Shown here: positions 1 through 64,000 of the stretch, one piece after another
How positions within the stretch are numbered: the stretch's first letter is position 1
Layout: every line of letters begins with the position of its first letter
NCBI GenBank assembly: GCA_965223425.1
Contig: CBDCWS010000001.1
Location: forward strand, 40,572-104,571
Direction: 5' to 3'
Length of the DNA stretch: 64,000 bases
Origin: Nitrosopumilus sp.
GTDB taxonomy: Archaea > Thermoproteota > Nitrososphaeria > Nitrososphaerales > Nitrosopumilaceae
Translations under genes and position numbers: made by a program
Notes under the pieces: generated by a model
The model's input: only the letters and a program-made list of their open reading frames with translations
What the model was told of the DNA's origin: nothing
The model's database searches: none

Positions 1-784
1 ATCCGATAGTGGCGTCTTTCCACTTTCTGTTTCTGCTTATACCAGTTGTTAGAGAGAAACACTTTCTTACTAAGCCTGCGTTGCTCACGTTTGAGTTTTC
101 GCTCATTCGGACGGGCGAGAGTTGCTTCGCGAAGCCGAATCAACGGAAACCGCAGGATTGGCTTTGCAATCCTGCTCTCGCCCGTCCGCAACGTTTCAAA
201 GGTCTTGGGTTCGGATACTGCTTACCGTTATCAAGTGTGGCGAGTGAGTTGATACCTACGTCTATACCGACAACAGGGAGTCCACGTGTATCACGAGGAA
301 CATTTGGTGTTCCTGTGTCTACCGTTATAGATACAAACCACCTATGTGCCGTTCTTGATATGGTAATCTTTACAATCTCACCTTTAAACCGTAACTTCTG
401 AAACATACGCACCCGCCCAATCTTTGGGAGGCGGATACGTTTACCTTTTATTGTGACCGAGTTCGGGTCAGTGCTATAAGATTGACGGTCTCTGCGTTTC
501 TTTTTCTTTGGAAACCTGCTTTGTCCGCTTCGCCACCGTGATATAGCGTCCCCAAGGTGCTTTATGCCAAATAAGGCTGCGCGCTGATCCATGTCTTTTG
601 CCCATTCTATACCGCGTTTGGCAATGTTAAAACGCTTATTGAGTTCTTTCCAGTGACGAGGCTCGTTTTTAAAATCAGATAGTCCATAGTTATACGCAAA
701 CCGAGAATAACCGCATTGCTGCGAAAACCATGAACGCTGCTCGTCAGTTGTGTCTAATGCTATCTTATGTGATTTGATCGCCAT
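1..784 (-). pseudogene. tnpB: TnpB (IS200/IS605/IS607 OrfB) RNA-guided nuclease, interrupted by an 83-bp insertion; runs off the left edge
   Basis: N-terminal HTH (QQCGYSRFAYN), LPKIG and RuvC-I VGIDVG motifs. Removing 107-189 restores the frame RPLKR-Y-ERKLKREQRRLSKK...HYRI, which parallels the TnpB at 6222-7316. Confidence 0.9.
107..189. repeat. Cruciform MITE/REP-like insertion inside tnpB
   Basis: 14-bp perfect terminal inverted repeat CGGACGGGCGAGAG (108-121 / 175-188); internal hairpins GCTTCGCGAAGC and GCAGGATTG..CAATCCTGC. Confidence 0.85.
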
Positions 785-808
785 TTGGGTTGCTCACGTA
801 TCACGCCG

Positions 809-872
809 TTAACCCCTTTCCAGTGGGTAGGCAAGCACGCCACCGAGAGGTGACGCTGGAAATACTTGCCAA
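809..872 (-). ncRNA. Putative pseudoknotted RNA in the tnpB 5' leader (copy 1)
   Basis: 64-nt block homologous to 7337-7400, with compensatory changes in P1, P2 and P3. Confidence 0.7.
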
Positions 873-1014
873 GACGAAAAAAGTCAAATCTTTTTTGGAC
901 TCCTGCACGAGCGTTACAGGGCTGGACCCCGGTTTATGCCATAAGGCATAAATACCGTTGATTCACCTAAAGGATTGGGATTGTTAAGGAAGTCCCTTCA
1001 TAGGTATATCCAAT

Positions 1015-1050
1015 AAAAAAAGGGAGTGTGTAGGGACACACCCCCTTTTT
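1015..1050 (-). terminator. Intrinsic terminator downstream of the large LTD protein gene
   Basis: Minus strand GGGGGTGTGT-CCCT-ACACACTCCC followed by a T-run; T-run also on the other strand. Confidence 0.8.
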
Positions 1051-1124
1051 CTTTTTAACAAAAGGTTAGTTCAAACATTATTTCATCCCTGAAATAACCT
1101 ATTTAGTTCTGCAAGCCTCGATTC

Positions 1125-4100
1125 TTATTGGTTCTTCAAGTCACCCCATGTCGTGGTAACTTTACCGGCTGCAGAAACATGTCCTTTCAGACGAGTGGTT
1201 GCCAACGCTGTGCGTTTACCATCCAAAGAAACATCTTCGATCTGGTAGTAGTAAACGACGTTGGGTTTCGCGGTTGTGTCTTTCCACTCGTAGACGTGCT
1301 GTTCAGACGTTGTGCCGTGTCCAGCAACGATGCCTTTGAGGTTGACAACCTTGTATTCGCCTTTCTTCGTTTCACTCCGCAAGATATTGAATCCAGCGTT
1401 GTTCAACTCAGATTGCGTGATCCAACGGATAACAACATCACCAGTGGCTTGGTCGCGCAACGGACGGAAACTCGACAGTGAAACTGGGAGTGGACTTCCT
1501 TGACGATGTCCGGGCGACGCTATATCATCGGTATCACCGTAATAGGTTTGCGGCACGAGATTCGTCATTGAAGCGAGAATCCAACCCGCTGCGGTTGTGC
1601 CATCATCGGCATCGCTACTGGTATACCGCCTTAGGAGAGAACTCCGTCCATCGTCGGACATTGGCAATGCCCATGCCGGCGCATCGTCAGTCTTTGCATT
1701 GCTGTCAATGTTTCCAACCGAATCCGCTACAACATCGCGTGCATCACTTAGCGAGATGTAGAAACCTTCAATGCTCAGTATGCTATCGCGCTGGCTGTTC
1801 ATCTCAAGCTTCTGACGATGTTTGGCGTAGAGGTTATAGACACTGGTATCCGGAATATCCGAAGAACGTCTACCGCTACCGGAGACAATCAAAGCTGTCT
1901 GGTTCGGCGCGACAATCAGGTCGCCATCAATTTTCAGCGTCGTGCTTGTGCGGCCATCCAAGTCTGCGGAATTGACGTTTAGAATCTTCAATTCCCAACC
2001 GTTGATGTTAATCGCCTGTGTCCGCGAGGCGTTGTAAATCTCAATCCACTGTGGCAGATTCCGCCGTGTTTGATCAACCATAACTTCGCTGATACTGATC
2101 ATGCCTGTGAACTTCGCCTTACTGTCGGCATCAAAGTACTCAGCTTGGACAGCGTCGTTGGCATAGCCGGGTGTGCCAGAATTGAAAGTGGTTTTGTTCC
2201 GATCAACACCTAAACCCGTGACACCAGCATCACCTACCCAAGAATCACCGTGGAAAAGGGCTTTAGCTGTGTCAAGTCTCCAGGTCTTGTCATCGTTCAT
2301 ACCCAGATCATCCTTTGCACCAGCACCAACGGATCTCAGGGGCCAGGCATCGGTGTTATAATTCGGGTCGTCATCCACTAATCCGAAATACCCACCATTA
2401 CCGGCTGCGACATCAACAATCTTCTCATGCGACCCCGCTTTTACCTCTGTCCGAAGGATAAGGAAGAACTTACCCGTGTCGGGCAGCTCCAAGTCGGCAT
2501 CTACATAATACAGCGTGTCAACGCCCTGCTTGGACGAATTCGGATCCGCAACGTTCTGACCCACAGCGAGACTTGTATCGGCAGGATCGGTGTTTACGAT
2601 AACCAGATACCCACCCCCAGGGATCACGATGTCTTCATCTGCGTCAGCAAAAGTAACAATCGCCACATCCTTCTTAGCGTGAGCGTCAGTATCATCAGTG
2701 GCAACCAATTCCGCGCTAACCATGCTAAGCACATATTTCTTGATATCCACCGATCCGGTCTTCTGATTGTGGAGTTCAATCCACTCATGCTTGGCTGCAG
2801 AACGGTTGGCGATCTCGTTGAAGATAACACCATCACGAGCAACGGTATCTGCTGCGTCTGCAGAGATGATGTTTATGATCTGATCTTGACCCGGTGTGGC
2901 ATAGCGATTACCTGTCTGGTACCTGCCACGGTTGGCTTCGTCTTCCTTCCAGCTCCCATTACGAGTGCCATCGGGAATCGCATTCAACTGATCTGCGCGA
3001 TTCTTATCGGTCTTCACGCGATCCTTGTGGTTGATGTTACGATACATTGAGACGAACGCTATGGGTGAAGAAGCAGGAATACCATTACCCGCTAAGTTCC
3101 CAAGGCTACCGTTTTGACCGTAACTGCCTGATGTGACATTCCATTGACCTAAGCCCCAGTTGCTCATCCTATCAGTCGTATTCGCAGCTTTGTCTCCGGG
3201 GTTCCCACTGGTCATATTCAATGTCCACATCCCAGGTTTTGCATTGGCAACGACTACACTATCTTTACTTACCTGTGTCGAATCCGCTGCAACATAGAGC
3301 TCAATCCACTGACTCTGTGTCTGGACTATGCCTGGAAGCGGAGTCGCATCGGCAGCCCACATGATTTCACTGATAACGACATCCTTATCGAGAGATCCCG
3401 TCGGACCTACTAGGTCGATAGCACCACCGCCGAAGCGGAAGAACCCTTCTAAGTCTGTCCACAGCGCATCAGGAACTACAGTTGTCGATACGTTGGCAGC
3501 AGCAAGCTTAATATCATTCAGCGCCGTTGCGGGCTGAAGAATTATATAGTCACCTGCTTGTAATGCAGCGGCATCAAGCATAAATGTTATCGCACCAGCT
3601 GCACCAGCAGCGACTGGGTTCATCGTGCCACCTATCACCACAGGCACAGGCGTTTCACCGCTTGTCGTAGCGACAGTGATCGTAAACGTCAGCGTGGCTG
3701 CTGTCTCTGCTGCATCTGACGACGTGGCTGTATAGGTATACATCGTTGCTGCCATCGCCGCAGTTGGCGTGCCAGAGAGCATACGCGTCGCCGCAGTGAA
3801 AGTTAAACCCGCAGGGAGTGTCGGGGTGATTGTGTAAGTGGTCGTGTCAGTAGCGTCTGCGTCTGTCGCCGCAGGCAACGTCACAGATGCAATCGCTGTG
3901 CCGGCAGTCGCGGATACAGCTGTAATAGATGTACCTGCTGCGAACGCAGGATTGTTCTGAGTAACAACGGCAGGTGCCGTCCGTGCTGCCAAGGTAACAG
4001 TAGCCGTCGCCGTTCCTGTGTTGCCTGACATATCGGAACCAGTCACTGTGAGTGTAACTGCGGTTTCGGCAATATCGCCCGTCGTCGCAGTCGCAGCTAA

Positions 4101-5468
4101 CGGTGTAATCGTAACCATGTAGGTATCGGTAGTTGCTCCAGCAGCAACAGCTGAAATCATGTAATTACCGGCTGCGGGTGTTGGGCTTCCTGTAACCGTC
4201 GGCATCCCTGTAGCAGGATTGACTTCGGTAACTCTGAAGGCAAGCGTAACCGCAGCACTTTGTGCCGCCGTAGGCGGTGCTGTGATAGCCACAACCGGAT
4301 CTGTAGTGTCTGGTGTTGGTGGACCCATGCCAACCATCGTCGTTGGAGGTGCCGTATTAGTAATCTTCTTGGAATACGCTTCTGACGTGGTTAGAGTCAG
4401 CGGCGGGTCTGCCAAACGATCATACTGTACAATTGCCACATACGTTTGACTTGCATCCGTTGGCATACGCTCGGCTTTTGGTGTAACGTGACTCAGCTCA
4501 ACCGTTGCCATATTTTTGTCTGTCGCAACAAGATTTTCAAGATCAAAATCCTTTATAATAGGATCAGCCCCTGTGAATGTAACCTCCACCTTGAAAGTCC
4601 TTGCTTCAGGATCATGGCTATCGTCAACAATATTAATGGCTACAGCGGGATTAACCTTTATTACTGGCGGAATTGTTTCAGATGTGACATCTTTTGCCGC
4701 CACATAAGATTCCTCCAATGTTACTGTTAAGTCAGGTGCGCCGGCTGGGTGGGTTATGCTTCCTGTGAAGACCCAATCACCATCTGCATTTACGGCGGTA
4801 GGAGCAGCGTTAAGTGTAGGAGCAGCATCAATATAACTGGGTTCGACCTTAACCTTAGCATCCGTAAGCCCTGGATCCGCATCTGCATCTGTAAACGTGA
4901 AAGTCAGCTTATAATTCTGACCGTCAGTGGGGTCCGTGTCGGTATCATCCAGTTCTGCCGTAATGACAACCTTTTGATCAAGCAATTCAGGCGGAAGGGA
5001 GAACCGCATGCTATTCTCAACGTTCCCTTTACCACCAACCAAAGTGCTGGTAAACGCATCTTCTGGTACGGATACGTGAAAGCCAACAGCAGTAGCAGCA
5101 ACAGCTGGGGTAAGAGTACCCAACCCTGTTGTAAGATTAATAGTCTTGCTGTAACTTTTATTGTCGGTACTTCTATCATTTGTAACAAGATTCGCGTCTA
5201 TAGGATCAGCACCTAACCCCACATCGTCCTTATCATAGAATTGGTAAGTAACCTCTTTATCAGCCGCAGTACTAGGATCACCAACAGGCTCTGTCAAAGC
5301 GATTTTCAGTATAAAAGCACCTCGCTCTGACGGTGCAGTAGCCGTACCAGCATCCGTAATCGTCACCGTTGGCCCGCCCTCCGCTGCCATCACAGAAGTC
5401 GCAACGAAAGCGAACATTAGTAAAAAAACTAAACTCGTCAAGGAAAATGTCAATTTATTTGACAACAT
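1125..5468 (-). CDS. Large secreted/surface protein with Ig-like (He_PIG-like) and lamin-tail domains and a Poribacteria-type C-terminal module
   Basis: Signal peptide after MLSNK (AGGAGG RBS upstream, so start placed at 5468); LPAGLTFTAATRMLSGTPT Ig motif; three LTD-like segments (VVISEIMW..QWIELY, VIFNEI..EWIELHN, ISISEVM..QWIEIYN); ends PVSLSSF...GKVTTTWGDLK. Confidence 0.85.
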   Translation of the reverse strand: MLSNKLTFSLTSLVFLLMFAFVATSVMAAEGGPTVTITDAGTATAPSERGAFILKIALTEPVGDPSTAADKEVTYQFYDKDDVGLGADPIDANLVTNDRSTDNKSYSKTINLTTGLGTLTPAVAATAVGFHVSVPEDAFTSTLVGGKGNVENSMRFSLPPELLDQKVVITAELDDTDTDPTDGQNYKLTFTFTDADADPGLTDAKVKVEPSYIDAAPTLNAAPTAVNADGDWVFTGSITHPAGAPDLTVTLEESYVAAKDVTSETIPPVIKVNPAVAINIVDDSHDPEARTFKVEVTFTGADPIIKDFDLENLVATDKNMATVELSHVTPKAERMPTDASQTYVAIVQYDRLADPPLTLTTSEAYSKKITNTAPPTTMVGMGPPTPDTTDPVVAITAPPTAAQSAAVTLAFRVTEVNPATGMPTVTGSPTPAAGNYMISAVAAGATTDTYMVTITPLAATATTGDIAETAVTLTVTGSDMSGNTGTATATVTLAARTAPAVVTQNNPAFAAGTSITAVSATAGTAIASVTLPAATDADATDTTTYTITPTLPAGLTFTAATRMLSGTPTAAMAATMYTYTATSSDAAETAATLTFTITVATTSGETPVPVVIGGTMNPVAAGAAGAITFMLDAAALQAGDYIILQPATALNDIKLAAANVSTTVVPDALWTDLEGFFRFGGGAIDLVGPTGSLDKDVVISEIMWAADATPLPGIVQTQSQWIELYVAADSTQVSKDSVVVANAKPGMWTLNMTSGNPGDKAANTTDRMSNWGLGQWNVTSGSYGQNGSLGNLAGNGIPASSPIAFVSMYRNINHKDRVKTDKNRADQLNAIPDGTRNGSWKEDEANRGRYQTGNRYATPGQDQIINIISADAADTVARDGVIFNEIANRSAAKHEWIELHNQKTGSVDIKKYVLSMVSAELVATDDTDAHAKKDVAIVTFADADEDIVIPGGGYLVIVNTDPADTSLAVGQNVADPNSSKQGVDTLYYVDADLELPDTGKFFLILRTEVKAGSHEKIVDVAAGNGGYFGLVDDDPNYNTDAWPLRSVGAGAKDDLGMNDDKTWRLDTAKALFHGDSWVGDAGVTGLGVDRNKTTFNSGTPGYANDAVQAEYFDADSKAKFTGMISISEVMVDQTRRNLPQWIEIYNASRTQAININGWELKILNVNSADLDGRTSTTLKIDGDLIVAPNQTALIVSGSGRRSSDIPDTSVYNLYAKHRQKLEMNSQRDSILSIEGFYISLSDARDVVADSVGNIDSNAKTDDAPAWALPMSDDGRSSLLRRYTSSDADDGTTAAGWILASMTNLVPQTYYGDTDDIASPGHRQGSPLPVSLSSFRPLRDQATGDVVIRWITQSELNNAGFNILRSETKKGEYKVVNLKGIVAGHGTTSEQHVYEWKDTTAKPNVVYYYQIEDVSLDGKRTALATTRLKGHVSAAGKVTTTWGDLKNQ

Positions 5469-5647
5469 TACGTATTTTCCTCCTAATCTATAGGAAATAA
5501 AAAACATTTACAATACACAGCACCGGTTTTGTACAACCCATGCCGTATCAAAACACTTTGGGAAATGTGAACCTCGTTTAGATATGACTCGCATTCCCAC
5601 GTAAAAACAAAGAACGGATCAGGGATTCTTTGACCATTCTCTTTGAT

Positions 5648-5878
5648 CTAACCTTGCGCCAACACCTTATTGGCATTGTCGCGCATAGCGAGGTGTTTTT
5701 CAACGACCGCCTTTTTCTCAGCGGCGATGAGGTCTTTTTCGGTCTCTATCCACAAAGGATGTTTTTTCATGCGAACGACTGTCGGCTTAGATGCGCCGAT
5801 TGTAACGGCGATCTCGTCATTGCTTTTTCCATTGAAAGCCAAATAACAGGCTTTAATAATGTCGCGATGTGAATACAT
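5648..5878 (-). CDS. Small HTH-type protein
   Basis: GAGGAG RBS; KSNDEIAVTIGASKPTVVRMK helix-turn-helix pattern. Confidence 0.55.
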   Translation of the reverse strand: MYSHRDIIKACYLAFNGKSNDEIAVTIGASKPTVVRMKKHPLWIETEKDLIAAEKKAVVEKHLAMRDNANKVLAQG

Positions 5879-6073
5879 CCTTATATCTCCTCTATATAGC
5901 CATGAATCAACCGAATCAATCAACCTTACCCCCTGCTATGTATATAGAATACAATTTTTAACGTATTAAGTCAAGAAAAATTACAAAAAATTTCAATTTT
6001 TATGCAGAATTGTTGAAAAAAGTCTAATTTTCACCAAATTTTACCCTAAAAAAGCGTTAAAGCCGACCAGAGT

Positions 6074-6240
6074 CCGTTGTGTAGGACTTAAACAAACCTT
6101 ACATTTCTGTTTGATTGTTGCCATGCTTCCTGTTTCAACGTCCACTGCCTCCAAACGAGGTCTTATATGAACTCCACAGGCGTTTTACTTCTCCTCGCAA
6201 CTCGTGGCGAAGTGTTAAAGGTTAAGTGGGACACAGATTG
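6074..6240 (-). ncRNA. Putative TnpB omega/reRNA scaffold at the element right end
   Basis: Directly follows the tnpB stop: ...AAACGCCTGTGGAG...TAAGACC...GTTGAAACAGGAAGC...GTAAGGTTTGTTTAAGTCCTACACAACGG, a pattern typical of TnpB right ends. Confidence 0.6.
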
Positions 6241-7316
6241 ATAGCCGCGTTGTGATCTCGATCGCATTCAAAACCGCATTCAGAACAGTGATAGGTGCGA
6301 TCCGAGAGCGTGAGGTCATCTTTCTTGTGTCCACAACTGCTACACGTTTTGCTACTCGCAAAGAACATATCGGCTTGTGTTATCGGTATACCGCGACGCT
6401 CTGCCTTGTATTTCAACATCGTTAGAAAGCGAGAAAAAGCCGAGTCGGATAAAGCCTTTGCCAACCTACGATTTTTCAAAAGTCCGCTGATATTCAGTGT
6501 TTCTATACCGATAGCAGCGGCACTTTTGACGATAGCCGTTGACGCTTTATGGTGTGCGTCCTCACGTATACAGGCAATGCGATAGTGGACTGCACCGAGT
6601 CGTTTCTTTGCTTTCTGCCAATTCTGTGAGCCTTTGCACTTACGTGATAAATCCTTGTTAGCACGTCTCAATTTGCGTTGATACCGCTTCAGAGGGCGTG
6701 GATTATCGTATACAACGCCATCAGAACACGTAGCGAGGGTGTTGATACCTACGTCAACGCCTATCGGCTCTCTATCGTCAAACAGGAGCGTTTGGTGTGT
6801 GTAATTGCTTTCGTTACACCGAACCAGTATAGAAACGAACCAGCGATCGTTACGCTTGGATACCACAACCTTAGAGACATCACCTTTAAACCGCAGTTCC
6901 TCACGCATCCGCACCCAGCCGATCTTGGGCAGATTGATACGCTTTTTGTAAACTTCAACCGTTCCTACGCCATTGTCGGCTTGATAGGAGATTCTATCAG
7001 ATCGTTTCTTATAGACGGGGAATCGGTTCTGTTTACTTTTCCAACGTTTCACGGCATCACCAAAGTTGTGGATAGCATTCTTGGACGCGTTCTGTGAGAG
7101 ATCGTTACACCATGCAAACTTATCAGGTTTGACGGCGTTAAACTCACGCTTGATGCCGTAAAGACTCCGCCATTCGTCAGCATCTAAGCCTGTCTTGAAA
7201 GACGACAAAGCAAAGTTGAAAGCAACGCGGGTATAGCCACAATGCTGCGCCATCAACGTGGATTGCTTGTTATTCGGGTTAAGTTCGATTTTCTGAGTTC
7301 GTAAAGGCAGCGTCAT
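6222..7316 (-). CDS. tnpB: TnpB RNA-guided endonuclease, apparently intact
   Basis: HTH, RuvC-I GVDVG, RuvC-II IETL, Zn ribbon CSSCG..CSECG, RuvC-III DRDHNAAIN. Confidence 0.95.
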   Translation of the reverse strand: MTLPLRTQKIELNPNNKQSTLMAQHCGYTRVAFNFALSSFKTGLDADEWRSLYGIKREFNAVKPDKFAWCNDLSQNASKNAIHNFGDAVKRWKSKQNRFPVYKKRSDRISYQADNGVGTVEVYKKRINLPKIGWVRMREELRFKGDVSKVVVSKRNDRWFVSILVRCNESNYTHQTLLFDDREPIGVDVGINTLATCSDGVVYDNPRPLKRYQRKLRRANKDLSRKCKGSQNWQKAKKRLGAVHYRIACIREDAHHKASTAIVKSAAAIGIETLNISGLLKNRRLAKALSDSAFSRFLTMLKYKAERRGIPITQADMFFASSKTCSSCGHKKDDLTLSDRTYHCSECGFECDRDHNAAINLCPT

Positions 7317-7336
7317 TGGTTACCAGTTACCAGCGT

Positions 7337-7400
7337 TTAACCCCTATCCAGTGGGTAGGCAGACACGCCACCTTGCAGTGACGCTGGATATGTCTGCCAA
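7337..7400 (-). ncRNA. Putative pseudoknotted RNA in the tnpB 5' leader (copy 2)
   Basis: See 809-872; G-U wobbles and a GCAA tetraloop favour the minus strand. Confidence 0.7.
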
Positions 7401-7411
7401 CTGGTATATAT

Positions 7412-7440
7412 ATTCTAACATTTGTGTGTTATTTTGTCAA
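7412..7440 (-). promoter_or_regulatory. Sigma70-type promoter driving the leader RNA and tnpB
   Basis: TTGACA-17 bp-TAGAAT on the minus strand, ending about 12 nt before the motif. Confidence 0.7.
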
Positions 7441-7899
7441 GAAAAAAGCCGAAGCCAATAGGAGTCCCAAGTTCCCATCGGCTTCAACATTTTAGTTTGA
7501 ATTTGGAGGAGTGAATGTTGCCAAACACTCAACCAATATTAACAATACGTTATTTATCACTTTTTGTCAAATTAAATCATAATAGAATGTAGTATACTCC
7601 TTATATCCGTTGGACAGGAATGCAAACGCCTGCATTCCTTGCAGGTGTCCTGTCCATCCTTTTGCATGGATAGAACGGATACGGATATTTTCCGTGGATA
7701 CTACATTCGGTCTATGAGTTATGGGGTTATGATCCCCCAATCGTTTGTAATGAGAGGTAGTTGCCTCTATAGGATTGTGTAGGTGTTCCCTCCACAACTG
7801 GCATATTAGAACCTCAACGATGAACCTAAGTATCAGTATATCTTGTGGGATTTAGAGATATTCTGTAGTTGTGCTTTGGCTGGCACCGCGATGTTTTGC

Positions 7900-8018
7900 G
7901 ATCGTGTCGGTCTGAGAAATCAGACAATCGGTCTATAAGAATGAAAGAGATACCCCACTCGCTGAAATAGGACGGGCATCTAAAGGAATCCCACTCCTTT
8001 AGGTGTGGGAGCAGTCAA
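7900..8018 (+). mobile_element. Orphan IS200/IS605-type right end (omega-RNA-like tail)
   Basis: GAATCCCACTCCTTTAGGTGTGGGAGCAGTCAA: subterminal hairpin plus terminal TCAA; no plus-strand tnpB nearby. Confidence 0.6.
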
Positions 8019-8188
8019 CGCTGTATTTGACGGTATTTCGGTTATGCCTGCCCTGTCTGCGTTCATGCTATTCTATGCGCGCCTCAAGACATTCGATCTC
8101 TTTTAGTTTCGAGTAGTATTCAGCGAAGTTTTCACCACCGCGTGGTCGCTTATGCCAACGCCAAAGTTTGCGCTTAGACTGCTGATAC

Positions 8189-8728
8189 TTACGTGCCAGG
8201 CTCTCCGCTCCTTACAGGAGGCACTTCATTGCCCCAGTAATCCCAGTCATTGTCGAAGTCAAAGATAGTTGGACGGGCAAAGAGTTCGATTTTCGGTAGG
8301 TTCGGGTGTGTTTTATCTATTGCTGTTCTTACTTGTAAAGGTTTCACGCTGTGTGTTCCTCGCCTAACTGATAAAACATACCCGTGGGTTTCCTCTATAG
8401 TGGATTCAGTAAAATTGCCGCGTGTACCTACAAGTATGAGTTCATGCTGATTGCGCGCCCAATATCCCATACCTGCAACCTTCTTATCCCATAGTATGTT
8501 GGTTTTGTATTCAAAGCCCCAAGCGTTCATTACTTCAAATGCTTCGGGAAATTTCGGTGCGGTTGCCCAAAGGTAAAGCACAGCATCCGTATGGCAAAAT
8601 TCCCCAACGTCAATCGCCTTGATGTCCTCTATAGCCATTGTAGGATAATGGTTTTCAATCTTACGGCTGTCTGATCTGCTAAAATCATACCGCCACGGGG
8701 GGTCGGCATAAATTACTTGATATTTCAA
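8189..8728 (-). CDS. MT-A70 family adenine methyltransferase
   Basis: IYADPPW catalytic motif, LYLW, WGFEYKT, HSVKP, IELFAR. Confidence 0.9.
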   Translation of the reverse strand: MKYQVIYADPPWRYDFSRSDSRKIENHYPTMAIEDIKAIDVGEFCHTDAVLYLWATAPKFPEAFEVMNAWGFEYKTNILWDKKVAGMGYWARNQHELILVGTRGNFTESTIEETHGYVLSVRRGTHSVKPLQVRTAIDKTHPNLPKIELFARPTIFDFDNDWDYWGNEVPPVRSGEPGT

Positions 8729-8956
8729 TGTCTAACCCCTTTTGAAGCGTTTTCCGCGCCTTCTTTTACGTGCCATGTTATCCACTTTTAGCTTGTGGAC
8801 ATTTCCAATCAGGGCATTCCTGCGCCATTTCAGTAAAAAATGTCCTACCAAGATTCGTAGTTATCAATGGATTCCCGTTCAAAAATCATCCCCCGCACTG
8901 CCTACCACTGCTCGGTGCTGTCGGCTTCCGGTTTGGCAACCCCGTAGAATACTGAG

Positions 8957-9997
8957 TTACGCTTGGGTATTAGTTTCGTTTTGTGCATTATGCTTCCCCC
9001 GGAGCAGACTCTCGTCTATTCGGTTACCATTCTGCGCTTCTACTAAAATCTGCGCAATTTGGTCATCTGTAAGGTGATCGAGATTCTTTATAATAAAGTA
9101 TTCCGCATCCATCATTATTTTGCTGGCATCAACTGATATTTTTCTTAGTTGATCCAATGCGTCAGGATTTTCTGCCAATAATTTGGCTGTTTCAGCGGAA
9201 TCTTTTGTCAACTCATTGATAATACTATCAACTTCGTCAAGATGTGTGCCAATTGTGTCACAGCCCGCACCATAATAATTGTCCATTTCAAAACAGTTTT
9301 TACACCGTGTAAATTCACACTTCCCATTAGGGCGTTCTATATAGAATGCATACTCTGAATAATTCCCACTGCGACAGTATAATTCGTGTAACAGGGTTTG
9401 AATATTAGCGAAACAGATACTTCTATTGATTTCATAATGTTCCAAAGTATGAGGTTCTATGTAGCATAATCTGACGCTATCCTGTTCCTTTAGGACTTGG
9501 AAAACCGATTTTTTGTGCTTTATCACCTCATCTGCTAATCCAAGTTTGACAACCTTTCTCGCTGCATCCATTATGCGTGTGGATACTTGCACTTCCTTAG
9601 CCATTTGCGATGACGACTTGGGTCTGTAATTTTGCAGACCCTCTATATGCTGATTATCGCCTAACTGCATCCATTCGCTCTGGTGTGCAAGTGCCTTGAC
9701 GACTGCCCTATGGCTTGCGGTCATGTGCCGTCTAAAGTAGTTTACCCCCATTGCGAAGCCCAACGGGTTCTGAATACCATCGAGTGGCGTGAACTCAAGT
9801 TCTGAAACCTTCTCAAGATTTACTGCCACTTGATACCTATGCCAACCGTCTAATATCTTGCCTTCATAGACGTAAATGATAGGCTGTGCAAAGCCGTTCT
9901 GTTCTATATCAGTATTCAGTTCCGAAAACTCCAATTCGGTCATATCTCCAAAGAGACTTGATAATTCATGCCTTTCAAAGTGATTCTTACTTGTCAT
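8957..9997 (-). CDS. ParB-like N-terminal domain protein (phage/MGE type)
   Basis: HELSSLFGDM..DIEQNG..PI..YEGKILDGWHRY..RRHMTASHRA; N-terminus homologous to 50544-51779. Confidence 0.75.
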   Translation of the reverse strand: MTSKNHFERHELSSLFGDMTELEFSELNTDIEQNGFAQPIIYVYEGKILDGWHRYQVAVNLEKVSELEFTPLDGIQNPLGFAMGVNYFRRHMTASHRAVVKALAHQSEWMQLGDNQHIEGLQNYRPKSSSQMAKEVQVSTRIMDAARKVVKLGLADEVIKHKKSVFQVLKEQDSVRLCYIEPHTLEHYEINRSICFANIQTLLHELYCRSGNYSEYAFYIERPNGKCEFTRCKNCFEMDNYYGAGCDTIGTHLDEVDSIINELTKDSAETAKLLAENPDALDQLRKISVDASKIMMDAEYFIIKNLDHLTDDQIAQILVEAQNGNRIDESLLRGKHNAQNETNTQA

Positions 9998-10012
9998 GTG
10001 CTAACCCCTTTT

Positions 10013-10453
10013 TTAATGTGTCTCAAATGTCTCAAAATTTCCCGCTGGCACAATGGCGGGCATACCGCAGACGTTTTCATATCGCAACCTATGTAATTCC
10101 CATAATGCTTCGATTGCCTCATGATCATCGGGGTTGCGCCCGATGCACCTCTCCAGTTTCGTCCGTGGTTTTCCACAGATGATCTCAAATTTTTCTCTGC
10201 TATCCATTTCGGGTATCTCTGCAACCGCTTGACGTTCTGATTCAATAATGCCATCGGCGGTCTGCTCAAGGTGTTGGAGGTGTGTGAGTGTGTAATCTCG
10301 TGTATTGTCAACGACCCACGTCCACGGCAGTTTGCTATCCTCTCGCATTTCTCCGATCAGGTCGCTCACTATATCAAAATCTCGCTCTTTCTTCTCAATC
10401 AGTCCTTCGCTGGATAGGTGGTAAGCGACTTGTCGGACACCGACGGGGTACAC
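10013..10453 (-). pseudogene. Fragment of a phage topoisomerase-VI-like/DUF2399-associated protein (N-terminal wHTH)
   Basis: PVGVRQVAYHL..GLIEK..LPWTWVVDNTR motif; downstream sequence looks degraded. Confidence 0.4.
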
Positions 10454-10655
10454 ACTCTACAAAACGATATATCGCTTGTTTGCGTTCCTCTCATCGCTGT
10501 TGCCATGTTCGGATTCTGCATGCTTTGCGTAGTTCCGTCCTGAGTGTCCCCACATATCTGGTATCTGCTGCAGTCGCTTTGGGGTAAATCTTGCTCGGTT
10601 AAACCAAAACTGCGCCTTTATCGCTCAATGGGGCTGTGTGCGTGCCTCATGAAAT

Positions 10656-10916
10656 TTACGAATGCCGTCGGCTGCTCTTTGGGCTTGTAATGCCCTCAAA
10701 CGATTTGAGGAGCTCAATCTTTTCTCCGATTTCACCGATACTCGCACTCACCTTGGAAGTGTTGCTGTCAATTTCAGAGAGAAGTCGTCGGCGTTGAATG
10801 TCTGCCATATTCTGGCTCGGCACAGTGTTCATTTGAATGTCTGTGAGCGTGTCGTCAAACCCCGATAGCGCGTCTGATAGCTTCTGCAATGCCTGCTCTA
10901 ATCTTACAGAATTCAT
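10656..10916 (-). CDS. Hypothetical coiled-coil protein
   Basis: GGAGG RBS, 86-aa helical ORF. Confidence 0.5.
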   Translation of the reverse strand: MNSVRLEQALQKLSDALSGFDDTLTDIQMNTVPSQNMADIQRRRLLSEIDSNTSKVSASIGEIGEKIELLKSFEGITSPKSSRRHS

Positions 10917-11253
10917 ACATTAGAACCTCCGAGCAGGGCGCGTTGACCCCACTGGTCGTGTTTATCTGCTTTGAAATGATATAGGGTGTGACGCTTATGG
11001 TAAGTAGTGTAGTATAGTGGTTGCCTAATAGTTGCGTCAGTTATCCTTTAGACGTGCAGCCCTGCTGATTTGTTCGGGTAGCAACGCAAAAAAAATCACA
11101 CTCTTTTCGCTTGTGTTTCCTGCGGAATTTCTGGGTTTTTTTCATTCTACACTTCAGAATAAGGTGGGGTTGAATTGTGGGCGGGTATGTGGTATAACGG
11201 AATACAAGAAAAGTTTTGGACTTATTTTGAATTTAAAAGTGAGGTTTATATCA

Positions 11254-11568
11254 ATGAATGAGAAGAAAAAAGTTTTTATCTCGTGCGTAGAGGAAGACCG
11301 ACCGTTTATTGAAGGATTGCATCGTGATTTAGAAAACTATGGATTTGAGACTTTCTGGTATGCAGAAGATTCGCCTGCCGGAGTAAGTTTTAAAAATCAT
11401 ACCGAAAAGGAAATAAACAGCTGTGATCATTTTTTAGCGTGTTTTTCGGAAACCTCAACAAAAAAAGAACAGAGCGATATGAGAAGGGAACTGACTCTGG
11501 CATGTGAAAAACATAAAACACTGCCACTGGACACCAACTGGTTAATATGTTTAACGTGGGTTCCATAA
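11254..11568 (+). pseudogene. TIR-domain protein truncated by IS982
   Basis: KVFISC..DRPFIEGLHRDL..GFETFW..D..AG..IN.CDHFLACFS..RREL; the ORF ends inside the IS982 left IR. Confidence 0.8.
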
Positions 11569-12562
11569 AAAATAGGAGTTTTTTAGAGAGAACTCCTTTG
11601 GTATAATAAGGTAAGCAAACCTATACCAAAAGGAGTTCTCCATGCCTATTGTATCACTTTTTTGCGAAATAGACGACTTTTTTCTGGCGTTTGAAAAATA
11701 TCAGGCACGCCAGCAACTCCCCGCAACCGCGTGTGAAAAACGGGGTCGGCCCCGGAGGATGCATCCCAGCGAGGTGATGACGATCCTCGTAGACTTTCAT
11801 CAAAGTCGGTATCGGACTTTCAAAGACTATTACCTGAAACAAGTTTGCCTAGGTTTGCGGTGGGCGTTTCCAAACCTTGTCAGCTACAACCGCTTTGTTG
11901 CGCTGATGCCAGAGACACTTTTGCCGTTGTCTGTTTATCTTTACACCCGGTTCGGCACCTGCGATGGAGTTTCTTTCATGGATTCAACCCGACTCCGGGT
12001 CTGCGAGAATCGGCGTATCCCAACGCATCGCGTCTTTCTCGAACACGCTGAACGTGGCAAAACCTCGCTCGGATGGTTCTATGGGTTCAAACTTCATCTA
12101 CTCATCAATACCCATGGGGATATCCTTGGGGCTGAGTTGACCCCCGGAAATATAGATGACCGGGTGCCGGTTGAAAAGTTGACGCAATCCGTGTTTGGCA
12201 AACTTTACGCCGATAAGGGATATATCTCCAAAGAGTTGCGACAGACGTTGAATAGCCAAGGGGTTGACTTGATTTACAAGGTTCGCAAGAACATGAAACC
12301 TCAACCGTTGTCCACCTATGATGAGGCGATGCTCAAGAAGCGTATGCTCATTGAGACGGTCATTGGACAACTCAAAAGTCAGACGCAACTTGAACATACC
12401 CGTCATCGGAGTTTCCAAAACTTTCAAGTCAATAGCGTCTCAGCGTTGATTGCTTATACGTATTTGGAAAAGAAACCGACACTGAAGTTGCGAGTGATTG
12501 ACGAAATCAAGCATGAGTTGCCGGGGACCGAAAAACCCTAAAACCTTTTATGGAACTCACGT
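11554..12562 (+). mobile_element. IS982-family element
   Basis: IRs ACGTGGGTTCCATAAAA / TTTTATGGAACTCACGT. Confidence 0.9.
11642..12541 (+). CDS. IS982 transposase
   Basis: DST..C.NRRI..HRVF..GK...GWFYGFKLHL, YADKGY, KRMLIETV. Confidence 0.95.
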   Translation: MPIVSLFCEIDDFFLAFEKYQARQQLPATACEKRGRPRRMHPSEVMTILVDFHQSRYRTFKDYYLKQVCLGLRWAFPNLVSYNRFVALMPETLLPLSVYLYTRFGTCDGVSFMDSTRLRVCENRRIPTHRVFLEHAERGKTSLGWFYGFKLHLLINTHGDILGAELTPGNIDDRVPVEKLTQSVFGKLYADKGYISKELRQTLNSQGVDLIYKVRKNMKPQPLSTYDEAMLKKRMLIETVIGQLKSQTQLEHTRHRSFQNFQVNSVSALIAYTYLEKKPTLKLRVIDEIKHELPGTEKP

Positions 12563-12607
12563 TAAGAATATGAAAACCAGACCGTTGTCCGACTTCGACG
12601 CAATCCT

Positions 12608-12708
12608 TAGGACTTACACAAATTTAGGATGTGGAGCGAGATTTTTTATTTTTAACCCCCTAAATCTCCCTTATCAGGGGGACTTCTAAACCAACTGCGT
12701 AAGTCCTA
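12608..12708. mobile_element. MITE sharing termini with the IS701 at 15100-16197
   Basis: TAGGACTTACACA...TGCGTAAGTCCTA, with an internal CCCCCTAAATCTCCCTTATCAGGGGG hairpin. Confidence 0.75.
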
Positions 12709-12715
12709 TTTATTA

Positions 12716-12880
12716 GACATGAACGACACGAGTCTCGCGACCTTGTTAAGATCTGTTTCATGCCACCACTCTTTGAATTCTTTAAGGCGAAATCCGCTGA
12801 TTTTAGCGGCATTCTGGAAATCCGATATGTGATGCCCGAATGCCTGAATTTCAAGGGAAAGTCACATTGCTGGATTTCAA
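12716..12880 (-). pseudogene. C-terminal remnant, probably of a class I SAM methyltransferase
   Basis: Translates LEIQAFGHHISDFQNAAKISGFRLKEFKEWWHE...RLVSFM*. Confidence 0.35.
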
Positions 12881-12971
12881 ACTATGGTGAATTACCAAAT
12901 AAGGGGAGTTAGGGGGTTGAGCATTGATCGAGAGGGCATAGGTAATTGTATAAAATCCACTATAACTGACT

Positions 12972-13015
12972 AAATGTAGCGATGGGAGATGTCAACATCT
13001 CCCATCGCTACATTT
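12972..13015. repeat. REPIN-like perfect palindrome
   Basis: AAATGTAGCGATGGGAGATG-TCAA-CATCTCCCATCGCTACATTT; GTAG near the foot on both strands. Confidence 0.75.
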
Positions 13016-13215
13016 GATCAGTTACGCGCATTACGCGCATGGCCCCCTGACCGCCAGTATTTAGTTTGAATTTAGGAGGTTAATGTCATCCTAAAAAGAC
13101 AGGGTGAGTTTATAACGTCATCCCAGGACGTGCTTGAAAAAATCAAAAACCGTCTTTGAAAGTGTTTTGTTGGCAAGATTAACAAATCCTGTATTTTCTG
13201 TCAAGAAAGATGCAT

Positions 13216-13785
13216 TATAGTAAAGCCCATAATTAATTATACACTTTTATAATTTCATCAATAGATACCTCAGCGTTGTATTGACGTATCAGCTTGATAT
13301 TAGCGAAATCCTTCTCAATCGGATTCAACTCCGGTGAGTACGGCGGTAAAAACAATAAACTCGCACCGCTACCCCGGATCAATGCCGCTGTCTCTGAACC
13401 TTTGTGGAAGGAGGCATTATCCATAATCACAACGTATCTGTCATCTAGCAAAGGACACAACATCTCCGAAAGCCATGTATTGAATGCAACCGCATCGCAA
13501 CTCCCCTCGAAAAGCACAGGCGCAGTGAAACACCCGTCAAGTCGTGCAGCAATCAAGGTCGTGTTGCTATACCGATGACTGGGCACTTTATCTTCAACAC
13601 AGACACCTTTCGGGGCATAAGCATACCGACGGAAATCGGTTTTGCTGAAACCACTCTCGTCAATATAAACCGGCTTTTTGCCACGCTTTTCTGTCTCTTG
13701 CTGAAGTGCTGAGAGATACTCTTGGCGTTTTACCGGACACTGTTCTTTGTAGGTTTGCGTCTTTTTTTCGCGTGATATGGAGATG
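13216..13785 (-). mobile_element. IS630-family 3' fragment
   Basis: ORF 13233-13586 (VIMDNASFHK, LPPYSPELNPIE) is nearly identical in motif to 39326-39901; same right IR TATAGTAAAGCCCATAAT. Confidence 0.85.
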
Positions 13786-13863
13786 GACGGTATGTGGCGA
13801 TACCCGTTCTGTGTACTCGATATGATCTGTTTCTATTAGAACATTTCCGACGCGTAGTTTCAT
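13786..13863 (-). pseudogene. Small gene (MKLRVGNVLIETDHIE...) truncated by the IS630 fragment
   Basis: Paralog of the 16934 gene; homology stops at SPHTV. Confidence 0.65.
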
Positions 13864-13891
13864 TTACTTTCCTCCAAACGTGCGGACAGTC

Positions 13892-15085
13892 CTACAATGG
13901 ATTTGTTTGATACGTCACACCTTCTGGACTCGTTTTGACAGGCAAACCCATCTCAAAGGTTACCGTCTCCGAAGCAGAGACCAATCCTGTCACCTCTATT
14001 GTCAATGACGATGTGTCTGTTTCTCCAGTTGGATAGAAGAATTGGACACCGAGTGGTGGTTCAACTCTCGCAAAACCCTGAATATCTGCGCTTGTTATCT
14101 GTTTGTCATTGATCGTAATTGTTAGTCCACTGCCTTCAAGGGTGTATGCCTCTGGTGGCGCATCGTAGTTTATCCAGATAATCCAGCCGTCATTATAGAC
14201 GTGATGTGCGTCTATTTCGCCAACATTATTTGTTTGTGGCGGTGTTTGTGGCGGTGACACAGGATTACTGGGTGGCGGTTGTTGAGTCACGACAGGCGGT
14301 TGGGTATTCACAGGCGGCGGTGTGTCATCAACGACAGGCGGATTGTTATCCGTTGGCACGAGCGGCGGCGGATCCTGTTTAGGCGGATCATCCTTAGGTG
14401 GCATCGTATTCACAGGCGGATTGTTATCCGTTGGCACGAGCGGCGGCGGATCCTGTTTAGGCGGATCATCCTTAGGTGGCATCGTATTCACAGGCGGATT
14501 GTTATCCGTTGGCACGAGCGGCGGCGGATCCTGTTTAGGCGGATCATCCTTAGGTGGCATCGTATTCACAGGCGGATTGTTATCCGTTGGCACGAGCGGC
14601 GGCGGATCCTGTTTAGGCGGATCATCCTTAGGTGGCATCGTATTCACAGGCGGATTGTTATCCGTTGGCACAACTGGCGGGTCAGCAGTGCTATCATCGT
14701 TGCCATTATCTGAAGTATCATCACTCGGCGGTGAATCATCAAGAATTTGTGTTGGGTAGTCAAATGCTTTGCGGATGTTTGTGGTATCGGTCGCACGCTC
14801 AGCACGCAGGATCGGCTTGCCCTCATAATAGAAGATATACACCAATTTTTGAGGGTGAACATGGATAATAGGGGCATTGATGTTTTTATCGGTGTTTTTC
14901 GGTATAAGGGTTAGGCAGACTGTTTCTATGCCGCTTTCAAGGCAGACCTGTCCATCATCGGCGTGTGTGATATACCGGTCCACATCGTCAGGCGTGAGCA
15001 TGGAATTCAGAATTGAATCACTACAGCCAGCCAGAATGAAAAGGATGATGAGAATGACGCTGATGGGGATTAGTCGGTTTTTCAT
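13892..15085 (-). CDS. Lipoprotein with a Pro/Asp-rich tandem-repeat stalk
   Basis: Lipobox LAGC; 26-aa repeats VPTDNNPPVNTMPPKDDPPKQDPPPL. Confidence 0.85.
   Translation of the reverse strand: MKNRLIPISVILIILFILAGCSDSILNSMLTPDDVDRYITHADDGQVCLESGIETVCLTLIPKNTDKNINAPIIHVHPQKLVYIFYYEGKPILRAERATDTTNIRKAFDYPTQILDDSPPSDDTSDNGNDDSTADPPVVPTDNNPPVNTMPPKDDPPKQDPPPLVPTDNNPPVNTMPPKDDPPKQDPPPLVPTDNNPPVNTMPPKDDPPKQDPPPLVPTDNNPPVNTMPPKDDPPKQDPPPLVPTDNNPPVVDDTPPPVNTQPPVVTQQPPPSNPVSPPQTPPQTNNVGEIDAHHVYNDGWIIWINYDAPPEAYTLEGSGLTITINDKQITSADIQGFARVEPPLGVQFFYPTGETDTSSLTIEVTGLVSASETVTFEMGLPVKTSPEGVTYQTNPL
14335..14671. repeat. Coding tandem repeat, 78-bp unit x4 plus a partial copy
   Basis: GATTGTTATCC recurs at 14341, 14419, 14497, 14575, 14653. 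Confidence 0.9.
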
Positions 15086-15099
15086 GGGTTCAGCCTCTT

Positions 15100-16197
15100 T
15101 AGGACTTACGCAGCATTAATTTTCAGCGCAGGTGATTTGAGTTGTTGACACAGATACTCAGAGAGTAATCCATGTTTGAGTTGATAAAGCGTTTGACGCG
15201 TCTCATGTGCCTTACGCATCAGATGAACCCAAACCAAAAACGCAGCAGCAATGTGATTACGAACAATACGCGCCAGACGACATTGGCATTTTTCAAGTCC
15301 TGTCAACTGTTTAGCTTCACGATGAAATTGTTCAATCTCCCAGCGCACGTCGCACACCTGCCGCACGACGGAGACATCGGATTGACTCAAGTCGTTAGTC
15401 ACAACATAATCCGTGCGTCGAGAAGATGCCACCCGGAAAACTTTCACCTTGTGATTTTTTGGAAACTTGTTGAGTTTCACGCGTTTGCCAAAGGTCTGTT
15501 CAGCGGCTGTCCACTGTAGCGTGTCAATGCGTTGGTAAGGTTTGCTACCATTAGCATCGTCAACGAGACGATTGGATTTCAAGGGACAATAATACGTCTT
15601 GTCAAGACTCTCAATGTAGAGCAGCAGCGATTTGCTGGCATACCAGGAATCCATCAACACTGTAGAAAAAGCAACATTGCGAGCGTTTACCAAGACCGAG
15701 AGCATATCTCTCACATGATCCAACTTCGATTTACCGTCGCCTTGTTTATCGTAAATGCGATAATCAATCAACCAATATCGGTCTAACGCCCGATTGACAT
15801 ACACACACGTCACAAGGTTTCCGATACCGTTTATCGTTTTCCCAGCGTTGCCACTATATTGTTGTTTCGCCAAGGAGACCATCTCTTTGGCATACCGTTT
15901 GTCTAAGACAGTATCATCAAAGATCAGACATCCATCCGGGGTCTGTTCCAAGTGGGGTTTGACATGTTCCCAGACGTGGCGGGGTCTGAGACGGGCGTTG
16001 GCGAGATACCGGTTTATCTGATCATGACTGAATTTCTCAGAATGTTCTCCGAAATGCCTCAGCGTATAGTTAATAGGTGTGCTGAGTAAATACTGACAGT
16101 AATCAACACGTGTCGGTTTCGTCATTTTTATTTACCTCCTCACACACCATAATAATGGATGACGGAGGATATGTCAATGAGTTTTGCGTAAGTCCTA
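15100..16197 (-). mobile_element. IS701-family element
   Basis: IRs TAGGACTTACGCA / TGCGTAAGTCCTA. Confidence 0.85.
15106..16125 (-). CDS. IS701 transposase
   Basis: LIFDDTV.DK..QYSGNAG, VLMDSWY, RWEIEQFHREAKQLTG.E.CQ.R. Confidence 0.9.
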   Translation of the reverse strand: MTKPTRVDYCQYLLSTPINYTLRHFGEHSEKFSHDQINRYLANARLRPRHVWEHVKPHLEQTPDGCLIFDDTVLDKRYAKEMVSLAKQQYSGNAGKTINGIGNLVTCVYVNRALDRYWLIDYRIYDKQGDGKSKLDHVRDMLSVLVNARNVAFSTVLMDSWYASKSLLLYIESLDKTYYCPLKSNRLVDDANGSKPYQRIDTLQWTAAEQTFGKRVKLNKFPKNHKVKVFRVASSRRTDYVVTNDLSQSDVSVVRQVCDVRWEIEQFHREAKQLTGLEKCQCRLARIVRNHIAAAFLVWVHLMRKAHETRQTLYQLKHGLLSEYLCQQLKSPALKINAA

Positions 16198-16937
16198 AAA
16201 AGTAACGAAGGCAAGCAAATCCTGCGTGCTGAACACGTAACGGATACCACCGAGATTGTTAAAACATTGACAGAAACGACAGAAGATGTCGTGCCGTCAG
16301 ATGGTGAGATGCCCGATCCCGATATTGCTCTCAATGCTGACGATACGAGTGATAACGATACCGCTGCTGCTGATACCGACGATACTCTCAAGGATCCACC
16401 AGTGGAGGCGACACCGCCGGTCTACATCCAACCACCGGTCTATATCCCGCCAGTAGCACCACCAGCAGTGCCCGACACACAAGATGATGAAGATACTCGT
16501 GATGATGATACCGACGTTACACTCGATGATGACAAACCCGTACCCGAATCACCACCGCCACTGTCACCACCTACAGTTAAAAATCCGCCGAGTGGCGTGT
16601 CTACTGATATAGACGCCATCACGTTTATAATGACAGCTGGATCATCTGGATAAACTACGATGCGCCACCAGATGCCTATACACTCGAAGGCAGTGGGCTC
16701 ACAATCAAAATAAATGGACAAACGATGACGAGTGGAGACTTAAGCAGCTTTGCGCGTGTGGAGGGTTCCAGCGGTCCCGGCATCCAGTTCTTTTATGAAA
16801 CCGGGCAAACAGACGATTCGTCGCTAACCATAGATGTCAAAGGTTTGGTTGCCGCAGGAAAGACGGTAACCTTTCGCATGAACTCACCTGTGGAAACATC
16901 TCCAGAAGGCGTTACCTACCAAATGAGTCCGCTATGA
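16198..16937 (+). pseudogene. Paralog of the 13892 lipoprotein, N-truncated at IS701 and frameshifted near 16615
   Basis: EGKQILRAEHVTDTT matches EGKPILRAERATDTT; a 1-bp loss at DAHHVYND; C-terminus SPEGVTYQMSPL. Confidence 0.8.
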
Positions 16938-17040
16938 AACTACGATTAGATAAAGTCTTAATTGAAACCGATCATATCGAACACATCGAAAAAGTATCAC
17001 CCCACACCGTTAAAGTCTACTTTATATCAGGGAATGTACT

Positions 17041-18515
17041 CAATACCTTCGCCAAATTATGATGTATTGAGTTGAGCGGGTGTATGATGAATGGTTTCCC
17101 CGATTGAACCGAGACGTTCAGCGATTTCATCAATAACAATAGCATCAGGTTTTTGGGGCAGTATTTTTAATGTTTCGCGCAAATACTTCACGCCTCGGTA
17201 GTGTGCTTTGAGATCTAAGGTGCTACACTTGGCGTGTGCTAAACGCAAGGGTGCTAAAAGTTTCGCAGACACATTGACCATGAACATTGATAGATTCGCC
17301 GCAGTGTTCACGGGTGTCTTGTTGACATTCATAAAATCCTCTAACCCCCAATACTGTTTCGCATCGCGGAAGTTGAACTCGATTTGAAAGCGGAGTCGGT
17401 AAGAGTGAATCACTTTTTCCGCCGCCAATGCTAAGTCAGAACTGAACAATAAGACGTGTGATTTTTTCTCCGTCAACAGATGTGTCTTGAGAATACAGAC
17501 CACATTTAGTGGATCCGGGAACTTTTTATGGCGCAACTTTGAAACCTGATAGACTTCGGTTGTAATGTTTCCTTGCGTCTCGGTAGAGACCCGGTATTTG
17601 GTATCCATCTGCTGCGGATTGAAACGCTGCCCGTAGATACGCGGGCGTCCACGTCCGGCGTAAGGCGCTGTAGCTGGAAAATAAAGGGAAACCGTATTGA
17701 CGCGCAACTTTGAGATCAGTGCTAATCCACATTCTTGCGTCATCTGTAGCGCATGATTGTCTCCAAAGTATCCATCAAGCACAAGGTAGCGCAGCGGTAT
17801 CAAATCATCAATACGTCTCAGCAACGCCTTGACCATCGTTTGAAGATGTTTCAATGTATCGCTGAGCTGGACCTCCGTCTTGTCTCGGTTCCGACTTCCC
17901 TTTGGGCGTCCGCGTTTGCGTCGGGGAGCGGGTTTTGGCGGGTCCTCAGGGTGTTCAGAGGTTTCCACTGGACTTCGGAGACCGCGCGTGTCGCCACGAA
18001 CGATTTGCTCCATAGCCAGTGGGTAAGAACGCCGCTCCTTGACGCTCACTAACGATAAACTAAAGAACGCTAATCCCGGGAGCGTTTTGCCATACACAGA
18101 CGAGAAAAAACGCGATAAACCGTAAGTCGATTGACCTGATTTTGAGACCACGGTTTCGTCGCCAGCGAGGATATAGGTGCTTTCAGCATCCAGCAGATAC
18201 GTCCTAAAAAACACCCAGTAAATAGGCCCCCAAGGGATAACGGTGTTGAAGAAGCGTTGGACCGTCCGGTAACTCCCGCCTTCTGATGTCCAACGTGAGA
18301 TATTTAGCATGCTGACCCGCCCCGTCATCACAAGCAATCCCAAAACCACGCGAGAAAACTGACGCACCGTGGTCGTTGATAAATGTGGATACAAAACACT
18401 AAAGACTGATAGAATGTCATACATGGGCGAAGGTCCTTTCTCAGTTATGGGTTTGGTCATTCATAACTTTAGGACGGTTGCCCTATTTATTCAACCTTTT
18501 TTGGCGAAGGTATTG
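17041..18515 (-). mobile_element. IS4/IS701-superfamily element with a 5-bp TSD (GTACT)
   Basis: IRs CAATACCTTCGCCAAA / TTTGGCGAAGGTATTG; GTACT at 17036-17040 and 18516-18520. Confidence 0.9.
17057..18424 (-). CDS. DDE transposase
   Basis: LAGDETV, VLDGYF, YRLRFQIEFNFRDAKQYWG. Confidence 0.9.
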   Translation of the reverse strand: MYDILSVFSVLYPHLSTTTVRQFSRVVLGLLVMTGRVSMLNISRWTSEGGSYRTVQRFFNTVIPWGPIYWVFFRTYLLDAESTYILAGDETVVSKSGQSTYGLSRFFSSVYGKTLPGLAFFSLSLVSVKERRSYPLAMEQIVRGDTRGLRSPVETSEHPEDPPKPAPRRKRGRPKGSRNRDKTEVQLSDTLKHLQTMVKALLRRIDDLIPLRYLVLDGYFGDNHALQMTQECGLALISKLRVNTVSLYFPATAPYAGRGRPRIYGQRFNPQQMDTKYRVSTETQGNITTEVYQVSKLRHKKFPDPLNVVCILKTHLLTEKKSHVLLFSSDLALAAEKVIHSYRLRFQIEFNFRDAKQYWGLEDFMNVNKTPVNTAANLSMFMVNVSAKLLAPLRLAHAKCSTLDLKAHYRGVKYLRETLKILPQKPDAIVIDEIAERLGSIGETIHHTPAQLNTS

Positions 18516-18824
18516 GTACTTGAAGTTATTTGCGGTGTTAAGTCAACCTCTCACATCAGAGAAGCAATAATACTCCATCATAAATTTGCCCGCACGCTCG
18601 GAATGGAAAGCGGTTTGACGGGTGTCATCAGAGTAGGATACCCTCGCTTTGCAGGTTGTGCGAGGCTTTGGCGGAAACCTTTGTTTTTCCGTGAAAACAG
18701 CCTGCTTTTATACAGAGGAAACCTTCACAACGGATGAAATAACTATTGAACCAACCTAACCAAAATGAGGCGGTGTGCTGCGGCGCATCACCTTGTTTTT
18801 TTATACACAGAGGGGCTATACCAA

Positions 18825-19217
18825 ATGAAATCAATCGAAGGCACTTCTAAATATCCTTTACAAGAAGCAAGGTATAAATATGCTACGGCAGTCCTTTTGT
18901 ACTATGCAGCGGGATACGAGTCTCCTACTCCTGAATTATATGAATCAGCCACTCGTTTACTTGACCGAACACTAAAACTCATTCCTGATTTTTCAGATGC
19001 CTCTGATCTCAGAGAAGAAATATGGCACCGATTCCTTCGTCTATCAAAAGGCACAGATGAGCAAAATGAGCAATATAATGCCTACATTAAATCGGATGCG
19101 TGGGCTAAGAAAAGAGAAGAGAGGATGGAAACTGACGGATATACCTGTGCTTGTGGCAATCCTGCTGAAGAGGTCCATCTTGACATACTCCCCAAACTAA
19201 AGCATGGGGATTCTTGA
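18825..19217 (+). pseudogene. Truncated HNH-endonuclease-like protein
   Basis: YNAYIKSDAWAKKR..DGYTCACG..EEVH, then breaks off before the HNH motif is complete. Confidence 0.5.
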
Positions 19218-19535
19218 GAGTTTCCCCAACGCTTGGCAGATTGTGGGATCAACAAGGGTTGCTTGCGATCACAACTCTGACACCCTCTCCTCCAGAGGAC
19301 AACGCCCTGCCCTCTCGCCCGAAGGCGACTTCGTATATCTGAGAGTGCTTGTTTCGGGATGCACCTTTAAGTGTCTTTCCCATTACACTCAAGTTTTCCT
19401 CCAGTATCTATCTGGTGTCAAAGACTTCTACCGCTTGTGTCGCAACTTTACGTGAGTCCACTCGGTATGTAGCATCAGAACGCATGCTCACAACCCCACA
19501 CGCGAGCGCGTGATCGAGTTACTATGTGTATTCTA

Positions 19536-20631
19536 ACGTGAGTTCGGAATAAAGATCTAGTTAACGGTAACCGGTAAGTCCTTGATTTCATCAAGTGCTC
19601 GCAGATTCAGTGATGGTTTTTTCTCCTGCCAAGTATAAGCAATCAACGCACATACTGTGTTGACTTGAAAGTTGACGAAACTCCGGTGGCGGGTATGTTC
19701 AAGTTGACTCTGGTTCTTTAGTTGATTAATAACCGACTCAACGAGCATCCGCTTTTTCAGCATGACTGCGTCGAAATCCGACAAGGGTTTGGGTTTCATA
19801 TGCTTACGAACCTTGTAGACTCAGAACAGACCTTGGGTTTCTAACGCCTCAGCGAGTTTCTGGGAAATATATCCCTTATCGCCATAAAGTTTTCCAAAGA
19901 GGCGTTGGGTCAACTTTGCGACGGGTCTGCGATCGTCTATGTTTGCGGGTGTTAACGCAACCCATAGAAGTTCGCCACGTTCGTTGATAACCAGATGGAG
20001 TTTGAACCCATAGAACCATCCCAGAGAGTTTTTTGAAAGTGCTGCCTCCTCAGCTCGGAAGTTGGAGAGGTTGCGAGGCTTCGGCTCGCAACCGATATAT
20101 CGGCGGTTGGCTGAAACCCAACCGCCTCTTCAACTTCCGCAGAAGACGCGATGCGCCGGGATGCGTCGGTTCTTACAGACTGCCACCGGTGTTGAGTCAA
20201 TGAATGAAAGACCGCTGCACTCTCGAAATCGCGTCTGAAGATAGACAGACAAGGGCAGCAATGCTTCTGACATGAGTTCAACGAAGCGGTTGTAGCTAAC
20301 CAGGTATGGAAATGCCCATCGCAGCTGAACCGCAACATGCTTTTGGTAATAGTGCTTGAAACTTCGATACCGACTTTGATGAAAGTCTACGAGTATCGTC
20401 ATCACCTCGCTAGTATGTAGGCGTCGGGTGCGTCGGCGTTTTTTCGCTGGATCCGAAACCGGTAGCGATCGTGGCATCATTTGTTTTTCAAACGCAAGAA
20501 AAAAGTCGTCAATCTCACAGAAAAGTGATATAATCGGCATGGAGAATTCCTTTGGGTAATGGGTTTAGCTTACCTCATTATACCAGAGGAGTTCTCTTTA
20601 TACGACACCCTATTTTTTATCGAACTCACGT
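19536..20631 (-). mobile_element. IS982-family element, inactivated by a cruciform insert and a TGA nonsense codon
   Basis: IRs ACGTGAGTTCG..AAA; ORF pieces 20130-20540 and 19557-19799 are homologous to 11642-12541. Confidence 0.9.
20055..20141. repeat. Cruciform MITE/REP-like insertion inside the IS982 transposase
   Basis: Terminal IR CGGAAGTTGGAGAGG / CCTCTTCAACTTCCG plus two inner hairpins; removal restores HRVF-AEEAALSKN-SLGW. Confidence 0.85.
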
Positions 20632-20728
20632 TAGTTTAACGCCTATAGATTTGAGTATACGGCTGATTACAGAGGAATCACACCTATATTTTTCTGCTAT
20701 CCTAACTGTTGACTAAAGTTTGGACAAT

Positions 20729-21776
20729 ATTAGACATTATAACGATTTAATTGTAGGTTTAGTTGGTTTATGATAAACTCAGAAGAAATACCGTCTTGGA
20801 GACCAACTGATGACCCGCTATGAAACACTCAAGACTAAACCAAAACGATTCCTGTCGCTGACAGGATATACACCCGAGGAGTTTTCGGCACTTCTTCCGT
20901 CCTTCTCCAAACGATTTTTAGAGTTCGTCGAAACACAGACGCTTGATGGCAAACGCCGAAAGAAGCGTCGGTACACTCTCTATAAAAACAGTTGCTTACC
21001 GAGTCGGGAAGATCAATTGCTCTTTATTTTGATTTACCTGCGAAAAGCCATGACGCAAGATGTCCTTGGTGAACTCTTCGGTATGTCTCAACCTGTCGCC
21101 AACAAATGGATTCATCGACTCTTGCCTGTGTTGAATCGTGCTTTGGCAGACCTTGGAGAGTTGCCATCACGGGAGACGACTCTCTCAACTGTTGACGCAT
21201 CTACGCAGATCTCGGCTAATACTCAGGCTTTGAAACACTTTTTTTCATGATGCCACGGAACGTCCGATTCAACGTCCAAAAGACGTAGAAGCACAACAGG
21301 CACATTACAGTGGTAAAAAGAAGCAACACACCGTCAAGAATAACTTGATGATTAATACCGATAGCAAAGTGGTGTTATTGACGCCTTGCTATGAAGGCAG
21401 GATACACGACAAGCGCATCGCCGATATGACGATCTATTTCCTGCCACGCGGTAGTTATTTGTATCAAGATTCAGGTTTTCAAGGTTTTTCAGTTCCGGGT
21501 GTCAAGATGATTCAACCAACGAAGAAACCCAAAGGTCGAGATCTGACGGTTCAAGAGAAAGCGAAGAATCGCGAGATTTCGTCAATACGCATACGCATTG
21601 AACACGCTATTAGTGGTATCAAAAGATACCGTATCGTCAAAGACAAGTTGCGCAACTACAAAAAAGGATTTACCGATTTAGTCATGGAAACTTGTTGTGG
21701 GTTACACAACTTTAGATTAAACTTCAGACCTTGGTCTTATCAGATACCTTGCGAGTAAATCATTATAATGTCTAAT
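20729..21776 (+). mobile_element. IS5-like (ISL2-type, HTH + DDE_4) element, two ORFs joined at a T7 run
   Basis: IRs ATTAGACATTATAACGATTTA / TAAATCATTATAATGTCTAAT; orfs 20810-21250 and ~21243-21758 (HDATERPIQRP..YSGKKK.HT, QDSGFQG, RIRIEH). Confidence 0.85.
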
Positions 21777-22520
21777 GACAAAATGGATGATGTTCTCACA
21801 CTAAAACGCCAGCGCGAGATTCAAGAAGTAGTCAAGCGACTTAAAGCATTTAAACCTACCAAGATAGCACTTGAGGTGGATTCAAAGCGCGACACTGAAG
21901 TCAATGCAAAATATCAAGGTTATATGAATGGGACATATAAACTCAAGCGGGGCGAAGGAGATCAGATTGGGTTTCGATTGGCAAAAGAGATGGAACATTC
22001 AAAGGTATATTGTGTGGATCATTTCCGCGATGATCATATGATTCGGAAGGATCGGGATCCACGTTTGACAGACCGTAGGGCATTTGCAAAGGCGCATAAT
22101 CAAGAGCATCTACTGTATACGCCGCCTGTTATCAATGGAAAAATGACAGAAGATGAAGAGGGTAAAACTTGGATTGAGTCTGAGAAATATGAGTCGATAC
22201 TCGACATGTATATCCAACACAACCGACCTGAATGGAACAATTTAAACCATCAGGCGTATCTACGACAGGCGCGTGTAGGGTTAGATGACGAATATCCGGG
22301 TGCGAATTGGCTGGCGTACTTTTGGTATCCTCGGAATCTGAAAATCTTCGTAAATCTGACGCGGATCACTGAGTCTACCGGCGATCGAATTCTGCTAATT
22401 ATCGGTGCTGGACATGGTTTCCTGATTCGGCAGTTCCTTGAGGACTCAGGAGATTACATCCTCGAAAGTCCCCTGAAATACTTGAATGCGAGCGATGCAG
22501 AGAAATCTTCATCCGAGTAG
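21768..22520 (+). CDS. DUF5694-like (TraB/GumN-related) protein, probably N-truncated by the IS
   Basis: DDVL..KRQREIQEVV.RL.AFKPTKIALE; WY.RNLKIF.NL; DRILLIIGAGH. Confidence 0.7.
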   Translation: MSNDKMDDVLTLKRQREIQEVVKRLKAFKPTKIALEVDSKRDTEVNAKYQGYMNGTYKLKRGEGDQIGFRLAKEMEHSKVYCVDHFRDDHMIRKDRDPRLTDRRAFAKAHNQEHLLYTPPVINGKMTEDEEGKTWIESEKYESILDMYIQHNRPEWNNLNHQAYLRQARVGLDDEYPGANWLAYFWYPRNLKIFVNLTRITESTGDRILLIIGAGHGFLIRQFLEDSGDYILESPLKYLNASDAEKSSSE

Positions 22521-22596
22521 ACCGATTGAGCGGATAATTTGCGGAACTCGTGTGGTGTGCTTACGCACTACTCCGATGCCTGATTCTATGTAACTA

Positions 22597-22746
22597 TTAT
22601 CGCTTCCCATCCTTAAACCGTGCGATAGTGTCCCGTTCGGCTAACTCTGCCTTGGCGTAATGGGCAGGCATCTCGGACAACTTCCAACGTCCTGCGACTT
22701 GCATATCGACGACGGTTGCCCCGGCTTGGGCAAGTGAGACGGCAGA
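22597..22746 (-). pseudogene. 3' tail of a Cre-like tyrosine recombinase (remnant A)
   Basis: Translates SAVSLAQAGATVVDMQVAGRWKLSEMPAHYAKAELAERDTIARFKDGKR*, homologous to the end of 35709-36480. Confidence 0.85.
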
Positions 22747-22851
22747 GAGACTAATTGTTGTGTTGCTGAATGTAACGAAAATAGACGAATGTTATCTTCA
22801 TAATGTGGTTTTGCGGAATATACACCAAAAACGCATCAAGCCGTCAGTCCA

Positions 22852-23625
22852 TCAAAAAGTGCTATATTTGGGATCCGTTTTTAGTGCTGCCCAAGTGATA
22901 GCGAGTTTTCCGGCACTTTCGACAGATACACCGATGGTTGCTAGCTTTTTGATTTCATCGGCGTTGAGTGTGAGATTATAAATCATGACTTCGTCGATTA
23001 CCCCTCGGAAATATCTGGCACCACAGCATTCATCCCAACCGAATTTTAGGTTCATGACTGTCTGTTGGATATGCTCAATCTCATTCACTGGAGTTTCAAG
23101 TGTGTCGGTCGCTGCGTGATAAACGTAACTTGTTGCTTTCTCGGGTTGAATCGTTATCGCGACGAAAGCCCATTCATCTTGCGGAATGCGCGGTGCGCCT
23201 TGCCAACCATAGGTATGTGCTGAATTATTGTTCCATACATACGCCAAGGTGCCGTTCTCGGAAACTCCCATCCAGAACGGGGTTTGACTTCGGCCGACAA
23301 CGATACCTGACCAGTCCTCGGTTTTCTAACCGTTGATCCAAGCACCTACCGTAATCGTGTCTGTAAGGAGATAAAACGCATCGTTAACGACGACATGTCC
23401 GTCAAACCCGTTAACTTCAACGGCACCATTTACTTGACCATTGGCAGTCCACTTTGCCCCGTTCTTCAATTCAACATGGTTTCCATTACCGGATCTATCT
23501 TCCCCATTACCATCCAGTGGCCAGTAGCCGACAAGTCCTTCCATGAGTTCTGCCGCTGGGTCGTTGATACACCAAACGCTCATGGCGAATGCAAGGACAG
23601 TAATAACTCGCAAATTTTCTGACAC
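22852..23625 (-). pseudogene. LamG/concanavalin-like secreted protein with an in-frame TAG (23326-23328)
   Basis: LVGYWPLDG..D.SGNGNH; FRGVIDEVMIYNLTL; C-terminal GKLAITWAALK; the two ORF pieces are in the same frame. Confidence 0.85.
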
Positions 23626-23664
23626 TTCAGGTCTTCTCCTTGTTTGATATTATTGTGCGCTTGT

Positions 23665-23853
23665 GCCGCGTTCGGCGAGTTCAGTTTTAGCGTAGTGTGC
23701 TGGCATTTGTGAGGATTTCCAGCGTCCTGCGACTTGCATATCGACGACAGTTGCGCCGGCTTGTGCGAGCGAGACCGCTGAACCGACGCGCAGGGAATGC
23801 CCGGATATGAAACCATCCACGCCAGCATCAGCTGCCCGCTTTTTGATATGCGT
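23665..23853 (-). pseudogene. Near-3' fragment of a Cre-like tyrosine recombinase (remnant B)
   Basis: IKKRAADAGVDGFISGHSLRVGSAVSLAQAG...HYAKTELAERG. Confidence 0.85.
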
Positions 23854-23889
23854 AGAATAAGTGTATGGGATGTATCCTGATTATCGCTA

Positions 23890-26871
23890 CTAATTGGATT
23901 CTTCAAGTGTAAAACGTAGCACGCCGCTGCCTATAGTGCCGACATAAAGCACATTTCTATCAACAGCGAGAGAGGTAATGAGGACGGGAATCGCCGGTGT
24001 AACTTGTTGCCATGTATCAGAATTCTCTTTCAGTTGATATACCTGTTGATTGCTTGTTCCATACACTGTTGTTCCGTCCACAGCGAATTTGTCTATAATG
24101 ACTGGTGTGCCTTCCAGATCGGTTGCCGTATGCCAGTGCATCCCGTCGTCCGAATGTACGACACCCTTATCGGTTGCGACATAGACAGTTGATCCAGCAA
24201 AGACGATTGTGTTGAAGGCGGTAACAGAAAACGGGAGATCCGCGGTGACATCGCTCCACGTGTTTCCTTCATCAAAAGATTGAAAGAGGCGTCCATCGTG
24301 TTTGCCAACGTAAACGATTTCATCTAAGGCGGCAAGTTTGAGAGATAAGGTAGAAAAATCGCTTACACTATCAAAATCGTAAGTCGAATTACCTTCATCT
24401 GTTAATCCGGTATCATACCATTCAGTCATGCCGGGTTTCCATCTGAGGAGTTTCTGACCGAATGGCATATAGTAAGCAGAATTGCTGACGGCGAAACTCC
24501 CGAAAAGCGAGTACATAAGTTCAGCCAAGCTTTCCTCTATGATTTCACTGTAATCTTCACTGGATGTATCTACATTAACATCTTTAGTATTTAGTTTTTT
24601 CCTTTCTCCAATGTTTTTCTGGTCATCATCTTGAACTGTTTCCGAAAACATATTTTTATTTTTTTCTTTTATCAACTCGTTATAGTCTGATATCTTTAAA
24701 ACTGGCATTCCTGAGACAGAGAGTAATGTGTTGTCCTCGGCAGATAGATGGAAAAGTTGAGGCGATATTTCTTTTACTCCTCTGGCATAAACCACATCCT
24801 CGAATTTCATAATACTTGTGACGTTGTCTATTCCAGCCGAAACATCGACCCACGATTCACCACCATCAGATGAAGAGACTAGCGTTCCTTCAATGTTCGC
24901 GTAGAGTACATTATCCGCAGAAACCAAATTTAGCACAGTTGTCTTTACCAAACCTGTATTAAATGGGTGCCATGTTCTGCCCGCATCGGTCGTGTGATAG
25001 ATCCCAGACGTCCCGCTTTTGTAGAAAGTATTCGCATCCAAAGACACAAGCGTGGAGACGTCTCCTATATTCGGGGTATTTGCCCAAGTTTCACCTGAAT
25101 CGTTTGAGTAATAAGTATTTCTTATGTCTACAATCAAAAGGTTATTTTCTGATGCTATCATTATAATGTCCAAAATCTTTTCTATTTCTGCCGTGTTAAA
25201 GTCAAAGCCATTTTCGTCTGAGGAATCTATCTTCGTGAAGTCTAATGGCTGCCACGAATCGCCTAAATCCCCTGACCGATAAAGTGAGGGAGACACCTCA
25301 TCTCTCTCTCTTATTGACATTGCTATGAAGGACGGCGAAATGGTCTGACTCTTGGGCTCTCGTCCTACAACAACATAGAGTTGATCTTCAGCACTTGTTA
25401 ATGCTCTAATATTCTCAGCATTTCCCACTGATAAATGTTCCCAACCCTCTGAACGGCGACGATAGAGTCCAGCATCGGTCCCGACAAACAGTGTGTTTCC
25501 AATGGCGGTGATTGCATGAATCTTTCTATCACTAATGTCGTCGTTCAATGATGTCCAAGATTTCCCAGCATCTGCAGATTGGAATACACCATTAACAAGC
25601 CCTAAGTAAAGTGCCTCATCCGTTATGACGATTCCAATTAACTGTCCCTCTGGGCGCGTTCCCAACATATTCCACGTCTCACCCCTATCAAGGGATGTGA
25701 GCACCTGTGTATCGGAGATGGCGTAGAGGGTATTATTCTGTTCTGTCATTTGCCACGATCCTTGAATAGGAATACTACTGTTGACACGACGCCACGCGTT
25801 TGTGTCGTCGGTTGATCTGTAGAGATCTGTGTTTGCTACAGCGTAAAGATCTCTGTTAGATGCAATAAACAGATTTTGCACGCTACCGCCTTCGGGACCG
25901 CCTGTCTGTACCCATTGAGGACTTGGAGTCGGAATCTCTGTTGTGTCAACAGGTACTGTGGTAAAAAGCGATGCGTCTGGTTTCTGTCCTGCCCCTGGAT
26001 TTTTACCCGGAGTATCTGAGTTTCCCGCTTGACTCCGAACCGCAGGTTTCGCGGGTGAATCTAAAACGAAAACCGCATCAATAATTTCAACCTTCGGTTC
26101 CGAAACAGCGTCGAGGCTGTAAGGCTTCTGGAAACGTGAGAGGTACTGTGTCCCAACACCCATCAGTAGGAAAATCAAAACAGCAGAAGCGGCAGAAAGT
26201 GCCAAAGGTGCTATAGGTTTACTCACAGAGGTTGAAATCGGGGGCATACGCGAAACTTCGCGCATGATGTTTTCCGCCCACTGATCCGGGAGTTGGAAGC
26301 TCCCAAGATTGTGTTGAATCACGTCTTCCTCTGTTCTCAGGCGATTGCGTGCGCGACTGAGACGACTTTTAACCGTATTCTGGGAGACACCGAGAAACTC
26401 GCTAATGACTTTGATCGTCATCTCACCGAGATAATAGAGCGTCATTACCGTCCGTTCACTTTCTGGCAGTTTTTCGAGCAGTTCCTTGACGACTTCGCGC
26501 CGCGTTTCATCAGCATCCGCTTCCCGTTTTTCTTCTACATATTGAGAATATGACACTTGATCCACCTCGCTAGCATCGGTTTCCTCCAAGGACTGTTCCG
26601 GTAGGGCACGCTTTCGGAGCCAATCACGACTCATGTTCGCGGCAATCACATAGAGCCATCCCGGGAATTGCTTATGATTTTTCAATGTTCCGAGCTTCTC
26701 ATACGCTTTGAGAAATGCATCTTGGGCAATCTCTTGCGCGATGTGAAAGTCGCCGACCTTCCGCCATACAAGCGCGTGTACCCCTTTCTGATACTTCTTA
26801 ACTAACGGACCGAATGCGTCCTGATTTCCCTGTAATATCTGTTGAATGAGTTCAGCATCGCTTTGTGCCAC
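23890..26871 (-). CDS. ECF sigma-70 factor fused through a TM segment to a BNR/YCF48-like beta-propeller
   Basis: Region 2 (AQEIAQDAFLKAY) and region 4 (IKVISEFLGVSQNTVKSRLSRAR); TM at about aa 225-245; repeated S.D.G.TW motifs. Confidence 0.9.
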   Translation of the reverse strand: MAQSDAELIQQILQGNQDAFGPLVKKYQKGVHALVWRKVGDFHIAQEIAQDAFLKAYEKLGTLKNHKQFPGWLYVIAANMSRDWLRKRALPEQSLEETDASEVDQVSYSQYVEEKREADADETRREVVKELLEKLPESERTVMTLYYLGEMTIKVISEFLGVSQNTVKSRLSRARNRLRTEEDVIQHNLGSFQLPDQWAENIMREVSRMPPISTSVSKPIAPLALSAASAVLIFLLMGVGTQYLSRFQKPYSLDAVSEPKVEIIDAVFVLDSPAKPAVRSQAGNSDTPGKNPGAGQKPDASLFTTVPVDTTEIPTPSPQWVQTGGPEGGSVQNLFIASNRDLYAVANTDLYRSTDDTNAWRRVNSSIPIQGSWQMTEQNNTLYAISDTQVLTSLDRGETWNMLGTRPEGQLIGIVITDEALYLGLVNGVFQSADAGKSWTSLNDDISDRKIHAITAIGNTLFVGTDAGLYRRRSEGWEHLSVGNAENIRALTSAEDQLYVVVGREPKSQTISPSFIAMSIRERDEVSPSLYRSGDLGDSWQPLDFTKIDSSDENGFDFNTAEIEKILDIIMIASENNLLIVDIRNTYYSNDSGETWANTPNIGDVSTLVSLDANTFYKSGTSGIYHTTDAGRTWHPFNTGLVKTTVLNLVSADNVLYANIEGTLVSSSDGGESWVDVSAGIDNVTSIMKFEDVVYARGVKEISPQLFHLSAEDNTLLSVSGMPVLKISDYNELIKEKNKNMFSETVQDDDQKNIGERKKLNTKDVNVDTSSEDYSEIIEESLAELMYSLFGSFAVSNSAYYMPFGQKLLRWKPGMTEWYDTGLTDEGNSTYDFDSVSDFSTLSLKLAALDEIVYVGKHDGRLFQSFDEGNTWSDVTADLPFSVTAFNTIVFAGSTVYVATDKGVVHSDDGMHWHTATDLEGTPVIIDKFAVDGTTVYGTSNQQVYQLKENSDTWQQVTPAIPVLITSLAVDRNVLYVGTIGSGVLRFTLEESN

Positions 26872-27018
26872 TACAAGTATCCTCCGGAATCATAATTGTC
26901 TCTTAATTTACTAAACTTTGGACAATTTTCAGTAAGTTGCTTGAAGCCGCGTGAAACCCAACGACTGTCATAGAATCTCTGCTTATGTTTTAGAATGCGG
27001 CGTATCCTTTCAGGGCAC

Positions 27019-27099
27019 ATAGCACTCCGCTGGCGTGCGAGGGTTTGTGTATACTTTTTCTATTCTCACTGTGAAGCAATAGCACTCCGCTGGCGTGCG
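27019..27099. repeat. Two direct copies of ATAGCACTCCGCTGGCGTGCG (REP/MITE-like)
   Basis: Copies at 27019-27039 and 27079-27099. Confidence 0.65.
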
Positions 27100-27720
27100 G
27101 TATTTTTCTCAGAGTTCCGAGAGTTGTGAAACCTGCGGAAAAATACACAATCCTTTGAAAACTCAACTTGCACGTGACATGAATTGTCCAAACTTTAGTC
27201 TTAATTTAGGTGACGTAATTTTAATATCAAAAGGTTGCAAGCCTCATAGGGAATGTGGAAACGATCCGGAAATTAATGCTATTAAATGCGATCAAAGAAG
27301 CAGCAAACATCGTAATTTCAATTTTGTGTAAAGGCGTAAACCCGCGTGTGCATTGGGTTTGTTGGTAAACCGATGTCCTCGTTTTTCCACACGATGCAAC
27401 CTTCCCACAGCCGAAAATCGTCACCTTAATCAAAGGCGGTTAGATTCAGCGAAGTTGCTACTGGCTATCTAAAAGCACTTCTATTTTATACGACACAACT
27501 TTCATTTTACAGGAGAAAACCATGCGATTTGTAATAATTAACCTGTTTCTGGTCTGTTTGCTACTGCTCGGCATCGGTTACCTTGCTTTCGGTGATGCTG
27601 TGTGTGTAACAAAACCTAAATCCAACAATCACCTGTACATTCACCATGTAGACGCTATGTTCTGTGAAGTATCTTTAGAAACCTTCTGAGATATATGCAC
27701 GATTTAAGGAGATTTAGAAA

Positions 27721-28989
27721 ATGACTACAGTAATTTTGCAATCAAAAACTCGCGATTCCATCCGCTTGTGGGGCAAGACAATAACGCTTCTGTTAGCAGC
27801 TTTATTGATGACTTTGGGTTTTCAACTTTCACCTCATACCGAGGCAAATCAGTTTCTCTTTGATATGGAGGCGATTAAAGATGCGGGCAGCTTAGCAGTG
27901 AAACTCCAAGATACACGCGCTATGGTATCCAAATCTATCAGTGTGCAATTATCCAATGATACACAGGGATTGTTGGTTGCATACAATGGTACCAGCAGCC
28001 CGTCCACGGAGCTACAGAAGGCACTGCTTTCAGATCTGAATCGGCTTCTTCAAGTCGGATCACTCTACGATGCCCAACTGTTCGCCGGTGTTGAACTTAG
28101 CGAACAGACGCAGGTACTCATCGCGCAAAACCCACAAAATCAGGATGCGCTGGTTCATCTAAACCGTCTTCTCTTAGCAGATGCCTACCCTCATGAATTT
28201 GCATCGCTTTCAGAGCAACAACCCTATCAACATTCTAAAGGGATCGAGGCATGCAGAGAAAATCTGAGGCAGATAACACTCGCGCGTAAAAACTACCAGT
28301 CTTCCAACGCAAATTCCGAGCCGCGGTGGCTTTCTGAACTGTCTCCGCAATATTTGGACGAAAAAATGCTTCTCTGCCCTGCAGACGCAACAGCAGGGAG
28401 ACCCGGTGTTCTCACCGAAGATGCCGCAGACCCAGCACTGCCGTGCAGTTATCTCTATGAGGCGCGCCCCTCCAAGAAAACAGATCAAGAAATTCTCTGG
28501 GCGGACGAAGGTAAGATGACCCCCATCGTGCGATGCCAACACCATCATCTCAATTTAAGCCTCAGCGGTAAACTCTATCGGAACGGACCGCAAAGAGGCA
28601 TCTATACGAGTAACAAAACGGGATTTTCCTTGCTAAATGACTTCTTGCGGGACTTAAGCACACAACGTGGAGAAGCATTTCTCAAGACGCAAGAGGGTAG
28701 GATCCAACTAAAACGAGCAACCGAAGAATTAATTCTCAATAAATTTGTGCCAAAAATGCTTAGAAACGTGAAGAAAGAAATCACTTCTCAGCTTGAAGCG
28801 CAACTCGGAAAAGACCTACTCAAAACCCCAATGGGCACAGATATATTCAAACAAGTATACGTGCAGGTAACCGATGTTATTGAGGAAAAACTACTCGCTC
28901 AACTTCAAGCACAACTTGGAGCAGAATTTTTTCAGACGCAAGAGGGGCAAGGTGTCCAACAGCAGTTGTCTGCGTTAATGTCGCCTTGA
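27721..28989 (+). CDS. Secreted protein with a pseudopilin-like core
   Basis: Signal/TM N-terminus; C.ENLRQI..A..NY...P.WLSEL.P.YL....LLCPAD motif. Confidence 0.6.
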   Translation: MTTVILQSKTRDSIRLWGKTITLLLAALLMTLGFQLSPHTEANQFLFDMEAIKDAGSLAVKLQDTRAMVSKSISVQLSNDTQGLLVAYNGTSSPSTELQKALLSDLNRLLQVGSLYDAQLFAGVELSEQTQVLIAQNPQNQDALVHLNRLLLADAYPHEFASLSEQQPYQHSKGIEACRENLRQITLARKNYQSSNANSEPRWLSELSPQYLDEKMLLCPADATAGRPGVLTEDAADPALPCSYLYEARPSKKTDQEILWADEGKMTPIVRCQHHHLNLSLSGKLYRNGPQRGIYTSNKTGFSLLNDFLRDLSTQRGEAFLKTQEGRIQLKRATEELILNKFVPKMLRNVKKEITSQLEAQLGKDLLKTPMGTDIFKQVYVQVTDVIEEKLLAQLQAQLGAEFFQTQEGQGVQQQLSALMSP

Positions 28990-29072
28990 TGGACTACCCT
29001 TCAAAGGAATCTATGTACGATTGCTATTTCAAAGATTAACGACTCATCTAAAAAAATAGAGGAGAAAAGACC

Positions 29073-30503
29073 ATGTTAATGACTTTGATTCAAAAAGAGA
29101 TTATGCATCATGTTCTCAGCGTCCGGTTCGTCGCACTCCTGATAATGTGTATGCTCCTTGTCCCGCTCACCCTTTCTATCAATTATCGTAGGTATAACCA
29201 GAACCTCGTTGACTACCAGGAATCGGTGAAACGCACACAGGCAGAAGCGAAGGAAAATCCACCGAATGCGCAGGATCCAAATGCAGAGGTATCCAAACTT
29301 TTCCTCAAGCCGACACCGTTAAGCATCTTCGCAAATGGTTTAGAGGAGGCACTGCCTACCTACCTTGGTATGACACGTAATGGGGTTCGGCAAGGTTCAA
29401 CAGGGCTTGCGCAGGCATCCCTGTCATACGCGCTCGGGAATCTTGATTTTCTGTTTATTGTGGGAACTGTATTCAGTTTGCTGGCACTGCTGTTTACGTT
29501 TGACGCTGTTGCCGGAGAGAGAGAAGCTGGAACACTTCGGATAAACCTATCGAATTCGCTTCCTCGAGATGTGTTCTTGTGGAGCAAGTTGATCGGAGGA
29601 TACACTGTATTTGTTATTCCGTTTTTGGTGTCTTTCCTTTTGGGGTTGCTTTTTCTCGTCTGGCAGGGCTTTCCATTAGGCGAATTCAAGATTGCGCTGC
29701 CAGTGGTGGGTCTCACGGTTATATCGTTGCTCTACATTGCCGTATTTTTTGCAATAGGCGTGTTCATTTCAACCTATCTCGACAATTCCAAGACTGCACT
29801 CATCATTGCTTTTACCTTTTGGGTGTTTGCGGTGCTGATTGTGCCACGCGGGGCGTTTGTGATTGCTAAACTTGTCGCACCCACTCGGACAGAGCAGTCT
29901 GTTTATACGGAAAAGATGGCACTTCGCAATAACTTGACGAAAGATAAGGAAGAAAAGATTCAGAAAAAGATGGTTGGCACCTTGGGGACCAGTTTTACGC
30001 TAAACGACCCAAAGACGCAAGAAAGATTGGACGAAATCAGAAAACCGATTGAGGAACAGTTTCGAGTAAATTTCCAGAATCAAACCGAGAAGATTGACAA
30101 GAACTACCAGCGCGAGAAGGATCGGCAAGAGCAAGTTGGAGAGATGCTTTCTCGGATCGCACCCACGTCTTCTCTGATCTATTGTGTGATGAACCTAACA
30201 CAAACGGGCAAGTTGAAGAGGGATGTCTACTTTCAAACCGGTGAGCGGTACTACAATCAACTGGATGGTTCGTATTTCAGCGAAATTTCTGACGATACGC
30301 TGGCACAGCTACTACAATTGACGAATCGGATGAATTCCGATTCTGAGTCAGAAAAAAATAAAATCACGCCGCCACCAACGCTGGCAGAACCGGCTTTATC
30401 GGAAACGTTGCGTGGTTCTACAGCAGACGTGTTCTTGCTCTGTCTTTTTGCCTTAGTGTTTACGACGGTAGCTTTTCTGAAGTTCTTCAGGTCCGATATT
30501 TAA
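29073..30503 (+). CDS. ABC-2 type transporter permease
   Basis: LI.KE N-terminus, FDAVAGEREAGTLR motif, multiple TM helices. Confidence 0.9.
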   Translation: MLMTLIQKEIMHHVLSVRFVALLIMCMLLVPLTLSINYRRYNQNLVDYQESVKRTQAEAKENPPNAQDPNAEVSKLFLKPTPLSIFANGLEEALPTYLGMTRNGVRQGSTGLAQASLSYALGNLDFLFIVGTVFSLLALLFTFDAVAGEREAGTLRINLSNSLPRDVFLWSKLIGGYTVFVIPFLVSFLLGLLFLVWQGFPLGEFKIALPVVGLTVISLLYIAVFFAIGVFISTYLDNSKTALIIAFTFWVFAVLIVPRGAFVIAKLVAPTRTEQSVYTEKMALRNNLTKDKEEKIQKKMVGTLGTSFTLNDPKTQERLDEIRKPIEEQFRVNFQNQTEKIDKNYQREKDRQEQVGEMLSRIAPTSSLIYCVMNLTQTGKLKRDVYFQTGERYYNQLDGSYFSEISDDTLAQLLQLTNRMNSDSESEKNKITPPPTLAEPALSETLRGSTADVFLLCLFALVFTTVAFLKFFRSDI

Positions 30504-30546
30504 TACAGTCACACCCCATAAACAAATGAACCAGAGGAGAAAACCC

Positions 30547-31281
30547 ATGTTAGAAACCCGCGACCTTACGAAAGTCTACAACGAAGACGTTTTAGCCGTC
30601 AACAATTTGAATCTGAAAGTAGACGACGGCGAAATCTATGTCGTTCTCGGTGCGAATGGTGCCGGGAAAAGCACGACGATGTCGATGCTCCTGAACTTCA
30701 TCGAACCCTCAAGCGGTACGGCACTTGTAGATGATATCGAGATTCCAAAGTTCCCACTTGAGGCAAAAAAGCACCTCGCTTACATCTCCGAGAACGTCGA
30801 ACTTTATCGCAACTTCACGGCGCGGCAAAACCTGACCTTCTTCGCGAAACTCGGTGGACGCAAGAAGGTATCCAATGCAGAAATTGATGCCACCCTTGGA
30901 CGTGTCGGTTTGCCGGAGGCGGCTTTTGGGTGGCGCGTCAAAACCTTCTCCAAAGGGATGCGTCAACGTCTGGGTATCGCGATCACAATTATGAAGAACG
31001 CACGAGCCATATTACTTGATGAACCGACCTCAGGGCTGGATCCCAAGGGCGGTGCCGATTTCCTGAATCTGCTCCGCGAGTTAAGAGAAGAAGGGAAATC
31101 TGTCTTTATGTCCACGCACGACATCTTCCGAGCAAAGGAGATCGCCGACAGAATCGGTATCCTCGTGCAAGGCAATCTCGAACGAGAGTTAACCCGCGAA
31201 GAAATCCAAAAAGAAGACCTTGAGGCGTTGTATCTCCACTATGTTGCTGGATACGAACCTGAAGAAGATGCCGCCGCATAG
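30547..31281 (+). CDS. ABC transporter ATP-binding protein
   Basis: Walker A GANGAGKS, signature FSKGMRQR, Walker B LLDEPT. Confidence 0.95.
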   Translation: MLETRDLTKVYNEDVLAVNNLNLKVDDGEIYVVLGANGAGKSTTMSMLLNFIEPSSGTALVDDIEIPKFPLEAKKHLAYISENVELYRNFTARQNLTFFAKLGGRKKVSNAEIDATLGRVGLPEAAFGWRVKTFSKGMRQRLGIAITIMKNARAILLDEPTSGLDPKGGADFLNLLRELREEGKSVFMSTHDIFRAKEIADRIGILVQGNLERELTREEIQKEDLEALYLHYVAGYEPEEDAAA

Positions 31282-31304
31282 CGTCCACGGGACTTAGTAC
31301 CTAC

Positions 31305-31334
31305 CGATTAGCCAAATCGCGGTTTGGCTAATCG
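31305..31334. repeat. Intergenic palindrome
   Basis: CGATTAGCCAAA-TCGCGG-TTTGGCTAATCG. Confidence 0.65.
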
Positions 31335-31365
31335 ATAACAAGTCTTGACAAGGGAACTAATAAAA

Positions 31366-33621
31366 ATGCGAATAAATATCCTTATGACTGTTTTCATTAC
31401 CTCAATCGGAATGCTGCTCTCTATATACACATCAATGGTATTTGCAGTAGACCCTCAACCCGCTAATGGGAACAGTCCGAAAACCAAAGATGAACAGAGC
31501 CGTCAAATCAAGATAGAAGTCGAACGTCTGAAAATGGAACTCGCAGAAAACCTAATGAAAAAGAAACTCGTTGAACTTGAAAATCTCAAGGCGATGATGA
31601 TGGAGGCAAACAACATTGTCACCGTCTCTGAAGTCAATAAAGCCGAGGAGGATTATGAAACTGCCGTCTCCGACTATGAACAAGCGAAACTAACGCTGCA
31701 ACAGGTGGAACTCGACTCGCTCCAAGATGAATGGCATATCACCGTCGAAAACACAAACTTGTATGAATCTGCCGATGGAAAGGAAACCTTCTCGATCACC
31801 TTGCGGAATAGTTCATCGCCTGTCAAGCTCGTTGAAAGTTCCAAAGTGCTGGAAAGAGATATTATCATCAGCGCACAGATCGATGACATCTTCGTCTCGA
31901 TTAAAGAACAGGAAGATTTTGGCTCAAGTGGCGCGATTATAGCCGAACCTTATGAACAACGAATTCCGACGCTCAAAGAGGGTGAATCCATTACGTTGGT
32001 GTTTGAACTCATAAAAGAGAACGTGCAAGATGTCGTCGTAGAACTGGAATACTCGGATCGTGTTGAAGATCACAATATTCACCTCAAACAGGAGGATCCG
32101 TATATTTCCGTCGTATCCGCACGGCGATATAAGGAAGGCGACCGGCGGCGTTTGGAAGTTGTCCTTACCTACGGTGCACTGAATGGCGAAATGGAAAAAA
32201 CAGACACTAACACCGCACAAGAAATCAATAACGTTTATGTCTCCATTAAAGACGACACGGACGCAATCATCGGATTCCCTTACGAATACCGCATCCCAAA
32301 CCTGAAAGATAAGCAAGAAAAAATACTCGATTTTGAACTCCGGCGAAATGTCGATAGTCTTACTGTTAATCTTAGGTACCTCGACACCGACCATCCCTAT
32401 AACATCCACTTAGAAGAGGACACACGCCACATCTCTATCCTCAGTGCGAAGAAGTTTCGCGTCGAGAACCAGATGATGGTGACAATTCAACTCAAGAACA
32501 CCTCCACGACGGAGGCGATGCCGAGCAATGCTACCCCCGAAGAGATCGCAGCAGCGAATGAGATTCGCGGCATTTATGTCTCCTTACTCGATGTCACCGA
32601 CGACACAAACATCGTCAAACCGTATGAAGAGAAAATCCAAGTTATCGGCTACAACGAAACCGTGGAATTGACGTTCCAACTCCAGAAAGATGTCGAGAGC
32701 CTCAAGGTATCACTGGATTACCCCGAACTCGCCGAACCCGATACACGACTCATCTATTTACAAAAAGAATCCGCATTGGATGTCGTAAACGTTAGTTCGC
32801 TACGCTTCTCGCAAGAGGGAAACTTGGGGAGCAGTGTCACCTACGACTTAACGCTCGATCGGTTGGCAGAAACGGAGAATACATTCCAACTACGCGTCAT
32901 TAACCTACTCAACCGACTCTCTTATGAATTCCAAGACCCCGAGACGAAATCTCGGCAGTCTCAGGTGAAGTTCACGCAAGAACAGTCGAAACGGAATCTG
33001 TCCCTGATTGTCTACCTACCGGAAGAATTGGATGCCTCCTATCTCGACAGCACGCTTGAATTCTATGTCGCTGTCCTTGACGAAGCCGAAGCAACCGAAC
33101 TCGGCGGTGTCAACAACCGGTTGGACCTCCCTGCGGATAGGATTGCAAGTATACAAGGCGGTGTCGAGCGGTTTGAACTGATTCCAAAAGGTGTTCCAGA
33201 GATTGAGGTATTTGTGCCGAATGCGTTCCAGACTATCAAAATCGGGGAAGCGGTCAACATGACAGCGACGCTACAGAACATCGGCACCCGCGACCTCGTC
33301 GATATTCGCATGCTCGTCGATGTCAACACCGATTGGAAATACATCGTTACGCCAGAAGTTATCGGTTCGCTCAAACGGAATGAGGAAAAAGAGATACAGT
33401 TAACGCTGAGTCCACCTGCGGACATCGGGGTCGGTGAATATCAGGCGAAGTTGAACGCTGAAGTCACAGTGGATAACCGAAAATTTGAGGCACGCGATCG
33501 GTCAATCACCGTGCAGATCAAGTCAAAGACGCAAATGTCGGTGACGACCCTGCTCTTCGGCGCGTTAATACTCCTCATGATTGCGATTGTCATTGTCACA
33601 ATCCGCATTAGTAGACGTTAG
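31366..33621 (+). CDS. Membrane-anchored periplasmic protein with internal Ig-like repeats and a NEW3-like domain
   Basis: Signal peptide, coiled coil, 3 repeats (I..VYVSI..PYE.RI..L..L.FEL), NEW3-like C-terminal domain, C-terminal TM ending ISRR. Confidence 0.8.
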   Translation: MRINILMTVFITSIGMLLSIYTSMVFAVDPQPANGNSPKTKDEQSRQIKIEVERLKMELAENLMKKKLVELENLKAMMMEANNIVTVSEVNKAEEDYETAVSDYEQAKLTLQQVELDSLQDEWHITVENTNLYESADGKETFSITLRNSSSPVKLVESSKVLERDIIISAQIDDIFVSIKEQEDFGSSGAIIAEPYEQRIPTLKEGESITLVFELIKENVQDVVVELEYSDRVEDHNIHLKQEDPYISVVSARRYKEGDRRRLEVVLTYGALNGEMEKTDTNTAQEINNVYVSIKDDTDAIIGFPYEYRIPNLKDKQEKILDFELRRNVDSLTVNLRYLDTDHPYNIHLEEDTRHISILSAKKFRVENQMMVTIQLKNTSTTEAMPSNATPEEIAAANEIRGIYVSLLDVTDDTNIVKPYEEKIQVIGYNETVELTFQLQKDVESLKVSLDYPELAEPDTRLIYLQKESALDVVNVSSLRFSQEGNLGSSVTYDLTLDRLAETENTFQLRVINLLNRLSYEFQDPETKSRQSQVKFTQEQSKRNLSLIVYLPEELDASYLDSTLEFYVAVLDEAEATELGGVNNRLDLPADRIASIQGGVERFELIPKGVPEIEVFVPNAFQTIKIGEAVNMTATLQNIGTRDLVDIRMLVDVNTDWKYIVTPEVIGSLKRNEEKEIQLTLSPPADIGVGEYQAKLNAEVTVDNRKFEARDRSITVQIKSKTQMSVTTLLFGALILLMIAIVIVTIRISRR

Positions 33622-33631
33622 AGAAAAACAC

Positions 33632-34993
33632 ATGAAAATTGTAATGAACAAAAGATTGACGGCACTTGCAGTCTGTTTATTTTTTAGTATTGCAGGTGCC
33701 GTTTCAGCGCAGCGACTCGTCTCGCTTCAGCCAAAACGCGCAATAGAACTCGCTTTACAAAATAACGAAGCGGTAAAAAAAGCAGAGAAAGTGGTAGAAC
33801 GCGCCAAGGCGAACCTTCGCGTGTCCAAAGCCGTTTACCTACCACAAATAGGGCTCACCGGCGAATATCAACGCCAAAAGGATGGCGATATCGACGAGAG
33901 AGATTATCTCACTCGCGCACAGATGAGCATGCTCTTCGCACAATTCGGCGAGATTCCCCAAGGACTTGATGACGCCCAGGAAGAGATGCGTAAAGCCGAA
34001 ATTGAATACGAACGCGTGAGAAAAGAGAGTGTTCACACCGTTCGGAATCTCTGGAATAATATTATTCTCACACAAGAAGAGATTGAAGAACGCGGTGCGA
34101 TTGCCGCGGAACTTGAGAAAAAACTCGAAGGCACACAAATCAAACAAACCCAAAAGCGGATCCCGTTCCTCAGTCAACTCAACACGGAACTTGAATTGTC
34201 GGAACAGCAACTCGCACTCAACACACTCCAGCGACAACTCGATGTAGACACCGCCGAACTCATCAGTCTCATTGGACTCGACCCACTGGTACAGGTCATC
34301 CTTTCACAGTCGCTCCCTGACGATGACGTGACATTGGAAGCTGCCGTTGAACTCGCACTCATCAGCAACCTTGACCTGCGCGACTTACAAGGTGACATCG
34401 CCCGCCAAGAACGTCTTGCTGGAGAGACAATCTGGTATCGAATCCCTGAACTCTCAGCTGCAGCGCGCTACAAAGATTTTGGCGTGCAGTTGGAACAGCA
34501 TCAACAGAACCAGACGTGGGACGCAAAAGCCTTCTACGATCCAGTGATACTTGACCGCGGACAAGATGTACGCCATCAAGACGGATGGGAACTGCGTTTC
34601 AACCTCAATATTCCGCTATACGATGGGAACAAGACGAGGCATCTCCGCTCCCGAGAACTCGCCGAACTTGAGTGGCTCCAGTTGGAATACATCGAAAAAA
34701 CGAAGTCAATCCGTGTAGAGGTACGACGTGACTACCGTGCGGTCACAAATGCGAAAGAACGGATGGAGATCGAGGAAAAGCGTGTGAGAATCCGTGAGCA
34801 ACATTTACGGACAATAGAGCGCGTGCTTGATGAAGTCACAGTTGAAATACCCGGTTATCAAAGTTTGACTTACAACGACGCCTTTCAAACACAAGCCCAA
34901 TTTACGGAGGCACAACGCGTCTATTACCAGACGCGTCGAGACTATGCAAAGGCAAAGGAACGACTCCGAGAAACAATGCAATGGATCGAATAA
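33632..34993 (+). CDS. TolC-family outer-membrane efflux protein
   Basis: AIELALQNNE, YLPQIGL, LNIPLYDGNK repeat architecture. Confidence 0.85.
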   Translation: MKIVMNKRLTALAVCLFFSIAGAVSAQRLVSLQPKRAIELALQNNEAVKKAEKVVERAKANLRVSKAVYLPQIGLTGEYQRQKDGDIDERDYLTRAQMSMLFAQFGEIPQGLDDAQEEMRKAEIEYERVRKESVHTVRNLWNNIILTQEEIEERGAIAAELEKKLEGTQIKQTQKRIPFLSQLNTELELSEQQLALNTLQRQLDVDTAELISLIGLDPLVQVILSQSLPDDDVTLEAAVELALISNLDLRDLQGDIARQERLAGETIWYRIPELSAAARYKDFGVQLEQHQQNQTWDAKAFYDPVILDRGQDVRHQDGWELRFNLNIPLYDGNKTRHLRSRELAELEWLQLEYIEKTKSIRVEVRRDYRAVTNAKERMEIEEKRVRIREQHLRTIERVLDEVTVEIPGYQSLTYNDAFQTQAQFTEAQRVYYQTRRDYAKAKERLRETMQWIE

Positions 34994-35027
34994 AATACTA
35001 TTCATAATCACACATAGGGAGAAAAAA

Positions 35028-35645
35028 ATGAGAAATCCTCTAACGATACACACTGAAATCAAGCATTTCGATGAACAGGAATTTGTCACACGTGCTCAAA
35101 ATGGTGATGCCGAGGCGTTTAATCCACTTGTAAACAAATATCAGCACAAAATCTATAACTTGATTTACCAACAGCTTCGCGACCGAGAAACAGCAGAAGA
35201 TCTCAGTCAAGAAGTTTTTCTGAAGGCGTGGCGAGCGCTGCCGGACCTCAAAGACCAGTCTATATTCTATACTTGGATTTACAAAATCGCTGTTAATTGT
35301 TGTATTGATTACATCCGGAAACGAAAAAGGCAATTTGTTTATGCGTGCGAGGAATTGCCAGAAAATCCAGACGATGTTCTGCCGATGCTCCAGACACAGC
35401 CATCGCCTTGTGAAATCCTTGAGAAAGAGGAACTCGGAGAGATTATCCGCAGAGCGGTGCATAAACTACCATCTGGACAGCGCAGTGCGTTCCGTTTGCG
35501 GTACTTTCAAGAAATCCCAATAAAAGAGATTGCCGTGCGTATGAACAGGACGGAAGGCACGATTAAAACGCACCTGCACCACGCACGTCGAAATCTCCGA
35601 AATATGTTGCTTCCTTATCTCCAAGATGAACCGATTGCATGGTAA
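35028..35645 (+). CDS. ECF sigma-70 factor
   Basis: AEDLSQEVFLKAW, FYTWIYKIAVN, IKEIAVRMNRTEGTIKTHLHHAR. Confidence 0.9.
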   Translation: MRNPLTIHTEIKHFDEQEFVTRAQNGDAEAFNPLVNKYQHKIYNLIYQQLRDRETAEDLSQEVFLKAWRALPDLKDQSIFYTWIYKIAVNCCIDYIRKRKRQFVYACEELPENPDDVLPMLQTQPSPCEILEKEELGEIIRRAVHKLPSGQRSAFRLRYFQEIPIKEIAVRMNRTEGTIKTHLHHARRNLRNMLLPYLQDEPIAW

Positions 35646-35708
35646 TGATTTGCTATCACTTCAGACAATGCTGTTGGAGTCTATCACTTGATTAAGTGTG
35701 CATCCTGC

Positions 35709-36480
35709 TTATCGCTTTCCATCTTTGAATCGTGCGATTGCGCCACGTTCAGCGAGTTCTGCTTTTGCGTAGTGTGCGGGCCTCTGTGAGGATTTCCAGC
35801 GTCCTGCGACTTGCATATCAACGACGGTTGCGCCGGCTTGTGCGAGTGAGATGGCTGATCCGACGCGTAGGGAATGCCCGGAGATAAAACCTTCCACGCC
35901 AGTATGTGCGCGTTTCTGAATAATACGCCGTGCGGAGACAGTTGTGAGGCGTTCCGACTGGACGTGCCCACCGCGACGGATATGACGGAACACCGCACCG
36001 CGCGTGATCTCTGCACGTTCGCGATACTGCTTTAGGAGCTCACGGGTATTCTCACAGACATACAGCGTTTCGCCCGCACCCTCTTGATCGGTTTTTGACG
36101 ATCGGAGCGTAAGCGTACTGCCTTTGAAGTCACCGACGTTCACAGCCACTACCTCAGAGATCCGCAACAGACAATCGCTCATCAGCCGGATCATCACCGA
36201 ATCCCGCAGTCCGATAAGCGTGCCTTCCGTTTCCGCATAGATACAGACCCTTTCCACATCCTGCCATATCAACCCGTCTACCTGTCCGCGTCCTCTGTCC
36301 TTACCCTCTCTGCGGATACCCGCCAGTGTCGCCTGCGTGATAGGGAAGTTGAGGGTTTCCTGTGATTGGTGTTTGAGTTGCCACTTCACTGCGGCGACGA
36401 GCTGTCCGATCGTTGCCGGGGATTTGCCGTTATCGTGCAGGCTGGTGATGTATTTGAAAGCAAATAGCGTTGTATAAACG
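35709..36480 (-). pseudogene. Cre-like tyrosine recombinase, N-terminus replaced by AT-rich DNA, catalytic domain intact
   Basis: LLRISE, SKTDQ, GHSLRVG, GRW, HYA; the ORF-track N-terminus lies in unrelated AT-rich sequence. Confidence 0.8.
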
Positions 36481-36951
36481 CTTTTATATAACGCTAAAAA
36501 CACAGATTTAGATACGAGTTTTTGTGGTTTTTGAAAATAACAGGGAAGGCAGAGACCTAATTCTGTTTGCCCGTTTTTTCGGTGTATTTTATATGTAGGG
36601 ACAATAGATAATTTCGGAATTGACATTTAATTTGAAGATAAAGAAGGGGACAAATCTCAAAAAGGTAGGAATCATGAATGGATAGAAATCAACGAGGGTT
36701 TTCATAAGTTAATCAAAGATGAATTTACTGAAATATATGAGAGTATGCCGAATGAAAAGGAATATGATAAATAGTCAAGATTGTAACTTATTGATATTAT
36801 CGATGCATTCAAGAAACGCTTGTGAATCGCCATCAAAGCCTCCGACTCCTATTCGGCTTGTTTTAACAGCAGACGGCTTTACTGCTCAGAAAACGTTCAT
36901 TTTGAAATAGTAGACACACACGAAGTTTATAGATGCTGTCGGGGGAATGTT

Positions 36952-37449
36952 ATGCGACTTTCAGATCGCTGTGTACACATCGCTATTATATTCTATCTAC
37001 TGATAAGCATAGGTTGCTCGGAGTCTGCGGTACCGGAGGATTCCGTTTTGTTGATTCAAATACGGCTTCGAGGTCCATATTCTGAAACTCATACAGCATT
37101 TTACGAACACATTGATAAATATCTTCAACTCAAGGAGACGCATCCAGCGTTAGCATTAGAGGAGCTGAAGAAAGCTGTATGGATCCAGTATGAAGGGCAT
37201 CCGAAGTCCCACGAATATCTGATCCTGTTATTTAAGTTGGACACCGCAGGTAAAGCAACACTCCCACAGACACTGGCAGGCAACAAACTCGTCCTTGAAA
37301 TGGTGGTTGACAACGGTTTTTCCGATGAGATAATCCGGCTTCAGAGACGATCGGTGGAAAGAGATGAGCAACGCATCCGAGCTTTGAAAGCCGAAGGAAA
37401 AGATCCCGACGGACAATATTTTAGGTTTATTTTATTTCCAACACACTAG
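36952..37449 (+). CDS. Putative lipoprotein
   Basis: Lipobox-like SIGC after a hydrophobic stretch. Confidence 0.6.
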   Translation: MRLSDRCVHIAIIFYLLISIGCSESAVPEDSVLLIQIRLRGPYSETHTAFYEHIDKYLQLKETHPALALEELKKAVWIQYEGHPKSHEYLILLFKLDTAGKATLPQTLAGNKLVLEMVVDNGFSDEIIRLQRRSVERDEQRIRALKAEGKDPDGQYFRFILFPTH

Positions 37450-37615
37450 GCGTCTTGGATGTTATTCTCAATAAACTGTCTCTTTTTTGATTCAACTGCC
37501 AAAAACAAGTCAAACTCAGTCCTCAATGAGCGATACGCCGTTGGATGTGACCTGCCTCCGATCTCTTTGTGTCTTCCACATACCCTCAGCTTCGAGATAA
37601 GGCAATTTATAGTCT

Positions 37616-37810
37616 TCAATTTTTTGTGAGAAAACTATTTCTCCTGAGATGGATTTCACCGGCAATGGAGCGCAATTTTAGCAACGGTCCGCCGCCATTA
37701 ACCATTCCCTTTAAGACACCTCTGTTAGGTTGAACGGGAAAGTCGCTTGATATGTTGCCTTGCGTTTGGGCATCTACGCTAACTGCGATACCCGGATGGA
37801 GCGCGACATC
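37616..37810 (-). pseudogene. DUF4097-like C-terminal remnant
   Basis: SGGEIDV..VDAQTQGNISSDFPV..LKGMVNGGGPLLKLRSIAGEIHL. Confidence 0.5.
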
Positions 37811-38009
37811 TATCTCTCCACCACTGGACGTGTGGCACTTCTTACGCCCGATACGACTCGATTCGGTTAAGTTCACAAGAAAGGAAGGATATGATGTCAA
37901 TATTAAGACGATCAACACTTCTTATGTTCACGCTGATACTACTCCTGCTCATCTGATGCATAATATGAGCGTGCAGGCGATTCTCGAAAGGATTTTTTGG
38001 ATGTTTCTA

Positions 38010-38429
38010 ATGAAAAGAATTGTACTATTCATAATTTTGTTGTTTAGTTTTTCAATGATCTCTTTAGCGGATAACGCCAGATTAGAAGCACAGATAGATG
38101 CTAAGCAAGATGTCAACGAAACTGTATGGGCTTTGACTGGGTTTTCGGTCCCATTACTTATTGGTGGCTATTATATGGCTGGTGGTACGACAGGCGGTAC
38201 AATCTCATATAGTGTGTTTGTTCCGGGTGTGTTGGTTGGCGTGAGTACCCACTATTATCCGATTTCGCCTCAATCTGACCGATTTTTAGGGAAATCGCCG
38301 GCTTATGTCTCGGCGTATGTAGCCGCTTATGAATCCGAAGTCAAATCACTTCGGCGGCGGTCTCTACTTTGGGGCTTTGGATCGGGCGTTGGCTTGTTGA
38401 TTGTTTTAAGAGCGATGGGGATTCTATAA
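38010..38429 (+). CDS. Membrane/secreted hypothetical protein
   Basis: MKRIVLFIILLF signal peptide; P..RFLGKSP.YV..Y..AY motif; C-terminal TM. Confidence 0.6.
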   Translation: MKRIVLFIILLFSFSMISLADNARLEAQIDAKQDVNETVWALTGFSVPLLIGGYYMAGGTTGGTISYSVFVPGVLVGVSTHYYPISPQSDRFLGKSPAYVSAYVAAYESEVKSLRRRSLLWGFGSGVGLLIVLRAMGIL

Positions 38430-38538
38430 TTGTACTTTTTTGCGCATGCTACTTCGTGGAGATGTTCGAGAAATCTGTTAAAGCAGCTTCAAAGATTTTA
38501 GGATTCAAGTCCAGGCTGCTAACACGGAAGGTGTTATT

Positions 38539-39971
38539 ATGAATTTGGTTTTGCAGTTTTCGGAAGCGGATATTGGTTACTGGGCAAGTGTGTATAGCGG
38601 TGTTTGGACGCGTCGGCAGCGTGAAAGAGAAGATCATCTTATGGGGCTTGTCGATGAGATTCAAAAGTGTGGCGAGATGACGAGTAAAGAATTGGGTGAT
38701 GTGCAGAGGTGGAAGTCTCCGCGTGGGATTAAGCTTTTAGATGATAACACGGATTCGGAGATTCGTGCAATTACCAGAGATGCGTTTGATGCTACGGACG
38801 ACTGGAAGAAATTATCGCTCCTAACGGCTCTTAGCGGGATGCGTGTGCCTCGTGCGTCTGTCGTATTGCATTTATATGATAAAAAGCCGTTTCCGATGGC
38901 AGATCGGTACGCCAAGAAATCTATCGGTTTTTCCGGTAGTTATACACAACGCTTTTGGCGGTCGTATTGCGAATTTACGCGTGATATTGCTAATAGGAAC
39001 GGTATTATAGTGAAGCCCAGAAATAAGTTAGCATATTCTAAGATTTATGCTATCCTCTAAGTCTTATGAGCTATTCAACAGATTTACGCAAACGCGTCCT
39101 CGACTTCGTTAGCAGTGAGGGCAGCATCGCAGAAGCCTCACGAAGATTCGGTATCTCTCGAACCTGCATCTATAAGTGGTTGAATGCTGAAGACCCCTTC
39201 AGCTGTAAAAAGCCGGGACCCCGAGGCCCCCGATCCATTGATTATGATGCGCTCAAAGCACATGTCGCTGATTTTCCAGATGCCACACAAATTGAGCGTG
39301 CGACTCACTTTGGCGTCTCGAAGCATTGTATCTGGTACGCACTGAAAAAACTCAATATCACTCGAAAAAAAAACGGCGGACGTACAAAGAACAATGCCCG
39401 CTGAAACGAGAAGCCTATCTCTCCTGGCTTCAGTTAGAAACCGATGTGCGCGGCAAAACACCCGTTTATATTGATGAGACGGGTTTCGCCACATCAGGTT
39501 TCCGTGAGTACACCTATGCGCTGAAAGGGGTTGCTGTCGCAGATCAGGTGTCAGGGAATCGGTATAGGCGGACCTCCTTGATTGCAGCTCGGATTGCCGA
39601 GTGTTTTACAGCACCCGTGCTTTTTGAGGGTGCCTGTGAGAGTCTTGCCTTTAACGCATGGATTGATCAGATGCTATGTCCGTTGCTTGATGACAGGCAC
39701 GTTGTGATTATGGATAATGCCTCCTTCCACAAGGGTTCACAGACAGCAGCGTTGATCAGGGGTTGCGGTGCGAGTTTGCTATTTTTACCCCCCTACTCGC
39801 CGGAGTTGAACCCGATTGAGAAGGATTTCGCCAACCTGAAGCGGATGCGTCAATACAACGCAGAAGCAACGCTTGATGAAATCATAAAAGTGTATCAGTA
39901 ATTATGGGCTTTACTATAATATGCGTACGTTGGATAGGGCATTGTGGGCTTGGGGCTGGTATCACAGTTAA
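38539..39971 (+). pseudogene. HhH-glycosylase-like protein split by IS630
   Basis: Excising the IS and one TA restores NRNGI-NMRTLDRALWAWG; motif LSGMRVPRASVVLH. Confidence 0.65.
39006..39918 (+). mobile_element. IS630-family element (TA target), orfs 39066-39404 and 39326-39901 joined at an A-run
   Basis: TA-TAGTGAAGCCCA...TGGGCTTTACTA-TA; YIDETGF, DNASFHK, YSPELNPIE. Confidence 0.9.
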
Positions 39972-40074
39972 TCTTTAACCGCGCGTGCTGATCTGCTGCC
40001 GCCTCCCATCCTGAAACTTTGAACACAAATTTGCGAAGAAGAGAGACGAATAAAGATCAAGTTGGATAGAAAAT

Positions 40075-41181
40075 TCAAGCACTATTTGTGAGGGCACTCA
40101 ACACAGATCCGAGTTGCTTCGTAAGGTATGGAGATTCCTGTCCCACTTTACTTAGCGACTCCATCAATGGAAAAGCAGACCCGTGCCAGTCTCCGTTCCT
40201 GTCGTTCACCTGTCTCCCTATCACGATCCCCGGACCTCGGGTGAAGCTCTTAAGTCGGTCAATACCTTCCTCAATGATGTCCTTGGGAAGGGGTTTTCCT
40301 CTTCGCCGGGACCACTCCACGAGGTAATGGAGGCCTCGCAGGATGTCATATTCGAAAAAGCGGGGAAAAAACGGCTTCAGCCATTCTGGATTTATAACAC
40401 TCCCACCTTCCTTTGAACAAACCAACCGATGCTCAATCAGGTATCGCGCTCCATTATCGAGGAATCTCTTCTCCGCAGCCGTGTAGTCTCGATCTGTGAA
40501 AAACAACACGGCCTCCAGGGGTGGCAGACTTGATACGATCGAACTCTTACCCGACTTCAGATAAGCGTCCGGCTCACAGTTTAGCCCTCCATCTGAAAGT
40601 TGGTGCTTTAGGAACCACCTTCTGATCCATGGCAGGTCTGCCTCTGTATCGCATCCACAGGTAGAAAGGATCATATAGAACACGCCCAGTTCACAGTGAC
40701 AGCAGTCCATTTTTTTCTTATCTGCTTCAGTCTGTGGAGCATCATGTTCGGTAATAACGAACTCCTGCCAGGCTCCATGCTTGAGCTGCTCCAACGCGCT
40801 GTCGACAGCTGACCGGGGAATCCGCGCGACCTCCCCCATTTCGTAAAGAATAGCCAGCTGCCACCACGGTCCGTCCCATTTCCTTCTGCTCCCGCGGTCC
40901 GGGACTGAGAATGCGCCTTCGGACGATATCACCTCAACTGCTGACTCGATTGCGTTGTCCATGTTGACCCCTTTGTCTGCGAATACTTGGGCATATTCCT
41001 GTTGTGCCTTTATCAAGAATGTCAGCGGCACAAGCAAGAGACTTAATGGTTTCATAACCTCTTTATCAAAATACTCGTTCTGACGCATAATTCCTGCTTG
41101 CATCTGAAACAATGTGCTGTGTGGGTTGTGGATAACAATGCTTTCCAAGTTCTCTACACGCTCAAGATCGGATTCGCACAT
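40075..41181 (-). CDS. Prenyltransferase/terpene-cyclase-like alpha-alpha toroid protein
   Basis: KWDGPWWQL, Q..DGGLNCE, FFEYDILRGL motifs. Confidence 0.6.
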   Translation of the reverse strand: MCESDLERVENLESIVIHNPHSTLFQMQAGIMRQNEYFDKEVMKPLSLLLVPLTFLIKAQQEYAQVFADKGVNMDNAIESAVEVISSEGAFSVPDRGSRRKWDGPWWQLAILYEMGEVARIPRSAVDSALEQLKHGAWQEFVITEHDAPQTEADKKKMDCCHCELGVFYMILSTCGCDTEADLPWIRRWFLKHQLSDGGLNCEPDAYLKSGKSSIVSSLPPLEAVLFFTDRDYTAAEKRFLDNGARYLIEHRLVCSKEGGSVINPEWLKPFFPRFFEYDILRGLHYLVEWSRRRGKPLPKDIIEEGIDRLKSFTRGPGIVIGRQVNDRNGDWHGSAFPLMESLSKVGQESPYLTKQLGSVLSALTNSA

Positions 41182-41408
41182 GTATTTGCTTTTCCGTCAT
41201 GTTTTGTTCTCTCATCAATTGTTCTTTCATTGTTAGTATAACATATAAGGGGGAGGTCAAGTCAAGGTTACTTCCGGGTCAGCTTTTGACTTTTCGCTGA
41301 TGGCTGTGTCAAACGCCTTGCTCTCTCGATATACGCCAGGGGGTAAACACACAGGGGCGTGTCTTGGAGAGGGGCTTAAAAGCGATTCTCGAAAGGATTT
41401 TTTAGTGT

Positions 41409-42187
41409 TTATCCGATTTTGACAATCTCGGCTTCTGTTAGCGGTGTGTCCGGCTCGGTATCATCGCGCAGCCTGGAGAGGTCGTACCCTCTCAATGCGA
41501 GTTCCCGGAAGAGTGTTTCGTCTTGTGTTTCTTTGAGTTCAGCACCTAAAAACTGGAATGACTCTGACGTTTGTATCCTTCTGTAAGGTTCAACACCCGA
41601 CGCCATGTCCTCTAGTGCCTATCGCGCCGAAGCATAATTAATTCCGATATATTTCTGTGTGGTACTGACGTTTTCATGCCCTAAAAGCTCCTGCCCGACA
41701 TAAATGTCGCCCCTCTGCTCATACACCCGCTGTGCAAAAGACTTACGCAGTGAATACGTCGCTAGCTTACCATTCAAGCCAGCGTCCATAAAAGCCACTT
41801 TCAGCATATCGTGGGCCGTCTGCCGATTCATAGGCACCGTTCCACTTCGGTTGCGCGATGGGAATAGTGGACGGTTGGGATCAGTGGAATTGTACTGCTC
41901 GCGATGCCATTCAACCAGACTGTCAATTGCCTCTCTGCCGTCTACGTTCACTGGCACGGCTCTTGATACCTCACCGCCTTTTACGATGGAACGATCGTAG
42001 AGAAGATCCGTTACCGCAGCACCGTTCTGAAAAACGTCCCGATCTGTAGGCTTAAAAGCTCACTAATACGCCCGCCAGTACTCACACCTAACAGGAATAA
42101 ACCGCGATTGCGTACTTCGTACGTGCCGGAAAAGCATGCAGAAACCAGACGGATTTCTGTGTTGTCTAACGGTCTTGTGCCTTTCAT
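41409..42187 (-). pseudogene. Short tyrosine recombinase pseudogene (paralog of 52220-52909)
   Basis: MKGTRPL..RNRGLF.LGVSTGGRISEL; 1-bp frameshift near 42045; HxxR changed to YSLR; in-frame TAG at 41619-41621. Confidence 0.85.
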
Positions 42188-42387
42188 ATACCCTTCCCTC
42201 TCACGTTAGGGCTAATGGCATCCTGCACCGAGGTATAAAGGTGCTGCAATGCCTGAAAATAGTCCATTTCAGCATTCTGAATACGGTCGGGATCACCGGT
42301 TGCGCGCGTCTTGCGGAGTTTAGCTAAACACAACCCCAACTGGCGATTCGCATCTTCTAAGATCGTCCAGTGTATATCTGAGATCAT
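42184..42387 (-). CDS. Hypothetical protein
   Basis: ATGA overlap with the recombinase start. Confidence 0.5.
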   Translation of the reverse strand: MISDIHWTILEDANRQLGLCLAKLRKTRATGDPDRIQNAEMDYFQALQHLYTSVQDAISPNVRGKGI

Positions 42388-42452
42388 ACCTGTTTCTCGA
42401 AAAAAGCTTGCGAGAATACCCTAGAACCGATTTCTGAGCGATCAACACTCTA

Positions 42453-42725
42453 TCATTTAGCGATCGGCGGTTTATTGTAAATGGTAAACAAAGCATTTAA
42501 CGCCTCGCCAAGTAAGACTTGGATTGATTTCCCAGTCTCTAATTTCAGAACAAGCAATTGATGATGTGTGTCTTTGTCAAAATGACCACTCACGAGCTTC
42601 TTATCGCGTCTTGCATCTGATTGCTGACTTTTGGGTGCCGGCTTGGATTCTATAGATGCTGGATCAGTGGTAGACGACTCATCCTTTTCAAGGAGATCCT
42701 TAAGGTTGTTTTTCAGTTGATTCAT
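42453..42725 (-). CDS. Small RHH/ParG-like partition partner
   Basis: KKLVSGHFD..H.QL..L...GKSIQ.LLGEALN; directly after parA. Confidence 0.7.
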   Translation of the reverse strand: MNQLKNNLKDLLEKDESSTTDPASIESKPAPKSQQSDARRDKKLVSGHFDKDTHHQLLVLKLETGKSIQVLLGEALNALFTIYNKPPIAK

Positions 42726-42727
42726 GA

Positions 42728-43348
42728 CTATATCTCCATTCGGTTTGCGACGTATTTATAGAGGGTTCGAATCTCGTCGCTGGCTTTGCTGTTAGGGTCT
42801 AACTCTTGGACTGTTTTACCGTCGATAAACACGTGGGAGAATAGGATACGTTGACCGAGCGTACAAGGGGCACAGTCTGTATCATAAATCTCAACAGCAC
42901 GCCTCGCCTGCAAGAGCATAGAAGTCCTAGCGGGCACTGCGTTGAATATCACACTCGACGGTACAGACGCAAAGTTAGTGATTTGGACTGTTGATCCGAC
43001 GGATTGCAAGTCAAGGATGGCAGGCTTGCAAGGGATGAGTGCGAAGGATGCGGATCTAGCAGCATCAAGTGCAGCGGATTCAGTATGTGGAGCAGTGTCA
43101 AGGATCGCTAAAGTCGCACCACTCTGCTCCGCTGTATGTAATATGTCCGGTAAGCGCGAGGAGTGGGCAGAGATCACGACGGGTGAGTCGGCATCTCGGG
43201 TATCACCCCATTTAGCAGCACTCGCCTGTGGATCAAGATCAATAATAGTAGTAGTATGACCGGCTTGCTCCGCAGCAACAGCGAGGTGAACAGCAAGTGT
43301 GGTCTTCCCAGTTCCACCTTTTCGACTCAAGATGGCTAAAGTCTTCAT
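42728..43348 (-). CDS. parA: Short ParA/ParF-type partition ATPase
   Basis: Deviant Walker A KGGTGKTT, IDLDPQAS, ILDTAP; no N-terminal HTH. Confidence 0.9.
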   Translation of the reverse strand: MKTLAILSRKGGTGKTTLAVHLAVAAEQAGHTTTIIDLDPQASAAKWGDTRDADSPVVISAHSSRLPDILHTAEQSGATLAILDTAPHTESAALDAARSASFALIPCKPAILDLQSVGSTVQITNFASVPSSVIFNAVPARTSMLLQARRAVEIYDTDCAPCTLGQRILFSHVFIDGKTVQELDPNSKASDEIRTLYKYVANRMEI

Positions 43349-43365
43349 ATTTACCTCCAAGTCTA

Positions 43366-43506
43366 TACTCGTATGAAATCATACCCGTATAAGTTCATAC
43401 ATGTATAAGTTTATATGTGTATGAAATCATACCCGTATAAAACCATAAGAGTATATATCCATACGTGTATAATTTTATACACGTATGGATATATACGCAG
43501 TTATAG
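43366..43506. repeat. Centromere/operator-like repeat array upstream of parA
   Basis: GTATGAAATCATACCCGTATAA x2, many GTAT/ATAC words, and a 22-bp perfect inverted repeat at 43451-43496. Confidence 0.7.
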
Positions 43507-43831
43507 AGATAAACGTTTCATAGAGTGCCACAAAGCATTCCCTATTTTTTACCTAACAACATACAACTCGGTTCCAGCCGATAGCCAACTACTAAAACAG
43601 GACTCCGTTCTGACATATCTCCAAACACCGACATCGAAAACCCTTGTAGTTGATAGTAGATTTGATTGAAGGCAGCGGGATTGACAATCATCACGATAAC
43701 CTTCTGATCCCGGACGGCTATTGTTCAAATCTGAGATGCTTATGCTCTCTGCTCCGAAAAACCTTGAACTTCAGTGGTATATAGTGTATAATGTGCTAAA
43801 ATCCAATGTCCCTACTACACGGAGATTTCAG

Positions 43832-44161
43832 ATGAAAAGACCCAAACTTGTTGTTGGACACCTAATGAACGACCAATTACTCGTCAAATCTGTCACTACA
43901 CCGAAACACTCTGATTGGCTCAAGTGGTTAGAAATTGAAGAACTTGTTGAGTTTTTCGGGGAACTCCTCAAACTCATGACACAAATTTCGGAAGGAAAAA
44001 AGGATGCGACGATGCTTTCGGCCTTCCTTGCCGATTGGCGTGAAACCGCCATGATTAATTCAGAGCCCGAAGTCTTAGCGGATATTGTTGAGGCAGAACA
44101 GGAATTGGACGCTGGCGGTGGAAAACCGTGGCCACAGATCAAGAAGGAGATCGGTCTGTGA
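43832..44161 (+). CDS. Antitoxin
   Basis: Acidic, ends AEQELDAGGGKPWPQIKKEIGL; overlaps the toxin start (GTGA). Confidence 0.75.
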   Translation: MKRPKLVVGHLMNDQLLVKSVTTPKHSDWLKWLEIEELVEFFGELLKLMTQISEGKKDATMLSAFLADWRETAMINSEPEVLADIVEAEQELDAGGGKPWPQIKKEIGL

Positions 44162-44439
44162 ATCAGCGGCGATACACGCTTGAGCCACTTCCGAGGAAAG
44201 TCGAAAATTTTATCAAACGGCGAGATCAGACAACACAAGAACGCATTAATGCCGCTTTTGAATACATCACCTACTCTCCCTTTCATCACGAAAATCCTAC
44301 AACAATCAGACAACTCCGGGCAAGGAAAAGAGACCGCTATCGTTATCGGATAGGGAATATACGTTTCATTTACCGAGTTGATAGAGACAATCAACGAATC
44401 CGCATTGTTCAAATTGATAATCGTGGTGATATTTATTAA
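44158..44439 (+). CDS. relE: RelE/ParE-family toxin
   Basis: YRYRIGNIRFIYRVD...IVQIDNRGDIY. Confidence 0.85.
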   Translation: MNQRRYTLEPLPRKVENFIKRRDQTTQERINAAFEYITYSPFHHENPTTIRQLRARKRDRYRYRIGNIRFIYRVDRDNQRIRIVQIDNRGDIY

Positions 44440-44755
44440 CCATGGTCTACACAGATTTGGTAGTTCCTCTTTGAACCCACATGAACTAACAGGAAAATGC
44501 CAATACTAACGTTCACAAAACACGCCAATACCTCAATGACTCGGACTTTGAAAAGATGAACAAGTTGCGAAAGAGAAAGTTGGATCGGATGCTCAGAAAG
44601 AGGAAGCGAAGATGCGTATTGACGCTGAGATCGAAGCTGTGAAGGCGCAAGTTGAGAGTGAGAGGATAGCGTGCGTTAGATTCAGGAGTTTGATGGAGTC
44701 CAGTCATCTGGAGACTCGTATATAGAGTGAGGCAGTCTAAATAGGAAGGGGTATT

Positions 44756-45031
44756 ATGAAGTCTATACCAGAACGCCAATTCTTCAAAGAGCAGCTCGTT
44801 GAAGTACTTGACGAAACAGTTGAACCAATAAGTGACGGTGTTGTTGAGGGTGAAATCGAGTGGGGCCGAACAGGGAACTTTGGTAGTTTTACAGTGTTAA
44901 TTGACGCCGAGGGTAAAATTGACATAGCTGTATCTGATTACCGAGAATCAGACTCTGTTTTGAGAGAGGATATTACCGTCGAGCAAGCCCTGCGGGAAGC
45001 GAGAGATTTCAAGTCTAATCGCAGCGTATAA
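44756..45031 (+). CDS. Hypothetical acidic protein
   Basis: 91-aa ORF with upstream GGAAGGGG. Confidence 0.5.
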   Translation: MKSIPERQFFKEQLVEVLDETVEPISDGVVEGEIEWGRTGNFGSFTVLIDAEGKIDIAVSDYRESDSVLREDITVEQALREARDFKSNRSV

Positions 45032-45287
45032 TTTCGGATATGAATCCAAAAAACGAGAAAACCTAAGAACTCAGTGAATATAGGTGTTCATTTCTCGAAG
45101 GGAACATTTTACAGCATATGTTAAGTTCGGTGAATGCGTGGGATCCAGCCAAACTTCCAGTCGAATCGTCTCTCTGGCAGTCGATTTCTTTCCGACCGGT
45201 AAAGCCTTGCAGTTATGCACACAATTGGATGTTAGCACTGCCCAATTGAAGTCACACTGAGCTGCTAACTCACCGTAGGTAATCGTT

Positions 45288-48200
45288 TTAATCAATTAAA
45301 GCATTCAGAGCATCAAAAGCTTTTTGAAATCGTTCAAAATCCGAATCAGACAATTGATTCTCAAGGTTACCGACATTTTTGCTAAAATATAGAGCGGGCG
45401 GCAGATGTGTGAATTTTCTATTGTTTGGCATAGGATTGTTCTCAAAGTGTTCTTTGAGACGTTGTGAAATACAGGGATGCCCCACTTTAATATCTGTTAT
45501 TCTTAAAGATGTCCCAAATTCGTCATTTAACAAACTTAAATAGAAGTCCGGTTCAAACATATCTTCAATATCTGCCTCTTTGTTATTTGCAAAATTAGCG
45601 AAAGTTAGAACTTGACTTTTGTCCAGTGGCGATTCACCATTGTAAAAATTCTTAATTTTTTGCTTATCTCTTGTACTGCCATCGGAAATTCGGGCCACTC
45701 TCTAAGACAAGATTGTGGTATAATATCCATCTACTTGAAAGGAGTATCCGATGGCGAAACGCAAACGAAGAAACTTCACTCCTGAGTTTAAAGCATCAGT
45801 TGTTCTTGAGGCTCTCAGTGGTGAAAGTTCCCAAGCAGAATTGTGTCGTCGACACAACCTCAGCGATGAACAACTCTCGAAGTGGAAGCGACAGCTCCTT
45901 GAAAATGCGGCGAGTCTCTTTGAACCCGCTGATAAGCAGTCTGATGCCTCTGCCGAGCGCATTGCGCACCTTGAGCAACTCGTTGGTAGGTTAACCGTGG
46001 CCCTGGACATCGAAAAAAAAGCCTCGACTTGGTTGAGCTAAGCTCAAGGGAGCAACGAGAAATGGTTGAGGCGTTACAGGCAGATTATTCCGTGCGACAG
46101 ATCTCTGAGACACTGGGGTTCACCCGAAGCAATCTCTATTATCACCCGAAAAGCGACCCGTGTGAAGAAGTCCTCCGGGAGGAAATAGAGCAGTTAGCAC
46201 TACGCTACCCGAAGTATGGTTATAGGCGTATCACAGCGTTGCTACTGCGTCTGGGATACCCCGTTGGGTATAGACGCGTCGCCCGATTGATGAAATCTGC
46301 GAACTTGTCGGTTGCTGTCAAACGGGTTTGCTGCCAAACCACGAACTCCATTGATGATGTGCGTCCGTGGGTGAATCGTCTTCAGACCCTTGAAGTCTCC
46401 CGATGTGATCACGTCTGGGTGGGCGATATTACCTACGTCCGTCTCAAAGGACACTTCATCTATGTTTCTCTGCTCATGGATGTCTTCACTCGTATAATCA
46501 GAGGGTGGCAGATCAGCCAGCACTTGACGCAATCTCTGACGTTGAAACCCTTAGAGGCGGCATTACGTCAAAGTGTCCCAGAGATCCATCATTCGGATCA
46601 AGGCGTTCAATATCTTTCAAATGCCTACATCTCATTGCTCAGGCATCATGACATTGAGATTTCCGTAGCCCGCCGCGGGTGTCCTTGGGAGAACGGATAT
46701 GCTGAAAGACTTATCCGCACCCTCAAGGAGGAAGAAGTTCACCTCAATGACTATGAGGACATCCACGAAGCGAGAGCCCGCATCGGGCATTTTATCACAC
46801 AGGTGTATCATCAGAAACGCCCTCACTCGGCGTTAGGGTATTTGACACCTGTCGAATTTGAGCGAAAAAACTTGTCTTAACTTTGCTTATTTTTTGGTCT
46901 GAATTACCGTTGGCACTTCACTCTGTTTCTATAGTCAACTAGAACAGCAACATTTAAATCTGAATTAGCACTAATCAATGAAACAAAGGTTGGTACTTTA
47001 TCAATACCACCTACTGGGATAATAGACCATCTGGGATTAAGCCCTTTTTCCCCACGCTTAATCAGAAGATCAGACATAATCTGTATGTAAATTTGGTCTG
47101 ATGATCCTTCTACTAACAGATTATTCGGGTTAATAAAAAGAGATTGTGAAACATCATAACCTAATGCTGCTTGAATTGGGAATAAACTGCCTTCACCAAC
47201 TTCAAATACTTGATTATCGACCTTAGTTCCTGATTCTTCATAATTTAAACTGCCACTTCCTATATTCAGGCTTAAATTTTCAACGATTCTTACCTCCTGA
47301 AAATTATTTTTACGATTCATCATGAATGGTGAATGGGTTGTGTAAATAATCTGAAAATTTTGTGAAGCAATTTTCCTAAAATAATTAACTAAATCCTCTT
47401 GTGCTTTCGCATGCAAAGATAATCCTGGTTCATCTAATAGTAATACAATACCTTTATTACCACGTATATTTTCCCTAAACTGCAACAAGAAAGAGAAAAA
47501 CCAAATAAATCCAGCAGACTCTGTGCTAAAATGTTTCTCAGTACCTGATTTCTTATCTTGCAATAGTATCCAAAGATTCAAGCCACTATCCATACCTCCA
47601 GGATCACCTGAATCACCCTCTTGGATGTAGAATCTCATATTGTAATTACTGTGTTGGGTCCAAAAATTGAGTATACTGTCTGCAATAATTTCTAGATTAG
47701 ATTGAGTTTGATCAAATTTATATCTACGATTCATTGAACCTCTTGTATTTATCAATACATCAGGTGATGCGCCAGCCGATCGGAGAGCATCTAAAATCAG
47801 TTTATCTGATTCATTTGGGTTCCGTTGCCGGGTTGAAAGAGTATTCAGATTTATACTACCTGTCATTTGAGGATAATTATTCAGATAAATAAAAGTTGGC
47901 AACTGATTTTTCAAAACATTATTAAAAATGACGGTTGGCAAAGTATTTGTAGTAATACTTAAAAGTATCTCTCTATATTTTTGAGGGAGTTTAGGAGGTT
48001 CTTCCCCGAAAATAGAATTCACTAGATGATTTGCCATTTCTACATTATCTTGTATATCAGAAGGAACATCTACTTTTGACCCCTTGATAACATTTTCCAA
48101 AATAGTACTAATATCAATGTCTAAATCACTTACCTCTAGAAGATTACCGTTATACCCAATTTTTACCGCCATTGTTTGTTTATTACCCTGTAAACATTCA

Positions 48201-48484
48201 CATGTTGTGAATTTATGCACGAGTTCAATATCTTCTGAATCAAGGGTATAAAAGGCATGTACAACTTGGTTTTCAATTTCAGGTCGATGTACATAATCCA
48301 GTGGGCGTACATCATCTACACCAGAATACACTCCATCTATTGGATTTAAGTTATAAAGTGCTTTTAGTATAGCAGTCTTACCAGATTGATTTTTACCCAC
48401 TAAACAGGTAACATCATCTATATCAAACTCGCCAGAATCATGAATGCACAGAAAATTTGTAATACGCACTTTAATAAGTTTCAT
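45288..48484 (-). pseudogene. OLD-family-like ABC ATPase + TOPRIM nuclease (647 aa when restored), split by IS3
   Basis: GKNQSGKT, LLLDEPG, YTTHSP, LLVEGSSD, IPVGG..VLVD; the frame VDYRNR-DKQKIK is restored on IS removal; visibly AT-rich. Confidence 0.85.
45672..46920 (+). mobile_element. IS3-family element with a 4-bp TSD (CTCT); orfA 45751-46041 and orfB to 46880, A-run -1 frameshift site
   Basis: TG..CA imperfect IRs; CTCT at 45668-45671 and 46921-46924; WVGDITY, HHSDQG, WENGYAE. Confidence 0.95.
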
Positions 48485-48563
48485 AACCTGTTCCTATTGT
48501 TTTGTTGTTTTCGACCATTACTAACGGGTTTCTGAACGTAACATATCGCCGTAAACGTTACTT

Positions 48564-48788
48564 TCACCCTTCAACTGAGGCATGGCGGGAGGTGTCTTCA
48601 GACACCTCACTCTCTACGAGATACCAGACACTCTTAGAACCAAAACGACCACCGCCATATTTTTTTCTTTCACTCGGTGTCATCCCGGATATATCCTTAA
48701 TAAGCAAGATGAGACAGAAGCCCGTGAGAATAACCAAACCGATAGATTTCAAAACTTCCACTTCGCATCTCCTTTTTAAAAATACCAT
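48564..48788 (-). CDS. Small membrane protein
   Basis: One TM segment; GGAG RBS inside the 5' end, so the true start may be a GTG a few codons downstream. Confidence 0.4.
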   Translation of the reverse strand: MVFLKRRCEVEVLKSIGLVILTGFCLILLIKDISGMTPSERKKYGGGRFGSKSVWYLVESEVSEDTSRHASVEG

Positions 48789-48816
48789 GGAAATGCCAAA
48801 AACTTGACATTTCCAT

Positions 48817-49242
48817 TCATGGATGTAAATGTTCAATGTATTGCTTTTTGCCAGTTTTTGGATGTATGGCGTAGGTATGTTTATGTACCCAGTCACCCGT
48901 GGCATTTCGTCTCCATCCATAAGAAGTTTTACCGCCTATGGGGGGACGCCGCATATAGGGGTGGGTATGATCTCCCCAGTAATTATTCACAGGTAGGTGA
49001 GAGTGGGTTACCGTTTCTTCTCCTTTCACGCTACGGTGAGTGTGGGTTTTTCCAATATCTCGTTGCACATCATAATCGTAAGAGAATCCCACATGTGTAT
49101 GCGATGACGGATTCCAGTATTGGTAGTCGGGTTCGGGTTTTGGTGTTGGTTTATGTTTTCTCTTGCAGAGATACCAACTCACCAAAGAACTACATGCAAT
49201 GATCAGCACACCCCCAATTATGAAAACGACGACTTTAGACAT
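48817..49242 (-). CDS. Membrane-anchored His-rich (HxH repeat) protein
   Basis: GAGAGG RBS, N-terminal TM, six HxH motifs. Confidence 0.65.
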   Translation of the reverse strand: MSKVVVFIIGGVLIIACSSLVSWYLCKRKHKPTPKPEPDYQYWNPSSHTHVGFSYDYDVQRDIGKTHTHRSVKGEETVTHSHLPVNNYWGDHTHPYMRRPPIGGKTSYGWRRNATGDWVHKHTYAIHPKTGKKQYIEHLHP

Positions 49243-49536
49243 TTTAGAAATACCTCTCTCACTTGAAAAACGCCCGTAAATGCCCTGTAAGCCCCTTGAA
49301 GCGTTTCTCTGCTATCCTACCTTCCCTGATACCCAAACTCACGAAATTTGCGGGAAAACTTTTGAAACTCCCCGATGCTATGCAGATTCATCAAACAGTA
49401 AACGGCAGTTAGGACCCCCGATTTGAAATTGGGGGGTGTCGGGAGAATTTCCCCAGACTTCGGAGACCCTTCGACAGGCATCAATGCGCCGAGTGGGAAG
49501 CGGATCGCGGCAGTGCTGTATCCATTTGGGTGTGGA

Positions 49537-50160
49537 TCAAGAACTTTGCGAAGTTTCGCCTTCGTCTTTTATTGCATCGGGGGTCTGCTTTTTCGGTTTG
49601 TATTTCTCGCACTGTGCCAAACTTTTACCGGTGATAAAGGCAATATCCAAAGTGGAGTTGCCTTCATTATACAAGCGTTGAATTTCAGCGATGCCCTCGT
49701 CGCTGAGTTGAAATCGCTGCGCGCCGATCCCCATTTTTTTCTGCCGTTTTTTGATGACCTCACTCGGCAAGATGTTGGCAACTCTGGCAACGATGAGCGA
49801 GAAATAACGATGTAGCGAGGCAAGCGAAACGCCCGTCTCCACGTGAACATCTTCAAGACATGCGGTGAACCAGCGCGATGGATTCTTTTTGACCCATTGC
49901 CTGATCTTCTTCTGTTGCGTCTGTTGCGACGTGAGTCCCCTTTTTTCCTGCCGTTTTTTCTCAACCTCGCTCGGCAAGATGTTGGCAACTCTGGCAACGA
50001 TGAGTCGGTAATAGCGATACACCGAGACAAGCGAAACGTCCGTCTCCACGTGAATATCTTTGTAAGTTGCGGTAAACCAGCGCGATGGGTTGTTTTCAAC
50101 CCACGTCTTGATTTTGTTCTGTATTTCAGGGTCTTTCCACGGTTTTGGCATCAATTCCAT
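49537..50160 (-). CDS. Protein with two tandem ~70-aa HTH-like repeats plus a C-terminal HTH
   Basis: WV..NPSRWFTA...D.HVET.VSL.S..RY..LIVARVANILPSEV repeated; the DNA duplication is visible. Confidence 0.7.
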   Translation of the reverse strand: MELMPKPWKDPEIQNKIKTWVENNPSRWFTATYKDIHVETDVSLVSVYRYYRLIVARVANILPSEVEKKRQEKRGLTSQQTQQKKIRQWVKKNPSRWFTACLEDVHVETGVSLASLHRYFSLIVARVANILPSEVIKKRQKKMGIGAQRFQLSDEGIAEIQRLYNEGNSTLDIAFITGKSLAQCEKYKPKKQTPDAIKDEGETSQSS

Positions 50161-50202
50161 CTCCTCTCTTTTGTAAGCGTTGAAACGGTTGAGGCACTGT
50201 CA

Positions 50203-50547
50203 TCAGATATATTCGGCAACAATTGCGTTGGCACACTCTAAGAGAATGGAGAGCTGTTCTCGCTCGGTGAGTCCATCGTATTGGTTGATGAATGTCTCAA
50301 AGATCGCACACGAGAGATTATCCAGGACTTGTTGATGTTCAACTTGTCCAACAGTGTCCAAGAGCGCATCGAGTAAGCCCTTCAAAGTCGGTAGGTTCAG
50401 GTCATCGAGGGATGTGTCCTGTGGATCGTCATCTATAGCGTCATCGGTTGAAAGCAGGTGCTGGATCAAATCACTCTCAGGGATTGTGAGTCGCTCATAG
50501 ATGCTTTCTAAGGCTTTCGTCTCATCAACGATCTCTCTGTAACTCAA
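50203..50547 (-). CDS. Hypothetical acidic protein
   Basis: Coupled (GTGA overlap) to the upstream ParB-like gene. Confidence 0.55.
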   Translation of the reverse strand: MSYREIVDETKALESIYERLTIPESDLIQHLLSTDDAIDDDPQDTSLDDLNLPTLKGLLDALLDTVGQVEHQQVLDNLSCAIFETFINQYDGLTEREQLSILLECANAIVAEYI

Positions 50548-51779
50548 CCCGTGAAAGGTTTGCGCGAAAATATTATCGCGCAGCTCGAACAGCCGAAGCA
50601 GTTTTTTTGAAATGCATCCAAGCCAAGCACATCCGAGAGGTTTCGGTTTTCCAAGTAGAACTTAGAGATGTCCTTATGAAGTTGCCCATGCTTCTCCTGG
50701 ACGCGTTTCTGCGCCCTTGAACACACGTCATCGGCAATGGCTTTGATCTCGAGATCCGTGAGGTTGTATTGCGATCTCAGCGCACGATACTCCATATTAC
50801 CCTTGTTCAACTCGCCGTGCAAGTTAAAAAGTCTTTTCAGCTCCTGACGGCATCCGTCTGGATCGGGTTCGACTTCATTGACAGGTTGCTCTGTGTCGGG
50901 TGCTGCCTCGGATGGCTCGGAAACCTTCAGCACTTGACGGACACGTAAGACAAACGAGAAGGTGTCATTTTCCATCAATCTCAGCAATTGCTTGAGTTCC
51001 TTTGCCATTGCTCCGCCTTGCTCGTCAGAGAACATGCTTTGCCGCAACGCTGCAATGAGCATTGACGGACTCGCCTTGTCGATGTGATCGCTTTCATACT
51101 GACACCTTGCCTTGTCCCGTTTCTTCCATTGTGGGATTTCCGTCGAGACTTTTTCCCAAAGCCTTTTCAGGTCATCAGAGGCGTGAGGTATCCCGCTAAC
51201 CTGAAGGTTAGCGAGATCAACTTTTCGCCGCGGCTCCGCGGCGGGTTTCTTCAAGACTTCGGATGCCGTCTTTTCACCGCTGATCACGGCTTCAGACGCA
51301 CCGGCTTTCTCGACTTGAACCGCCGTAGAAATCGTTCGCTTAGAAACACCCGCTTCCTCAGCGAGTTCCGCCTGTGTTTTCAAGTCGCAATCTTGCAACT
51401 TGCTCTGCGTCCTATCACCACCATGCTCAAATCGCGCATTGAAAGATACAACGATCTGCGCACGCTGTGCCGCCGACAAATGCCGACGCTCGATATTCCG
51501 AGCCAGCACAAACGCTGCGGGATCGCCTTCTTCTTTCTCGTTCCATTGCCGAAACCGCAGTTTTCGGAGCAAGTTCAGCTGCTTCGCGGCACGATAGCGA
51601 TACCAGCCATCTAAGACCTCATCGCCAACGAGACGGATCACATCGTCAATGAAACCGTCTTTCTCAACGCTCACAAGCAGCGACGCGTAGTCGGGATCGG
51701 GCATATCCCCAAAGATTGCCGACAACTCATGACGTTGGAGTGTGTCGGAATCGGTGAACTTGCGATCCATTGAGATCAT
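50544..51779 (-). CDS. ParB-like N-terminal domain protein with HTH
   Basis: RHELSAIFGDM..VLDGWYRY..NIERRHLSAAQRA; TQAELAEEAGVSKRTI. Confidence 0.8.
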   Translation of the reverse strand: MISMDRKFTDSDTLQRHELSAIFGDMPDPDYASLLVSVEKDGFIDDVIRLVGDEVLDGWYRYRAAKQLNLLRKLRFRQWNEKEEGDPAAFVLARNIERRHLSAAQRAQIVVSFNARFEHGGDRTQSKLQDCDLKTQAELAEEAGVSKRTISTAVQVEKAGASEAVISGEKTASEVLKKPAAEPRRKVDLANLQVSGIPHASDDLKRLWEKVSTEIPQWKKRDKARCQYESDHIDKASPSMLIAALRQSMFSDEQGGAMAKELKQLLRLMENDTFSFVLRVRQVLKVSEPSEAAPDTEQPVNEVEPDPDGCRQELKRLFNLHGELNKGNMEYRALRSQYNLTDLEIKAIADDVCSRAQKRVQEKHGQLHKDISKFYLENRNLSDVLGLDAFQKNCFGCSSCAIIFSRKPFTG

Positions 51780-51796
51780 CGGTGGGACACAACACG

Positions 51797-52084
51797 TCAG
51801 GGGACGGTATCGGTGAGATCGCCTCCAATCGAGTCTTTATGGTATTCGTGGTAGTCCTGAATCTCGTAAGTCGCGTATCCATCTATGGTGACGCTATCGG
51901 CATTATGTGTCCTTTCATGGATAGGGATTTTAGATGCCATGATGCCCTCAAAGCGTGGCACTTCGCCCGCGTGGTATTTGCTGAACTTCTCAGCGAATTC
52001 ACGCCGTGCTGCGACGCTTGGAAAGCGAAGATTAATATAATGGTAATCGGAATGATATATCCGACCATAGCGATTTTTGGACAT
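51797..52084 (-). CDS. Hypothetical protein
   Basis: AAGGAG RBS before MSKNRY. Confidence 0.55.
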   Translation of the reverse strand: MSKNRYGRIYHSDYHYINLRFPSVAARREFAEKFSKYHAGEVPRFEGIMASKIPIHERTHNADSVTIDGYATYEIQDYHEYHKDSIGGDLTDTVP

Positions 52085-52219
52085 GAGATTTCTCCTTTCT
52101 CCCTGCCTAACGGTGTTGCGGGTAGAAGGGTCTTTGGAAAGTCCACACGGACTTTCTCCTTCCTTGCAACTTTGAGGTTGCGAGGACACCTCTCCATCGA
52201 CCCATTCGCCATTTGGCGA

Positions 52220-52909
52220 TCATACCTCTTTTTTAACCGTGTAGCCGAGTGCGATGACCTTCGCGACAAGTGCTTCGGCTTGAAATTGGTCAAGCGGGTC
52301 GCGTGGGTTATCTTCGGCATCAAGCGACATCGCTTCCACCGCGGCTTGTGCCGAGACATAGTTGACACCGATATAGGCTTGTGTCGTCGAGACGTTCTTG
52401 TGTCCGAGCAGCTCCTTGACCATATAGATGTCGTTACACTTGTCATAAAGCCGTTGTGCGAAGGTTTTCCGCATCGTGTGTGTCGCGAGTTTACCCGTGA
52501 GACCTGCGGCGCGAAACGCTGCGTCGAGTATTTTATGGATGGCGTGGCGTTTCACCGCTTTATCTGTGCCTTTGCGAGACGGAAATAACGGCATATCGGG
52601 ATGCAGGCTGCCAAAGTATGTGCATTGCCAAGCAATAATCTCCGCAATCGCCTTGCGGCCATCAGTGTTGACAGGGATCGTCCGACTGGTTTCACCGCCT
52701 TTGACGATCGACTTATCAAACTGAAAATCGCTCACGGGTTGACCGTTCTGGTAAACATCACTGACTTTGAGGGCAAGCAGTTCTGAAACCCGCCCGCCAA
52801 TCGACACACCGAGCATAAACAGACCACGATTCCGCTTCGCGTATGTACCCTGAAACGCATCACGGACTTTGCGGATCTCATCATTTGTTAGGGGTCTTGT
52901 TCCCTTCAT
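52220..52909 (-). CDS. Short tyrosine recombinase/resolvase (catalytic domain only), intact
   Basis: GGRVSE, IVKGG, THTMRK, LLGH, TQAYIG. Confidence 0.9.
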   Translation of the reverse strand: MKGTRPLTNDEIRKVRDAFQGTYAKRNRGLFMLGVSIGGRVSELLALKVSDVYQNGQPVSDFQFDKSIVKGGETSRTIPVNTDGRKAIAEIIAWQCTYFGSLHPDMPLFPSRKGTDKAVKRHAIHKILDAAFRAAGLTGKLATHTMRKTFAQRLYDKCNDIYMVKELLGHKNVSTTQAYIGVNYVSAQAAVEAMSLDAEDNPRDPLDQFQAEALVAKVIALGYTVKKEV

Positions 52910-53153
52910 TTGTCTTACCTCCGATCCCCGACTGAAATTGCAATAAACCTAATTGTTGCGTGCCAGCGGGGGTTTGAAAGAGTTCGGGTTGTATCGCAAC
53001 GCCCTCAGAGGCTGCAAACATGTCCGCAAGATTCTCAAATTCTTGGTATCCAGCGGGGAGTTGGGGCGAAAACAAGCGATAAATACCGTTGTCAATCTCG
53101 CCATCTGCGAGGGTGTTCCCCACAGTGTCCATCAGTTGAAATGGGGTTACCAT
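52881..53153 (-). CDS. Hypothetical protein
   Basis: AGGAG RBS; ORF track. Confidence 0.45.
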   Translation of the reverse strand: MVTPFQLMDTVGNTLADGEIDNGIYRLFSPQLPAGYQEFENLADMFAASEGVAIQPELFQTPAGTQQLGLLQFQSGIGGKTNEGNKTPNK

Positions 53154-53229
53154 AAACCATTCTCCTATTTGTCAAGCGTTAAGGCGTTGACGCCAACGCA
53201 TATCCAGCGGGATCGGTAAAATGTTGCCA

Positions 53230-53505
53230 TTAGTAGGGTATCTCGTGTTGGAACTCACCCGTAAGCGCGTCAAAGTATCCACTGGCTTTCGGGAGTTTTT
53301 TGGTAATTTGCGCGATAGCGTTGCCATCGCGCATGAGAAAAACTTTCGTGTGTTCAGGTATAAACCGGACATCTGCCACCCGCACATTGCCAACAAAAAC
53401 CGCAGGTCGCTCACAGGGGAATGCCCCTACATGTTCGCACTTGATTTCTGCGCCGGTGTAACGTTGTAGGTAGCGTTGGGCTACCTGTAATCTAATCGTC
53501 TTCAT
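53230..53505 (-). CDS. Hypothetical protein
   Basis: AAGGAG RBS. Confidence 0.55.
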   Translation of the reverse strand: MKTIRLQVAQRYLQRYTGAEIKCEHVGAFPCERPAVFVGNVRVADVRFIPEHTKVFLMRDGNAIAQITKKLPKASGYFDALTGEFQHEIPY

Positions 53506-53514
53506 GTAACTCCT

Positions 53515-53847
53515 TTATATTTCGCGTCTGATGCCAACGACCTTGCCCGCATGGATATGGACATAATCGCCTTTTTGGATACCTTTCGCGTCTATATCCG
53601 TCGCGGCACGGTAAAGATGCGGGATCGGCTTGATCACCTGAATCGCATGCGGTCTTGATGGCTGTTCTTTGAGGTAGCCTTTGCGCGCTAACCGCTGGAT
53701 ATGTTTGTGCGCGGCTTTCTCCGTGATGTCAAGTTCCTTCCCTATTTCCGGTATTGTCGGCGAAAAACGATGCGTCTCGATAAACGCTTGGATACACAGG
53801 ATTATATCACGCTGGCGCGGTGTGAGTACATTTCTTCGCTTTGCCAT
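53515..53847 (-). CDS. LexA-like DNA-binding domain protein lacking the peptidase domain
   Basis: LTPRQRDI..I..FI....SPTI.EIG..L.I...AA.KHI..L.RKGYL..P..AI; only ~35 aa follow. Confidence 0.8.
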   Translation of the reverse strand: MAKRRNVLTPRQRDIILCIQAFIETHRFSPTIPEIGKELDITEKAAHKHIQRLARKGYLKEQPSRPHAIQVIKPIPHLYRAATDIDAKGIQKGDYVHIHAGKVVGIRREI

Positions 53848-53952
53848 TGATTTTCAAGGAGGCATCGCTGCGTAAGAAAGTGGCGAGGCTGCGGAAGTTG
53901 GCAAGTGCTGTTTTCAAAAGCAAAACAGAACGTAACCTTTTGCGAGCCGTGC

Positions 53953-54093
53953 AGAGATGCTGCTGCCGTTGGGCATTCCCGAAGGGAAACATCATCTCTA
54001 TGTAGCCTCACAACCTCGCGACTTTCTAATCCCTGCCTCACAGAAAAGTCGTAGTTTCCGTTCGGCTCGCCCGAAGGGAAACCACGACTTTTC
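53953..54093. repeat. Two REP-like hairpin units sharing CCGTT.GGC...CCCGAAGGGAAAC
   Basis: Units at 53953-53999 and 54043-54093 (17-bp outer stem in the second). Confidence 0.7.
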
Positions 54094-54101
54094 AGATTGG
54101 G

Positions 54102-54554
54102 TTATTCACGTTCATCATCAGATGCGCATGGGTCAGCATTCAGGGTGTCATCCAGACGCGTCACATCCGCCCTTAATCCCTCTTGCCCTTTCGACAACGC
54201 CCTGAAGTTTGAAAACAGAAGTTCCAACCGTTTATACATTTCATTCTGTAGGGTGTCTACCGACTGGACAATCGTCTTGGGATCGGCATTGACATCCTTG
54301 ATAGCAAGGTTCTCATATTGGACATCTCTTATCAGAAAACTATTCCAATACTTGGTATGAATATCCGCACCGATATACACGTGCGTGTTCTTTACACCTA
54401 TCGCTAAATCGCCACTGTCCATAAGCGGACGGACAAGTTTCTCTTTAGAGAAATGTAGCCAGTAAGAACCATCTTCACGGCAACGAAACACCGGAGCATC
54501 TTCGACGATCCCCTTTTGCGTGAAGGTCAATTTTGTTGGATACAAGATTACCAC
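54102..54554 (-). CDS. Hypothetical protein with a C-terminal coiled coil
   Basis: GGAGG RBS, GTG start. Confidence 0.6.
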   Translation of the reverse strand: MVILYPTKLTFTQKGIVEDAPVFRCREDGSYWLHFSKEKLVRPLMDSGDLAIGVKNTHVYIGADIHTKYWNSFLIRDVQYENLAIKDVNADPKTIVQSVDTLQNEMYKRLELLFSNFRALSKGQEGLRADVTRLDDTLNADPCASDDERE

Positions 54555-54566
54555 TGTCTTTGCCTC

Positions 54567-54956
54567 CTAAAGATACCGACGCCAGACTTCGCCGTTGGTA
54601 TGGCGGAATAGGTCAGCCGCGAGGTCTGAATCGTCGATGTCTAACATCCATTCCGATGCCCCGACGTTCCACGTATAGATTTTCAAGGGGATTGGATGTA
54701 CCTTATTTTCGTTGTCGAAAGCCTCGATCCAGTCCCAAAGCCGTTCGTTGATTGTCAGTTGCGTCAGTGTTTCTCCGTTGGCATCAAGGATGGATGCACA
54801 TTCGTTGTCAATACAAGCGTTGCAGTCGGGGAACATCCGTTCTAACGCCCGCGCGACGGGGCATGCTTCGCAACTCCCATGAATGCCGTGTTGAATATCA
54901 GCGTCTGTGACGTTGCCCTTCATGCCGTCGAGTGTTGTGAAATCTAAATACGTCAT
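54567..54956 (-). CDS. Hypothetical phage-type protein
   Basis: DIQHG..GSCEACPVARAL motif; homologous to the N-terminus of 56148 (VTQAHIDGIGADPVTLAM) and to the QADIDKG segment of 57593. Confidence 0.6.
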   Translation of the reverse strand: MTYLDFTTLDGMKGNVTDADIQHGIHGSCEACPVARALERMFPDCNACIDNECASILDANGETLTQLTINERLWDWIEAFDNENKVHPIPLKIYTWNVGASEWMLDIDDSDLAADLFRHTNGEVWRRYL

Positions 54957-54993
54957 TGATTTTCAGGGACGTGTCGCCACGCCCCTGCCCTCA

Positions 54994-56040
54994 TTAGATA
55001 AAACCTTCTTCCTTGAGGCTGACAAATATCCCGTCACCGATGATGACGTGATCCAAAACCTTGATCCCGATGTGGTTGCCCGCCTCTATCAATTGCTTCG
55101 TCGTCTGAATATCCTCTTGGCTCGGCCGTGGATCGCCCGATGGGTGATTATGAACAAGCACGATGGTATTCGCCGATTCCTCAATGGCAAATCTGAAAAT
55201 CTCGCGCGGGTGAAAGACACTGGCATTCAGCGTTCCCTCAAAGACGGTGGACTCGCCAAGTAGTTTGCCCCACGTCAAATCGCCCGCAAGATCGCCCGCT
55301 CTGCCTTTCGTCGTCACGTTGCCCTTCGTGTCAAGACACAACACACAAACGATCTCCTTGTGTAGATACCGCATTTTTGACATCATCAGGTCGGCAACAT
55401 CACTCGGCGCGGTGATCTTATCCTTCTCGGCGTGGCAGCGTGCGAGTCGCTTGCCCAACTCCAACGCCGCGACGATCTTCTCTGCCCGCGTTTTGCCCAT
55501 GCCCTTGACTTTCTGTATGTGCTTGGCTGTTGTCCCTGCTATGCGTGCAAGGTTGCCCTCGTAGGCGATCAGCACGTCCTCAGCGATAGACACAGGCGCA
55601 CCGCTAACTTTTGCCATGAGTTCAGGATCTGTCAAATACTCAATCGGTCGCGCCGCGACTTGTGCCTTGACTTCGGCGAGAATTCGCAGACTTGCCGATG
55701 CCTCCGCTTGCTTTTGCTTGCGTTCGGCTTCGGCTTGCTGATGCGCTGGCGAGTCGCCCCTATGATCTCTGACCTCTTCCACGAACCCGTCAGGACTCAC
55801 AGGTTCATAACGCCGATCCATGAACACGGCGCGGTCTAAGTCCTCAAACGTCATCGCCGAGTCGTCATTGAAATGGACTTTGATCGTTTCGTGTTCCGTG
55901 CCGTCTGTCTCGTCTATCTCGGAGAACCCCGAAAACTTGACGATCTGGATTTCTGTCCCTTCTTCGTTCTTAAAGACACAACCCACATCAAACAAGCCCC
56001 AACCTTCCGAAAAGTGGTCTTGTGAGAGTGCGATTTTCAT
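54994..56040 (-). CDS. radC: RadC-family JAB/MPN protein with HhH and an extra N-terminal domain
   Basis: LTDPELMA, KGMGKTRA..IVAALELG, GTLNASVFHPREIF, VHNHPSGDPRPSQED. Confidence 0.9.
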   Translation of the reverse strand: MKIALSQDHFSEGWGLFDVGCVFKNEEGTEIQIVKFSGFSEIDETDGTEHETIKVHFNDDSAMTFEDLDRAVFMDRRYEPVSPDGFVEEVRDHRGDSPAHQQAEAERKQKQAEASASLRILAEVKAQVAARPIEYLTDPELMAKVSGAPVSIAEDVLIAYEGNLARIAGTTAKHIQKVKGMGKTRAEKIVAALELGKRLARCHAEKDKITAPSDVADLMMSKMRYLHKEIVCVLCLDTKGNVTTKGRAGDLAGDLTWGKLLGESTVFEGTLNASVFHPREIFRFAIEESANTIVLVHNHPSGDPRPSQEDIQTTKQLIEAGNHIGIKVLDHVIIGDGIFVSLKEEGFI

Positions 56041-56147
56041 GATACAATATCCTCTGTAGTGGCTTCACTACGTTATGGATAGGCGCGGGGTGTCTTCCCG
56101 CGCCTGCCCGCGTGAGAGAGGCGCGTCCCGAAGGACACACACTTGCC

Positions 56148-56933
56148 TCATTCGTCATCAATATGCACTTCGTAGCCTGCCTCGATGTATAACTTACTCA
56201 CACCGCGCCGTCTGAGTGCCTCCTTCGTGGTGTAGATACCACCGGCGTTATCACAGAGGTACGTCAGGTGTCCAGCCCGACCCGATGCGCTCCAATTTTC
56301 GCCAGACGCGTCGTCAAATATGACATGGACTGCAATCTGCTCCGGCGTCGGATCAAATTCAATCAGCGTTGCTGCGGGATCGGTTTTCGCACAGCATTCA
56401 ATACATTCGCCGACAAAACCGTGCATGAGTTTGCGAATGTTGAAAAGTGCCGGGACGTGTGAGGCTTGCAAGTCAGCGAAGTGTGCATCGCATAAAATAA
56501 ATGTGCCGACCTCTGCCTTCGTGAATGTGTTCATCACATTTACAAGGATCATTTGTGAGTCCTCCTTTATTCCGATCCAAAGCCGTTCATCGGGTTCTAT
56601 TTCCTGTTCTTCGACTTCTTCTGGGGTGTAGCCGTCGGGTGGAAATTCTTGCCTGTAGATGTGGATTGTGCAGAGTGTCATCTTATGCCCCCACGCATAT
56701 CGCTGAAACCAGCAATCCAGTGTCCCCGCAGTCATCAGCGTGCCAACCACGCCATCGTTTTCGAGTATATCCGCAATTTCATGTGCAGGATAGAGTGCGA
56801 ATTCAACGTCCTTGCCCCCTATCTCTGTCAAGACCTCGTTCATTGCGAGGGTGACGGGATCAGCACCGATCCCGTCGATATGTGCCTGTGTCACAGGTAT
56901 CTCTTTACCAAGCAGTGAGTTGTAGTCAAACAT
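56148..56933 (-). CDS. Hypothetical protein
   Basis: AGAGG RBS; coupled to the upstream gene. Confidence 0.65.
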   Translation of the reverse strand: MFDYNSLLGKEIPVTQAHIDGIGADPVTLAMNEVLTEIGGKDVEFALYPAHEIADILENDGVVGTLMTAGTLDCWFQRYAWGHKMTLCTIHIYRQEFPPDGYTPEEVEEQEIEPDERLWIGIKEDSQMILVNVMNTFTKAEVGTFILCDAHFADLQASHVPALFNIRKLMHGFVGECIECCAKTDPAATLIEFDPTPEQIAVHVIFDDASGENWSASGRAGHLTYLCDNAGGIYTTKEALRRRGVSKLYIEAGYEVHIDDE

Positions 56934-57306
56934 GATACACCTCTTTGAGTTCTTTGAGTTGCCTGTCTATCGTGGATATATCCGCACGAATACTGCGCAT
57001 CAGACTCGGAAAGGCTTGCGCTTGTGCCTTACGGAGCGACATCAGTAAATACAACCGATCTCTTTGGAGTCGGCTTTTCTTTTCTTTGGCTGTGCCGACA
57101 AACATAAAATCCTCGTTGCCTTTGAAAATCTTGGACTTTTGGATCAGCACGCCTCCAATCCCGCTTGGAAACCCGAATAAAAGATCGCGCAAATCCGACT
57201 GTGAAATGTTACGCAACTGTTTTGCCGCGGTACGCATACTCCACCATGTCCCGATCCCTAAAATCCGCTCCAAACGTTGCTGTGTATACCTTGCCATAAT
57301 ACTCAA
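56926..57306 (-). CDS. Hypothetical basic protein
   Basis: Overlap-coupled ORF. Confidence 0.55.
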   Translation of the reverse strand: MSIMARYTQQRLERILGIGTWWSMRTAAKQLRNISQSDLRDLLFGFPSGIGGVLIQKSKIFKGNEDFMFVGTAKEKKSRLQRDRLYLLMSLRKAQAQAFPSLMRSIRADISTIDRQLKELKEVYHV

Positions 57307-57608
57307 TTAACCTCCATGCCTCTTGACTTCATGCTGTAGGTAGTTGATAGCGTGCTTGAGGCGTTCTGTATAGACAAATCGCTCTCTGGATCCTTGCTAT
57401 CCATCGGCACGCTCACAGCCTCGTGAAGACAGCCTAACGCCTTTTGAATGTTCGTTGCCGTGATCTTCTTATGACGCATTAGAATGCTCCTGTAGTGGAA
57501 GGCATCGGTGGCGTAAGGTAAACAACCTTTAGGTGGTTTTCTACCTTTTCGCCCCGATTCAGGTTTAAAAACCTCGCCCTGTCCTGTCTCGGTTATTGGC
57601 GTTGCCAA
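57303..57608 (-). CDS. Hypothetical protein
   Basis: Overlap-coupled ORF. Confidence 0.5.
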   Translation of the reverse strand: MATPITETGQGEVFKPESGRKGRKPPKGCLPYATDAFHYRSILMRHKKITATNIQKALGCLHEAVSVPMDSKDPESDLSIQNASSTLSTTYSMKSRGMEVN

Positions 57609-58360
57609 ACCACCGTGTCCTCGTGTGTGATCTTCACTGTCTTCTTGCCTGCATAAAACTGTAGGTAGAAATCCAATTCCTCTTTATCACCTTCAAGGAT
57701 ACGCTTCGCAGTCCTGCCGTTCACACTGCTCACATGCACCTCACCGGTCGCGGTGTGCAGACTAAAAGGCACGCGCTCATAGACTTTGTAAGGCTCTAAC
57801 ACAAACGTTGCTGGCTCTACGGCTTCACCCGCATCAAAACGTTTCATAAACGCTTGTGCTGCATCACAGAGTTTTGCTAACTGGTAGCCCCCCGGCTTTG
57901 GACACAAATGATAGTAGCAGATCATCTCGCGTGTCTCACGTGTTTGGCGTTTGTAGGCTTCGACAATTGCCCCGCCGTAGTGTCCGCTGTCGCTACTATA
58001 CTGTTTTCTTGGCGACTGTAGACGTTTAAACCAGTTTTCGCCATACAGGGTTTTACGCGTCTCACGTCCCTTGTCAATATCCGCCTGTGTGATGTGCAGT
58101 TCGAGAGGTTCAGGAATCAGGGAAAGTAGCCCCAAGTATTGAAGCACCAACGCCCCGTCTTCGTCTTCCTCGTTCCAGCGCGGTGTCCCTGTGCAAGATT
58201 CGTAGTCGTCTGGCAGTTCTTTGATGCGTTCATCGGATAACCAGATACCGCCATGACCTGCTGTCGAGACGCTGATAACGCCGTCGGCGATACGGTGGTA
58301 GTGTTGAATAGCACCCCACGGGGTTGCTATACGAGGGTAAAAACGATTTTGCGTATTCAT
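57593..58360 (-). CDS. DUF7007-like protein (mobile-element type)
   Basis: TPWG..QH...IADG...VSTAGHGGIWLS..R...W.EED motif; start moved to the ATG with AAGGAG RBS. Confidence 0.7.
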   Translation of the reverse strand: MNTQNRFYPRIATPWGAIQHYHRIADGVISVSTAGHGGIWLSDERIKELPDDYESCTGTPRWNEEDEDGALVLQYLGLLSLIPEPLELHITQADIDKGRETRKTLYGENWFKRLQSPRKQYSSDSGHYGGAIVEAYKRQTRETREMICYYHLCPKPGGYQLAKLCDAAQAFMKRFDAGEAVEPATFVLEPYKVYERVPFSLHTATGEVHVSSVNGRTAKRILEGDKEELDFYLQFYAGKKTVKITHEDTVVWQRQ

Positions 58361-58548
58361 GATACTCCTTGACGGATATATCCGCCCTGTTGTACAATGA
58401 TAGCGAAGGGATAACGCCCCTTCACTGTGATATAGCAATATTTTAGGGTAGGTCTTTGCCTGCCCTAATTTGTATCCGCCCATTACGGATACAATACGCA
58501 AGCGCGGAGTTGAACCGCGCCAAGCGCACCGTCTGCGTTGCGTTGTAT
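58361..58548 (-). promoter_or_regulatory. Multi-hairpin intergenic leader containing a tRNA-like T-arm
   Basis: CGCGG-TTCAACT-CCGCG inside an ACGCAA/TTGCGT stem, followed by four further hairpins. Confidence 0.6.
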
Positions 58549-58549
58549 A

Positions 58550-59059
58550 CTAATACATGTCAATCCCGCGTAGGTATTCCCTGACAATTTCTCGCACAAC
58601 GAGAGAAAACAGGTTATACAGACTGAACCTGTTGCCAAATACAAACTCCAGCCCATCATCGTTGATCAGTTCCTCAACGGCTTCCTCAAATCCCATTGTG
58701 TAGTTGCTGATAGCGTCCATTATCTTGTAAGCAGGATCGTTGCCGTCGGCTATATCAAAGAGGGTTTTGATCCCCTGTGTATTCATGTAGTCAATGACGT
58801 AGCCGTGAAAACTGTTCGGTGGATCGCCGTCAACCCATTTCGCAGACGTTACACGCACATAATCGCCATGCACGCTGTAGTCTTCCAAGTTTTCATCTTC
58901 TGCCACGCCGAATAGCATATTATGAACGTTTGGATCGCCGTTGTTGCGATCTACACATGCCGTGCCAGAAAACACGCTATCAAGTTCCTCGTTTGTCGTG
59001 ATCCCGTTGTCCCATTCAACCGTCACAATCTCGCCAGTGGTAAGTGTCAATCTAATCAT
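58550..59059 (-). CDS. Hypothetical acidic protein
   Basis: AGGAG RBS after a GGCGCG hairpin. Confidence 0.65.
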   Translation of the reverse strand: MIRLTLTTGEIVTVEWDNGITTNEELDSVFSGTACVDRNNGDPNVHNMLFGVAEDENLEDYSVHGDYVRVTSAKWVDGDPPNSFHGYVIDYMNTQGIKTLFDIADGNDPAYKIMDAISNYTMGFEEAVEELINDDGLEFVFGNRFSLYNLFSLVVREIVREYLRGIDMY

Positions 59060-59118
59060 TGATGTATCTCCTGTAAGAAGGACGCGCCCCGAAAGACGCG
59101 CCTCGCTGTTGGTTCGTG

Positions 59119-59351
59119 TTAACTCCTTACCATCCTTACATTGACCTTGAAACCGATTTCCCCAAGCAAAAAATACCGGTGGTGGTTGACGTTATCGTGG
59201 CTGATCCATTCCTTGCCGTTGGGTTTCATGTGTAGTTTCGTAAGGCGTGCCGTGATGCGATACGCTTTGCGATGGATAAATTCATCGTCTTGACGAAAAC
59301 AGGCGCAAAACTGTTCCCGTGTCTGCTACACTTAAAAATCGCTTCATACAT
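59119..59351 (-). pseudogene. Small gene with a probable 1-bp deletion
   Basis: TAATG-coupled start; MYEAIFKCSRHG continues in a shifted frame QFCACFRQDDEF...RMVRS*; span is 233 nt. Confidence 0.45.
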
Positions 59352-59539
59352 TATTTATACCTCTTTGCATACTCTTTGGCGTAGATATTGCGTTCCTCTA
59401 ATACCTTTTGCCGTTCCCGCCAGTTCTCTGTTAGCATTGTCATTGTTGCCCGATGATTGTAGGATTCGATCTTCTCTACCAATTCCCGTTTAACATCTGC
59501 CATGCCCGTTCTTGATGTTGGTATACCTTCATTCGCCAC
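59351..59539 (-). CDS. Hypothetical protein
   Basis: Coupled ORF. Confidence 0.55.
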   Translation of the reverse strand: MANEGIPTSRTGMADVKRELVEKIESYNHRATMTMLTENWRERQKVLEERNIYAKEYAKRYK

Positions 59540-59867
59540 GTTCCAATGCCTGCTTGACTTGTGCGACTTTTAGTAACTTGACGGATTTGCGCACCGCGAC
59601 GATGTTCGCCTCTTTGGCTTTCAGCGTCACAGATAACCCGTTGAATTTCGGAAAATGATCGCTCGTTGTCGTGAAAAAGACGCGCACCTGACCGTCTACG
59701 AGTCTAACCGTCTGCGCCGTGACTCGATAGCCGATCCGATAGAATTTCCGATTGTGCGTTTTCCCGATGTAGTGTGGATTATTCGATTGGATAAATCCAA
59801 GCACGTCATCAGGATTGTCTTTTGTATACTGCTTGCCGTAGGCTGCTAAACCTGTGATTTGTGTCAT
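59529..59867 (-). CDS. Hypothetical basic protein
   Basis: GGAG RBS before MTQITGL. Confidence 0.6.
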   Translation of the reverse strand: MTQITGLAAYGKQYTKDNPDDVLGFIQSNNPHYIGKTHNRKFYRIGYRVTAQTVRLVDGQVRVFFTTTSDHFPKFNGLSVTLKAKEANIVAVRKSVKLLKVAQVKQALERGE

Positions 59868-60058
59868 GATAATCTCCGTTGTGAGTAGGGACACCGTGTT
59901 ATCACCTTGCCCCATGTTCTGAAAACATAAACACGCCTGTTACGGATATTGCGAAACCTGCGCCCCCACCCTTGATAGCGTGTATTGATCCAAAACTCCA
60001 GTCGCCGTTGGCGTTGCGCGTTCAATGCGAGATGCATATAAAAGAATTGCTGATCCAT
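59864..60058 (-). CDS. Hypothetical Arg-rich protein
   Basis: ATGA overlap with the next gene; follows a GGCGCG hairpin. Confidence 0.4.
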   Translation of the reverse strand: MDQQFFYMHLALNAQRQRRLEFWINTRYQGWGRRFRNIRNRRVYVFRTWGKVITRCPYSQRRLS

Positions 60059-60105
60059 ACTTCATCCGTTTTAAATGTGGCGCGCCCTGTGGACGCGCCC
60101 TGTCG

Positions 60106-60495
60106 TTATTTCCAATCCTCTTTGTAGACTTGCCGTAACGCGTCAAAACGCGATTTCATGTGTGGCAGGTTCTGCAATAAGCCGTCATCGACATCGCCGT
60201 TGTGAAAATACCACGATGCCGACTGCCACAAACAGCCGTTTTCTACGCTGTGGCATTTATCAGGGACTATATACCCAACCCGCTTATTCCGTGCGCGATT
60301 CATCACCTTATCAATCGCTCGTTTCTTTTCCGCTGGCACGCGCTTGATGTGCTGATCCGTTAGCATTTCATAGACCGCGTCCTTGCTATCAGCAGAAAGC
60401 GATTTATAGAACGCTTTGCGACTCGTATAGTCTAATGAGAGGTATAAACGCGTTGCTAAACTTTTCGACTTGATAGATCGTGTGTCAATGCCCAT
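60106..60495 (-). CDS. Hypothetical protein
   Basis: GGAG RBS. Confidence 0.6.
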   Translation of the reverse strand: MGIDTRSIKSKSLATRLYLSLDYTSRKAFYKSLSADSKDAVYEMLTDQHIKRVPAEKKRAIDKVMNRARNKRVGYIVPDKCHSVENGCLWQSASWYFHNGDVDDGLLQNLPHMKSRFDALRQVYKEDWK

Positions 60496-60531
60496 TATGA
60501 TCTCCGTAGGTGTGGACGCGCCCGTTGATCG

Positions 60532-60675
60532 TTAGTTATCACCGCGACGGACACATCGGCGTAGCCGTTGCCGTAAACGCTCGGATCGCTCGCGGCGTCG
60601 TTTATACAATTCATACCGCGACAAGACAATGCCCGTCGCGATCAAAAAAGTCATTGCGATAAGTGTATAAATCAT
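60532..60675 (-). CDS. 47-aa membrane peptide with an Arg-rich tail (not in the ORF track)
   Basis: GAGG RBS; MIYTLIAMTFLIATGIVLSRYELYKRRRERSERLRQRLRRCVRRGDN*. Confidence 0.6.
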   Translation of the reverse strand: MIYTLIAMTFLIATGIVLSRYELYKRRRERSERLRQRLRRCVRRGDN

Positions 60676-60689
60676 CGTGTTACCTCTCG

Positions 60690-61034
60690 CTACATCCATG
60701 AACAAATGTCAATCGGAAAGTCGATCGGATCGCTGGGTGCGACGTCTAAAATGACGTGACCTGTGGTATAAATCCCGTTGATCCGCCACGCCTCAATATG
60801 TGCCTGTGTCGCGGGAATTGTCAAGCCTTCGACCTCTACGGCTGCCACAACGCGATCGCGGTATTTCTCGCCAAGTGTGTTTGTTTTCCACTCGCTCCAC
60901 GTCGTATAAACGCGTCCGTCGTAGTTTGTGTCACCGTCCATCGTGATCGTTGCCTCGTGATATTCATTCATACACGCGGGACACGTGCAACATACCTGTA
61001 TCGCGCGACCTTCTTCTGATCTTGTTTCTGGCAT
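60690..61034 (-). CDS. Hypothetical protein with a CxCxxC motif
   Basis: GGAGG RBS; VCCTCPAC. Confidence 0.6.
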   Translation of the reverse strand: MPETRSEEGRAIQVCCTCPACMNEYHEATITMDGDTNYDGRVYTTWSEWKTNTLGEKYRDRVVAAVEVEGLTIPATQAHIEAWRINGIYTTGHVILDVAPSDPIDFPIDICSWM

Positions 61035-61088
61035 TCGATAAACCTCCAAAATAGGACAGGCGCGCCCCGAAAGACGCGCCTGTTATTG

Positions 61089-61319
61089 TTAGTCTTCATC
61101 AACCCAAACAACGTGATGATTAATGAGGGTAAACCTTTCCACGCCAGCGAGTCGTAAACAATTCAGCGTCTCGTAACGCGTGCCGTTACCATCAATCAAA
61201 CGGATAATTTCACCTGTCGCGGCGATCTCGGCTTGCCAATTCTCGCCTGTGTATCCGTCGTCGGCAAAAAATATCTGTGCCTCGCATTCCTCTGGGATTG
61301 TGCAAAATTCAATTGCCAT
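61089..61319 (-). CDS. Hypothetical protein
   Basis: GGAG RBS before MAIEFC. Confidence 0.6.
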   Translation of the reverse strand: MAIEFCTIPEECEAQIFFADDGYTGENWQAEIAATGEIIRLIDGNGTRYETLNCLRLAGVERFTLINHHVVWVDED

Positions 61320-61375
61320 TGTGATAATCTCCAAAATAGGACTGGCGCGCCTTGCAGACGCGCCCATTGTTTGAT

Positions 61376-61567
61376 CTATTTGCTGTATATCTCGATCGTT
61401 TCAGCGTAGAGGGCTTGATATTCTTCTTCGAGTTCCTCAAGTGCGTTCTCCTCTGGATCGTCCTTGAGTTTCTGAATATACAATTCCATCTCCGCGGAAA
61501 GTTCCGTTAAACGACTGATCCGCTTTGTCAGATCACTTTTGCGTTGCATCTGTGCTGTCATCGTCAT
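61376..61567 (-). CDS. Small acidic coiled-coil protein
   Basis: GAGGTG RBS. Confidence 0.6.
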   Translation of the reverse strand: MTMTAQMQRKSDLTKRISRLTELSAEMELYIQKLKDDPEENALEELEEEYQALYAETIEIYSK

Positions 61568-61630
61568 TGTGTCACCTCGTCAAATGAATGAGACGGACAC
61601 AACCGCGCCCGTCTCTGCGTGTTCTCTGTT

Positions 61631-62023
61631 CTACATGCCCAGATCATCAAAATACTGTTCAACCTGTCGGCACGTCTCGGCATCTACCCGCGATCGCACC
61701 TCCTCGTTGCCCCAGTAGCCGATGACCTGTTGCTGTCGTGTATCCAACTCGATACGCGGACCGCCAACGCCTACGATGGCGATAACGCCTCGCAGTTTGC
61801 CATCAGTCCCTCGCGTGATGTCTACATCAAGCAGTGATCCATAATGCGCTTCGCAGTTGCCACATTTACATTCAAAACCCTCGATGCAGTCCTCACAGTC
61901 GCACGGTTCGCTTTTCTGATCCGCTGAATCGCACCACGTGTCTTCATAGCAGAAGTAACCCCAGTGTTCGTTCGCCATGCTGTTTACGCTCTTTTGCAAG
62001 ATTGATCGAATTTCTTGAGACAT
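61631..62023 (-). CDS. Cys-rich phage-type hypothetical protein
   Basis: CDCEDC..CKCGNC; LDVDI..VGVGGPRIELDT..VIGYWG. Confidence 0.65.
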   Translation of the reverse strand: MSQEIRSILQKSVNSMANEHWGYFCYEDTWCDSADQKSEPCDCEDCIEGFECKCGNCEAHYGSLLDVDITRGTDGKLRGVIAIVGVGGPRIELDTRQQQVIGYWGNEEVRSRVDAETCRQVEQYFDDLGM

Positions 62024-62095
62024 GATAGAATATCCTCGTCTGGTAACTAACAGACATTTTCGATAGGCGCGGGATACTCCCCCGCGCCCATCTTA

Positions 62096-62335
62096 TTATT
62101 GGCGTTTATGCCATTGCAGTGCTTGTTTCGCCTCGTGGCATTCATCGGCAACCGCTTTACTCACGATTTCTAACCGCTCTAACGATTCAGCGTCAACGGC
62201 TGAAATGCCCGAATATTCGCTATCAGCGTCTTGCTGGCACGCTTCGTCCATCTTGTTAAGTAGGCTTGAAAGATTTTCAAGTTCCGCTTTGGCACGGCAG
62301 ACGCGCAGGTGGAAGATCGCAGGATAGTTTTTCAT
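62096..62335 (-). CDS. Hypothetical protein
   Basis: ATGA-coupled. Confidence 0.55.
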   Translation of the reverse strand: MKNYPAIFHLRVCRAKAELENLSSLLNKMDEACQQDADSEYSGISAVDAESLERLEIVSKAVADECHEAKQALQWHKRQ

Positions 62336-62874
62336 TGGGATTCTCCTTTGCGTGCTTTCTCGACCTTTATCGCGCTCGCCTCAATCTCGGCAAGCAACTT
62401 AAACACCTCTGCCTCGCCTACATCAAGACTCGACAGACTGAAGGACAGACTACCTAACAACTTATGCAATTCATTCGCAGGCATCGCCTCAAGTCGCTTT
62501 TCAATGTCTAATTTGGGTGGCTTGCGCAGAATTTCATCAACGGTGATCTCATCAAACATCAACGTGATCTCAACGTCTCCTGTGCTGATTGACATCTCAT
62601 TATCAACTTCATCACAGGGAAAATACGCCTTATCAACGGCTTTGCGTCCTTGATCATCAATCCATCTACGGACGATCATCCCGTCACACTTGCCTGTAAA
62701 GAACGCTTTAGCGTCCGCATTCGACATCTGAGGAAATCGCTTTAGCATCTCCGCCACGTCGTAAATCGGAAGATCAACGGCATCACTGCTGCCTTCCTCC
62801 CATTCCGCGACGATGTGAACGCCTAACGCCTTGATCGCTATAACTCTGATCTGTGCTTTGATCTCGGATAACAT
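62332..62874 (-). CDS. Hypothetical protein
   Basis: AGGAG RBS. Confidence 0.65.
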   Translation of the reverse strand: MLSEIKAQIRVIAIKALGVHIVAEWEEGSSDAVDLPIYDVAEMLKRFPQMSNADAKAFFTGKCDGMIVRRWIDDQGRKAVDKAYFPCDEVDNEMSISTGDVEITLMFDEITVDEILRKPPKLDIEKRLEAMPANELHKLLGSLSFSLSSLDVGEAEVFKLLAEIEASAIKVEKARKGESQ

Positions 62875-62914
62875 GCTTTCTCTCCTATAAATGATAAAGG
62901 ACGCGCCTGATCGC

Positions 62915-63226
62915 TTATTCTAACTCAAAACCGATCGCCTTCAAATAAACGGCGTAGGCTTCGGCGACTTGCTTGTGATACATCACGAATGCATCGACTT
63001 CCAAATAACACTTATCAGGAAGATACAGGCTCGCATCCGTCGGATATTGCTTGATCGCGTCATCGCAATCGACGTAACGCTTGTTGATCTCTTTTAACGC
63101 CTGCTGGTAGGTTTTCGCAGGTGTTCTATCTTCTGCCGTCTCCGACGGTGACGAGATCGCTATACACACCGAGACGATCAGCGACACGACGGCGAGACTT
63201 ACGAGTGTATGCACAAAAGTTTTCAT
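62915..63226 (-). CDS. Secreted/membrane hypothetical protein, first gene of the array
   Basis: AAGGAG RBS; N-terminal hydrophobic segment. Confidence 0.65.
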   Translation of the reverse strand: MKTFVHTLVSLAVVSLIVSVCIAISSPSETAEDRTPAKTYQQALKEINKRYVDCDDAIKQYPTDASLYLPDKCYLEVDAFVMYHKQVAEAYAVYLKAIGFELE

Positions 63227-63466
63227 CAGATTGCTCCTTGTTGGTTCTACCGTGCCGTCGCTTGTATGGCACTTGGTAGGTGGACTTGCCTAACCTCTCT
63301 GGGCTGGGGCTGCCTTTTCTTGCTTGATTTGTTCTGGCTTTCGTTGCGCACATTTCCGATAAATGTGCGTCCGTTGGCTGACTTACTAGCGTTTCCCCCT
63401 TTCTCTTTTTTTTTTTTAGACCTTGATTTTCATTGACACCGTTAGCATATCACTATGAGGGTGTCC

Positions 63467-63505
63467 GCTATACCACATTATACCACATTTTTCAAGTTAT
63501 TTCAA
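63467..63505 (-). promoter_or_regulatory. Tandem overlapping sigma70 promoters at the head of the array
   Basis: TTGAAA-17-TATAAT (63505 to 63477, with a TG extension) and TTGAAA-17-TATAGC offset by 10 bp, produced by two 10-bp tandem duplications. Confidence 0.75.
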
Positions 63506-64000
63506 GTTATTTTGTTAGTTTGTTAGGTATTTGTTGCTGTTTTGTTAGTATGTATACCCGAAAAGTGGCAGAAAAGTGGGACAGCGTTGCAAGCACGGAC
63601 GCTGATGTTTAGGGGGTTTTTGGCTTCTGTAGGCGTGATGTTGAATGCTACACAAGCTGTCTTGTGTAGCATTCGGCATCAAACACCGAACACGCAACCT
63701 CGCTTTTCGGAATACTTTCGGCTGGCTGGGCGTGAGAATGCAGAGGATCGGAAAAATGGGACTCCTGAATTTTGGGAGGGGTATCGGCGTGTAGGAAAAT
63801 AACGGGTTTTCCACGCCCGCACGGGGGACTGGTCGTTGAAACGTAAAAATAAGAAAAAAATAAAAAAAAGGAAGAATTGCTTACAGCAGAAAAGAGGATA
63901 TTGGGGTAAATTAGAGGGGTATAAAGTCAAGCGGCACGCGGGTTCGTTCTTACACGGAATTTCATTGTTTTCGGGGTGGAATTGCGGAGGGAAATCCGGT

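Follow-up and report, generated by a model that had tools for sequence, protein, structure and literature searches.

Two folded mini-elements inserted in transposon genes of a sponge-associated contig: a sparse, low-copy variant of palindromic repeats

The host contig and its two interrupted genes

The window, the 64-kb stretch of DNA analysed here, is part of a 123,106-bp contig labelled circular (ena:ERZ25067264:ctg830969_9x_c), and its DNA was recovered in sponge metagenomes. Candidatus Poribacteria is the NCBI name on close homologues of the TnpB proteins of the window. The contig carries ParA, Cre-like recombinases and many insertion sequences, being crowded with IS982, IS630-like, IS3 and DDE_5 elements and holding several TnpB genes (at least four). 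A tyrosine recombinase gene lies at 35709-36626 of the window and others lie elsewhere on the contig; past the window end, two IS630-like (DDE_3) copies stand head to head within 2.7 kb (L043, 4585-7297). In word depth the 123-kb contig exceeds some other contigs of the same run about threefold (about 1000 versus about 330), a ratio compatible with a multicopy, plasmid-like element of Poribacteria. We treat the contig as plasmid-like DNA of a sponge-symbiotic bacterium of that phylum. The contigs concerned belong to the long-read assemblies ENA ERZ25067264, ERZ25072670, ERZ25766727 and ERZ26167216, which include a Poribacteria contig of 5.3 Mb.

Two transposon genes of the window, both on the minus strand, carry an insert. 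The first, tnpB_1 (1-784), is a TnpB/OrfB_IS605 gene split by the 83-nt el1 (107-189, with 108-190 equally possible; the sense, minus strand reads GCGGACGGG...CCCGTCCGA) into an N-terminal part at 190-784 and a C-terminal part that runs from 106 leftward off the window start and on into locus L018. Its intact paralogue tnpB_2 (6222-7316, minus strand) provides the length reference for the el1 site (PLKRYQRKL). The second is the transposase gene of an IS982-family element (19529-20639, minus strand; ends ACGTGAGTTCG...CGAACTCACGT), which holds the 87-nt el2 (20055-20141; sense, minus strand TGCGGAAGTTGAAGAGG...CCTCTCCAACTTCCGA), delimited by exact empty sites and by its fold. An earlier note on this DNA had proposed inserts of 83 bp in tnpB and 87 bp in IS982, and both were found where it had placed them. 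A second, intact IS982-family copy (299 aa, 11546-12541), only about 75% identical to the el2-bearing one, lacks an insert at the homologous position.

Empty sites and insertion boundaries

Querying with the read-through IS982 protein returned an intact homologue of 298 aa, P0001, at 95% identity, together with related copies. Along four empty copies of IS982 (L011-L014) the DNA is colinear with the window, and exactly the 87 nt of el2 are missing. Read along the sense strand, the empty site is ...CGCGTCTTC with GCTGAGGAGG... directly after it (the joint flank begins GCTGAGG), and the insert between these two parts reads TGCGGAAG...CTTCCGA. Contigs from four DNA runs of two other host organisms (X5/X3 and X15/X18) likewise join 20054 to 20142, with 0 letters shared at the joint. 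Collecting empty alleles, as the earlier note had proposed, thus defines the ends of el2 exactly, and el2 is proven to be an exact insertion with neither a target duplication (not even 1 base) nor a deletion. An origin of el2 by inverted duplication of the target was considered and rejected, as neither arm is present in the empty sites or resembles the flanks.

The data contained no identical empty allele of el1, whose site was judged by paralogue length and reading frame. The paralogue tnpB_2 and the tnpB genes of 96% identity (L015-L017) agree in length, and none has an insert at the el1 site. Deleting 83 nt restores a 366-aa TnpB frame (LKR-Y/N-ERKLKR) and deleting 84 nt does not. The claim that removal restores each frame is therefore borne out for el1 by the open 366-aa tnpB and for el2 by the IS982 copies without its 87 nt; the claim that there is no clear target-site duplication holds to the base for el2, and for el1 at the level of paralogue length and frame. 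As tnpB_1 is otherwise intact, the el1 insertion is recent, and it disables the gene.

Fold and architecture of the two elements

The 5′ arm of the el1 outer stem (CGGACGGGCGAGAG, 108-121) pairs perfectly over 14 bp with 175-188 (CTCTCGCCCGTCCG). Inner hairpin 1 lies at 121-144 (GTTGCTTCGCGAAGCCGAATCAAC) and inner hairpin 2 at 152-175 (GCAGGATTGGCTTTGCAATCCTGC), the latter about 50% identical to the reverse complement of the former. In el2 the 5′ arm (CGGAAGTTGGAGAGG, 20056-20070) pairs with 20125-20139, hairpin 1 occupies 20069-20093 (GGTTGCGAGGCTTCGGCTCGCAACC, loop GCTTCGG) and hairpin 2 occupies 20102-20126 (GGCGGTTGGCTGAAACCCAACCGCC), whose reverse complement is identical to hairpin 1 at 13/25 positions. 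The outer stem of 14-15 bp with inner hairpins described earlier is thus present in both elements, each with two inner hairpins of 9-10 bp.

Folded as single-stranded DNA, el1 and el2 reach −29.8 and −32.4 kcal/mol (z = −5.3 and −7.5; 0 of 200 shuffles as stable), and with RNA parameters (both about −51 kcal/mol) they are the top two folders among the stem-flanked segments of the window. The termini by themselves are not significant (5 matches to TCGGA-N70-90-TCCGC against 3.0 expected); what stands out is the termini combined with stems.

On the plus strand el1 reads TCGGACGGGCGAGAG...CTCTCGCCCGTCCGC and el2 reads TCGGAAGTTGGAGAGG...CCTCTTCAACTTCCGCA; on the sense strand of the host genes both elements run (T)GCGGA...TCCGA. 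An unpaired G.A pair closes the core CGGA...TCCG; read on the opposite strand, this pair is T.C. The sense-strand ends of el2 are TG+core+A and those of el1 are one base shorter, so that the 1-nt boundary disagreement of the earlier note is real: el2 is T+core+CA, and el1 either T+core+C or core+CA. Only el1 carries CGTC, 3 nt inside its end.

Taken whole, el1 and el2 each form an imperfect palindrome with arms 71-79% complementary, and direct sequence comparison gives about 50% identity between each inner hairpin and the reverse complement of its partner. The inner loops are near-identical in el2 (GTTTCAG in hairpin 2, GCTTCGG in hairpin 1) and nearly alike in el1 (GCAAAGCC and GCGAAGCC); one el2 inner loop, read on the plus strand, is a cUUCGg tetraloop. 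Since the hairpins are inverted homologues with matching loops, the element is an inverted doublet of one unit composed of motif, tail and stem-loop. This arrangement also explains the proposed common motif TTCGGCT(T)CGC, which does occur in both elements but on opposite strands, because the inner hairpins are inverted homologues. Both el1 and el2 accordingly consist of one hairpin unit doubled in inverse orientation; the long tails are complementary, and the whole can fold as a Y or as a single long hairpin. They have in common 11 of the 15 arm positions (TCGGA.G...GAGAG), the TTGC...CAAC frame of hairpin 1 and the TTGGCT of hairpin 2; MAFFT could not align el1 to el2.

Relatives and copy number

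Among Logan contigs aligned on el2, at least five relatives were found in sponge metagenomes, with unrelated flanks and with differing, fully compensated outer stems. One is 92% identical to el2. The others have an el2-like interior within outer stems CGGAAAGTTGACAG/CTGTCAACTTTCCG, CGGAATCGCGAGAGG/CCTCTCGCAATTC.. and CGGAAAGTGGCGA/TCGCCATTTTCC. Their ends are TG-core-A or T-core-C(A), that is, (T)GCGGA...TCCGA or T-CGGA...TCCG-CA, and both end polarities relative to the interior were read from 30-nt contig overhangs, even among near-identical copies. Two events could produce this switch: the interior could flip between perfect arms, or either strand could be mobilised. Different copies have G.T and C.A mismatches, and both strands are affected. 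Size, architecture, CGGA...TCCG ends, GAGAG-TTGC positions and homologous hairpins are common to el1, el2 and the at least five further copies. The proposal of a structure-defined family is upheld: the termini are conserved, the stems are variable and compensated, the elements are non-coding, and target-site duplication is lacking.

On its 5′ side the TGCGGA strand is flanked by GTCTTC in el2, by AACGT(T) in el1 and, in contig overhangs, by ACTGC, GCCTT, GCGTC and TTTTA; these flanks are pyrimidine-rich, with no motif or tetranucleotide in common. As the copies have diverged, their target guides could differ. A GAAGAC flank apparently common to el2 and one relative may hold two mismatches and is given no weight.

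In contigs from X15 and X18, the el2 relative of 92% identity is followed downstream, after about 20 nt, by the start of a second element (TGCGGAAAGTT...), so family members are sometimes adjacent. The word TGCGGAAGTTGG at 53890-53901 of the window, in an intergenic position, equals the first 12 nt of the TGCGGA strand of el2 (about 0.01 expected). It precedes an unrelated hairpin (CTGTTTT...AAAACAG), a matching 3′ arm was not found nearby, and the word could be a solo half-unit or chance. A long-range inverted repeat with CGGA/TCCG ends at 35551-36229 was judged to be chance, its TG...A context being missing.

The family is real but sparse and low-copy. Two copies, both intragenic, were found in the scanned part of the 123-kb contig (about 98 kb), and metagenomes yielded 0 to 5 el2-like contigs each; the runs of four other host organisms (F, G, H and I) gave no copy, and four metagenomes gave no el1 relative at 80% identity or above. 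Structural scans found no copy in about 200 kb of other Poribacteria loci and none new in about 300 kb of related DNA altogether, and the modules (outer stem, hairpin 1, hairpin 2) were not found standing alone in about 300 kb. A generic family pattern run over GTDB genomes gave 8 matches, all in unrelated taxa (one folded, its stem unpaired), and an el2-subfamily pattern run over JGI metagenomes gave 20, none with a paired outer stem, in scans that did not return the window's own copies, which suggests that neither collection includes the source genome. A looser pattern gave 2 chance matches in IMG/VR, blastn of el2 against plasmids gave no match, and a six-frame el2 peptide query returned the IS982::el2 cluster only.

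Passage of el2 with IS982

Three homologous proteins (P0023, P0244 and P0242) carry el2 as 29 in-frame residues (CGSWRGGWVSANRRYIGCEPKPRNLSNFR), and P0243 carries a 90-nt variant of the insert. In its original state el2 was thus in frame and stop-free, adding 29 aa. IS982 with el2 is present at three loci with different flanks (L019/L041, L040/L042 and the window), so el2 did not simply kill IS982. The suggestion of the earlier note that the inserts disable other mobile genes consequently holds for tnpB, where el1 is out of frame and brings a frameshift plus a stop, but needs correction for IS982, where the insert was originally in frame and stop-free and is found at three loci. Between filled IS982 copies the IS body diverges by 2.7-4% and the insert by 1-4 changes, and these copies cluster together, weakly. 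On the simplest reading, a single el2 insertion would have been followed by spread of IS982::el2, autonomously or in trans.

In the window copy of el2, a G-to-A change on the sense strand creates a TGA stop and leaves one G.T pair in the outer stem; the outer stem is perfect in L019, L041 and L042, and the change is a later one. In el1 as in el2, stop codons are missing from 5 of the 6 frames (P about 0.02-0.07 for each, compared with shuffles). Stop avoidance of this kind would be expected of elements that survive inside genes.

The IS982 transposase gene holds a further in-frame TGA after ...ETQGLF (window 19821-19823, minus strand), common to L013, L014, L019, L041 and L042, which splits the transposase into ORFs of 210/239 aa and 80 aa; P0001 and P0247 have a sense codon there. 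Being common to copies at different loci, this TGA is either inherited by trans-mobilised copies or read through.

Search for a mover and candidate mechanisms

Within 4-kb ranges we found no longer element with el-type ends. The ends of IS982 and of other insertion sequences are unrelated to TGCGGA, and the ends of the window tnpB elements are unlike the el1 and el2 hairpins. A crude motif scan and Pfam searches of 20 of the 59 ORFs revealed no Y1/HUH gene in the window or in the fetched loci.

Our best guess, which is not a result, is a single-strand, structure-guided Y1 (HUH) mechanism, and we hold it tentatively. The two elements represent a small and diverged family of non-coding mobile DNA, about 83-90 bp in length. 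Its unit has (T)GCGGA as a conserved motif at the 5′ side, with a tail of 9-10 nt and a stem-loop of 25 nt, the paired tails making up the 14-15-bp outer stem. Under the proposed mechanism the element may move as folded single-stranded DNA, cut at ^TGCGGA and TCCGA^ by a tyrosine transposase (HUH/Y1) that reads structure, is of RAYT or IS200/IS605 type and would be encoded at another place in the genome. As the element is near-palindromic, either strand could be used, and such use would explain both end polarities relative to the interior and the 1-nt difference between ends. The earlier guess of an HUH/RAYT enzyme seems reasonable by analogy, since the doublet architecture resembles that of REP dimers and REPINs. 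Against it count the lack of a GTAG or CGTC tag, the very low copy number and the want of a common target tetranucleotide; perfect stems could moreover arise by arm-to-arm copying and not by selection.

A bolder form of the proposal, which we regard as unlikely, is that these elements form a new tag class of hairpin-doublet mobile DNA, with ends set by the fold and not by sequence (an outer helix closed by unpaired G.A / T.C), with mobilisation from either strand that would give the flip/flop polarity and the 1-nt wobble of the ends, and kept clear of stops so as to live in genes and travel on insertion sequences. If this were true and the enzyme were neither RAYT nor an IS200-type Y1, it would amount to a new bacterial transposition chemistry.

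Second to the Y1 mechanism, and possible though doubtful, we rank an unknown non-HUH machinery that writes small hairpin cassettes without target duplication, el1 and el2 being larger relatives or composites of such cassettes. Insertion of this kind has reportedly been proposed for the SDR elements of Nostoc, possibly via an RNA intermediate. Exact insertion without target duplication, the compensated stems and the lack of a transposase partner in the motif scan and in Pfam searches of 20 ORFs would all suit it, as would the plus-strand cUUCGg loop of el2 and the sense orientation of both inserts relative to their host genes. However, an orientation shared by two of two inserts is not significant, the G.T and C.A mismatches fall on both strands in different copies, no reverse transcriptase was found among the ORFs tested, and no module occurs on its own in about 300 kb.

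We consider it improbable that el1 and el2 are folded recombination sites inserted by a tyrosine recombinase, comparable to integron attC hairpins or a folded phage attP. The elements are defined by structure, variable in sequence and of attC-like size; the asymmetric unpaired G.A / T.C at the stem end could set the choice of strand, and several tyrosine recombinase genes (Cre-like or integrase) are present on the same contig. Yet the attC R′′/R′ consensus (RYYYAAC/GTTRRRY) is absent: GTTGCGA and TCGCAAC occur inside hairpin 1, not at the ends, and violate it. Element ends and targets lack a common core, there is no cargo, and the insertions sit inside unrelated genes.

Somewhat less probable again is an ordinary double-stranded MITE moved by a DDE transposase that reads terminal inverted repeats. 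The elements are small, with terminal inverted repeats of 14-15 bp, and the contig is full of DDE insertion sequences (IS982, IS630-like, IS3 and DDE_5), but the lack of any duplication at all, even of 1 bp, argues against a DDE transposase. A DDE-type MITE has a target-site duplication and the inverted repeats of a parent insertion sequence; here neither was found. The arms differ in sequence between copies while staying complementary, a longer element with the same ends is missing from the 4-kb ranges, and the insertion sequence ends are unrelated to TGCGGA.

We give very little credence to the idea that the two are not mobile at all and are local palindromes made by template switching or repair and alike by chance. 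Perfect stems, the missing target duplication and the very low copy number are what one would see in that case, but the same ends, architecture and homologous hairpins recur in el1, in el2 and, at unrelated loci, in at least five copies more, and neither arm of el2 resembles its flanks.

Transcript data bear on one further reading. Empty IS982 copies occur in sponge metatranscriptome contigs (window 19980-20220; X6-X9), which indicates that transcription of the IS982 family takes place in the sponge. The el2 insert is not spanned by any contig of four sponge metatranscriptomes, and the insert-less RNA contigs carry C20186G, the variant that the empty alleles have at the DNA level, which makes them transcripts of copies without the insert and not spliced products. 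Rfam gave nothing at gathering scores, and at relaxed thresholds the best hits (E of 0.03 or above) were noise from unrelated families. The least credible reading, that the inserts are excised from the transcript as intron-like or ribozyme RNA, so that the host genes stay functional, could appeal to the sense orientation of both inserts, the two restored frames, the strong structure and the apparent persistence and spread of insert-bearing IS982, but it is contradicted by these RNA and Rfam results, by a length of 83-87 nt that is far below that of known self-splicing introns, and by the existence of empty and filled forms alike as DNA.

Comparison with known palindromic elements

The closest likeness is to REP dimers and REPINs associated with RAYT (TnpA_REP, Y1), which like el1 and el2 consist of two inverted units with a short spacer (Bertels & Rainey 2011, PMC3116915; Nunvar 2010, PMC2817692; Di Nocera 2013, PMC3733652). 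The REPIN arrangement of two inverted palindromic units and a short spacer is what we find in both elements. REP dimers fold separately or as one large stem-loop, and they occur in ORFs, encoding 20-30 aa (PMC3733652). They are non-coding, and their stems and loops vary between copies ('heterodimers'), as in the el family; some of those inside ORFs add 20-30 amino acids, and el2 adds 29. REP elements are linked to RAYT transposases of the IS200/IS605 type (PMC3733652; PMC3116915; PMC3337134; PMC6006769). The el termini are, in contrast, (T)GCGGA/TCCGA and not GTAG or CGTC, and their tails of 9-10 nt form an outer stem of 14-15 bp. The el copies number a handful instead of tens to hundreds, and those of the window are intragenic, whereas REPs are mostly extragenic. 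A REPIN family also has a cognate single-copy RAYT gene with the repeats on its flanks; for the el family, the motif scan and the 20 ORFs run through Pfam yielded no HUH/Y1-like ORF.

Like el1 and el2, Rickettsia palindromic elements (RPEs; PMC10969869) are palindromic inserts within coding genes; RPEs often keep the frame and are tolerated there, and el2 too was in frame. They have no known transposase, and none was found for the el family in the DNA scanned. RPEs are about 100-150 bp, belong to Rickettsia and are partly CGTC-tagged (PMC3733652), whereas the el elements measure 83-90 bp and el1 is out of frame.

Another comparison is with the IS200/IS605 family, of which the contig carries several TnpB genes, and with its non-autonomous derivatives (PATEs). 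The ends of IS200/IS605 elements are defined by hairpins, not by inverted repeats bound as duplex DNA, and the el ends are likewise hairpin-defined. The end hairpins of IS200/IS605 have the same orientation on one strand, and the two ends are not mutually complementary; the el ends, unlike those of IS200/IS605-derived PATEs, are complementary, and their hairpins are inverted homologues. IS200/IS605 elements insert 3′ of a fixed tetra- or pentanucleotide, and no such fixed target was seen at the el flanks. IS200/IS605 elements transpose by single-strand 'peel and paste' (PMC6006769). Neither they nor the PATEs produce a target duplication, as with el2.

The SDR elements of Nostoc punctiforme differ in scale. 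Elhai et al. are said to have described them in 2008 in Genome Res as single hairpins of 21-27 nt at high copy number, and they are reportedly structured inserts without target duplication, with compensatory changes, lying inside other mobile elements and with an unknown mover. The el elements, by comparison, are doublets of 83-90 nt at low copy number. The T-shaped terminal hairpins of parvoviruses have an outer stem and two small internal hairpins, a 'flip/flop' interior and processing by an HUH nuclease. The likeness is one of architecture only, parvoviral hairpins being termini of linear single-stranded DNA genomes and the el elements interspersed inserts.

We conclude that el1 and el2 are a precisely bounded, uncatalogued, low-copy variant of known palindromic mini-elements (REP dimers/REPINs and RPEs). 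On present evidence the family is a variation on elements of the REP-dimer and RPE type rather than a new principle. It provides a base-exact, structured mini-element that inserts without target duplication, with matched empty and filled sites. If the enzyme is identified, an 87-nt substrate with known junctions would offer a compact system for structure-guided DNA insertion. The mobile DNA of Poribacteria is hardly described, and the el family adds an example there. The entry of el2 into a transposase gene in frame, followed by its apparent ride on the insertion sequence, would represent a simple route of persistence for palindromes of very low copy number.

Follow-up and report, generated by a model that had tools for sequence, protein, structure and literature searches.

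A pseudoknotted RNA leader with two alternative closing helices precedes tnpA-less tnpB genes of Candidatus Poribacteria

Work on TnpB, a compact genome-editing nuclease from which Cas12 derives, has so far centred on the guide RNA at the 3′ end of the element; we know of no description of how the expression of tnpB is controlled after the loss of the transposase gene. Several structured RNAs are nevertheless tied to tnpB. RAGATH-18 (RF03064), IS605-orfB-I (RF03065), and HgcC are conserved RNAs that are, or overlap, the 3′ guide-RNA scaffold, and RAGATH-18 represents the reRNA scaffold of IS607-type TnpBs (PMC11061315). In IStrons, the left part of the tnpB element, upstream of the ORF, carries a group I intron of several hundred nucleotides with a conserved catalytic core and with splice sites at the element ends (10.1101/2023.11.20.567912). 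In other insertion sequences, the 5′ stem-loop of IS200, which occludes the ribosome-binding site, and the fold-back inhibition of IS10 place a cis RNA structure between the element's own promoter and the start codon. Among bacterial mRNAs in general, a stem at the extreme 5′ end stabilises the transcript against 5′-end-dependent decay, as in the 5′ UTR of E. coli ompA. Finally, put of phage HK022 is a promoter-proximal, two-hairpin nascent antiterminator RNA that is also found in a mobile element.

In the window (the whole stretch of DNA that was analysed, 64,000 nucleotides), an earlier note made from the sequence alone had pointed to two 64-nt blocks, each directly upstream of a tnpB gene. 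Both blocks are located as claimed, at 7400-7337 (copy 2) and 872-809 (copy 1), on the minus strand in both cases. The alignment also agrees with the description of the two genes as divergent, since the tnpB loci are about 55-60% identical in the coding part vs about 87% in the block. For the core pattern CCAGCGTCAC-N5-GGTGGCGTG, 0.01 occurrences would be expected in the window, and there are exactly two. The differences between the copies preserve pairing, as had been proposed: P1 changes from GGCAGACA/UGUCUGCC in copy 2 to GGCAAGUA/UGCUUGCC in copy 1, the pseudoknot from UAUCCAG/CUGGAUA to UUUCCAG/CUGGAAA, and the closing pair of P3 from U-G to C-G. Other parts of the description had to be amended. 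The flanking DNA is not wholly unrelated, given that the −35 region and the downstream tandem heptamers are common to both copies; the 64 nt correspond only to the core of an element of about 95 nt (7406-7320); and the apical loop reported as GNRA is not conserved, as it reads GCAA, GCUU, or UCUC.

The anatomy of this element was derived from the 140 nt upstream of homologous tnpB genes. From 5′ to 3′, it comprises an A-tract, a near-consensus sigma-70 promoter, the P0 5′ strand (6-9 nt), the P1 5′ strand, the pseudoknot (PK) 5′ strand, an optional P3, the P1 3′ strand, P4 (the loop of which is the PK 3′ strand), a short linker, the heptamers R1 and R2, and 2-10 nt that lead to the AUG. The overall shape is a closed triangular kissing-loop three-way junction, in which P0 encloses P1 (with or without the apical P3) and P4. 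Across the sequence types described below, P1 has 8-9 bp and is occasionally longer, PK has 6-8 bp, and P4 has 3-5 bp. The features of the window are the following:

7435..7440, minus strand: −35 hexamer TTGACA of copy 2 (11/12 promoter matches overall)
7412..7417, minus strand: −10 hexamer TAGAAT of copy 2, an extended −10 with TG at 7420-7419
7400..7406, minus strand: P0 5′ strand UACCAGU; transcription is predicted to start at A7405, the 7th nt past the −10 box
7391..7398, minus strand: P1 5′ strand GGCAGACA, which pairs with 7365-7358
7384..7390, minus strand: pseudoknot 5′ strand UAUCCAG, in the internal loop between P1 and P3
7366..7383, minus strand: P3 hairpin CGUCACU-GCAA-GGUGGCG, optional and of variable length across the family
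7358..7365, minus strand: P1 3′ strand UGUCUGCC, which pairs with 7398-7391
7340..7356, minus strand: P4 hairpin ACCC/GGGU, stem 7356-7353 with 7343-7340
7345-7351, minus strand: pseudoknot 3′ strand CUGGAUA, in the P4 loop
7328..7334, minus strand: R1, first heptamer complementary to the P0 5′ strand (helix P0a)
7321..7327, minus strand: R2, second tandem heptamer with the same partner (helix P0b), ending 4 nt before the AUG
7316-7314, minus strand: AUG of tnpB
6222..7316, minus strand: intact tnpB, 364 aa, Shine-Dalgarno-less, stop codon at 6222-6224
6127..6180, minus strand: RAGATH-18-like element, 3′ of tnpB (29.4 bits, under the gathering score of 44.9)
792..870, minus strand: leader of copy 1, core at 812-870 (covariance-model score 72.9 bits)
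799-805 and 792-798, minus strand: heptamers R1 (CGUGAUA) and R2 (CGUGAGC) of copy 1
882-887, minus strand: −35 hexamer TTGACT of copy 1
3..784, minus strand: tnpB remnant of copy 1, frameshifted some 203 codons in and truncated where the window ends
7603..7688, plus strand: third, orphan leader of another sequence type, with P0 AUAUCCGU, P1 GGACAGGA/UCCUGUCC, PK AUGCAAA/UUUGCAU, P3 CGCCUGCA/UGCAGGUG, P4 AUCC/GGAU, R1 ACGGAUA, and R2 CGGAUAU

The leader of copy 2 is non-coding, with an in-frame TAA at 7322-7320. In copy 1, a deletion between TTGACTTTTTTCGTC and TTGGCAAG removed the −10 box and the P0 5′ strand and spared the core, R1, and R2. The third leader was found by running over the window a descriptor-based scanner that we wrote for the leader plan; all the helices and both heptamers are present in it, and there is no tnpB behind it. 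Another scanner match, at 43396-43499, was rejected as a leader, as it is an AT-rich palindrome and repeat region. The earlier note had counted two copies, which are confirmed, and had overlooked this third one, as well as the outer helix P0 and the heptamers R1 and R2.

In each copy, the nested helices are what minimum-free-energy folding predicts (z = −2.2 and −3.8); the opposite strand of the blocks folds more poorly. A covariance-model search had been suggested in the earlier note, and we carried it out with a model built from ten leaders (model R1, not to be confused with the heptamer). This model scored copy 2 at 93.7 bits and copy 1 at 72.9 bits, and it found 22 more leaders in Poribacteria genome loci, in 13 metagenome contigs that had been located by a degenerate pattern, and in one IMG/VR contig. 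In an alignment of 24 leaders (A5) that includes the pseudoknot, 97.6% of the cells are paired and compensatory changes are present in 24 of the 33 pairs. The covariation score of this alignment is 0.569 vs 0.179 in shuffles, and the observed value was not reached by any of 500 shuffles. As a control, the partners were slid by 1-3 columns, and the paired cells dropped to 34-48%. For the pseudoknot (7 bp), 95-100% of the cells are paired, six of the seven pairs show compensatory changes, and the central positions exhibit three or four different Watson-Crick pair types. RNAalifold independently yielded P0, P1, P3, and P4. G-U pairs are frequent (19 cells in P3) and other non-standard pairs are almost absent, which indicates that the fold belongs to the sense strand of tnpB. 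Taken with the homologues, the covariation is overwhelming, and the 24-leader alignment bears out the idea of a covarying, pseudoknotted structure specific to the tnpB sense strand.

The P0 5′ strand is complementary to both heptamers. Its pairing with R1 (helix P0a) is kept in 95% of the cells, with compensatory changes in five of the seven pairs; for R2 (helix P0b), 90.6% of the cells are paired and the compensatory pattern is the same. The differences between R1 and R2 are mostly tolerated, because both still pair through G-U (L026, L032, L039). According to nearest-neighbour energies that ignore the pseudoknot and tertiary effects, P0a and P0b are 0.2 kcal/mol apart in copy 2, and the P0b−P0a difference over 25 leaders, again with the pseudoknot ignored, has a median of 0.2 kcal/mol and ranges from −2.5 to +4.0. 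R2 ends 2-10 nt before the AUG, at the position expected for a Shine-Dalgarno sequence. The 3′ end of R2 (P0b) in L037-39 coincides in part with an SD-like GAGGA. In type-A leaders, the type of copy 2, R2 and its surroundings are unlike a ribosome-binding site; the host genes of the window mostly have a Shine-Dalgarno sequence, as do most long ORFs of the genome, whereas tnpB behind the type-A leader has none. The similarity of R1 and R2 could partly stem from duplication or gene conversion and not from selection for two helices; the wobble-compatible differences between them argue against this origin. A third partner for the heptamers was sought elsewhere in the element, for instance in the guide-RNA region, and none was found at a conserved position. 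A trigger or effector for a switch between P0a and P0b was likewise not found in the data, and for this reason the switch may really be a redundancy.

The promoter TTGACA-17-TAGAAT proposed in the earlier note is present at 7440-7412 on the minus strand (11 of 12 matches, with a TG extension), and the element lies just downstream of it. The promoter departs from TTGACA-17-TATAAT at no more than two positions in 21 of 26 leaders. The P0 5′ strand begins 3-8 nt after the −10 box and is phased to the predicted +1 in all types. In three sponge metatranscriptomes, we observed contigs that link the leader with the 5′ coding region of tnpB. These RNA data are assembled contigs from related strains, and the libraries may contain DNA. 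Two RNA-derived contigs end 1-5 nt from 7405 and other contigs continue upstream into the promoter, and the depth of the RNA contigs is near zero upstream of ~7405-7410, where the source DNA run is flat. The phasing of the promoter, the strand-specific G-U pairing, the non-coding nature of the region, and the metatranscriptome contigs support the idea that the leader is transcribed, from a start site that is a predicted one. In the RNA runs, the 3′ RAGATH-18-like region is strongly enriched (650-1170 vs 5-75 over the ORF) and the contig depth is highest at 6108-6215; a stable guide RNA would be expected to behave in this way.

The TnpB of copy 2 has the domains HTH_OrfB_IS605, OrfB_IS605, and a Cas12f1-like TNB. 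The RAGATH-18-like element at 6127-6180 is presumed to be the omega/reRNA scaffold of this IS607-type TnpB, and homology to other loci stops near 6125. The leader (7406-7320) is 5′ of the ORF and separate from that element, so that, as had been argued, it is not the 3′ omega/reRNA. Two mutually exclusive arrangements are seen in the closest TnpB relatives (75-87% identity): upstream is either an IS607-type tnpA or the promoter-leader cassette. The tnpA of these relatives, which runs into tnpB, encodes a MerR-like HTH and a serine recombinase with the ARVSS motif. In loci carrying tnpA (the full IS607 relatives), the leader was not found anywhere, including before tnpA. Leaving out the TnpB clades of L001 and L055, the partner of the closest TnpB relatives is an IS607-type TnpA and not a Y1 (HUH) enzyme. 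The left end and the promoter of L018, a locus of the leader type, are homologous to the left end and the tnpA promoter of L012 and L016, and the alignment starts to diverge right after the −10 box; this indicates that the leader there occupies the former site of tnpA. The left end, which lies about 110 nt before P0, starts with GGG... at different genomic sites (L002, L003, L021), in agreement with the GG/TGGG target of IS607 serine transposases (10.1101/2023.11.20.567912). For the left end of copy 2, no homology was found upstream of the promoter. An attempt to define the ends through metagenome loci was discarded, since L055/60/62 and similar loci are one genomic site in different samples. 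From these results, we conclude that the host elements are tnpA-less tnpB elements, some of them demonstrably IS607-type.

A protein-pattern scan that included one genome per species yielded 49 loci, 47 of which are from Candidatus Poribacteria MAGs (sponge symbionts). Where the TnpBs are 50-57% identical to that of copy 2, the leaders are very different in sequence and the plan is kept. The leader types include one with a GGCGAGGA-type P1 (L018, L025, L045), one with a GUAGGGGA-type P1 (L026), a further type (L027-34), and minimal forms in which P3 is absent (L032, L035/47, L037-39). These minimal forms are two adjacent hairpins with fully complementary 7-nt loops and 0-1-nt junctions, enclosed by P0, with R1 and R2 present. 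The helices and their lengths are kept without sequence similarity in L018/25/45, L026, L032/35/47, L037-39, L027-34, and the leader of the window at 7603-7688, and none of the unpaired nucleotides is invariant from type to type. When type A is taken by itself, the conservation of P1, P4, and the UAAA linker extends to the sequence, beyond pairing. The scanner recognised the full plan in 24 of the 27 Poribacteria leaders tested, with scores of 30-37; the maximum for 1500 shuffled leaders was 30.

A second scan, directed at other TnpB clades, revealed L144 as an additional leader, in which P3 is enlarged and the start is TTG; in two loci distantly related to the L055 clade, none was seen. Among 68 distinct upstream regions of distant IS607-type TnpBs (33-43% identity, IMG/VR), the scanner gave only three marginal, AT-rich matches, a result that argues against the leader as a general feature of TnpB. 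BLASTN of the leader found nothing among PLSDB plasmids or INPHARED phages. All the instances come from Poribacteria MAGs or from metagenome/IMG/VR contigs with near-identical cassettes, and the host lineage of the leader-bearing tnpA-less elements is Candidatus Poribacteria. Among the tnpB genes with a type-A cassette upstream are also those of L001, L051, L053, L055, L056, and L058, whose products share only 30-35% identity with copy 2, and the TnpB of copy 1 is closest to those of L045 and L025, whose leader type differs. This disagreement between the leader and TnpB phylogenies suggests that the cassette or its core has been exchanged among elements.

No match to Rfam 15 was obtained in the whole window at gathering thresholds; at E ≤ 1 over positions 1-8000, no match covers the leader, ribozymes, riboswitches, HEARO, and Intron_gpI included; and at E ≤ 0.1, nothing was found on the leader in 11 loci with other leader types. 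This cmscan comparison had been recommended in the earlier note. In the literature on leaders or 5′ UTRs of TnpB, IS605-orfB, IS607, and Poribacteria, we found no description of this RNA, and the papers on TnpB diversity, RAGATH-18, and IStrons do not mention it. We conclude that the leader is a previously undescribed structured RNA that is a member of none of the systems with which we compared it. Like RAGATH-18, IS605-orfB-I, and HgcC, it is a conserved structured RNA tied to tnpB and present in the same elements; in contrast to them, it is 5′ of the ORF and gives no cmscan match. It shares with the IStron intron its place in the left part of the element, but it has only about 95 nt, is internal and promoter-proximal, and lacks a match to Intron_gpI. 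The likeness to IS200 and IS10 is that a cis RNA structure stands between promoter and start codon and that one of its helices could cover the ribosome-binding region, with a low output of a potentially harmful enzyme as the presumed aim. However, sequence or structural homology is lacking, the gene is tnpB and not a transposase gene, the structure is a kissing-loop three-way junction with two closing helices, type A has no Shine-Dalgarno sequence, and an antisense RNA partner is not evident. As in stabilisers of the ompA type, the helix starts at the predicted +1 or a few nucleotides from it, which is what protection against 5′-end-dependent decay requires above all; the leader is, however, far more elaborate than that stem-loop, with a pseudoknot and two alternative 3′ partners. 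The architecture of the purine riboswitch is also similar, in that a closing helix joins two hairpins with pairing loops and is also involved in alternative pairing with the expression platform. In contrast, the loop-loop interaction of the leader is a full helix of 6-8 bp, its junctions are 0-2 nt long and not conserved across types, and neither an Rfam match nor a candidate ligand is available. By analogy, put would be comparable in its position and its two hairpins, but the enclosing helix, the alternative partners in tandem, and the link to a start codon that are present in the leader are missing from put.

The explanation that we favour, and to which we give an even chance, is that the block makes up the core of a tnpB leader RNA of about 95 nt that acts in cis at the 5′ end of the transcript and in which a 5′-terminal clamp and two closing helices gate a start codon that lacks a Shine-Dalgarno sequence. 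By the rule known from ompA, pairing of the 5′ terminus in P0 would shield the transcript from 5′-end-dependent decay. Pairing with R1 (P0a) would leave the start region single-stranded, allowing translation, and pairing with R2 (P0b) would bury it against a very stable folded domain, turning translation off. In this way, the leader would limit or partition the translation of TnpB from a strongly transcribed RNA that also yields the 3′ guide RNA. The switch is deduced from the sequence and the nearest-neighbour energies. The earlier note had suggested four functions for the block, and a translational regulator is the only one that would fit the fuller anatomy, with P0, the alternative partners, and R2 at the AUG.

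It seems unlikely that the leader is purely a 5′ stabiliser or insulator of the tnpB-omegaRNA transcript, which would standardise the context of the start codon and in which R2 would be a redundant partner or a spacer. Such a role is consistent with a P0 5′ strand that starts a few nucleotides from the predicted +1 in all types and with the absence of conserved unpaired nucleotides, and the strength of the promoter, together with the high RNA depth over the 3′ guide, would suit a transcript that is meant to be abundant. However, it leaves unexplained why, in every type, compensatory and wobble changes keep R2 matched to the 5′ strand, and why its position beside the AUG is constant.

Rather more speculative, and in our opinion doubtful, is the proposal that the leader represents a new class of effector-free bistable RNA, which would split the precursor into a translated pool (P0a) and a guide-producing pool (P0b), or else a put-like antitermination RNA. 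If the RNA were bistable, it would fix the protein-to-guide ratio of an RNA-guided nuclease after the loss of tnpA and of translational coupling; if it were put-like, it would make the RNA polymerase resistant to termination, so that the 3′ guide is made. Either of these would be a previously unknown layer of control in TnpB systems.

We consider improbable that the leader is an effector-responsive riboswitch or a protein-binding leader, in which a metabolite, an ion, a host protein, or TnpB would bind at the kissing-loop junction and tip the equilibrium of P0a and P0b. Closing helices that are mutually exclusive, near-isoenergetic, and covarying, and that lie beside the AUG, are how a translational riboswitch is typically laid out, and the conservation in sequence of P1, P4, and the UAAA linker within type A points in the same direction. 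Against this, no Rfam riboswitch is matched, the unpaired nucleotides are not invariant across types, and the minimal types (L032, L037-39), with fully paired loops and 0-1-nt junctions, offer no obvious pocket. The specific binding of TnpB is made less likely by the fact that a single leader type serves TnpBs with only 30-35% identity to each other. The riboswitch-like regulator of the earlier note, in the sense of one that responds to a small molecule, is thus disfavoured by a fold that is kept across unrelated sequences without an invariant unpaired nucleotide.

By analogy with put, the nascent leader might modify the RNA polymerase in cis, suppressing pausing or termination so that transcription would reach the 3′ guide RNA, a role that we regard as very improbable. 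The element directly follows the +1 of a strong promoter and has two hairpins 0-1 nt apart, and downstream of it there is a 1.1-kb ORF without a Shine-Dalgarno sequence and a functional RNA at the far 3′ end. Nevertheless, P0, R1, R2, and the position of R2 at the AUG would be left unexplained, and a conservation that is independent of sequence would be unusual for an RNA that binds the RNA polymerase.

A self-cleaving ribozyme that trims the 5′ leader, another of the suggestions in the earlier note, is extremely unlikely: small pseudoknotted RNAs near TnpB-type genes do include known ribozyme neighbourhoods (the RAGATH concept) and a size of 60-95 nt is typical, but no Rfam ribozyme family is matched at E ≤ 1, the RNA contigs cross the element without a consistent break, and the topology differs from that of the HDV-like, twister, pistol, hatchet, and hammerhead ribozymes. 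The same architecture across unrelated sequences, without invariant unpaired nucleotides that could form a catalytic core, argues against a ribozyme as it does against a metabolite riboswitch.

Equally hard to sustain is a signal for transposition at the DNA level, either a Y1 single-stranded end hairpin or repeats for the IS607 serine recombinase, even though the fold is also predicted for ssDNA and the 7-mers amount to one inverted and two direct repeats. IS607 moves as dsDNA and has no palindromic ends (10.1101/2023.11.20.567912), covariance model R1 found no right-end counterpart in the 3′ flanks of the 49 loci, the abundant G-T 'pairs' would be weak in DNA, P0 is phased to the predicted +1, and the heptamers of the window (CUGGUAA, CGUGAUA, CGGAUAU) differ within one genome, which is incompatible with a shared protein site. 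The structured left end that had been suggested is disfavoured as well, because the element is about 110 nt inside the IS607-type left end, with a promoter in between that drives tnpA in the full-length relatives.

The leader is a cis-acting structured RNA of mobile elements with an unusual, presumably bistable closing helix and a host range that is so far narrow. Its design combines a 5′-terminal clamp, a kissing-loop junction, and two interchangeable closing strands by the start codon, an architecture that is compact and independent of sequence and that could be tested and reused. It constitutes a well-supported new family of structured RNA from an uncultivated phylum, with covariation enough to guide probing and structural work. 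For the biology of these elements, the finding means that in one lineage the tnpA-less elements have acquired a promoter-plus-structured-RNA cassette, which they appear to exchange among unrelated tnpB clades.

Past the intact tnpB of copy 2, the window leader preceding that gene, homology to other tnpB loci stops near position 6125. The presumed guide-RNA scaffold at this end, a RAGATH-18-like element at 6127-6215 (-), scored below threshold (29.4 bits), and its region was strongly enriched among sponge metatranscriptome contigs. After a variable gap of ~25 nt, a block of 18-30 nt at 6073-6098 (-) is common again to L004/5, L011, L015, L017, L024 and L044, and it could represent either a target site that is conserved or a part of the right end lying past the guide. 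In two loci with other leader types, sub-threshold matches to the HgcC family were observed just 3' of tnpB (L032, 2606-2736; L026, 2619-2747; +); these are probably the guide-RNA scaffolds of those loci. In addition, the metagenome contig L056, which carries a leader-tnpB element, contains a group II intron domain match of 58.4 bits (3483-3559 and 3993-4131, -). Between the two tnpB loci of the window, positions 1125-5507 (-) encode a secreted-looking protein of 1460 aa with Lamin Tail and He_PIG Ig-like domains.

On the promoter side of copy 2, we observed the following feature directly upstream of the -35 box:

Window 7441-7486, minus strand: imperfect hairpin GAAGCCGAU...AUUGGCUUC, followed by GGCUUUUUUC.

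By eye, this hairpin looks like a terminator, which would insulate the promoter from read-through; it is absent from the terminator scan list because its loop is too long. In the full IS607 relatives L012 and L016 (~860-890, alignment A6), only 6 nt separate the -10 hexamer TACAAT from the tnpA ATG, a spacing at which the translated tnpA mRNA appears to be leaderless or nearly so.

One further region of the window was considered as a leader motif and rejected:

Window 43370-43500, minus strand: AT-rich region upstream of the ORF at 42728-43360.

It contains AUCCAUACGUGU...ACACGUAUGGAU, a perfect 12-bp palindrome, and CUUAUACGGGUAUGAUUUCAUAC occurs in it twice; this arrangement looks like an operator or iterons.

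Additional leaders were found in the window and at L001, a tnpB locus in which the second leader faces the 3' end of the locus's own tnpB:

Window 7603-7688, plus strand: orphan third leader, of a different sequence type.
L001 1-85, plus strand: second leader, 5'-truncated and of another subtype (P1 CGGACA/UGUCCG, pseudoknot CGUCAGG/CCUGACG).

The orphan lies head-to-head with copy 2, ~160 nt from the promoter of the latter, and the sole ORF after it has 22 codons. Given that a hairpin at 7983-8019 is similar to sequences that follow tnpB at a distance of ~100-135 nt in L040 and L042, the orphan leader and this hairpin may constitute a miniature element from which tnpB was deleted. An MT-A70 family methyltransferase gene (8189-8728, -) adjoins the orphan. 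No gene follows the second leader of L001, which was probably left behind by an adjacent element. In L027, L030, L031 and L034 (~1380-1440), several copies within one Poribacteria genome (CATQHZ02), unrelated GC-rich sequence replaces the 5' strand of P0 and the start of P1, and these leaders look like 5'-truncated or disrupted copies; the full leader is kept in L028 and L033. In X1, the DNA run containing the window, the k-mer depth over the leader core (7350-7403) was 8585 versus ~1000 in the unique flanks, and this difference of ~8 times implies that many paralogous copies of the leader are present in the sample.

Follow-up and report, generated by a model that had tools for sequence, protein, structure and literature searches.

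The window, by which we mean the whole 64-kb stretch of DNA that was analysed, contains the region of a Cre-type tyrosine recombinase gene together with repeats of that gene's 3' end. When the recombinase region was compared with the whole window by blastn, two partial copies were found: tail B, matching at 23652-23828 (87.6% over 177 nt, E 2e-59), and tail C, matching at 22597-22746 (80% over 150 nt, E 5e-34). No further copies were detected in the window by this search. Matches of 83% over 65 aa and 87.5% over 48 aa were obtained with tblastn, and a repeat search of the window recovered the same three-copy family. Copies A, B and C all lie on the minus strand and flank LamG open reading frames (PF13385). 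The repeated tails around LamG, first noticed in a first-pass annotation of this DNA, are thus confirmed and lie far above chance. The features of the locus are listed here; the A-type and B-type sites are described further below.

11141-11568, plus strand: canonical B-type site (TTCATTCTACACTT-CAGAAT-AAGGTGGGGTT) elsewhere in the window, with an extended -10 (TGTGGTATAAC) and a slot holding a 104-aa TIR-domain ORF (11254-11568)
22576-22792, minus strand: mini-unit made of a 45-nt leader (22747-22792), tail C (22597-22746, codons ~258-310) and a 3' flank
22852-23625, minus strand: LamG/concanavalin-like gene, a pseudogene (TGG to TAG at codon 100, 23326-23328)
23652-23860, minus strand: tail B, recombinase codons ~226-299, with 3' end and flank deleted compared with locus L003
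23855-23888, minus strand: solo right-end remnant, AGCGATAATCAGGATACA(TCCCATA)CACTTATTC, comprising stop region, B-like left arm and centre
23889-35645, no strand assigned: 12-kb block between copies A and B, of chromosomal-type synteny
35679-35716, minus strand: right end of unit A, with the last two sense codons and stop (AGCGATAA), then GCAGGATGCACACTT-AATC-AAGTGATAGAC
35709-36452, minus strand: recombinase copy A, Cre-type tyrosine recombinase, codons ~63-310 and stop
36464-36497, minus strand: A-type site (site L), in gene sense TTAGCGTTATATAA-AAGCGT-TTATACAACGCTAT, a 34-bp dif/lox-like 14-6-14 palindrome
36510-36515, minus strand: outer motif GTATCT (family consensus GTATCC), 12 nt upstream of site L

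Copy A had been taken for a complete recombinase gene at 35709-36480. It is truncated too: homology to the ~310-aa family begins at about codon 62 (~nt 36452), codons 1 to ~62 are missing, and the part of its 305-aa ORF upstream of that point is unrelated sequence. There is a ~230 nt internal deletion at the 5' side as well as a one-codon deletion. The catalytic domain PF00589 matches copy A at 5.5e-11, with the residues R-K-H-R-W-Y kept, and copy A is probably inactive. Tail B reaches ~23860; measured against L003, its final ~10 codons are gone, as is the 3' flank that belonged to it. In tail C the 3' flank reads GCGATAA[TAGTTACATAGAA]TCAGGCAT, where a 13-nt insertion splits the 3'-flank motif. 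The N-terminal DNA-binding domain, which Cre-type enzymes need in order to work, is therefore incomplete in all three, copy A lacking residues 1-62, tail B starting at ~226 and tail C at ~258, while it is complete in relatives such as P0024 and P0033. On balance, we favor the view that all three repeats derive from a single Poribacteria-specific Cre-type tyrosine recombinase gene, as dead copies that have lost their 5' part. Any further movement in the window would require a recombinase in trans and, since all three copies are dead, the locus would be a record of past events rather than an active element.

The recombinase family and its fragments

More than 3000 homologues were found, with more than 120 clusters above 83% identity among them, and all came from Poribacteria or sponge assemblies. 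When P0024 was aligned with Cre (phmmer, E 9e-7), the motifs LLRISE, SSKTD, GHSLRVG, GRWKS and AHYAK fell opposite R173, K201, H289/R292, W315 and Y324. R, K, H, R, W and Y are all present, so the description of the enzyme as Cre-like holds, and the family is a Poribacteria-specific, highly multicopy Cre-type tyrosine recombinase. A Xer equivalog identity (XerC, XerD, XerS or XerA) was rejected because the NCBIfam scores were far under the cut-offs: 65.9 bits against 329.6 for XerD, 63.8 against 220 for XerA/integron integrase, 54.3 against 335 for XerC and 23.1 against 267 for XerS. No papers linking Poribacteria with tyrosine recombinases were found in a literature search.

Tails of the gene are widespread across Poribacteria MAGs. 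Their 3' end is constant, while the 5' breakpoints, compared for 21 tails, are spread out between q65 and q260, without the clustering that the first-pass annotation had proposed to test for. Amino acid identity is 0.82-0.88 at the C-terminus compared to 0.16-0.5 at the N-terminus, which makes tails the easiest fragments to detect. At synonymous sites, identity stays level over the whole gene (0.34-0.39 within the tail, 0.30-0.43 elsewhere) and gave no sign of extra DNA-level constraint in the 3' coding tail. Since synonymous sites are saturated (~0.37), the loss of homology past the stop codon among divergent copies is uninformative. Fragments from the 3' side outnumber those from the 5' side 24:5 overall, but a count restricted to fragments that were met incidentally reduces the excess to 7:3, and polar decay thus lacks a firm basis.

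The conserved C-terminus, the scattered breakpoints, the 7:3 ratio and the saturated synonymous sites would fit the plain decay of a selfish multicopy gene combined with homologous recombination. The tails would then be its most conserved part, the 18-mer described below would be a leftover of conserved 3' UTR that plays no part in recombination, and the gene order and the captured 12-kb block would come from crossovers between dispersed copies, in an F-prime-like manner. The abundance of IS elements and pseudogenes in the region also agrees with this explanation. So does the finding that no A or B sites lie within 6 kb of most chromosomal tails (L034-L052), which look like plain relics. We consider plain decay possible but rather unlikely. 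The extra fragments were all co-oriented with the nearest longer copy (8/8), 7/8 lying downstream of it, and three truncations begin 0-25 nt from a site: copy A begins 11 nt beyond an A site that is intact, a tail in L030 begins 25 nt beyond a site, and tail B begins right at the middle of a B-like half-site.

The 45-nt leader of tail C is non-recombinase sequence, and leader plus tail (~200 nt) are also present in five other loci (L003, L029, L036, L039 and L043) with different flanks each time. This recurrence in six loci, the constant 3' and variable 5' ends of the tails, the co-oriented arrays and the presence of a solo 18-mer at a junction are all compatible with the original proposal in its literal form. 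There, the last ~150 nt of the gene and the 18-mer would act as an attC-like attachment site, and cassettes of cargo plus tail would be inserted and excised singly, as in an integron. We find this improbable. The tail is without synonymous-site constraint, and the mini-unit copies are mutually only 75-85% identical, meaning that they are old and show no sign of recent spread.

Palindromic sites and junctions of recently moved copies

The A-type site lies ~30 nt upstream of the ATG in at least 15 loci and precedes full-length genes in L002, L008, L009, L010, L054-L063 and L072-L073. In the window it is intact as site L, and the recombinase resumes 11 nt downstream at about codon 62. The outer GTATCC motif is always found beside the A-type left arm, at a distance of N10-12 in at least 12 otherwise unrelated left flanks. 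The canonical B-type site is ATTCTATACTT-N6-AAGTGTCGAAT, a 28-bp palindrome with an 11-6-11 layout whose right arm can also be written AAGTRTNGAAT. It forms the far module end, after which come a putative promoter and one variable gene. The window's own element at 11141 matches the L057 module end at 74% over 81 nt (E 1e-9). Arms co-vary with recombinase subfamily, as with GTCCGATAA-N6-TTATCGGAC, which occurs three times in L030.

Copies that moved recently were used to see where homology ends. The identical protein P0033 is found in 10 contexts (>99% identical), and the 2.7 kb common to them is bounded by an A site on the left and a B site on the right; P0004 (4 contigs) and P0005 (2 contigs) have the same block boundaries. 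Homology between contexts breaks at the A-type site. Overall, of 148 homology-block ends, 39 fall no more than 25 nt from the centre of an A or B arm, compared to 1.4 expected (~28x chance), and none of the ends among recently spread copies falls at the recombinase stop codon. Dyad symmetry around the stop codon was also absent on inspection of the sequence. These junctions, at palindromes upstream and downstream of the gene and never at the stop codon, together with the flat synonymous identity, contradict the idea of an attachment site within the gene's 3' end and weigh further against the literal proposal.

Comparison of contexts shows the A- and B-type palindromes, at their 6-nt centres, as the apparent points of DNA exchange. 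Arms are constant among contexts and spacers vary. The spacers AGCGAT (six times), TCGCAT (four times) and TCCGAT recur at different junctions, and exchange may, as in dif modules, be limited to sites whose spacers are identical. A hybrid site in L029 consists of a B-left arm, TCGCAT and an A-right arm. In L056 the B site has the spacer CGTCAA, which matches the A-site spacer TTGACG in reverse complement, and the A-left and A-right arms are at opposite module ends, which indicates an inversion at the site centre. The homology breaks, the hybrid site and this inversion are comparative evidence for recombination at the sites, which may be carried out by the family's own enzyme, and host Xer proteins may contribute. 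Neither an excision circle nor an empty/filled pair of sites came to light, and Logan contigs added no information. Judged from sequence comparison, the family thus appears to shuffle gene modules at short palindromic sites just outside the gene.

The 18-mer and the genes between the copies

The 18-mer at 35699-35716 recurs at 23871-23888 with 16/18 matches, as the first-pass annotation had reported. The second occurrence starts one base past the TAG stop of an ECF-sigma/BNR-propeller ORF (23890-26871), and a match of this quality no more than 100 nt from a tail has an estimated chance probability of ~4e-6. The 3' flank of a related copy in L048 shares the first 15 nt without a mismatch. At the right end of unit A, the first 18 nt are the 18-mer, and GCAGGATGCACACTT-AATC-AAGTGATAGAC forms a B-like palindrome with a 4-nt centre, which has counterparts in L048 (CAGGATTCATACTT-GATT-AAGTGATCCAT) and L044 (CAGGACCCATACTT-AGCT-AAGTGAGCCAC). 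In the subfamily to which the window's copies belong, this B-like site lies directly against the stop codon. The 18-mer therefore looks like the stop codon joined to the outer half of the left arm of a degenerate B-type (downstream) site. The site would therefore touch the gene end in this subfamily, yet it is not the tail itself. The palindrome past the stop has a centre of 4 nt versus 6 nt in the canonical site and matches the canonical arms at only 6-7/11 ungapped positions, and it may not be a site at all.

The solo remnant at 23855-23888 has no recombinase body upstream and is joined directly to tail B. It lies exactly at a synteny breakpoint, as the TARA orthologues L064/L065 match up to 23889 and do not have the motif. 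Under plain decay, this 18-34-nt remnant would need two independent deletions that left a 26-nt island at that very position. A second solo motif ahead of a tail was found in L033 at 9686, where ~0.4 chance matches are expected in 746 kb. A GGAT-type motif is also enriched past the stop (11/49 flanks versus a 5.9% background) and is kept between paralogues that are 54% identical. Both findings speak against plain decay.

IS elements and pseudogenes are abundant in the region. The 12-kb block that separates copies A and B carries the ECF-sigma/BNR propeller gene (23890-26871) on the minus strand and, on the plus strand, a 422-aa ORF, an ABC-2 permease, an ABC ATPase, an NPCBM-like protein, TolC/OEP and an ECF sigma factor. 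L064/L065 match 23889-32207 at 83-86% and then continue into PBP1A/AhpC/LexA, while L048 matches 29778-35645. The block was therefore rejected as a cassette and is a conserved chromosomal-type operon block, contrary to what the literal proposal needs. LamG is likewise tied to an upstream recombinase in two genomes: it follows the recombinase in L003 too, where the orthologue is intact and no tail comes after it. Co-oriented copies do alternate with unrelated genes, as the first-pass annotation had described.

Single variable genes were found after the B-type site. About 11 slots (L054, L055, L057, L059, L061-L063, L066, L067, L005 and window 11141) have a conserved TGnTATAAT-like extended -10 located 20-40 nt on, which is a putative outward promoter into the variable gene. 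When slot ORFs were compared directly, 7/8 were mutually unrelated; the window's own slot is filled by the TIR gene. No site was found at the right-hand boundary of the variable gene in the 3' ends of seven such genes, where nothing is conserved apart from the RBS belonging to the recombinase gene that follows.

A probable decayed module array and its relation to known systems

Taken as a whole, a decayed module array built by a Cre-type recombinase acting at the A and B palindromes is the best explanation for these data, and we hold it to be somewhat the likelier account. Intact relatives have the recombinase gene near the left end of a small module, with an A-type site (14-6-14) ~30 nt upstream of the start codon as the left boundary. 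The right boundary is a B-type site (11-6-11), followed by the putative outward promoter, a single variable gene and, in most cases, another recombinase gene that is paralogous to the first. Site-specific recombination would join and swap modules between plasmid-like circles and chromosomes, perhaps by forming and resolving cointegrates as Acinetobacter dif modules do, and could stack them into co-oriented arrays of recombinase, cargo and recombinase. Redundant copies would then decay by deletions running from at or next to a site into the gene, leaving a 3' tail and a right-end half-site. The window would accordingly read as site L and copy A, a B-like site, a captured 12-kb block of chromosomal type, a solo half-site fused to tail B, the LamG pseudogene and the tail C mini-unit, making up one decayed array on a probably circular 123-kb replicon. 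The interpretation in the first-pass annotation is partly supported overall. Its integron-like cargo array stands insofar as variable genes are exchanged at specific sites, and falls insofar as the site is outside the gene and not in the tail.

A bolder version, which we think unlikely, is a self-encoded Poribacteria cassette platform. Each cassette would consist of a B-type site with an outward promoter, one exchangeable gene (TIR, LamG or others) and a Cre-type recombinase gene whose stop abuts the next B-type half-site. The mobile unit of promoter, cargo and recombinase would circularise and stack co-oriented, and the 18-mer would be half of an attachment site. If true, the system would resemble an integron whose cassettes each come with a recombinase of their own.

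Sponge-symbiont Poribacteria are unculturable and, to our knowledge, hardly anything has been described of their mobile DNA. If this comparative reading is right, Poribacteria genomes and plasmid-like circles are rearranged by their own Cre-like family at two short palindromes, one of which also serves as an expression slot for variable genes, some of them defence-like (TIR). This would explain the presence of chromosomal operons on circular replicons here. The family would also be a natural set of many diverged recombinase/target-site pairs with 6-bp spacers, the kind of raw material that genome engineering draws on (PMC10250229).

Cre-type recombinases with a palindromic target beside the gene include Cre/loxP of phage P1, Dre/rox, Vika/vox and ~500 predicted pairs (PMC10250229). 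Like these, the Poribacteria protein has two domains and ~310 aa with equivalents of R173, K201, H289, R292, W315 and Y324, and a 34-bp perfect or near-perfect palindrome, with arms kept and a varying spacer, lies immediately upstream of its gene. It differs in the site layout, which is 14-6-14 rather than 13-8-13 with dif-like inner arms (TATAA-N6-TTATA), in being hugely multicopy per genome with decayed copies common, and in having modules with a second, unrelated palindrome (11-6-11) at the other end and an outer GTATCC motif.

XerS/difSL, XerH/difH and archaeal XerA/dif are single-recombinase, single-copy chromosome-dimer resolution systems with the site beside the gene. The Poribacteria family shares a dif-like site with a 6-nt spacer directly beside its own recombinase gene, but it is multicopy, modular and often dead, and its XerS and XerA scores are 23-64 bits versus cut-offs of 220-267. 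Integrons resemble the system in having a tyrosine recombinase beside a site with a putative outward promoter, followed by single genes that are unrelated from copy to copy, and in the co-orientation of the elements. Unlike in integrons, the 3' ends of the cargo have no attC-like folded site, one variable gene per site is present instead of a long cassette array, and the recombinase points the same way as the cargo and is found again between cargo genes, whereas the integron integrase is divergent at the array end. The Poribacteria recombinase also does not reach the integron-integrase model cut-off.

Acinetobacter plasmid dif modules (pdif) are bounded by 28-bp sites, with 11-nt arm, 6-nt spacer and 11-nt arm, and are shuffled between plasmids and also chromosomes (PMC13141974, PMC6449649). 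The Poribacteria system has the same discrete modules bounded by 28-bp 11-6-11 sites, with junctions at the sites, the same spacers at different junctions, inversions and tandem module arrays. In contrast to dif modules, which use the host XerC/XerD at one asymmetric site, each Poribacteria module encodes its own Cre-like paralogue, there are two palindromic site types, and one of them carries a putative promoter and a single-gene variable slot. By these comparisons the Poribacteria system would be a variant of dif-module or Cre/lox-type recombination, present in the window as wreckage.

Recombinase family and its copies in the window

On sequence comparison, the recombinase gene is predicted to encode a Cre-type tyrosine recombinase. 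It matches PF00589, and among solved structures it matches Cre best (E 9e-7), in an alignment that pairs the R, K, H, R, W and Y positions; scores against curated Xer and integron-integrase models were far under the cut-offs. The family has >3000 homologues, with >120 clusters (90% clustering level) at >83% identity. Among reference genomes it is almost limited to Poribacteria MAGs, with several matches per genome.

The first-pass annotation had described repeats of the C-terminal part of this gene around cargo. When the recombinase region was searched against the 64-kb window by blastn, exactly two further copies were found: tail B, matching at 23652-23828 (87.6% over 177 nt, E 2e-59), and tail C, matching at 22597-22746 (80% over 150 nt, E 5e-34). 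tblastn of the partial copies gave 83% over 65 aa and 87.5% over 48 aa, and the same three-copy family was returned by an independent repeat search of the window. It was also confirmed that the copies, all of them minus-strand, flank the LamG ORFs (PF13385). The supposedly complete recombinase, copy A, proved to be a remnant itself: alignment with relatives of ~310 aa showed that the ~62 first family codons are absent, and homology to the family starts at YITSLHDNGKSP, about nt 36452. The true start of tail B is near 23860 (~codon 226), and this copy is without its last ten codons and 3' flank, both of which are kept in comparison locus L003. Tail C is preceded by a 45-nt non-recombinase leader, which is also found with the tail in five other loci, and its 3'-flank motif is interrupted by 13 nt. 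LamG contains a nonsense codon (TGG->TAG, 23326-23328); the 90% identical gene of L003 is intact and follows a full recombinase, from which a B-right-like stretch and promoter-like motif separate it. LamG, a 186-aa ORF and small ORFs of 163, 165 and 173 aa had no NCBIfam match.

Two other remnants belong to different tyrosine-recombinase families: a 112-aa C-terminal fragment (41619-41957 (-), PF00589 positions 73-170) and a 229-aa ORF with the catalytic domain only (52220-52909 (-)). All five recombinase remnants of the window are on the minus strand.

Sites at the module edges and the variable slot

The family recombinase P0033, 93% identical to copy A, occurs as an identical protein in ten different contexts, which share about 2.7 kb of DNA at >99% identity. 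A palindrome, ATAGCGTTATATAA-ttgacg-TTATACAACGCTAT (the dif/lox-like A site), forms the left edge of this DNA; it is 30 nt upstream of the ATG and always preceded by GTATCC at a distance of N10-11. The right edge is a second palindrome, the B site, ATTCTATACTT-N6-AAGTRTNGAAT, which with the AGCGAT spacer reads ATTCTATACTT-AGCGAT-AAGTGTCGAAT. The left arm of the B site is constant, and the spacer (AGCGAT, TCGCAT, TCCGAT, CGTCAA) and everything rightward are variable. Modules of two further recombinases, P0004 (4 contigs) and P0005 (2 contigs), showed the same edge behaviour; the P0004 module has a 186-aa gene between the A site and the recombinase.

About 70 loci were compared, each with all others. 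Homology blocks at ≥90% identity had 148 distinct ends, of which 39 were at most 25 nt from an A or B arm centre, versus 1.4 expected, and none (0/148) was at a recombinase stop codon. A hybrid site in L029 (B-left arm, TCGCAT, A-right arm), immediately ahead of a recombinase gene, appears to be a sign of crossover at site centres. The same may be said of the arms, which vary with recombinase subfamily (e.g. GTCCGATAA-N6-TTATCGGAC, found three times in L030). L056 has only the right arm of the A site at its left edge and the A-left arm with GTATCC, inverted, at the far module end, a placement that would be the signature of inversion at the site centre. The A-site spacer is different in L061 and L062. 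One intact A site is kept in the window (36464-36497), and the leader of the mini-unit formed with tail C matches an A-site arm at 8/14 positions, judged by eye, so that its reading as a degenerate A site is at most tentative.

GTATCC...GGATAC was considered as true terminal inverted repeats and rejected, as only 6-7 nt are common and the sequences beyond differ; it was kept as an outer motif. A JGI metagenome scan with the B-site pattern gave two matches, both unrelated. Logan contigs of four runs covering the region, examined for circles or empty sites, break within repeats, and their apparent joints are paralogue chimeras. Window 100-215 has a perfect 9-6-9 palindrome, GCAGGATTG-GCTTTG-CAATCCTGC, within nested inverted repeats (CGGACGGGCGAGAG...CTCTCGCCCGTCCG); the GCAGGAT arm is also found in the 18-mer over the copy A stop and in a 9-6-9 palindrome directly after the L042 tail.

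Downstream of the B site there is a conserved extended -10-like motif, TGnTATAAT, followed by a different gene in nearly every copy. When each slot ORF was compared with all others by blastp, one related pair only was found, which rules out a single fast-evolving family. No site was found at the right edge of the variable gene, where conservation is limited to the RBS of the next gene. In most loci that next gene is a paralogous recombinase, 54% identical to the first; in L057 this paralogue lies at 8406-9368. L060 has a TIR protein in its slot, and another TIR occupies the window's own slot, in a second arrangement of site and slot:

11141-11568 (+), canonical B-type site TTCATTCTACACTT-CAGAAT-AAGGTGGGGTT, then TGTGGTATAAC, then a 104-aa TIR-domain ORF (11254-11568)

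After the TIR ORF, an IS4/IS5-type transposase gene (11642-12541) takes the place of the relatives' second recombinase. The P0033 module also carries two paralogous small membrane/secreted proteins of 163 and 173 aa with the motif DRxxGKSPEYV (L057 6153-7343 (-)). The C-terminal part (~38007-38429 (+)) of window ORF 37752-38429 is distantly homologous to them (26-29% identity).

The coding tail, the 18-mer and the 12-kb block

An attachment site within the 3' end of the recombinase gene, as proposed earlier, was not supported. Synonymous-site identity is flat along the gene in 33 unique genes, which speaks against any DNA site concealed within the coding tail. Tail breakpoints, which had been suggested as a check, do not cluster strongly: 5' ends are spread over q65-q260 of a 290-nt scale, with only a mild cluster at q143-154 because one old mini-unit lineage shares its leader. 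A multi-query census of the comparison loci, counting fragments not touching a contig end, found 54 full copies, with 24 fragments from the C-terminus and 5 from the N-terminus. Many of these loci were retrieved via a C-terminal peptide pattern, and fragments found only incidentally stood at 7:3 (C- to N-terminal); the excess of 3' fragments is thus suggestive and in part reflects ascertainment. Three truncations start on or beside a site: copy A 11 nt after the intact A site, the L030 tail 25 nt after a site, and tail B at a B-like centre. Each of the eight extra fragments has the same orientation as the longer copy nearest to it, and 7/8 are downstream of that copy.

The reported recurrence of the 18-mer (35699-35716) at 23871-23888 was reproduced with 16/18 matches. 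The second copy is one base past the stop of the ECF-sigma/BNR-propeller gene (23890-26871). Palindromes follow the recombinase stop in three copies:

Copy A, GCAGGATGCACACTT-AATC-AAGTGATAGAC
L048, CAGGATTCATACTT-GATT-AAGTGATCCAT
L044, CAGGACCCATACTT-AGCT-AAGTGAGCCAC

Because their inner arms (ATACTT...AAGTG) match the B site, with a centre of 4 nt versus 6 nt, we infer that the 18-mer comprises the gene's final two sense codons with the stop, plus the outer half of a B-like left arm, which has a 6-7/11 ungapped match to canonical arms. GCGATAATCAG..GGATACAC after the stop is kept in several diverged subfamilies including the paralogue, with divergence just beyond. A GGAT-type motif is enriched after the stop (11/49 unique flanks versus 5.9% background).

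The 12 kb separating copies A and B has recombinase right ends in direct orientation on both sides. Window 23889-32207 has orthologous sequence (83-86% identity) on TARA scaffolds L064 and L065. The homology stops exactly at the propeller stop codon, and the scaffolds continue with PBP1A, AhpC and LexA. The 18-mer is absent from these scaffolds, so the idea that it was an attB target already present next to the propeller gene was rejected. L048 matches window 29778-35645, and TolC/OEP, with 407 homologues, many on Mb-scale chromosomal contigs, appears roughly single-copy in Poribacteria chromosomes. From this synteny and distribution, the 12 kb is classed as a chromosomal-type block.

Next to this block, the solo remnant at 23888-23855 consists of the stop region, a B-like left arm and a centre, and then jumps to codon ~226 of tail B. 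A similar solo motif is found in L033, 58 nt past a cargo gene and 130 nt ahead of a tail; about 0.4 such motifs are expected by chance in 746 kb. Plain decay with homologous recombination between dispersed copies, the main rival explanation, accounts for most features but fails to explain these solo right-end remnants. We favour a mechanism in which modules would be joined and swapped site-specifically, as dif modules are (PMC13141974), with redundant recombinase genes deleted afterwards. The order along the minus strand matches the family grammar recombinase-site-cargo-recombinase, in a decayed state:

36497-36464 (-), A site
36452-35709 (-), copy A
(-), B-like site
Chromosomal-type block
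(-), solo right end fused to tail B
(-), LamG pseudogene
(-), leader and tail C

The system itself is interesting and the original observation real; the window shows its wreckage.

Several other features were seen in and around the block. The propeller gene (minus strand) joins an ECF-sigma to a BNR/Sortilin-type propeller. Its family is greatly expanded in Poribacteria, with at least 6786 homologues (E<=1e-30, from only 8000 scored candidates), and the nearest relative outside its own contig is 77% identical. Most (27924-29050) of the region of a 422-aa ORF without a Pfam match (27721-28989 (+)) is absent from L064/L065; the ORF has three ~37-nt internal repeats (28661, 28799, 28910). TTGACTAAAGTTTGGACAAT, common with the edge of an IS5-like element, has direct and inverted copies in 26907-27210 and 20701-20731, and an exact 21-nt repeat is found twice, at 27019 and 27079, 60 nt apart. 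The 26929-27079 stretch varies between populations, as many alternative short skips are seen there in Logan contigs from four runs. A ~131-nt stretch (36796-36926), missing from the otherwise collinear L033 (87% identity both sides), may be a small insertion or MITE. At 9647-9661 (-), inside a 346-aa ORF without a Pfam match, the 15 nt of GCGATAATCAGCATA are identical to part of the P0005-type recombinase's 3' flank (L072/L073). The surrounding sequence lacks recombinase homology, and the match may represent a third solo right end or coincidence (about 1e-3, estimate).

Replicon setting and known systems

The window contig is ctg830969_9x_c in ENA (123,106 bp). It is probably circular, judging from the suffix 'c' in its name, as in the 4.87-Mb chromosome ctg522447c of the same data. 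The window looks like a plasmid, with many IS elements and ParA, RHH, TIR, OLD-family, RadC and MT-A70 genes. A viral_contigs scan found no relatives, and Rfam and tRNA scans of the window found nothing. An IS605 OrfB, TnpB/Cas12f-like (6222-7316 (-)), an OLD-family AAA/TOPRIM ATPase (46904-48484 (-)), a RadC-like JAB protein (54994-56040 (-)) and an MT-A70 methyltransferase (8189-8728 (-)) are content typical of plasmids or defence islands. An IS5-family element (20729-21776) has 21-bp terminal inverted repeats, 95% complementary, and a transposase split in two ORFs (HTH_Tnp_4, 20810-21250; DDE_Tnp_4, 21345-21758).

No paper on such a system in Poribacteria was found in the literature. Cre-type recombinases that have palindromic targets beside them (PMC10250229) and the dif modules of Acinetobacter (PMC13141974, PMC6449649) are the nearest known systems; integrons bear a looser likeness. 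The Poribacteria system differs from all of these in its 6-bp spacers, its two palindrome types, its multicopy recombinases encoded within the modules, and the putative promoter and single-gene slot at one of its sites.

Follow-up and report, generated by a model that had tools for sequence, protein, structure and literature searches.

Two designs of small hairpin modules at the gene junctions of a variable accessory array as candidate portable translation-initiation units

The window analysed here, a stretch of DNA of 64,000 nucleotides, carries a train of about 26 co-oriented minus-strand genes (63226 to 50544) with small GC hairpins at many of their junctions. Our best explanation as a whole, to which we give a probability of roughly 0.55, is that the region is the variable accessory operon on a mobile element associated with Poribacteria, bacteria that live as sponge symbionts, and that the hairpins act at the RNA level as portable modules for translation and insulation, doubling as homology patches for cassette shuffling. 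The array is located on an abundant 123 kb plasmid-like replicon. Related elements are genomes of about 67 kb that are probably phage(-plasmid)-like.

An independent gene caller, run on the source contig, recovered the gene train as well. The best sigma70-like match between 49 and 64 kb was found at its head:

63477 to 63505, minus strand: promoter at the array head, TTGAAA-17-TGnTATAAT, 11/12 match, in a region conserved in relatives

A leader of about 240 nt lies between this promoter and the first ATG (63226). Promoter-like matches within the array were at chance level (20 versus 16.1 ± 3.9), and none fell inside the junction modules. Transcription from this one promoter would give a single long polycistronic RNA. 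An initial annotation had described an array behind one strong promoter, and this stands; the strand was corrected, genes and hairpins alike lying on the minus strand.

Across more than 10 related elements, two module designs are found again and again, each with its geometry fixed, at dozens of junctions where unrelated genes meet. In class A, the hairpin GGGCGCGUCC-UUCG-GGGCGCGUCC starts 3-16 nt after the stop codon and is followed by about 10 nt, GGAG, about 7 nt and the AUG. In class B, GAGG is followed by the hairpin CAGGGGCGCG-GCGA-CGCGUCCCUG, 5-13 nt and the AUG, the hairpin bridging the Shine-Dalgarno sequence (SD) and the start codon. Accordingly, the distance from hairpin to AUG is bimodal, being either about 19-26 nt, where the SD lies within the interval, or 5-13 nt, where GAGG is directly 5' of the stem and no later SD follows. 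Pattern searches returned 43 sense, 0 antisense and 3 shuffled matches for class A, and 29 sense and 0 shuffled matches for class B, but also 13 antisense ones by the criteria used. Throughout the family the modules are confined to the accessory array, with almost none in 30 kb of that phage family's structural genes. The idea of portable units, already put forward in the initial annotation, is thus borne out; its layout of stop, spacer, hairpin, RBS and ATG applies to class A, whereas in class B the SD stands 5' of the hairpin. That annotation had noticed neither this SD-hairpin-AUG design nor the family-wide conservation and the sense-only G.U pairing described below.

Hairpins are present at nine junctions of the 64-kb window and half-units at two more, where at least 10 hairpin junctions had been claimed. 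The junctions are as follows (z, folding z-score against shuffles):

62899 to 62909, minus strand: half-unit with one GGCGCGUCC arm, then spacer, GGAG and the AUG of the gene at 62332-62874; no fold, z -0.35
62024 to 62095, minus strand: junction module with a 13-bp hairpin (62062-62092), a small second hairpin and GAGGAUAUUCUAUC-AUG; z -5.1
61568 to 61630, minus strand: class A junction, GAGACGGGCGC-GGUU-GUGUCCGUCUC (61590-61615, two G.U pairs), 22 nt including GAGG, AUG; z -2.9
61320 to 61375, minus strand: class A junction, GGCGCGUCU-GCA-AGGCGCGCC (61344-61364), AGUCCUAUUUUGGAG, AUG; z -2.9
61035 to 61088, minus strand: class A junction, ACAGGCGCGUCU-UUCG-GGGCGCGCCUGU (61056-61083), CCUAUUUUGGAGG, AUG; z -4.2
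60496 to 60531, minus strand: half-unit with one GGGCGCGUCC arm (60514-60523), ACACCUACGGAG, AUG; no fold, z -0.4
60059 to 60105, minus strand: junction hairpin GGCGCGUCC-ACA-GGGCGCGCC (60079-60099), 13 nt to the AUG without a clear SD; z -3.7
59060 to 59118, minus strand: class A junction, GGCGCGUCU-UUCG-GGGCGCGUC (59081-59102), CUUCUUACAGGAG, AUG of a 169-aa gene
56041 to 56147, minus strand: junction upstream of a RadC-like gene, UUCG hairpin (56121-56140), GGCGCGGG..CCCGCGCC hairpin (56081-56105), small third hairpin, GAGGAUAUUGUAUC-AUG; z -3.7
54957 to 54993, minus strand: class B junction, UAA-UGAGGG-CAGGGGCGUG-GCGA-CACGUCCCUG-AAAAUCA-AUG, hairpin at 54964-54987; z -5.3

The full hairpins gave z-scores from -1.7 to -5.3, most of them at or below -2.9. 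They measure 20-31 nt, with stems of 8-13 bp and loops or spacers of 3 to 8 nt, and their caps are chiefly UUCG or GCGA. The subtypes were as first described: GGCGCGTC-N-GGCGCGYC is present at 59081, 60079, 61056 and 61344, GTCCTATTTTGGAG is common to 61056 and 61344, and GGCGCGGG..CCCGCGCCTATC...GAGGATATTnTATC-ATG is shared by 56081 and 62062, so that the module at 62024-62095 belongs to the same subtype as that at 56041-56147. The half-units also turned out as described; the one at 62899-62909 is probably a decayed class A unit minus one direct-repeat arm and the loop, and the one at 60496-60531 has the spacer that complete class A units carry in relatives. Downstream of the hairpin at 60079-60099, a 64-aa ORF is ATGA-coupled with the next gene. 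In the case of the class B junction at 54957-54993, SD and AUG are 32 nt apart in the linear sequence and about 8 nt when folded, and the start chosen by the gene caller is the AUG after the hairpin.

The enrichment of the motif in the array was confirmed as well. All seven copies of GACGCGCC (plus strand) fall between 59081 and 62900, and GGCGCG occurs 44 times on both strands against 26.5 ± 4.8 expected. No such modules were found in the other 49 kb of the window, which contain only long perfect palindromes or U-tailed terminators.

A U-tail was found at none of the window units, in agreement with the initial annotation, and identity as intrinsic (Rho-independent) terminators was rejected on the absence of a U-tract. 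It is also unlikely that the hairpins are U-less attenuators or terminators creating a falling expression gradient, which an antitermination factor taken up in the 240-nt leader might override. The lone promoter and long leader would suit such a role, elsewhere this stem commonly forms a terminator together with a U-tail (a U-tail follows it in 55/122 cases in unrelated genomes), and GC-rich stem-loops of the T4 modules known as PeSLs cut read-through strongly in reporters (PMC2839356). However, with at least 10 terminators in series the conserved backbone genes further downstream (integrase, ParB-like) would be silenced, the hairpins of class B sit within translation initiation regions, and canonical U-tailed terminators are used in the host part of the window.

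Several observations place the function of the hairpins in RNA. Because of G.U wobbles, each window unit folds 4-8 kcal/mol more stably as the sense than as the antisense strand. Across 10 loci, 69 imperfect GC stems had only sense G.U pairs and 12 had only the antisense equivalent, and it is this sense-strand pairing that points to RNA. The loops at these loci were GCGA in 16 cases and UUCG in 15, plus 5 in an alternative register; the stability of the UUCG loop requires the 2'-OH (PMC4371310). Additionally, class B stems covary: among 23 units, 93% of cells were paired and double changes occurred at 6/10 pairs; 0/500 shuffles attained as much covariation, and slide controls collapsed. Among orthologous junctions, those preceding the integrase and those following DUF7007 and RadC showed compensatory changes. 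A G.U pair conserved at one fixed stem position in 17/23 class B units hints at a specific binding factor, beyond what our best explanation needs.

These data also bear on the idea that the sites are double-stranded DNA operators, with stoperator- or KorB-like silencing by a LexA-like HTH or a ParB-like protein. The sites are indeed intergenic, repeated and in a single orientation, and the genes downstream include those for an HTH regulator and a ParB-like protein. We nevertheless consider this very improbable, since the stem sequences covary instead of being conserved, the distances to stop, SD and AUG are fixed, and a 69:12 bias to sense-strand G.U would be meaningless for a dsDNA site.

In the mechanism that we favour, the two families of small, very stable hairpins would serve as standard, context-independent translation-initiation modules in the mRNA. 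A class A hairpin, built from two direct copies of the quasi-palindrome GGGCGCGUCC and a UUCG cap, would fold right after the stop codon and keep neighbouring sequence away from the following gene's SD and from the single-stranded, G-poor spacer. This insulating role is suggested by position and composition; RNA-end protection is probably an additional one. In the case of class B with its GNRA cap, folding would draw SD and AUG to a functional distance, forming a split RBS. About 25-30 class B units have GAGG 0-2 nt 5' of an 8-11 bp GNRA hairpin. Their SD and AUG lie more than 20 nt apart around the folding hairpin, with no other SD near the AUG. Gene-caller starts and, for the integrase, the N-terminal alignment agree with the AUG that follows class B hairpins. 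At the same integrase start codon, five elements have a canonical GGAGG 7-9 nt upstream and no hairpin, and four have GAGG-hairpin-12 nt-AUG. It could be that the GAGG of class B is incidental and that the genes are translated via termination-reinitiation coupling instead; in some class B units GAGG pairs weakly into a stem extension.

A further conserved structure is encoded in the same transcript:

58361 to 58549, minus strand: structured non-coding element of about 185 nt, with 8 compensatory pairs, present in 8 relatives

It comprises a tRNA-like acceptor/T-arm minihelix (about 58549-58495, T-loop UUCAACU), four more hairpins and the AAGGAG-AUG of the DUF7007 gene, and it is multi-copy in two of the loci (L015 and L016). 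The minihelix has only an acceptor-like stem and a T-arm with a UUCRANY loop, and its identity as tRNA or tmRNA was rejected after 0 ARAGORN or Rfam matches in the window and 15 loci.

This minihelix could be an RNase P/Z signal, which would suit a reading of the hairpins as mRNA processing or stability elements, where the spacers are cut, the hairpins form protective 3' or 5' ends and each cistron gets its own half-life, on the model of the T7 early region, REP elements and T4 transcripts. Sense-strand hairpins directly past stop codons, the G-poor unstructured spacers alongside and a beta-CASP/RMMBL nuclease encoded in one relative are also in its favour. We regard this reading as tentative and rather doubtful, as stems of 8-13 bp are short for RNase III, whose classical substrates have longer stems, and as it gives no account of class B at a fixed distance between SD and AUG. 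It is compatible with the portable-module explanation and could describe the main role of class A.

Comparison of related elements, as the initial annotation had proposed, revealed gene gain, loss and reordering bounded by hairpin modules. A 178-aa gene lies between two module copies where relatives carry one copy, and a 77-aa gene is inserted at an SD/hairpin boundary. In a variant contig (run X5), 59080 is joined directly to 58530, a deletion of the 169-aa gene with a hairpin edge at either end. Homologous accessory genes are found on opposite sides of DUF7007 in different elements. Homology breakpoints lay within 20 nt of a hairpin in 62/182 cases, compared to 11 under a uniform null and 28 ± 5 under an intergenic-only null; within 5 nt there was no enrichment over random intergenic positions (21 versus 17.9). 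Breakpoints gather near the units, without a pinned cut site. It is important to add that selection against gene-disrupting events, or alignments running through conserved hairpins, would also put breakpoints near hairpins. Because near-identical modules with direct-repeat arms stand at every junction, they may act as homology patches through which general recombination or replication slippage would delete, insert and reorder genes; the half-units look like slippage products between the two arms. The outcome would be a cassette-like hyperplastic region with no need for a dedicated recombinase.

A recombinase is nonetheless encoded in the train:

52220 to 52909, minus strand: short tyrosine recombinase, 229 aa long and consisting of the catalytic domain only, encoded in the conserved backbone that follows the array, 80% identical in relatives

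The gene is intact, as the initial annotation had stated, and has the same orientation as the array. The protein has no core-binding domain and its best matches are Xer/FimB-like. Integron-integrase models covered residues 119-190 only, at 37-51 bits where cutoffs are 265-435, and IntI identity was rejected. Its conservation in the same train in all relatives, together with the observed indels of gene plus hairpin, could suggest that the hairpins are attC-like sites bound by it as folded DNA. We find this hardly credible: GTTRRRY was found 0 times at the junctions (1.4 expected) and RYYYAAC twice (1.0 expected), breakpoint position is not fixed, the loop or spacer is variable in length, and UUCG/GNRA loops with sense-strand G.U indicate RNA. 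The ParB-like and HTH_7 neighbours of the gene fit multimer resolution or integration instead. An integron attC array was likewise rejected, with no core sites and hairpins of 20-31 nt against 57-141 nt for attC. Integron arrays do resemble this region in having promoterless small co-oriented genes behind one promoter, structured boundaries and a tyrosine recombinase nearby; they differ in attC architecture, an imperfect palindrome at each cassette boundary with R''/L''-L'/R' boxes and a GTTRRRY core, and in an IntI that bears the integron-specific insertion, lies next to attI and Pc and is divergent with attI. Thus, the remark that attC cores are missing was correct, whereas an integron-like mechanism and a part of this recombinase in shuffling are unsupported.

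Other known systems also offer likenesses. The start-associated sequences and stoperators of mycobacteriophages are short, conserved, one-orientation motifs that recur in gaps between genes or a little way upstream of many start codons, but they are sequence motifs (protein-binding or ribosome-related), unlike the covarying hairpins here. REP/BIME-type repeats are dispersed among the intergenic regions of a whole host genome; the scan for our units, which took in this replicon and the relatives, returned none in the replicon's other 49 kb and virtually none in the relatives' structural modules.

The likeness to stem-loop cassettes of phage early regions, suggested from the start, holds for the promoter-early stem-loops (PeSLs) of T4-type phages (Arbiol et al. 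2010, PMC2839356; Comeau et al. 2014, PMC4122927). These too are repeated intergenic modules of about 50-100 nt that combine an SD and a start codon with a GC stem-loop, in which G-T pairs were noted, and they are restricted to hyperplastic regions full of small ORFans, with module-bounded indels or replacements in which a gene between two modules corresponds to a single module in a relative. Here, stem-loop, SD and ATG modules likewise flank ORFans in hyperplastic regions with bounded indels. In contrast, each PeSL has a strong sigma70-like early promoter and a terminator stem-loop, whereas our units lack promoter and U-tail, fall into two fixed-geometry classes tied to the RBS and belong to an unrelated host phylum and element family. 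A PeSL in the strict sense was rejected, one promoter serving the whole train. Recombination between PeSL units gives rise to mini-circles; for the present units the material compared was the assembled contigs of the runs.

C(UUCG)G hairpins were first found in T4 mRNA (Tuerk et al. 1988, as described in PMC4371310). From that description, they are likewise extra-stable phage mRNA hairpins, proposed to fold co-transcriptionally and limit alternative structures; in the present elements such hairpins recur as one unit, whose stem sequence is conserved and whose distances to stop, SD and AUG are fixed. Finally, class B has a counterpart in the split ('accommodated') RBS of T4 genes 38 and 25 (Nivinskas et al. 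1999; Malys & Nivinskas 2009, as reviewed in PMC3014915). In the account of that review, a hairpin shortens the SD-AUG distance from 22 to 5 and from 27 to 11 nt, comparable to 32 to about 8 nt here, and a given start codon is served by the hairpin in some relatives and by a canonical SD in others. Whereas the T4 cases reviewed there are individual genes, one standard GNRA-capped module appears to serve about 30 starts of unrelated genes across the present family.

In the window, the array genes lie on the minus strand. As the initial annotation had claimed, they are headed by one strong promoter, which is sigma70-like (63505-63477, TTGAAA-17-TGnTATAAT, 11/12 match); promoter-like matches elsewhere in 49-64 kb show no excess (20 vs 16.1±3.9 in shuffles). 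Downstream of it, about 26 co-oriented genes run from 63226 down to 50544. An independent gene caller, applied to the source contig (metagenomic, 123,106 bp), returned the same array genes. Their products are mostly unknown small proteins, together with DUF7007, RadC-like JAB, LexA-type HTH and ParB-like proteins and a 229-aa tyrosine recombinase. Pfam and PHROGs gave nothing for most of them, and the array proteins themselves therefore carry no phage signature. Additionally, the stretch 59119-59539, between two good genes, has poor coding potential (ORFs of 36, 41 and 62 aa, one of them called on the source contig) and may consist of decayed cassette remnants.

Every junction was folded in mRNA orientation. 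Two module designs are distinguished in the following: class A, with the hairpin directly after the stop codon and then spacer, SD and AUG, and class B, with the SD, the hairpin and the AUG in this order. Strong junction hairpins were found at:

62062-62092, minus strand, longer variant, unit at 62062 (hairpin, small second hairpin, GAGGAUAUUnUAUC-AUG)
61590-61615, minus strand, class A unit at 61590
61344-61364, minus strand, class A unit at 61344
61056-61083, minus strand, class A unit at 61056
60079-60099, minus strand, strong junction hairpin
59081-59102, minus strand, class A unit at 59081
56081-56105 plus 56121-56140, minus strand, longer variant, unit at 56081
54964-54987, minus strand, strong junction hairpin

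Against dinucleotide shuffles, these hairpins reach z values of -1.7 to -5.3, mostly ≤ -2.9. In the same comparison the two half-units, which are single hairpin arms at 62899-62909 and 60514-60523, do not fold (z about -0.4). Altogether the junctions look as initially annotated, with the hairpin subtypes, shared flanks, UUCG and GCGA loops, missing U-tails and both half-units present. The 8-mer GACGCGCC (coding strand GGCGCGTC) has 7 copies in the 64 kb, all inside 59081-62900, and GGCGCG occurs 44 times on both strands vs 26.5±4.8 expected. Outside the array, hairpin-forming sequence in the window is limited to long perfect palindromes and canonical U-tailed terminators, e.g. 1015-1052.

The geometry of the modules relative to the translation signals is fixed. 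In five gene-called loci, a hairpin is present in 35 of the 79 junctions of at least 25 nt, beginning 3-16 nt past the stop codon, and its distance to the start codon is bimodal. In the case of class A (about 36 cases), the stop is followed by 5-16 A/C-rich nt, the hairpin, typically GGGCGCGUCC-UUCG-GGGCGCGUCC, a G-poor spacer of ~10 nt (ACUACCUAC, UUCACUUAC, ACCUAAC), GGAG, ~7 nt and AUG, with a total of 19-26 nt from hairpin to AUG. The arms are direct repeats of one 10-mer, which is RNA-self-complementary by way of two G.U pairs. In the case of class B (about 25-30 cases), (G)GAGG lies directly 5' of an 8-11 bp hairpin, typically CAGGGGCGCG-GCGA-CGCGUCCCUG, after which 5-13 A/U/C-rich nt devoid of an SD lead to an AUG that agrees with gene-caller starts and with the integrase N-terminal alignment. 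For the class B unit of the window (54957-54993), folding reduces the SD-AUG spacing from 32 nt to about 8 nt. At the orthologous integrase start, five elements, the window included, have GGAGG 7-9 nt upstream and no hairpin, and four have GAGG-hairpin-ACACCACC-AUG. Gene calls at class B units of the relatives (~67 kb, probably phage(-plasmid)-like, Poribacteria-associated elements) are inconsistent: at L004 12151, L009 9228 and L007 13642, ORFs run upstream through the hairpin or start 48 nt late, and the AUG 5-13 nt past the hairpin is the better fit to protein alignments.

Junction hairpins of the same kind occur in all relatives. In each unit of the window the sense strand is more stable by 4-8 kcal/mol, and among imperfect GC stems of ten loci sense-only G.U wobbles were found in 69, and only the antisense equivalent in 12. 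The loops are mostly GCGA/GNRA and UUCG, the latter owing its extra stability to ribose 2'-OH contacts (PMC4371310). Regarding covariation, 23 distinct class B units show 93% of cells paired and double changes at 6 of 10 pairs, and the covariation seen was reached in 0 of 500 shuffles; moving the partners by 1-3 columns lowers pairing to 39-64%. As these 23 units had been picked by pairing, orthologous junctions were compared as well. At the junction preceding the integrase, stems of CAGGTGCGTG/CGCGCACCTG, AGGGACGCG/CGCGTCCCT and CAGGGGGCAG/CTGCTCCCTG occur, and downstream of DUF7007 and RadC the hairpin is retained with compensatory sequence changes. Sense-strand stability, RNA-type loops, covariation and fixed geometry thus indicate that the hairpins function in RNA; an action of the modules as DNA operators is very unlikely. 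One stem position, set in the GGGCG/CGUCC context that class A shares, keeps a G.U wobble in 17 of the 23 class B units, and this may reflect inheritance, avoidance of GCGCGC sites or a recognition feature. An Rfam search over 49-64 kb (E≤1) gave no family match and one chance match only.

To quantify specificity, explicit class A and class B criteria were scanned over sense, antisense and block-shuffled sequence of ten loci. Class A matched 43 times in sense, 0 times in antisense and 3 times in block-shuffled sequence. Class B matched 29 times in sense, 0 times in shuffled and 13 times in antisense sequence, the last figure marking its criteria as looser. The frequency of the motif elsewhere, for which a count had been suggested in the initial annotation, is 0-1 matches in the other 49 kb of the window and 1 across 30 kb of this phage family's structural genes, so that module occurrence is specific to the variable accessory array. 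Among 2.9 million viral contigs, exact matches to the consensus of class A or B are very rare and confined to ~5. In a metagenome scan the class A 20-mer, a generic GC/UUCG stem, appeared as single copies in many unrelated, mostly high-GC contigs, which says nothing about distribution. In 55 of 122 such cases a U-rich tail comes next and the 20-mer is an ordinary terminator. Consequently, stem sequence alone is not diagnostic of the modules, and their diagnostic traits are density, strand bias, lack of a U-tail and fixed spacing. The second-ranked alternative, namely that the modules are U-less attenuators, we consider improbable.

In sequencing run X3, examined as assembled contigs, the array and the adjoining 12 kb have equal, very high depth (about 905-1000x), which makes them one replicon. 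The rest of the window is plasmid- or chromosome-like (ECF sigma factor, ABC transporter, OEP, ParA, OLD-family nuclease, transposases), and only the non-structural module at 49-63.9 kb plus 41-43 kb is common to window and relatives. Homologues of DUF7007 come only from metagenomes and Candidatus Poribacteria MAGs, and in plasmid and phage collections only its N-terminal domain found matches. Contigs of 66-69 kb carry many of these homologues; IMG/VR viral contigs are among them, and so is a contig with 49x depth that was flagged as circular. One IMG/VR contig, when walked, contained a primase-helicase, a sliding clamp, a 2690-aa protein, a GH24 lysozyme, and tail-fibre and tape-measure-like proteins; locus L007 has a 5-hmdU DNA kinase domain. 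Because of the primase-helicase, lysozyme, tail-fibre and tape-measure-like proteins and the IMG/VR contigs, the relatives are most likely novel tailed phages, an assignment that rests on few weak-to-moderate matches and IMG/VR membership; given the shared ParA region they are perhaps phage-plasmids. Their assignment to Poribacteria as host rests on MAG binning. A cyanobacterial origin (HIP1) was rejected, as the window holds just 2 GCGATCGC. Likewise, a conjugative leading-region or ssDNA-hairpin reading was rejected, as no conjugation genes turned up and the relatives have tail-fibre and lysozyme genes; the transferred template strand would moreover have A.C mismatches.

Several further features were observed around the module. 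The ParA-type ATPase (window 42728-43360) lies within the shared 41-43 kb region, an OLD-family nuclease (AAA_15 + TOPRIM, window 46904-48484) adjoins the module, and GC content, 0.50 in the array, is down to 0.41-0.43 at 44-50 kb. Relatives (L016 17263-18801; L007 20012-20747; L004/L009 ~17.1-20.7 kb) encode a beta-CASP/RMMBL (RNase J/CPSF-like) nuclease, a 5-hmdU DNA kinase domain protein, this domain being a marker of thymidine hypermodification, and a Type ISP restriction-modification enzyme. On the source contig, beyond the right end of the window (L001 4585-7297), two mutually inverted IS630-type (DDE_3 + HTH_32) copies and large WD40-repeat proteins are found 2-9 kb upstream of the array. 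The 254-nt junction 53848-54101 (minus), which precedes the LexA-type HTH gene, has two long hairpins that resemble each other and share GUUUCCCUUCGGG..GCC.AACGG, and it terminates in CCUCCUUGAAAAUCA-AUG, able to pair with upstream GAGGCAGG; no homologue was found among the fetched relatives. The ~450 nt upstream of the array promoter (window 63433-63870) are non-coding yet DNA-conserved, and hold a T-rich tract, a perfect palindrome with a 21-bp stem (63636-63681) and a conserved block at 63751-63869; for this 120-nt block no convincing RNA fold was obtained. Short tandem repeats (ATACCACATT x2, TTTCAAGTTA x2, TTTGTTAG x3) cross the promoter. The region may serve as an origin, as an operator region or as a packaging site, and has these homologues in relatives:

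L004 7090-7466, homologue of 63433-63870
L009 6998-7346, homologue of 63433-63870
L012 6172-6295, homologue of 63433-63870

Comparison with the relatives shows that genes are shuffled at the modules. Downstream of the array, the backbone is conserved (91-aa and 90-aa genes, integrase with 80% identity, ParB-like, HTH_7), the accessory genes are not. RadC precedes DUF7007 in relatives and follows it in the window, and homologues of genes 60106-60495 and 58550-59059 are downstream of DUF7007 in relatives, upstream in the window. Indels are bounded by modules: L007 and L008 carry a 178-aa gene between two near-identical class B modules where L009 and L004 have one module, and in L008 a 77-aa gene is inserted exactly at the SD/hairpin boundary. 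Between close relatives, one replacement begins 7 nt from a hairpin. A contig of run X5 fuses window 59080 to 58530, lacking the SD, the 169-aa gene and 19 nt; this deletion begins at the hairpin edge, ends no more than 1 nt from the structured element that comes next, and shows no microhomology. Of 182 homology breakpoints from six loci, 62 are no more than 20 nt away from a hairpin (11 under a uniform null, 28±5 for random intergenic positions), the events being non-independent and conserved hairpins being able to terminate alignments themselves. Within 5 nt, the six loci show no significant excess (21 vs 17.9). The breakpoint data are taken to support exchange at the modules, in line with the proposed cassette shuffling, and give no support to a defined cut site. 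Half-units are what slippage between the direct-repeat arms of class A would leave.

The tyrosine recombinase, initially annotated as short and intact, indeed has a complete catalytic domain with the expected R, HxxR, H and Y. A core-binding domain is missing. In alignments the protein covers residues ~100-280 of Xer proteins, and it matches FimB/FimE-type invertase models of ~200 aa from end to end. Integron-integrase models cover ~70 C-terminal residues only, far under cutoffs. Multimer resolution or integration would agree with the location of the gene beside ParB-like and HTH_7 genes, and no link between the recombinase and the hairpins was found. That the modules are recombinase sites is highly improbable, as array junctions have no GTTRRRY cores and the hairpins, whose loops vary in length, do not come near attC sites in size. 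Of the integron-like array without attC cores suggested earlier, the absence of cores is borne out; the array is not an integron.

The 189-nt junction 58549-58361 (minus) is a conserved structured non-coding element (~185 nt), found at full length and 72-74% identity in five relatives, there downstream (not upstream) of DUF7007, with three copies in L015 and two in L016:

L004 10737-10913, homologue of 58549-58361
L007 11485-11661, homologue of 58549-58361
L009 11425-11602, homologue of 58549-58361
L012 11248-11424, homologue of 58549-58361
L013 11361-11538, homologue of 58549-58361

Its consensus fold has five helices with 8 compensatory pairs. The first ~55 nt form an invariant acceptor-like stem (ACGCA/UGCGU) stacked on a 7-bp stem, whose 7-nt loop UUCGAUU or UUCAACU (UUCRANY) matches the tRNA T-loop consensus; 58549-58495 is thus a tRNA-like minihelix that lacks both the D and the anticodon arm. 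ARAGORN called no tRNA or tmRNA in the window or 15 loci, and Rfam did not call the minihelix either. The element could be an RNase P/Z processing signal inside the operon RNA; it is multi-copy and includes the 5' acceptor strand, which makes an attP core the less likely option. On the opposite strand, a ~70-nt antisense RNA could be delimited by a promoter-like site (58369-58398) and a terminator-like hairpin (58443-58468). The foremost alternative for the modules, that they are RNA processing or stability elements, is a tentative possibility and is compatible with a role in translation.

Regarding mechanism, the class B hairpin would bridge SD and AUG. The class A hairpin would fold at once behind the stop codon, sparing the following G-poor spacer and SD from context-dependent pairing, an insulation with which the proposed behaviour of UUCG hairpins agrees (PMC4371310); possibly it also guards RNA ends. 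Repeated modules would offer homology for recombination or slippage. A bolder reading, with a probability of roughly 0.2 only, takes the modules as a promoter-less, RNA-defined standard for gene cassettes, in which a self-folding hairpin + RBS 'plug' of two interchangeable designs would guarantee translation of any inserted gene and provide homology for accessory-gene trade among phage(-plasmid) elements; the conserved GGGCG/CGUCC clamp with its fixed G.U and the tRNA-like minihelix, which is part of the same transcript, would mark a dedicated RNA-binding or processing factor, element- or host-encoded, in RNase P-type punctuation.

If the modules indeed act in translation and in recombination, regulatory cassettes doubling as recombination linkers, known in T4-type phages, would reach unrelated uncultured sponge-symbiont elements and act there via translation instead of promoters. 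One hairpin-bridged SD-AUG module at dozens of genes would be a natural standardised, context-insulated RBS, usable in synthetic operon design. The arrays also show where the fast-evolving genes of these elements are located, which probably serve host interaction or anti-defence. Recognising the class B module also improves annotation, because gene callers mis-start genes via ORFs extended across the hairpin.

In comparison with known systems, the analogy to phage early-region stem-loop cassettes stands in part: the modules work like the promoter-early stem-loops (PeSLs) of T4-type phages, for which homology for recombination has likewise been proposed (PMC2839356), but the promoter in every unit, the defining feature of PeSLs, is missing here. 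Class B has the same architecture as the 'split' initiation regions of T4 genes 38 and 25, where the hairpin leaves 5 nt of a 22-nt and 11 nt of a 27-nt SD-AUG spacing, and where translation falls when the stem is mutated (PMC3014915); there single genes are concerned, whereas here the module is reusable. From integrons the array differs in having no attC cores and a recombinase that is not integron-integrase-like. Overall, the modules belong to an uncultured element family of sponge symbionts and are related in kind to these known systems.
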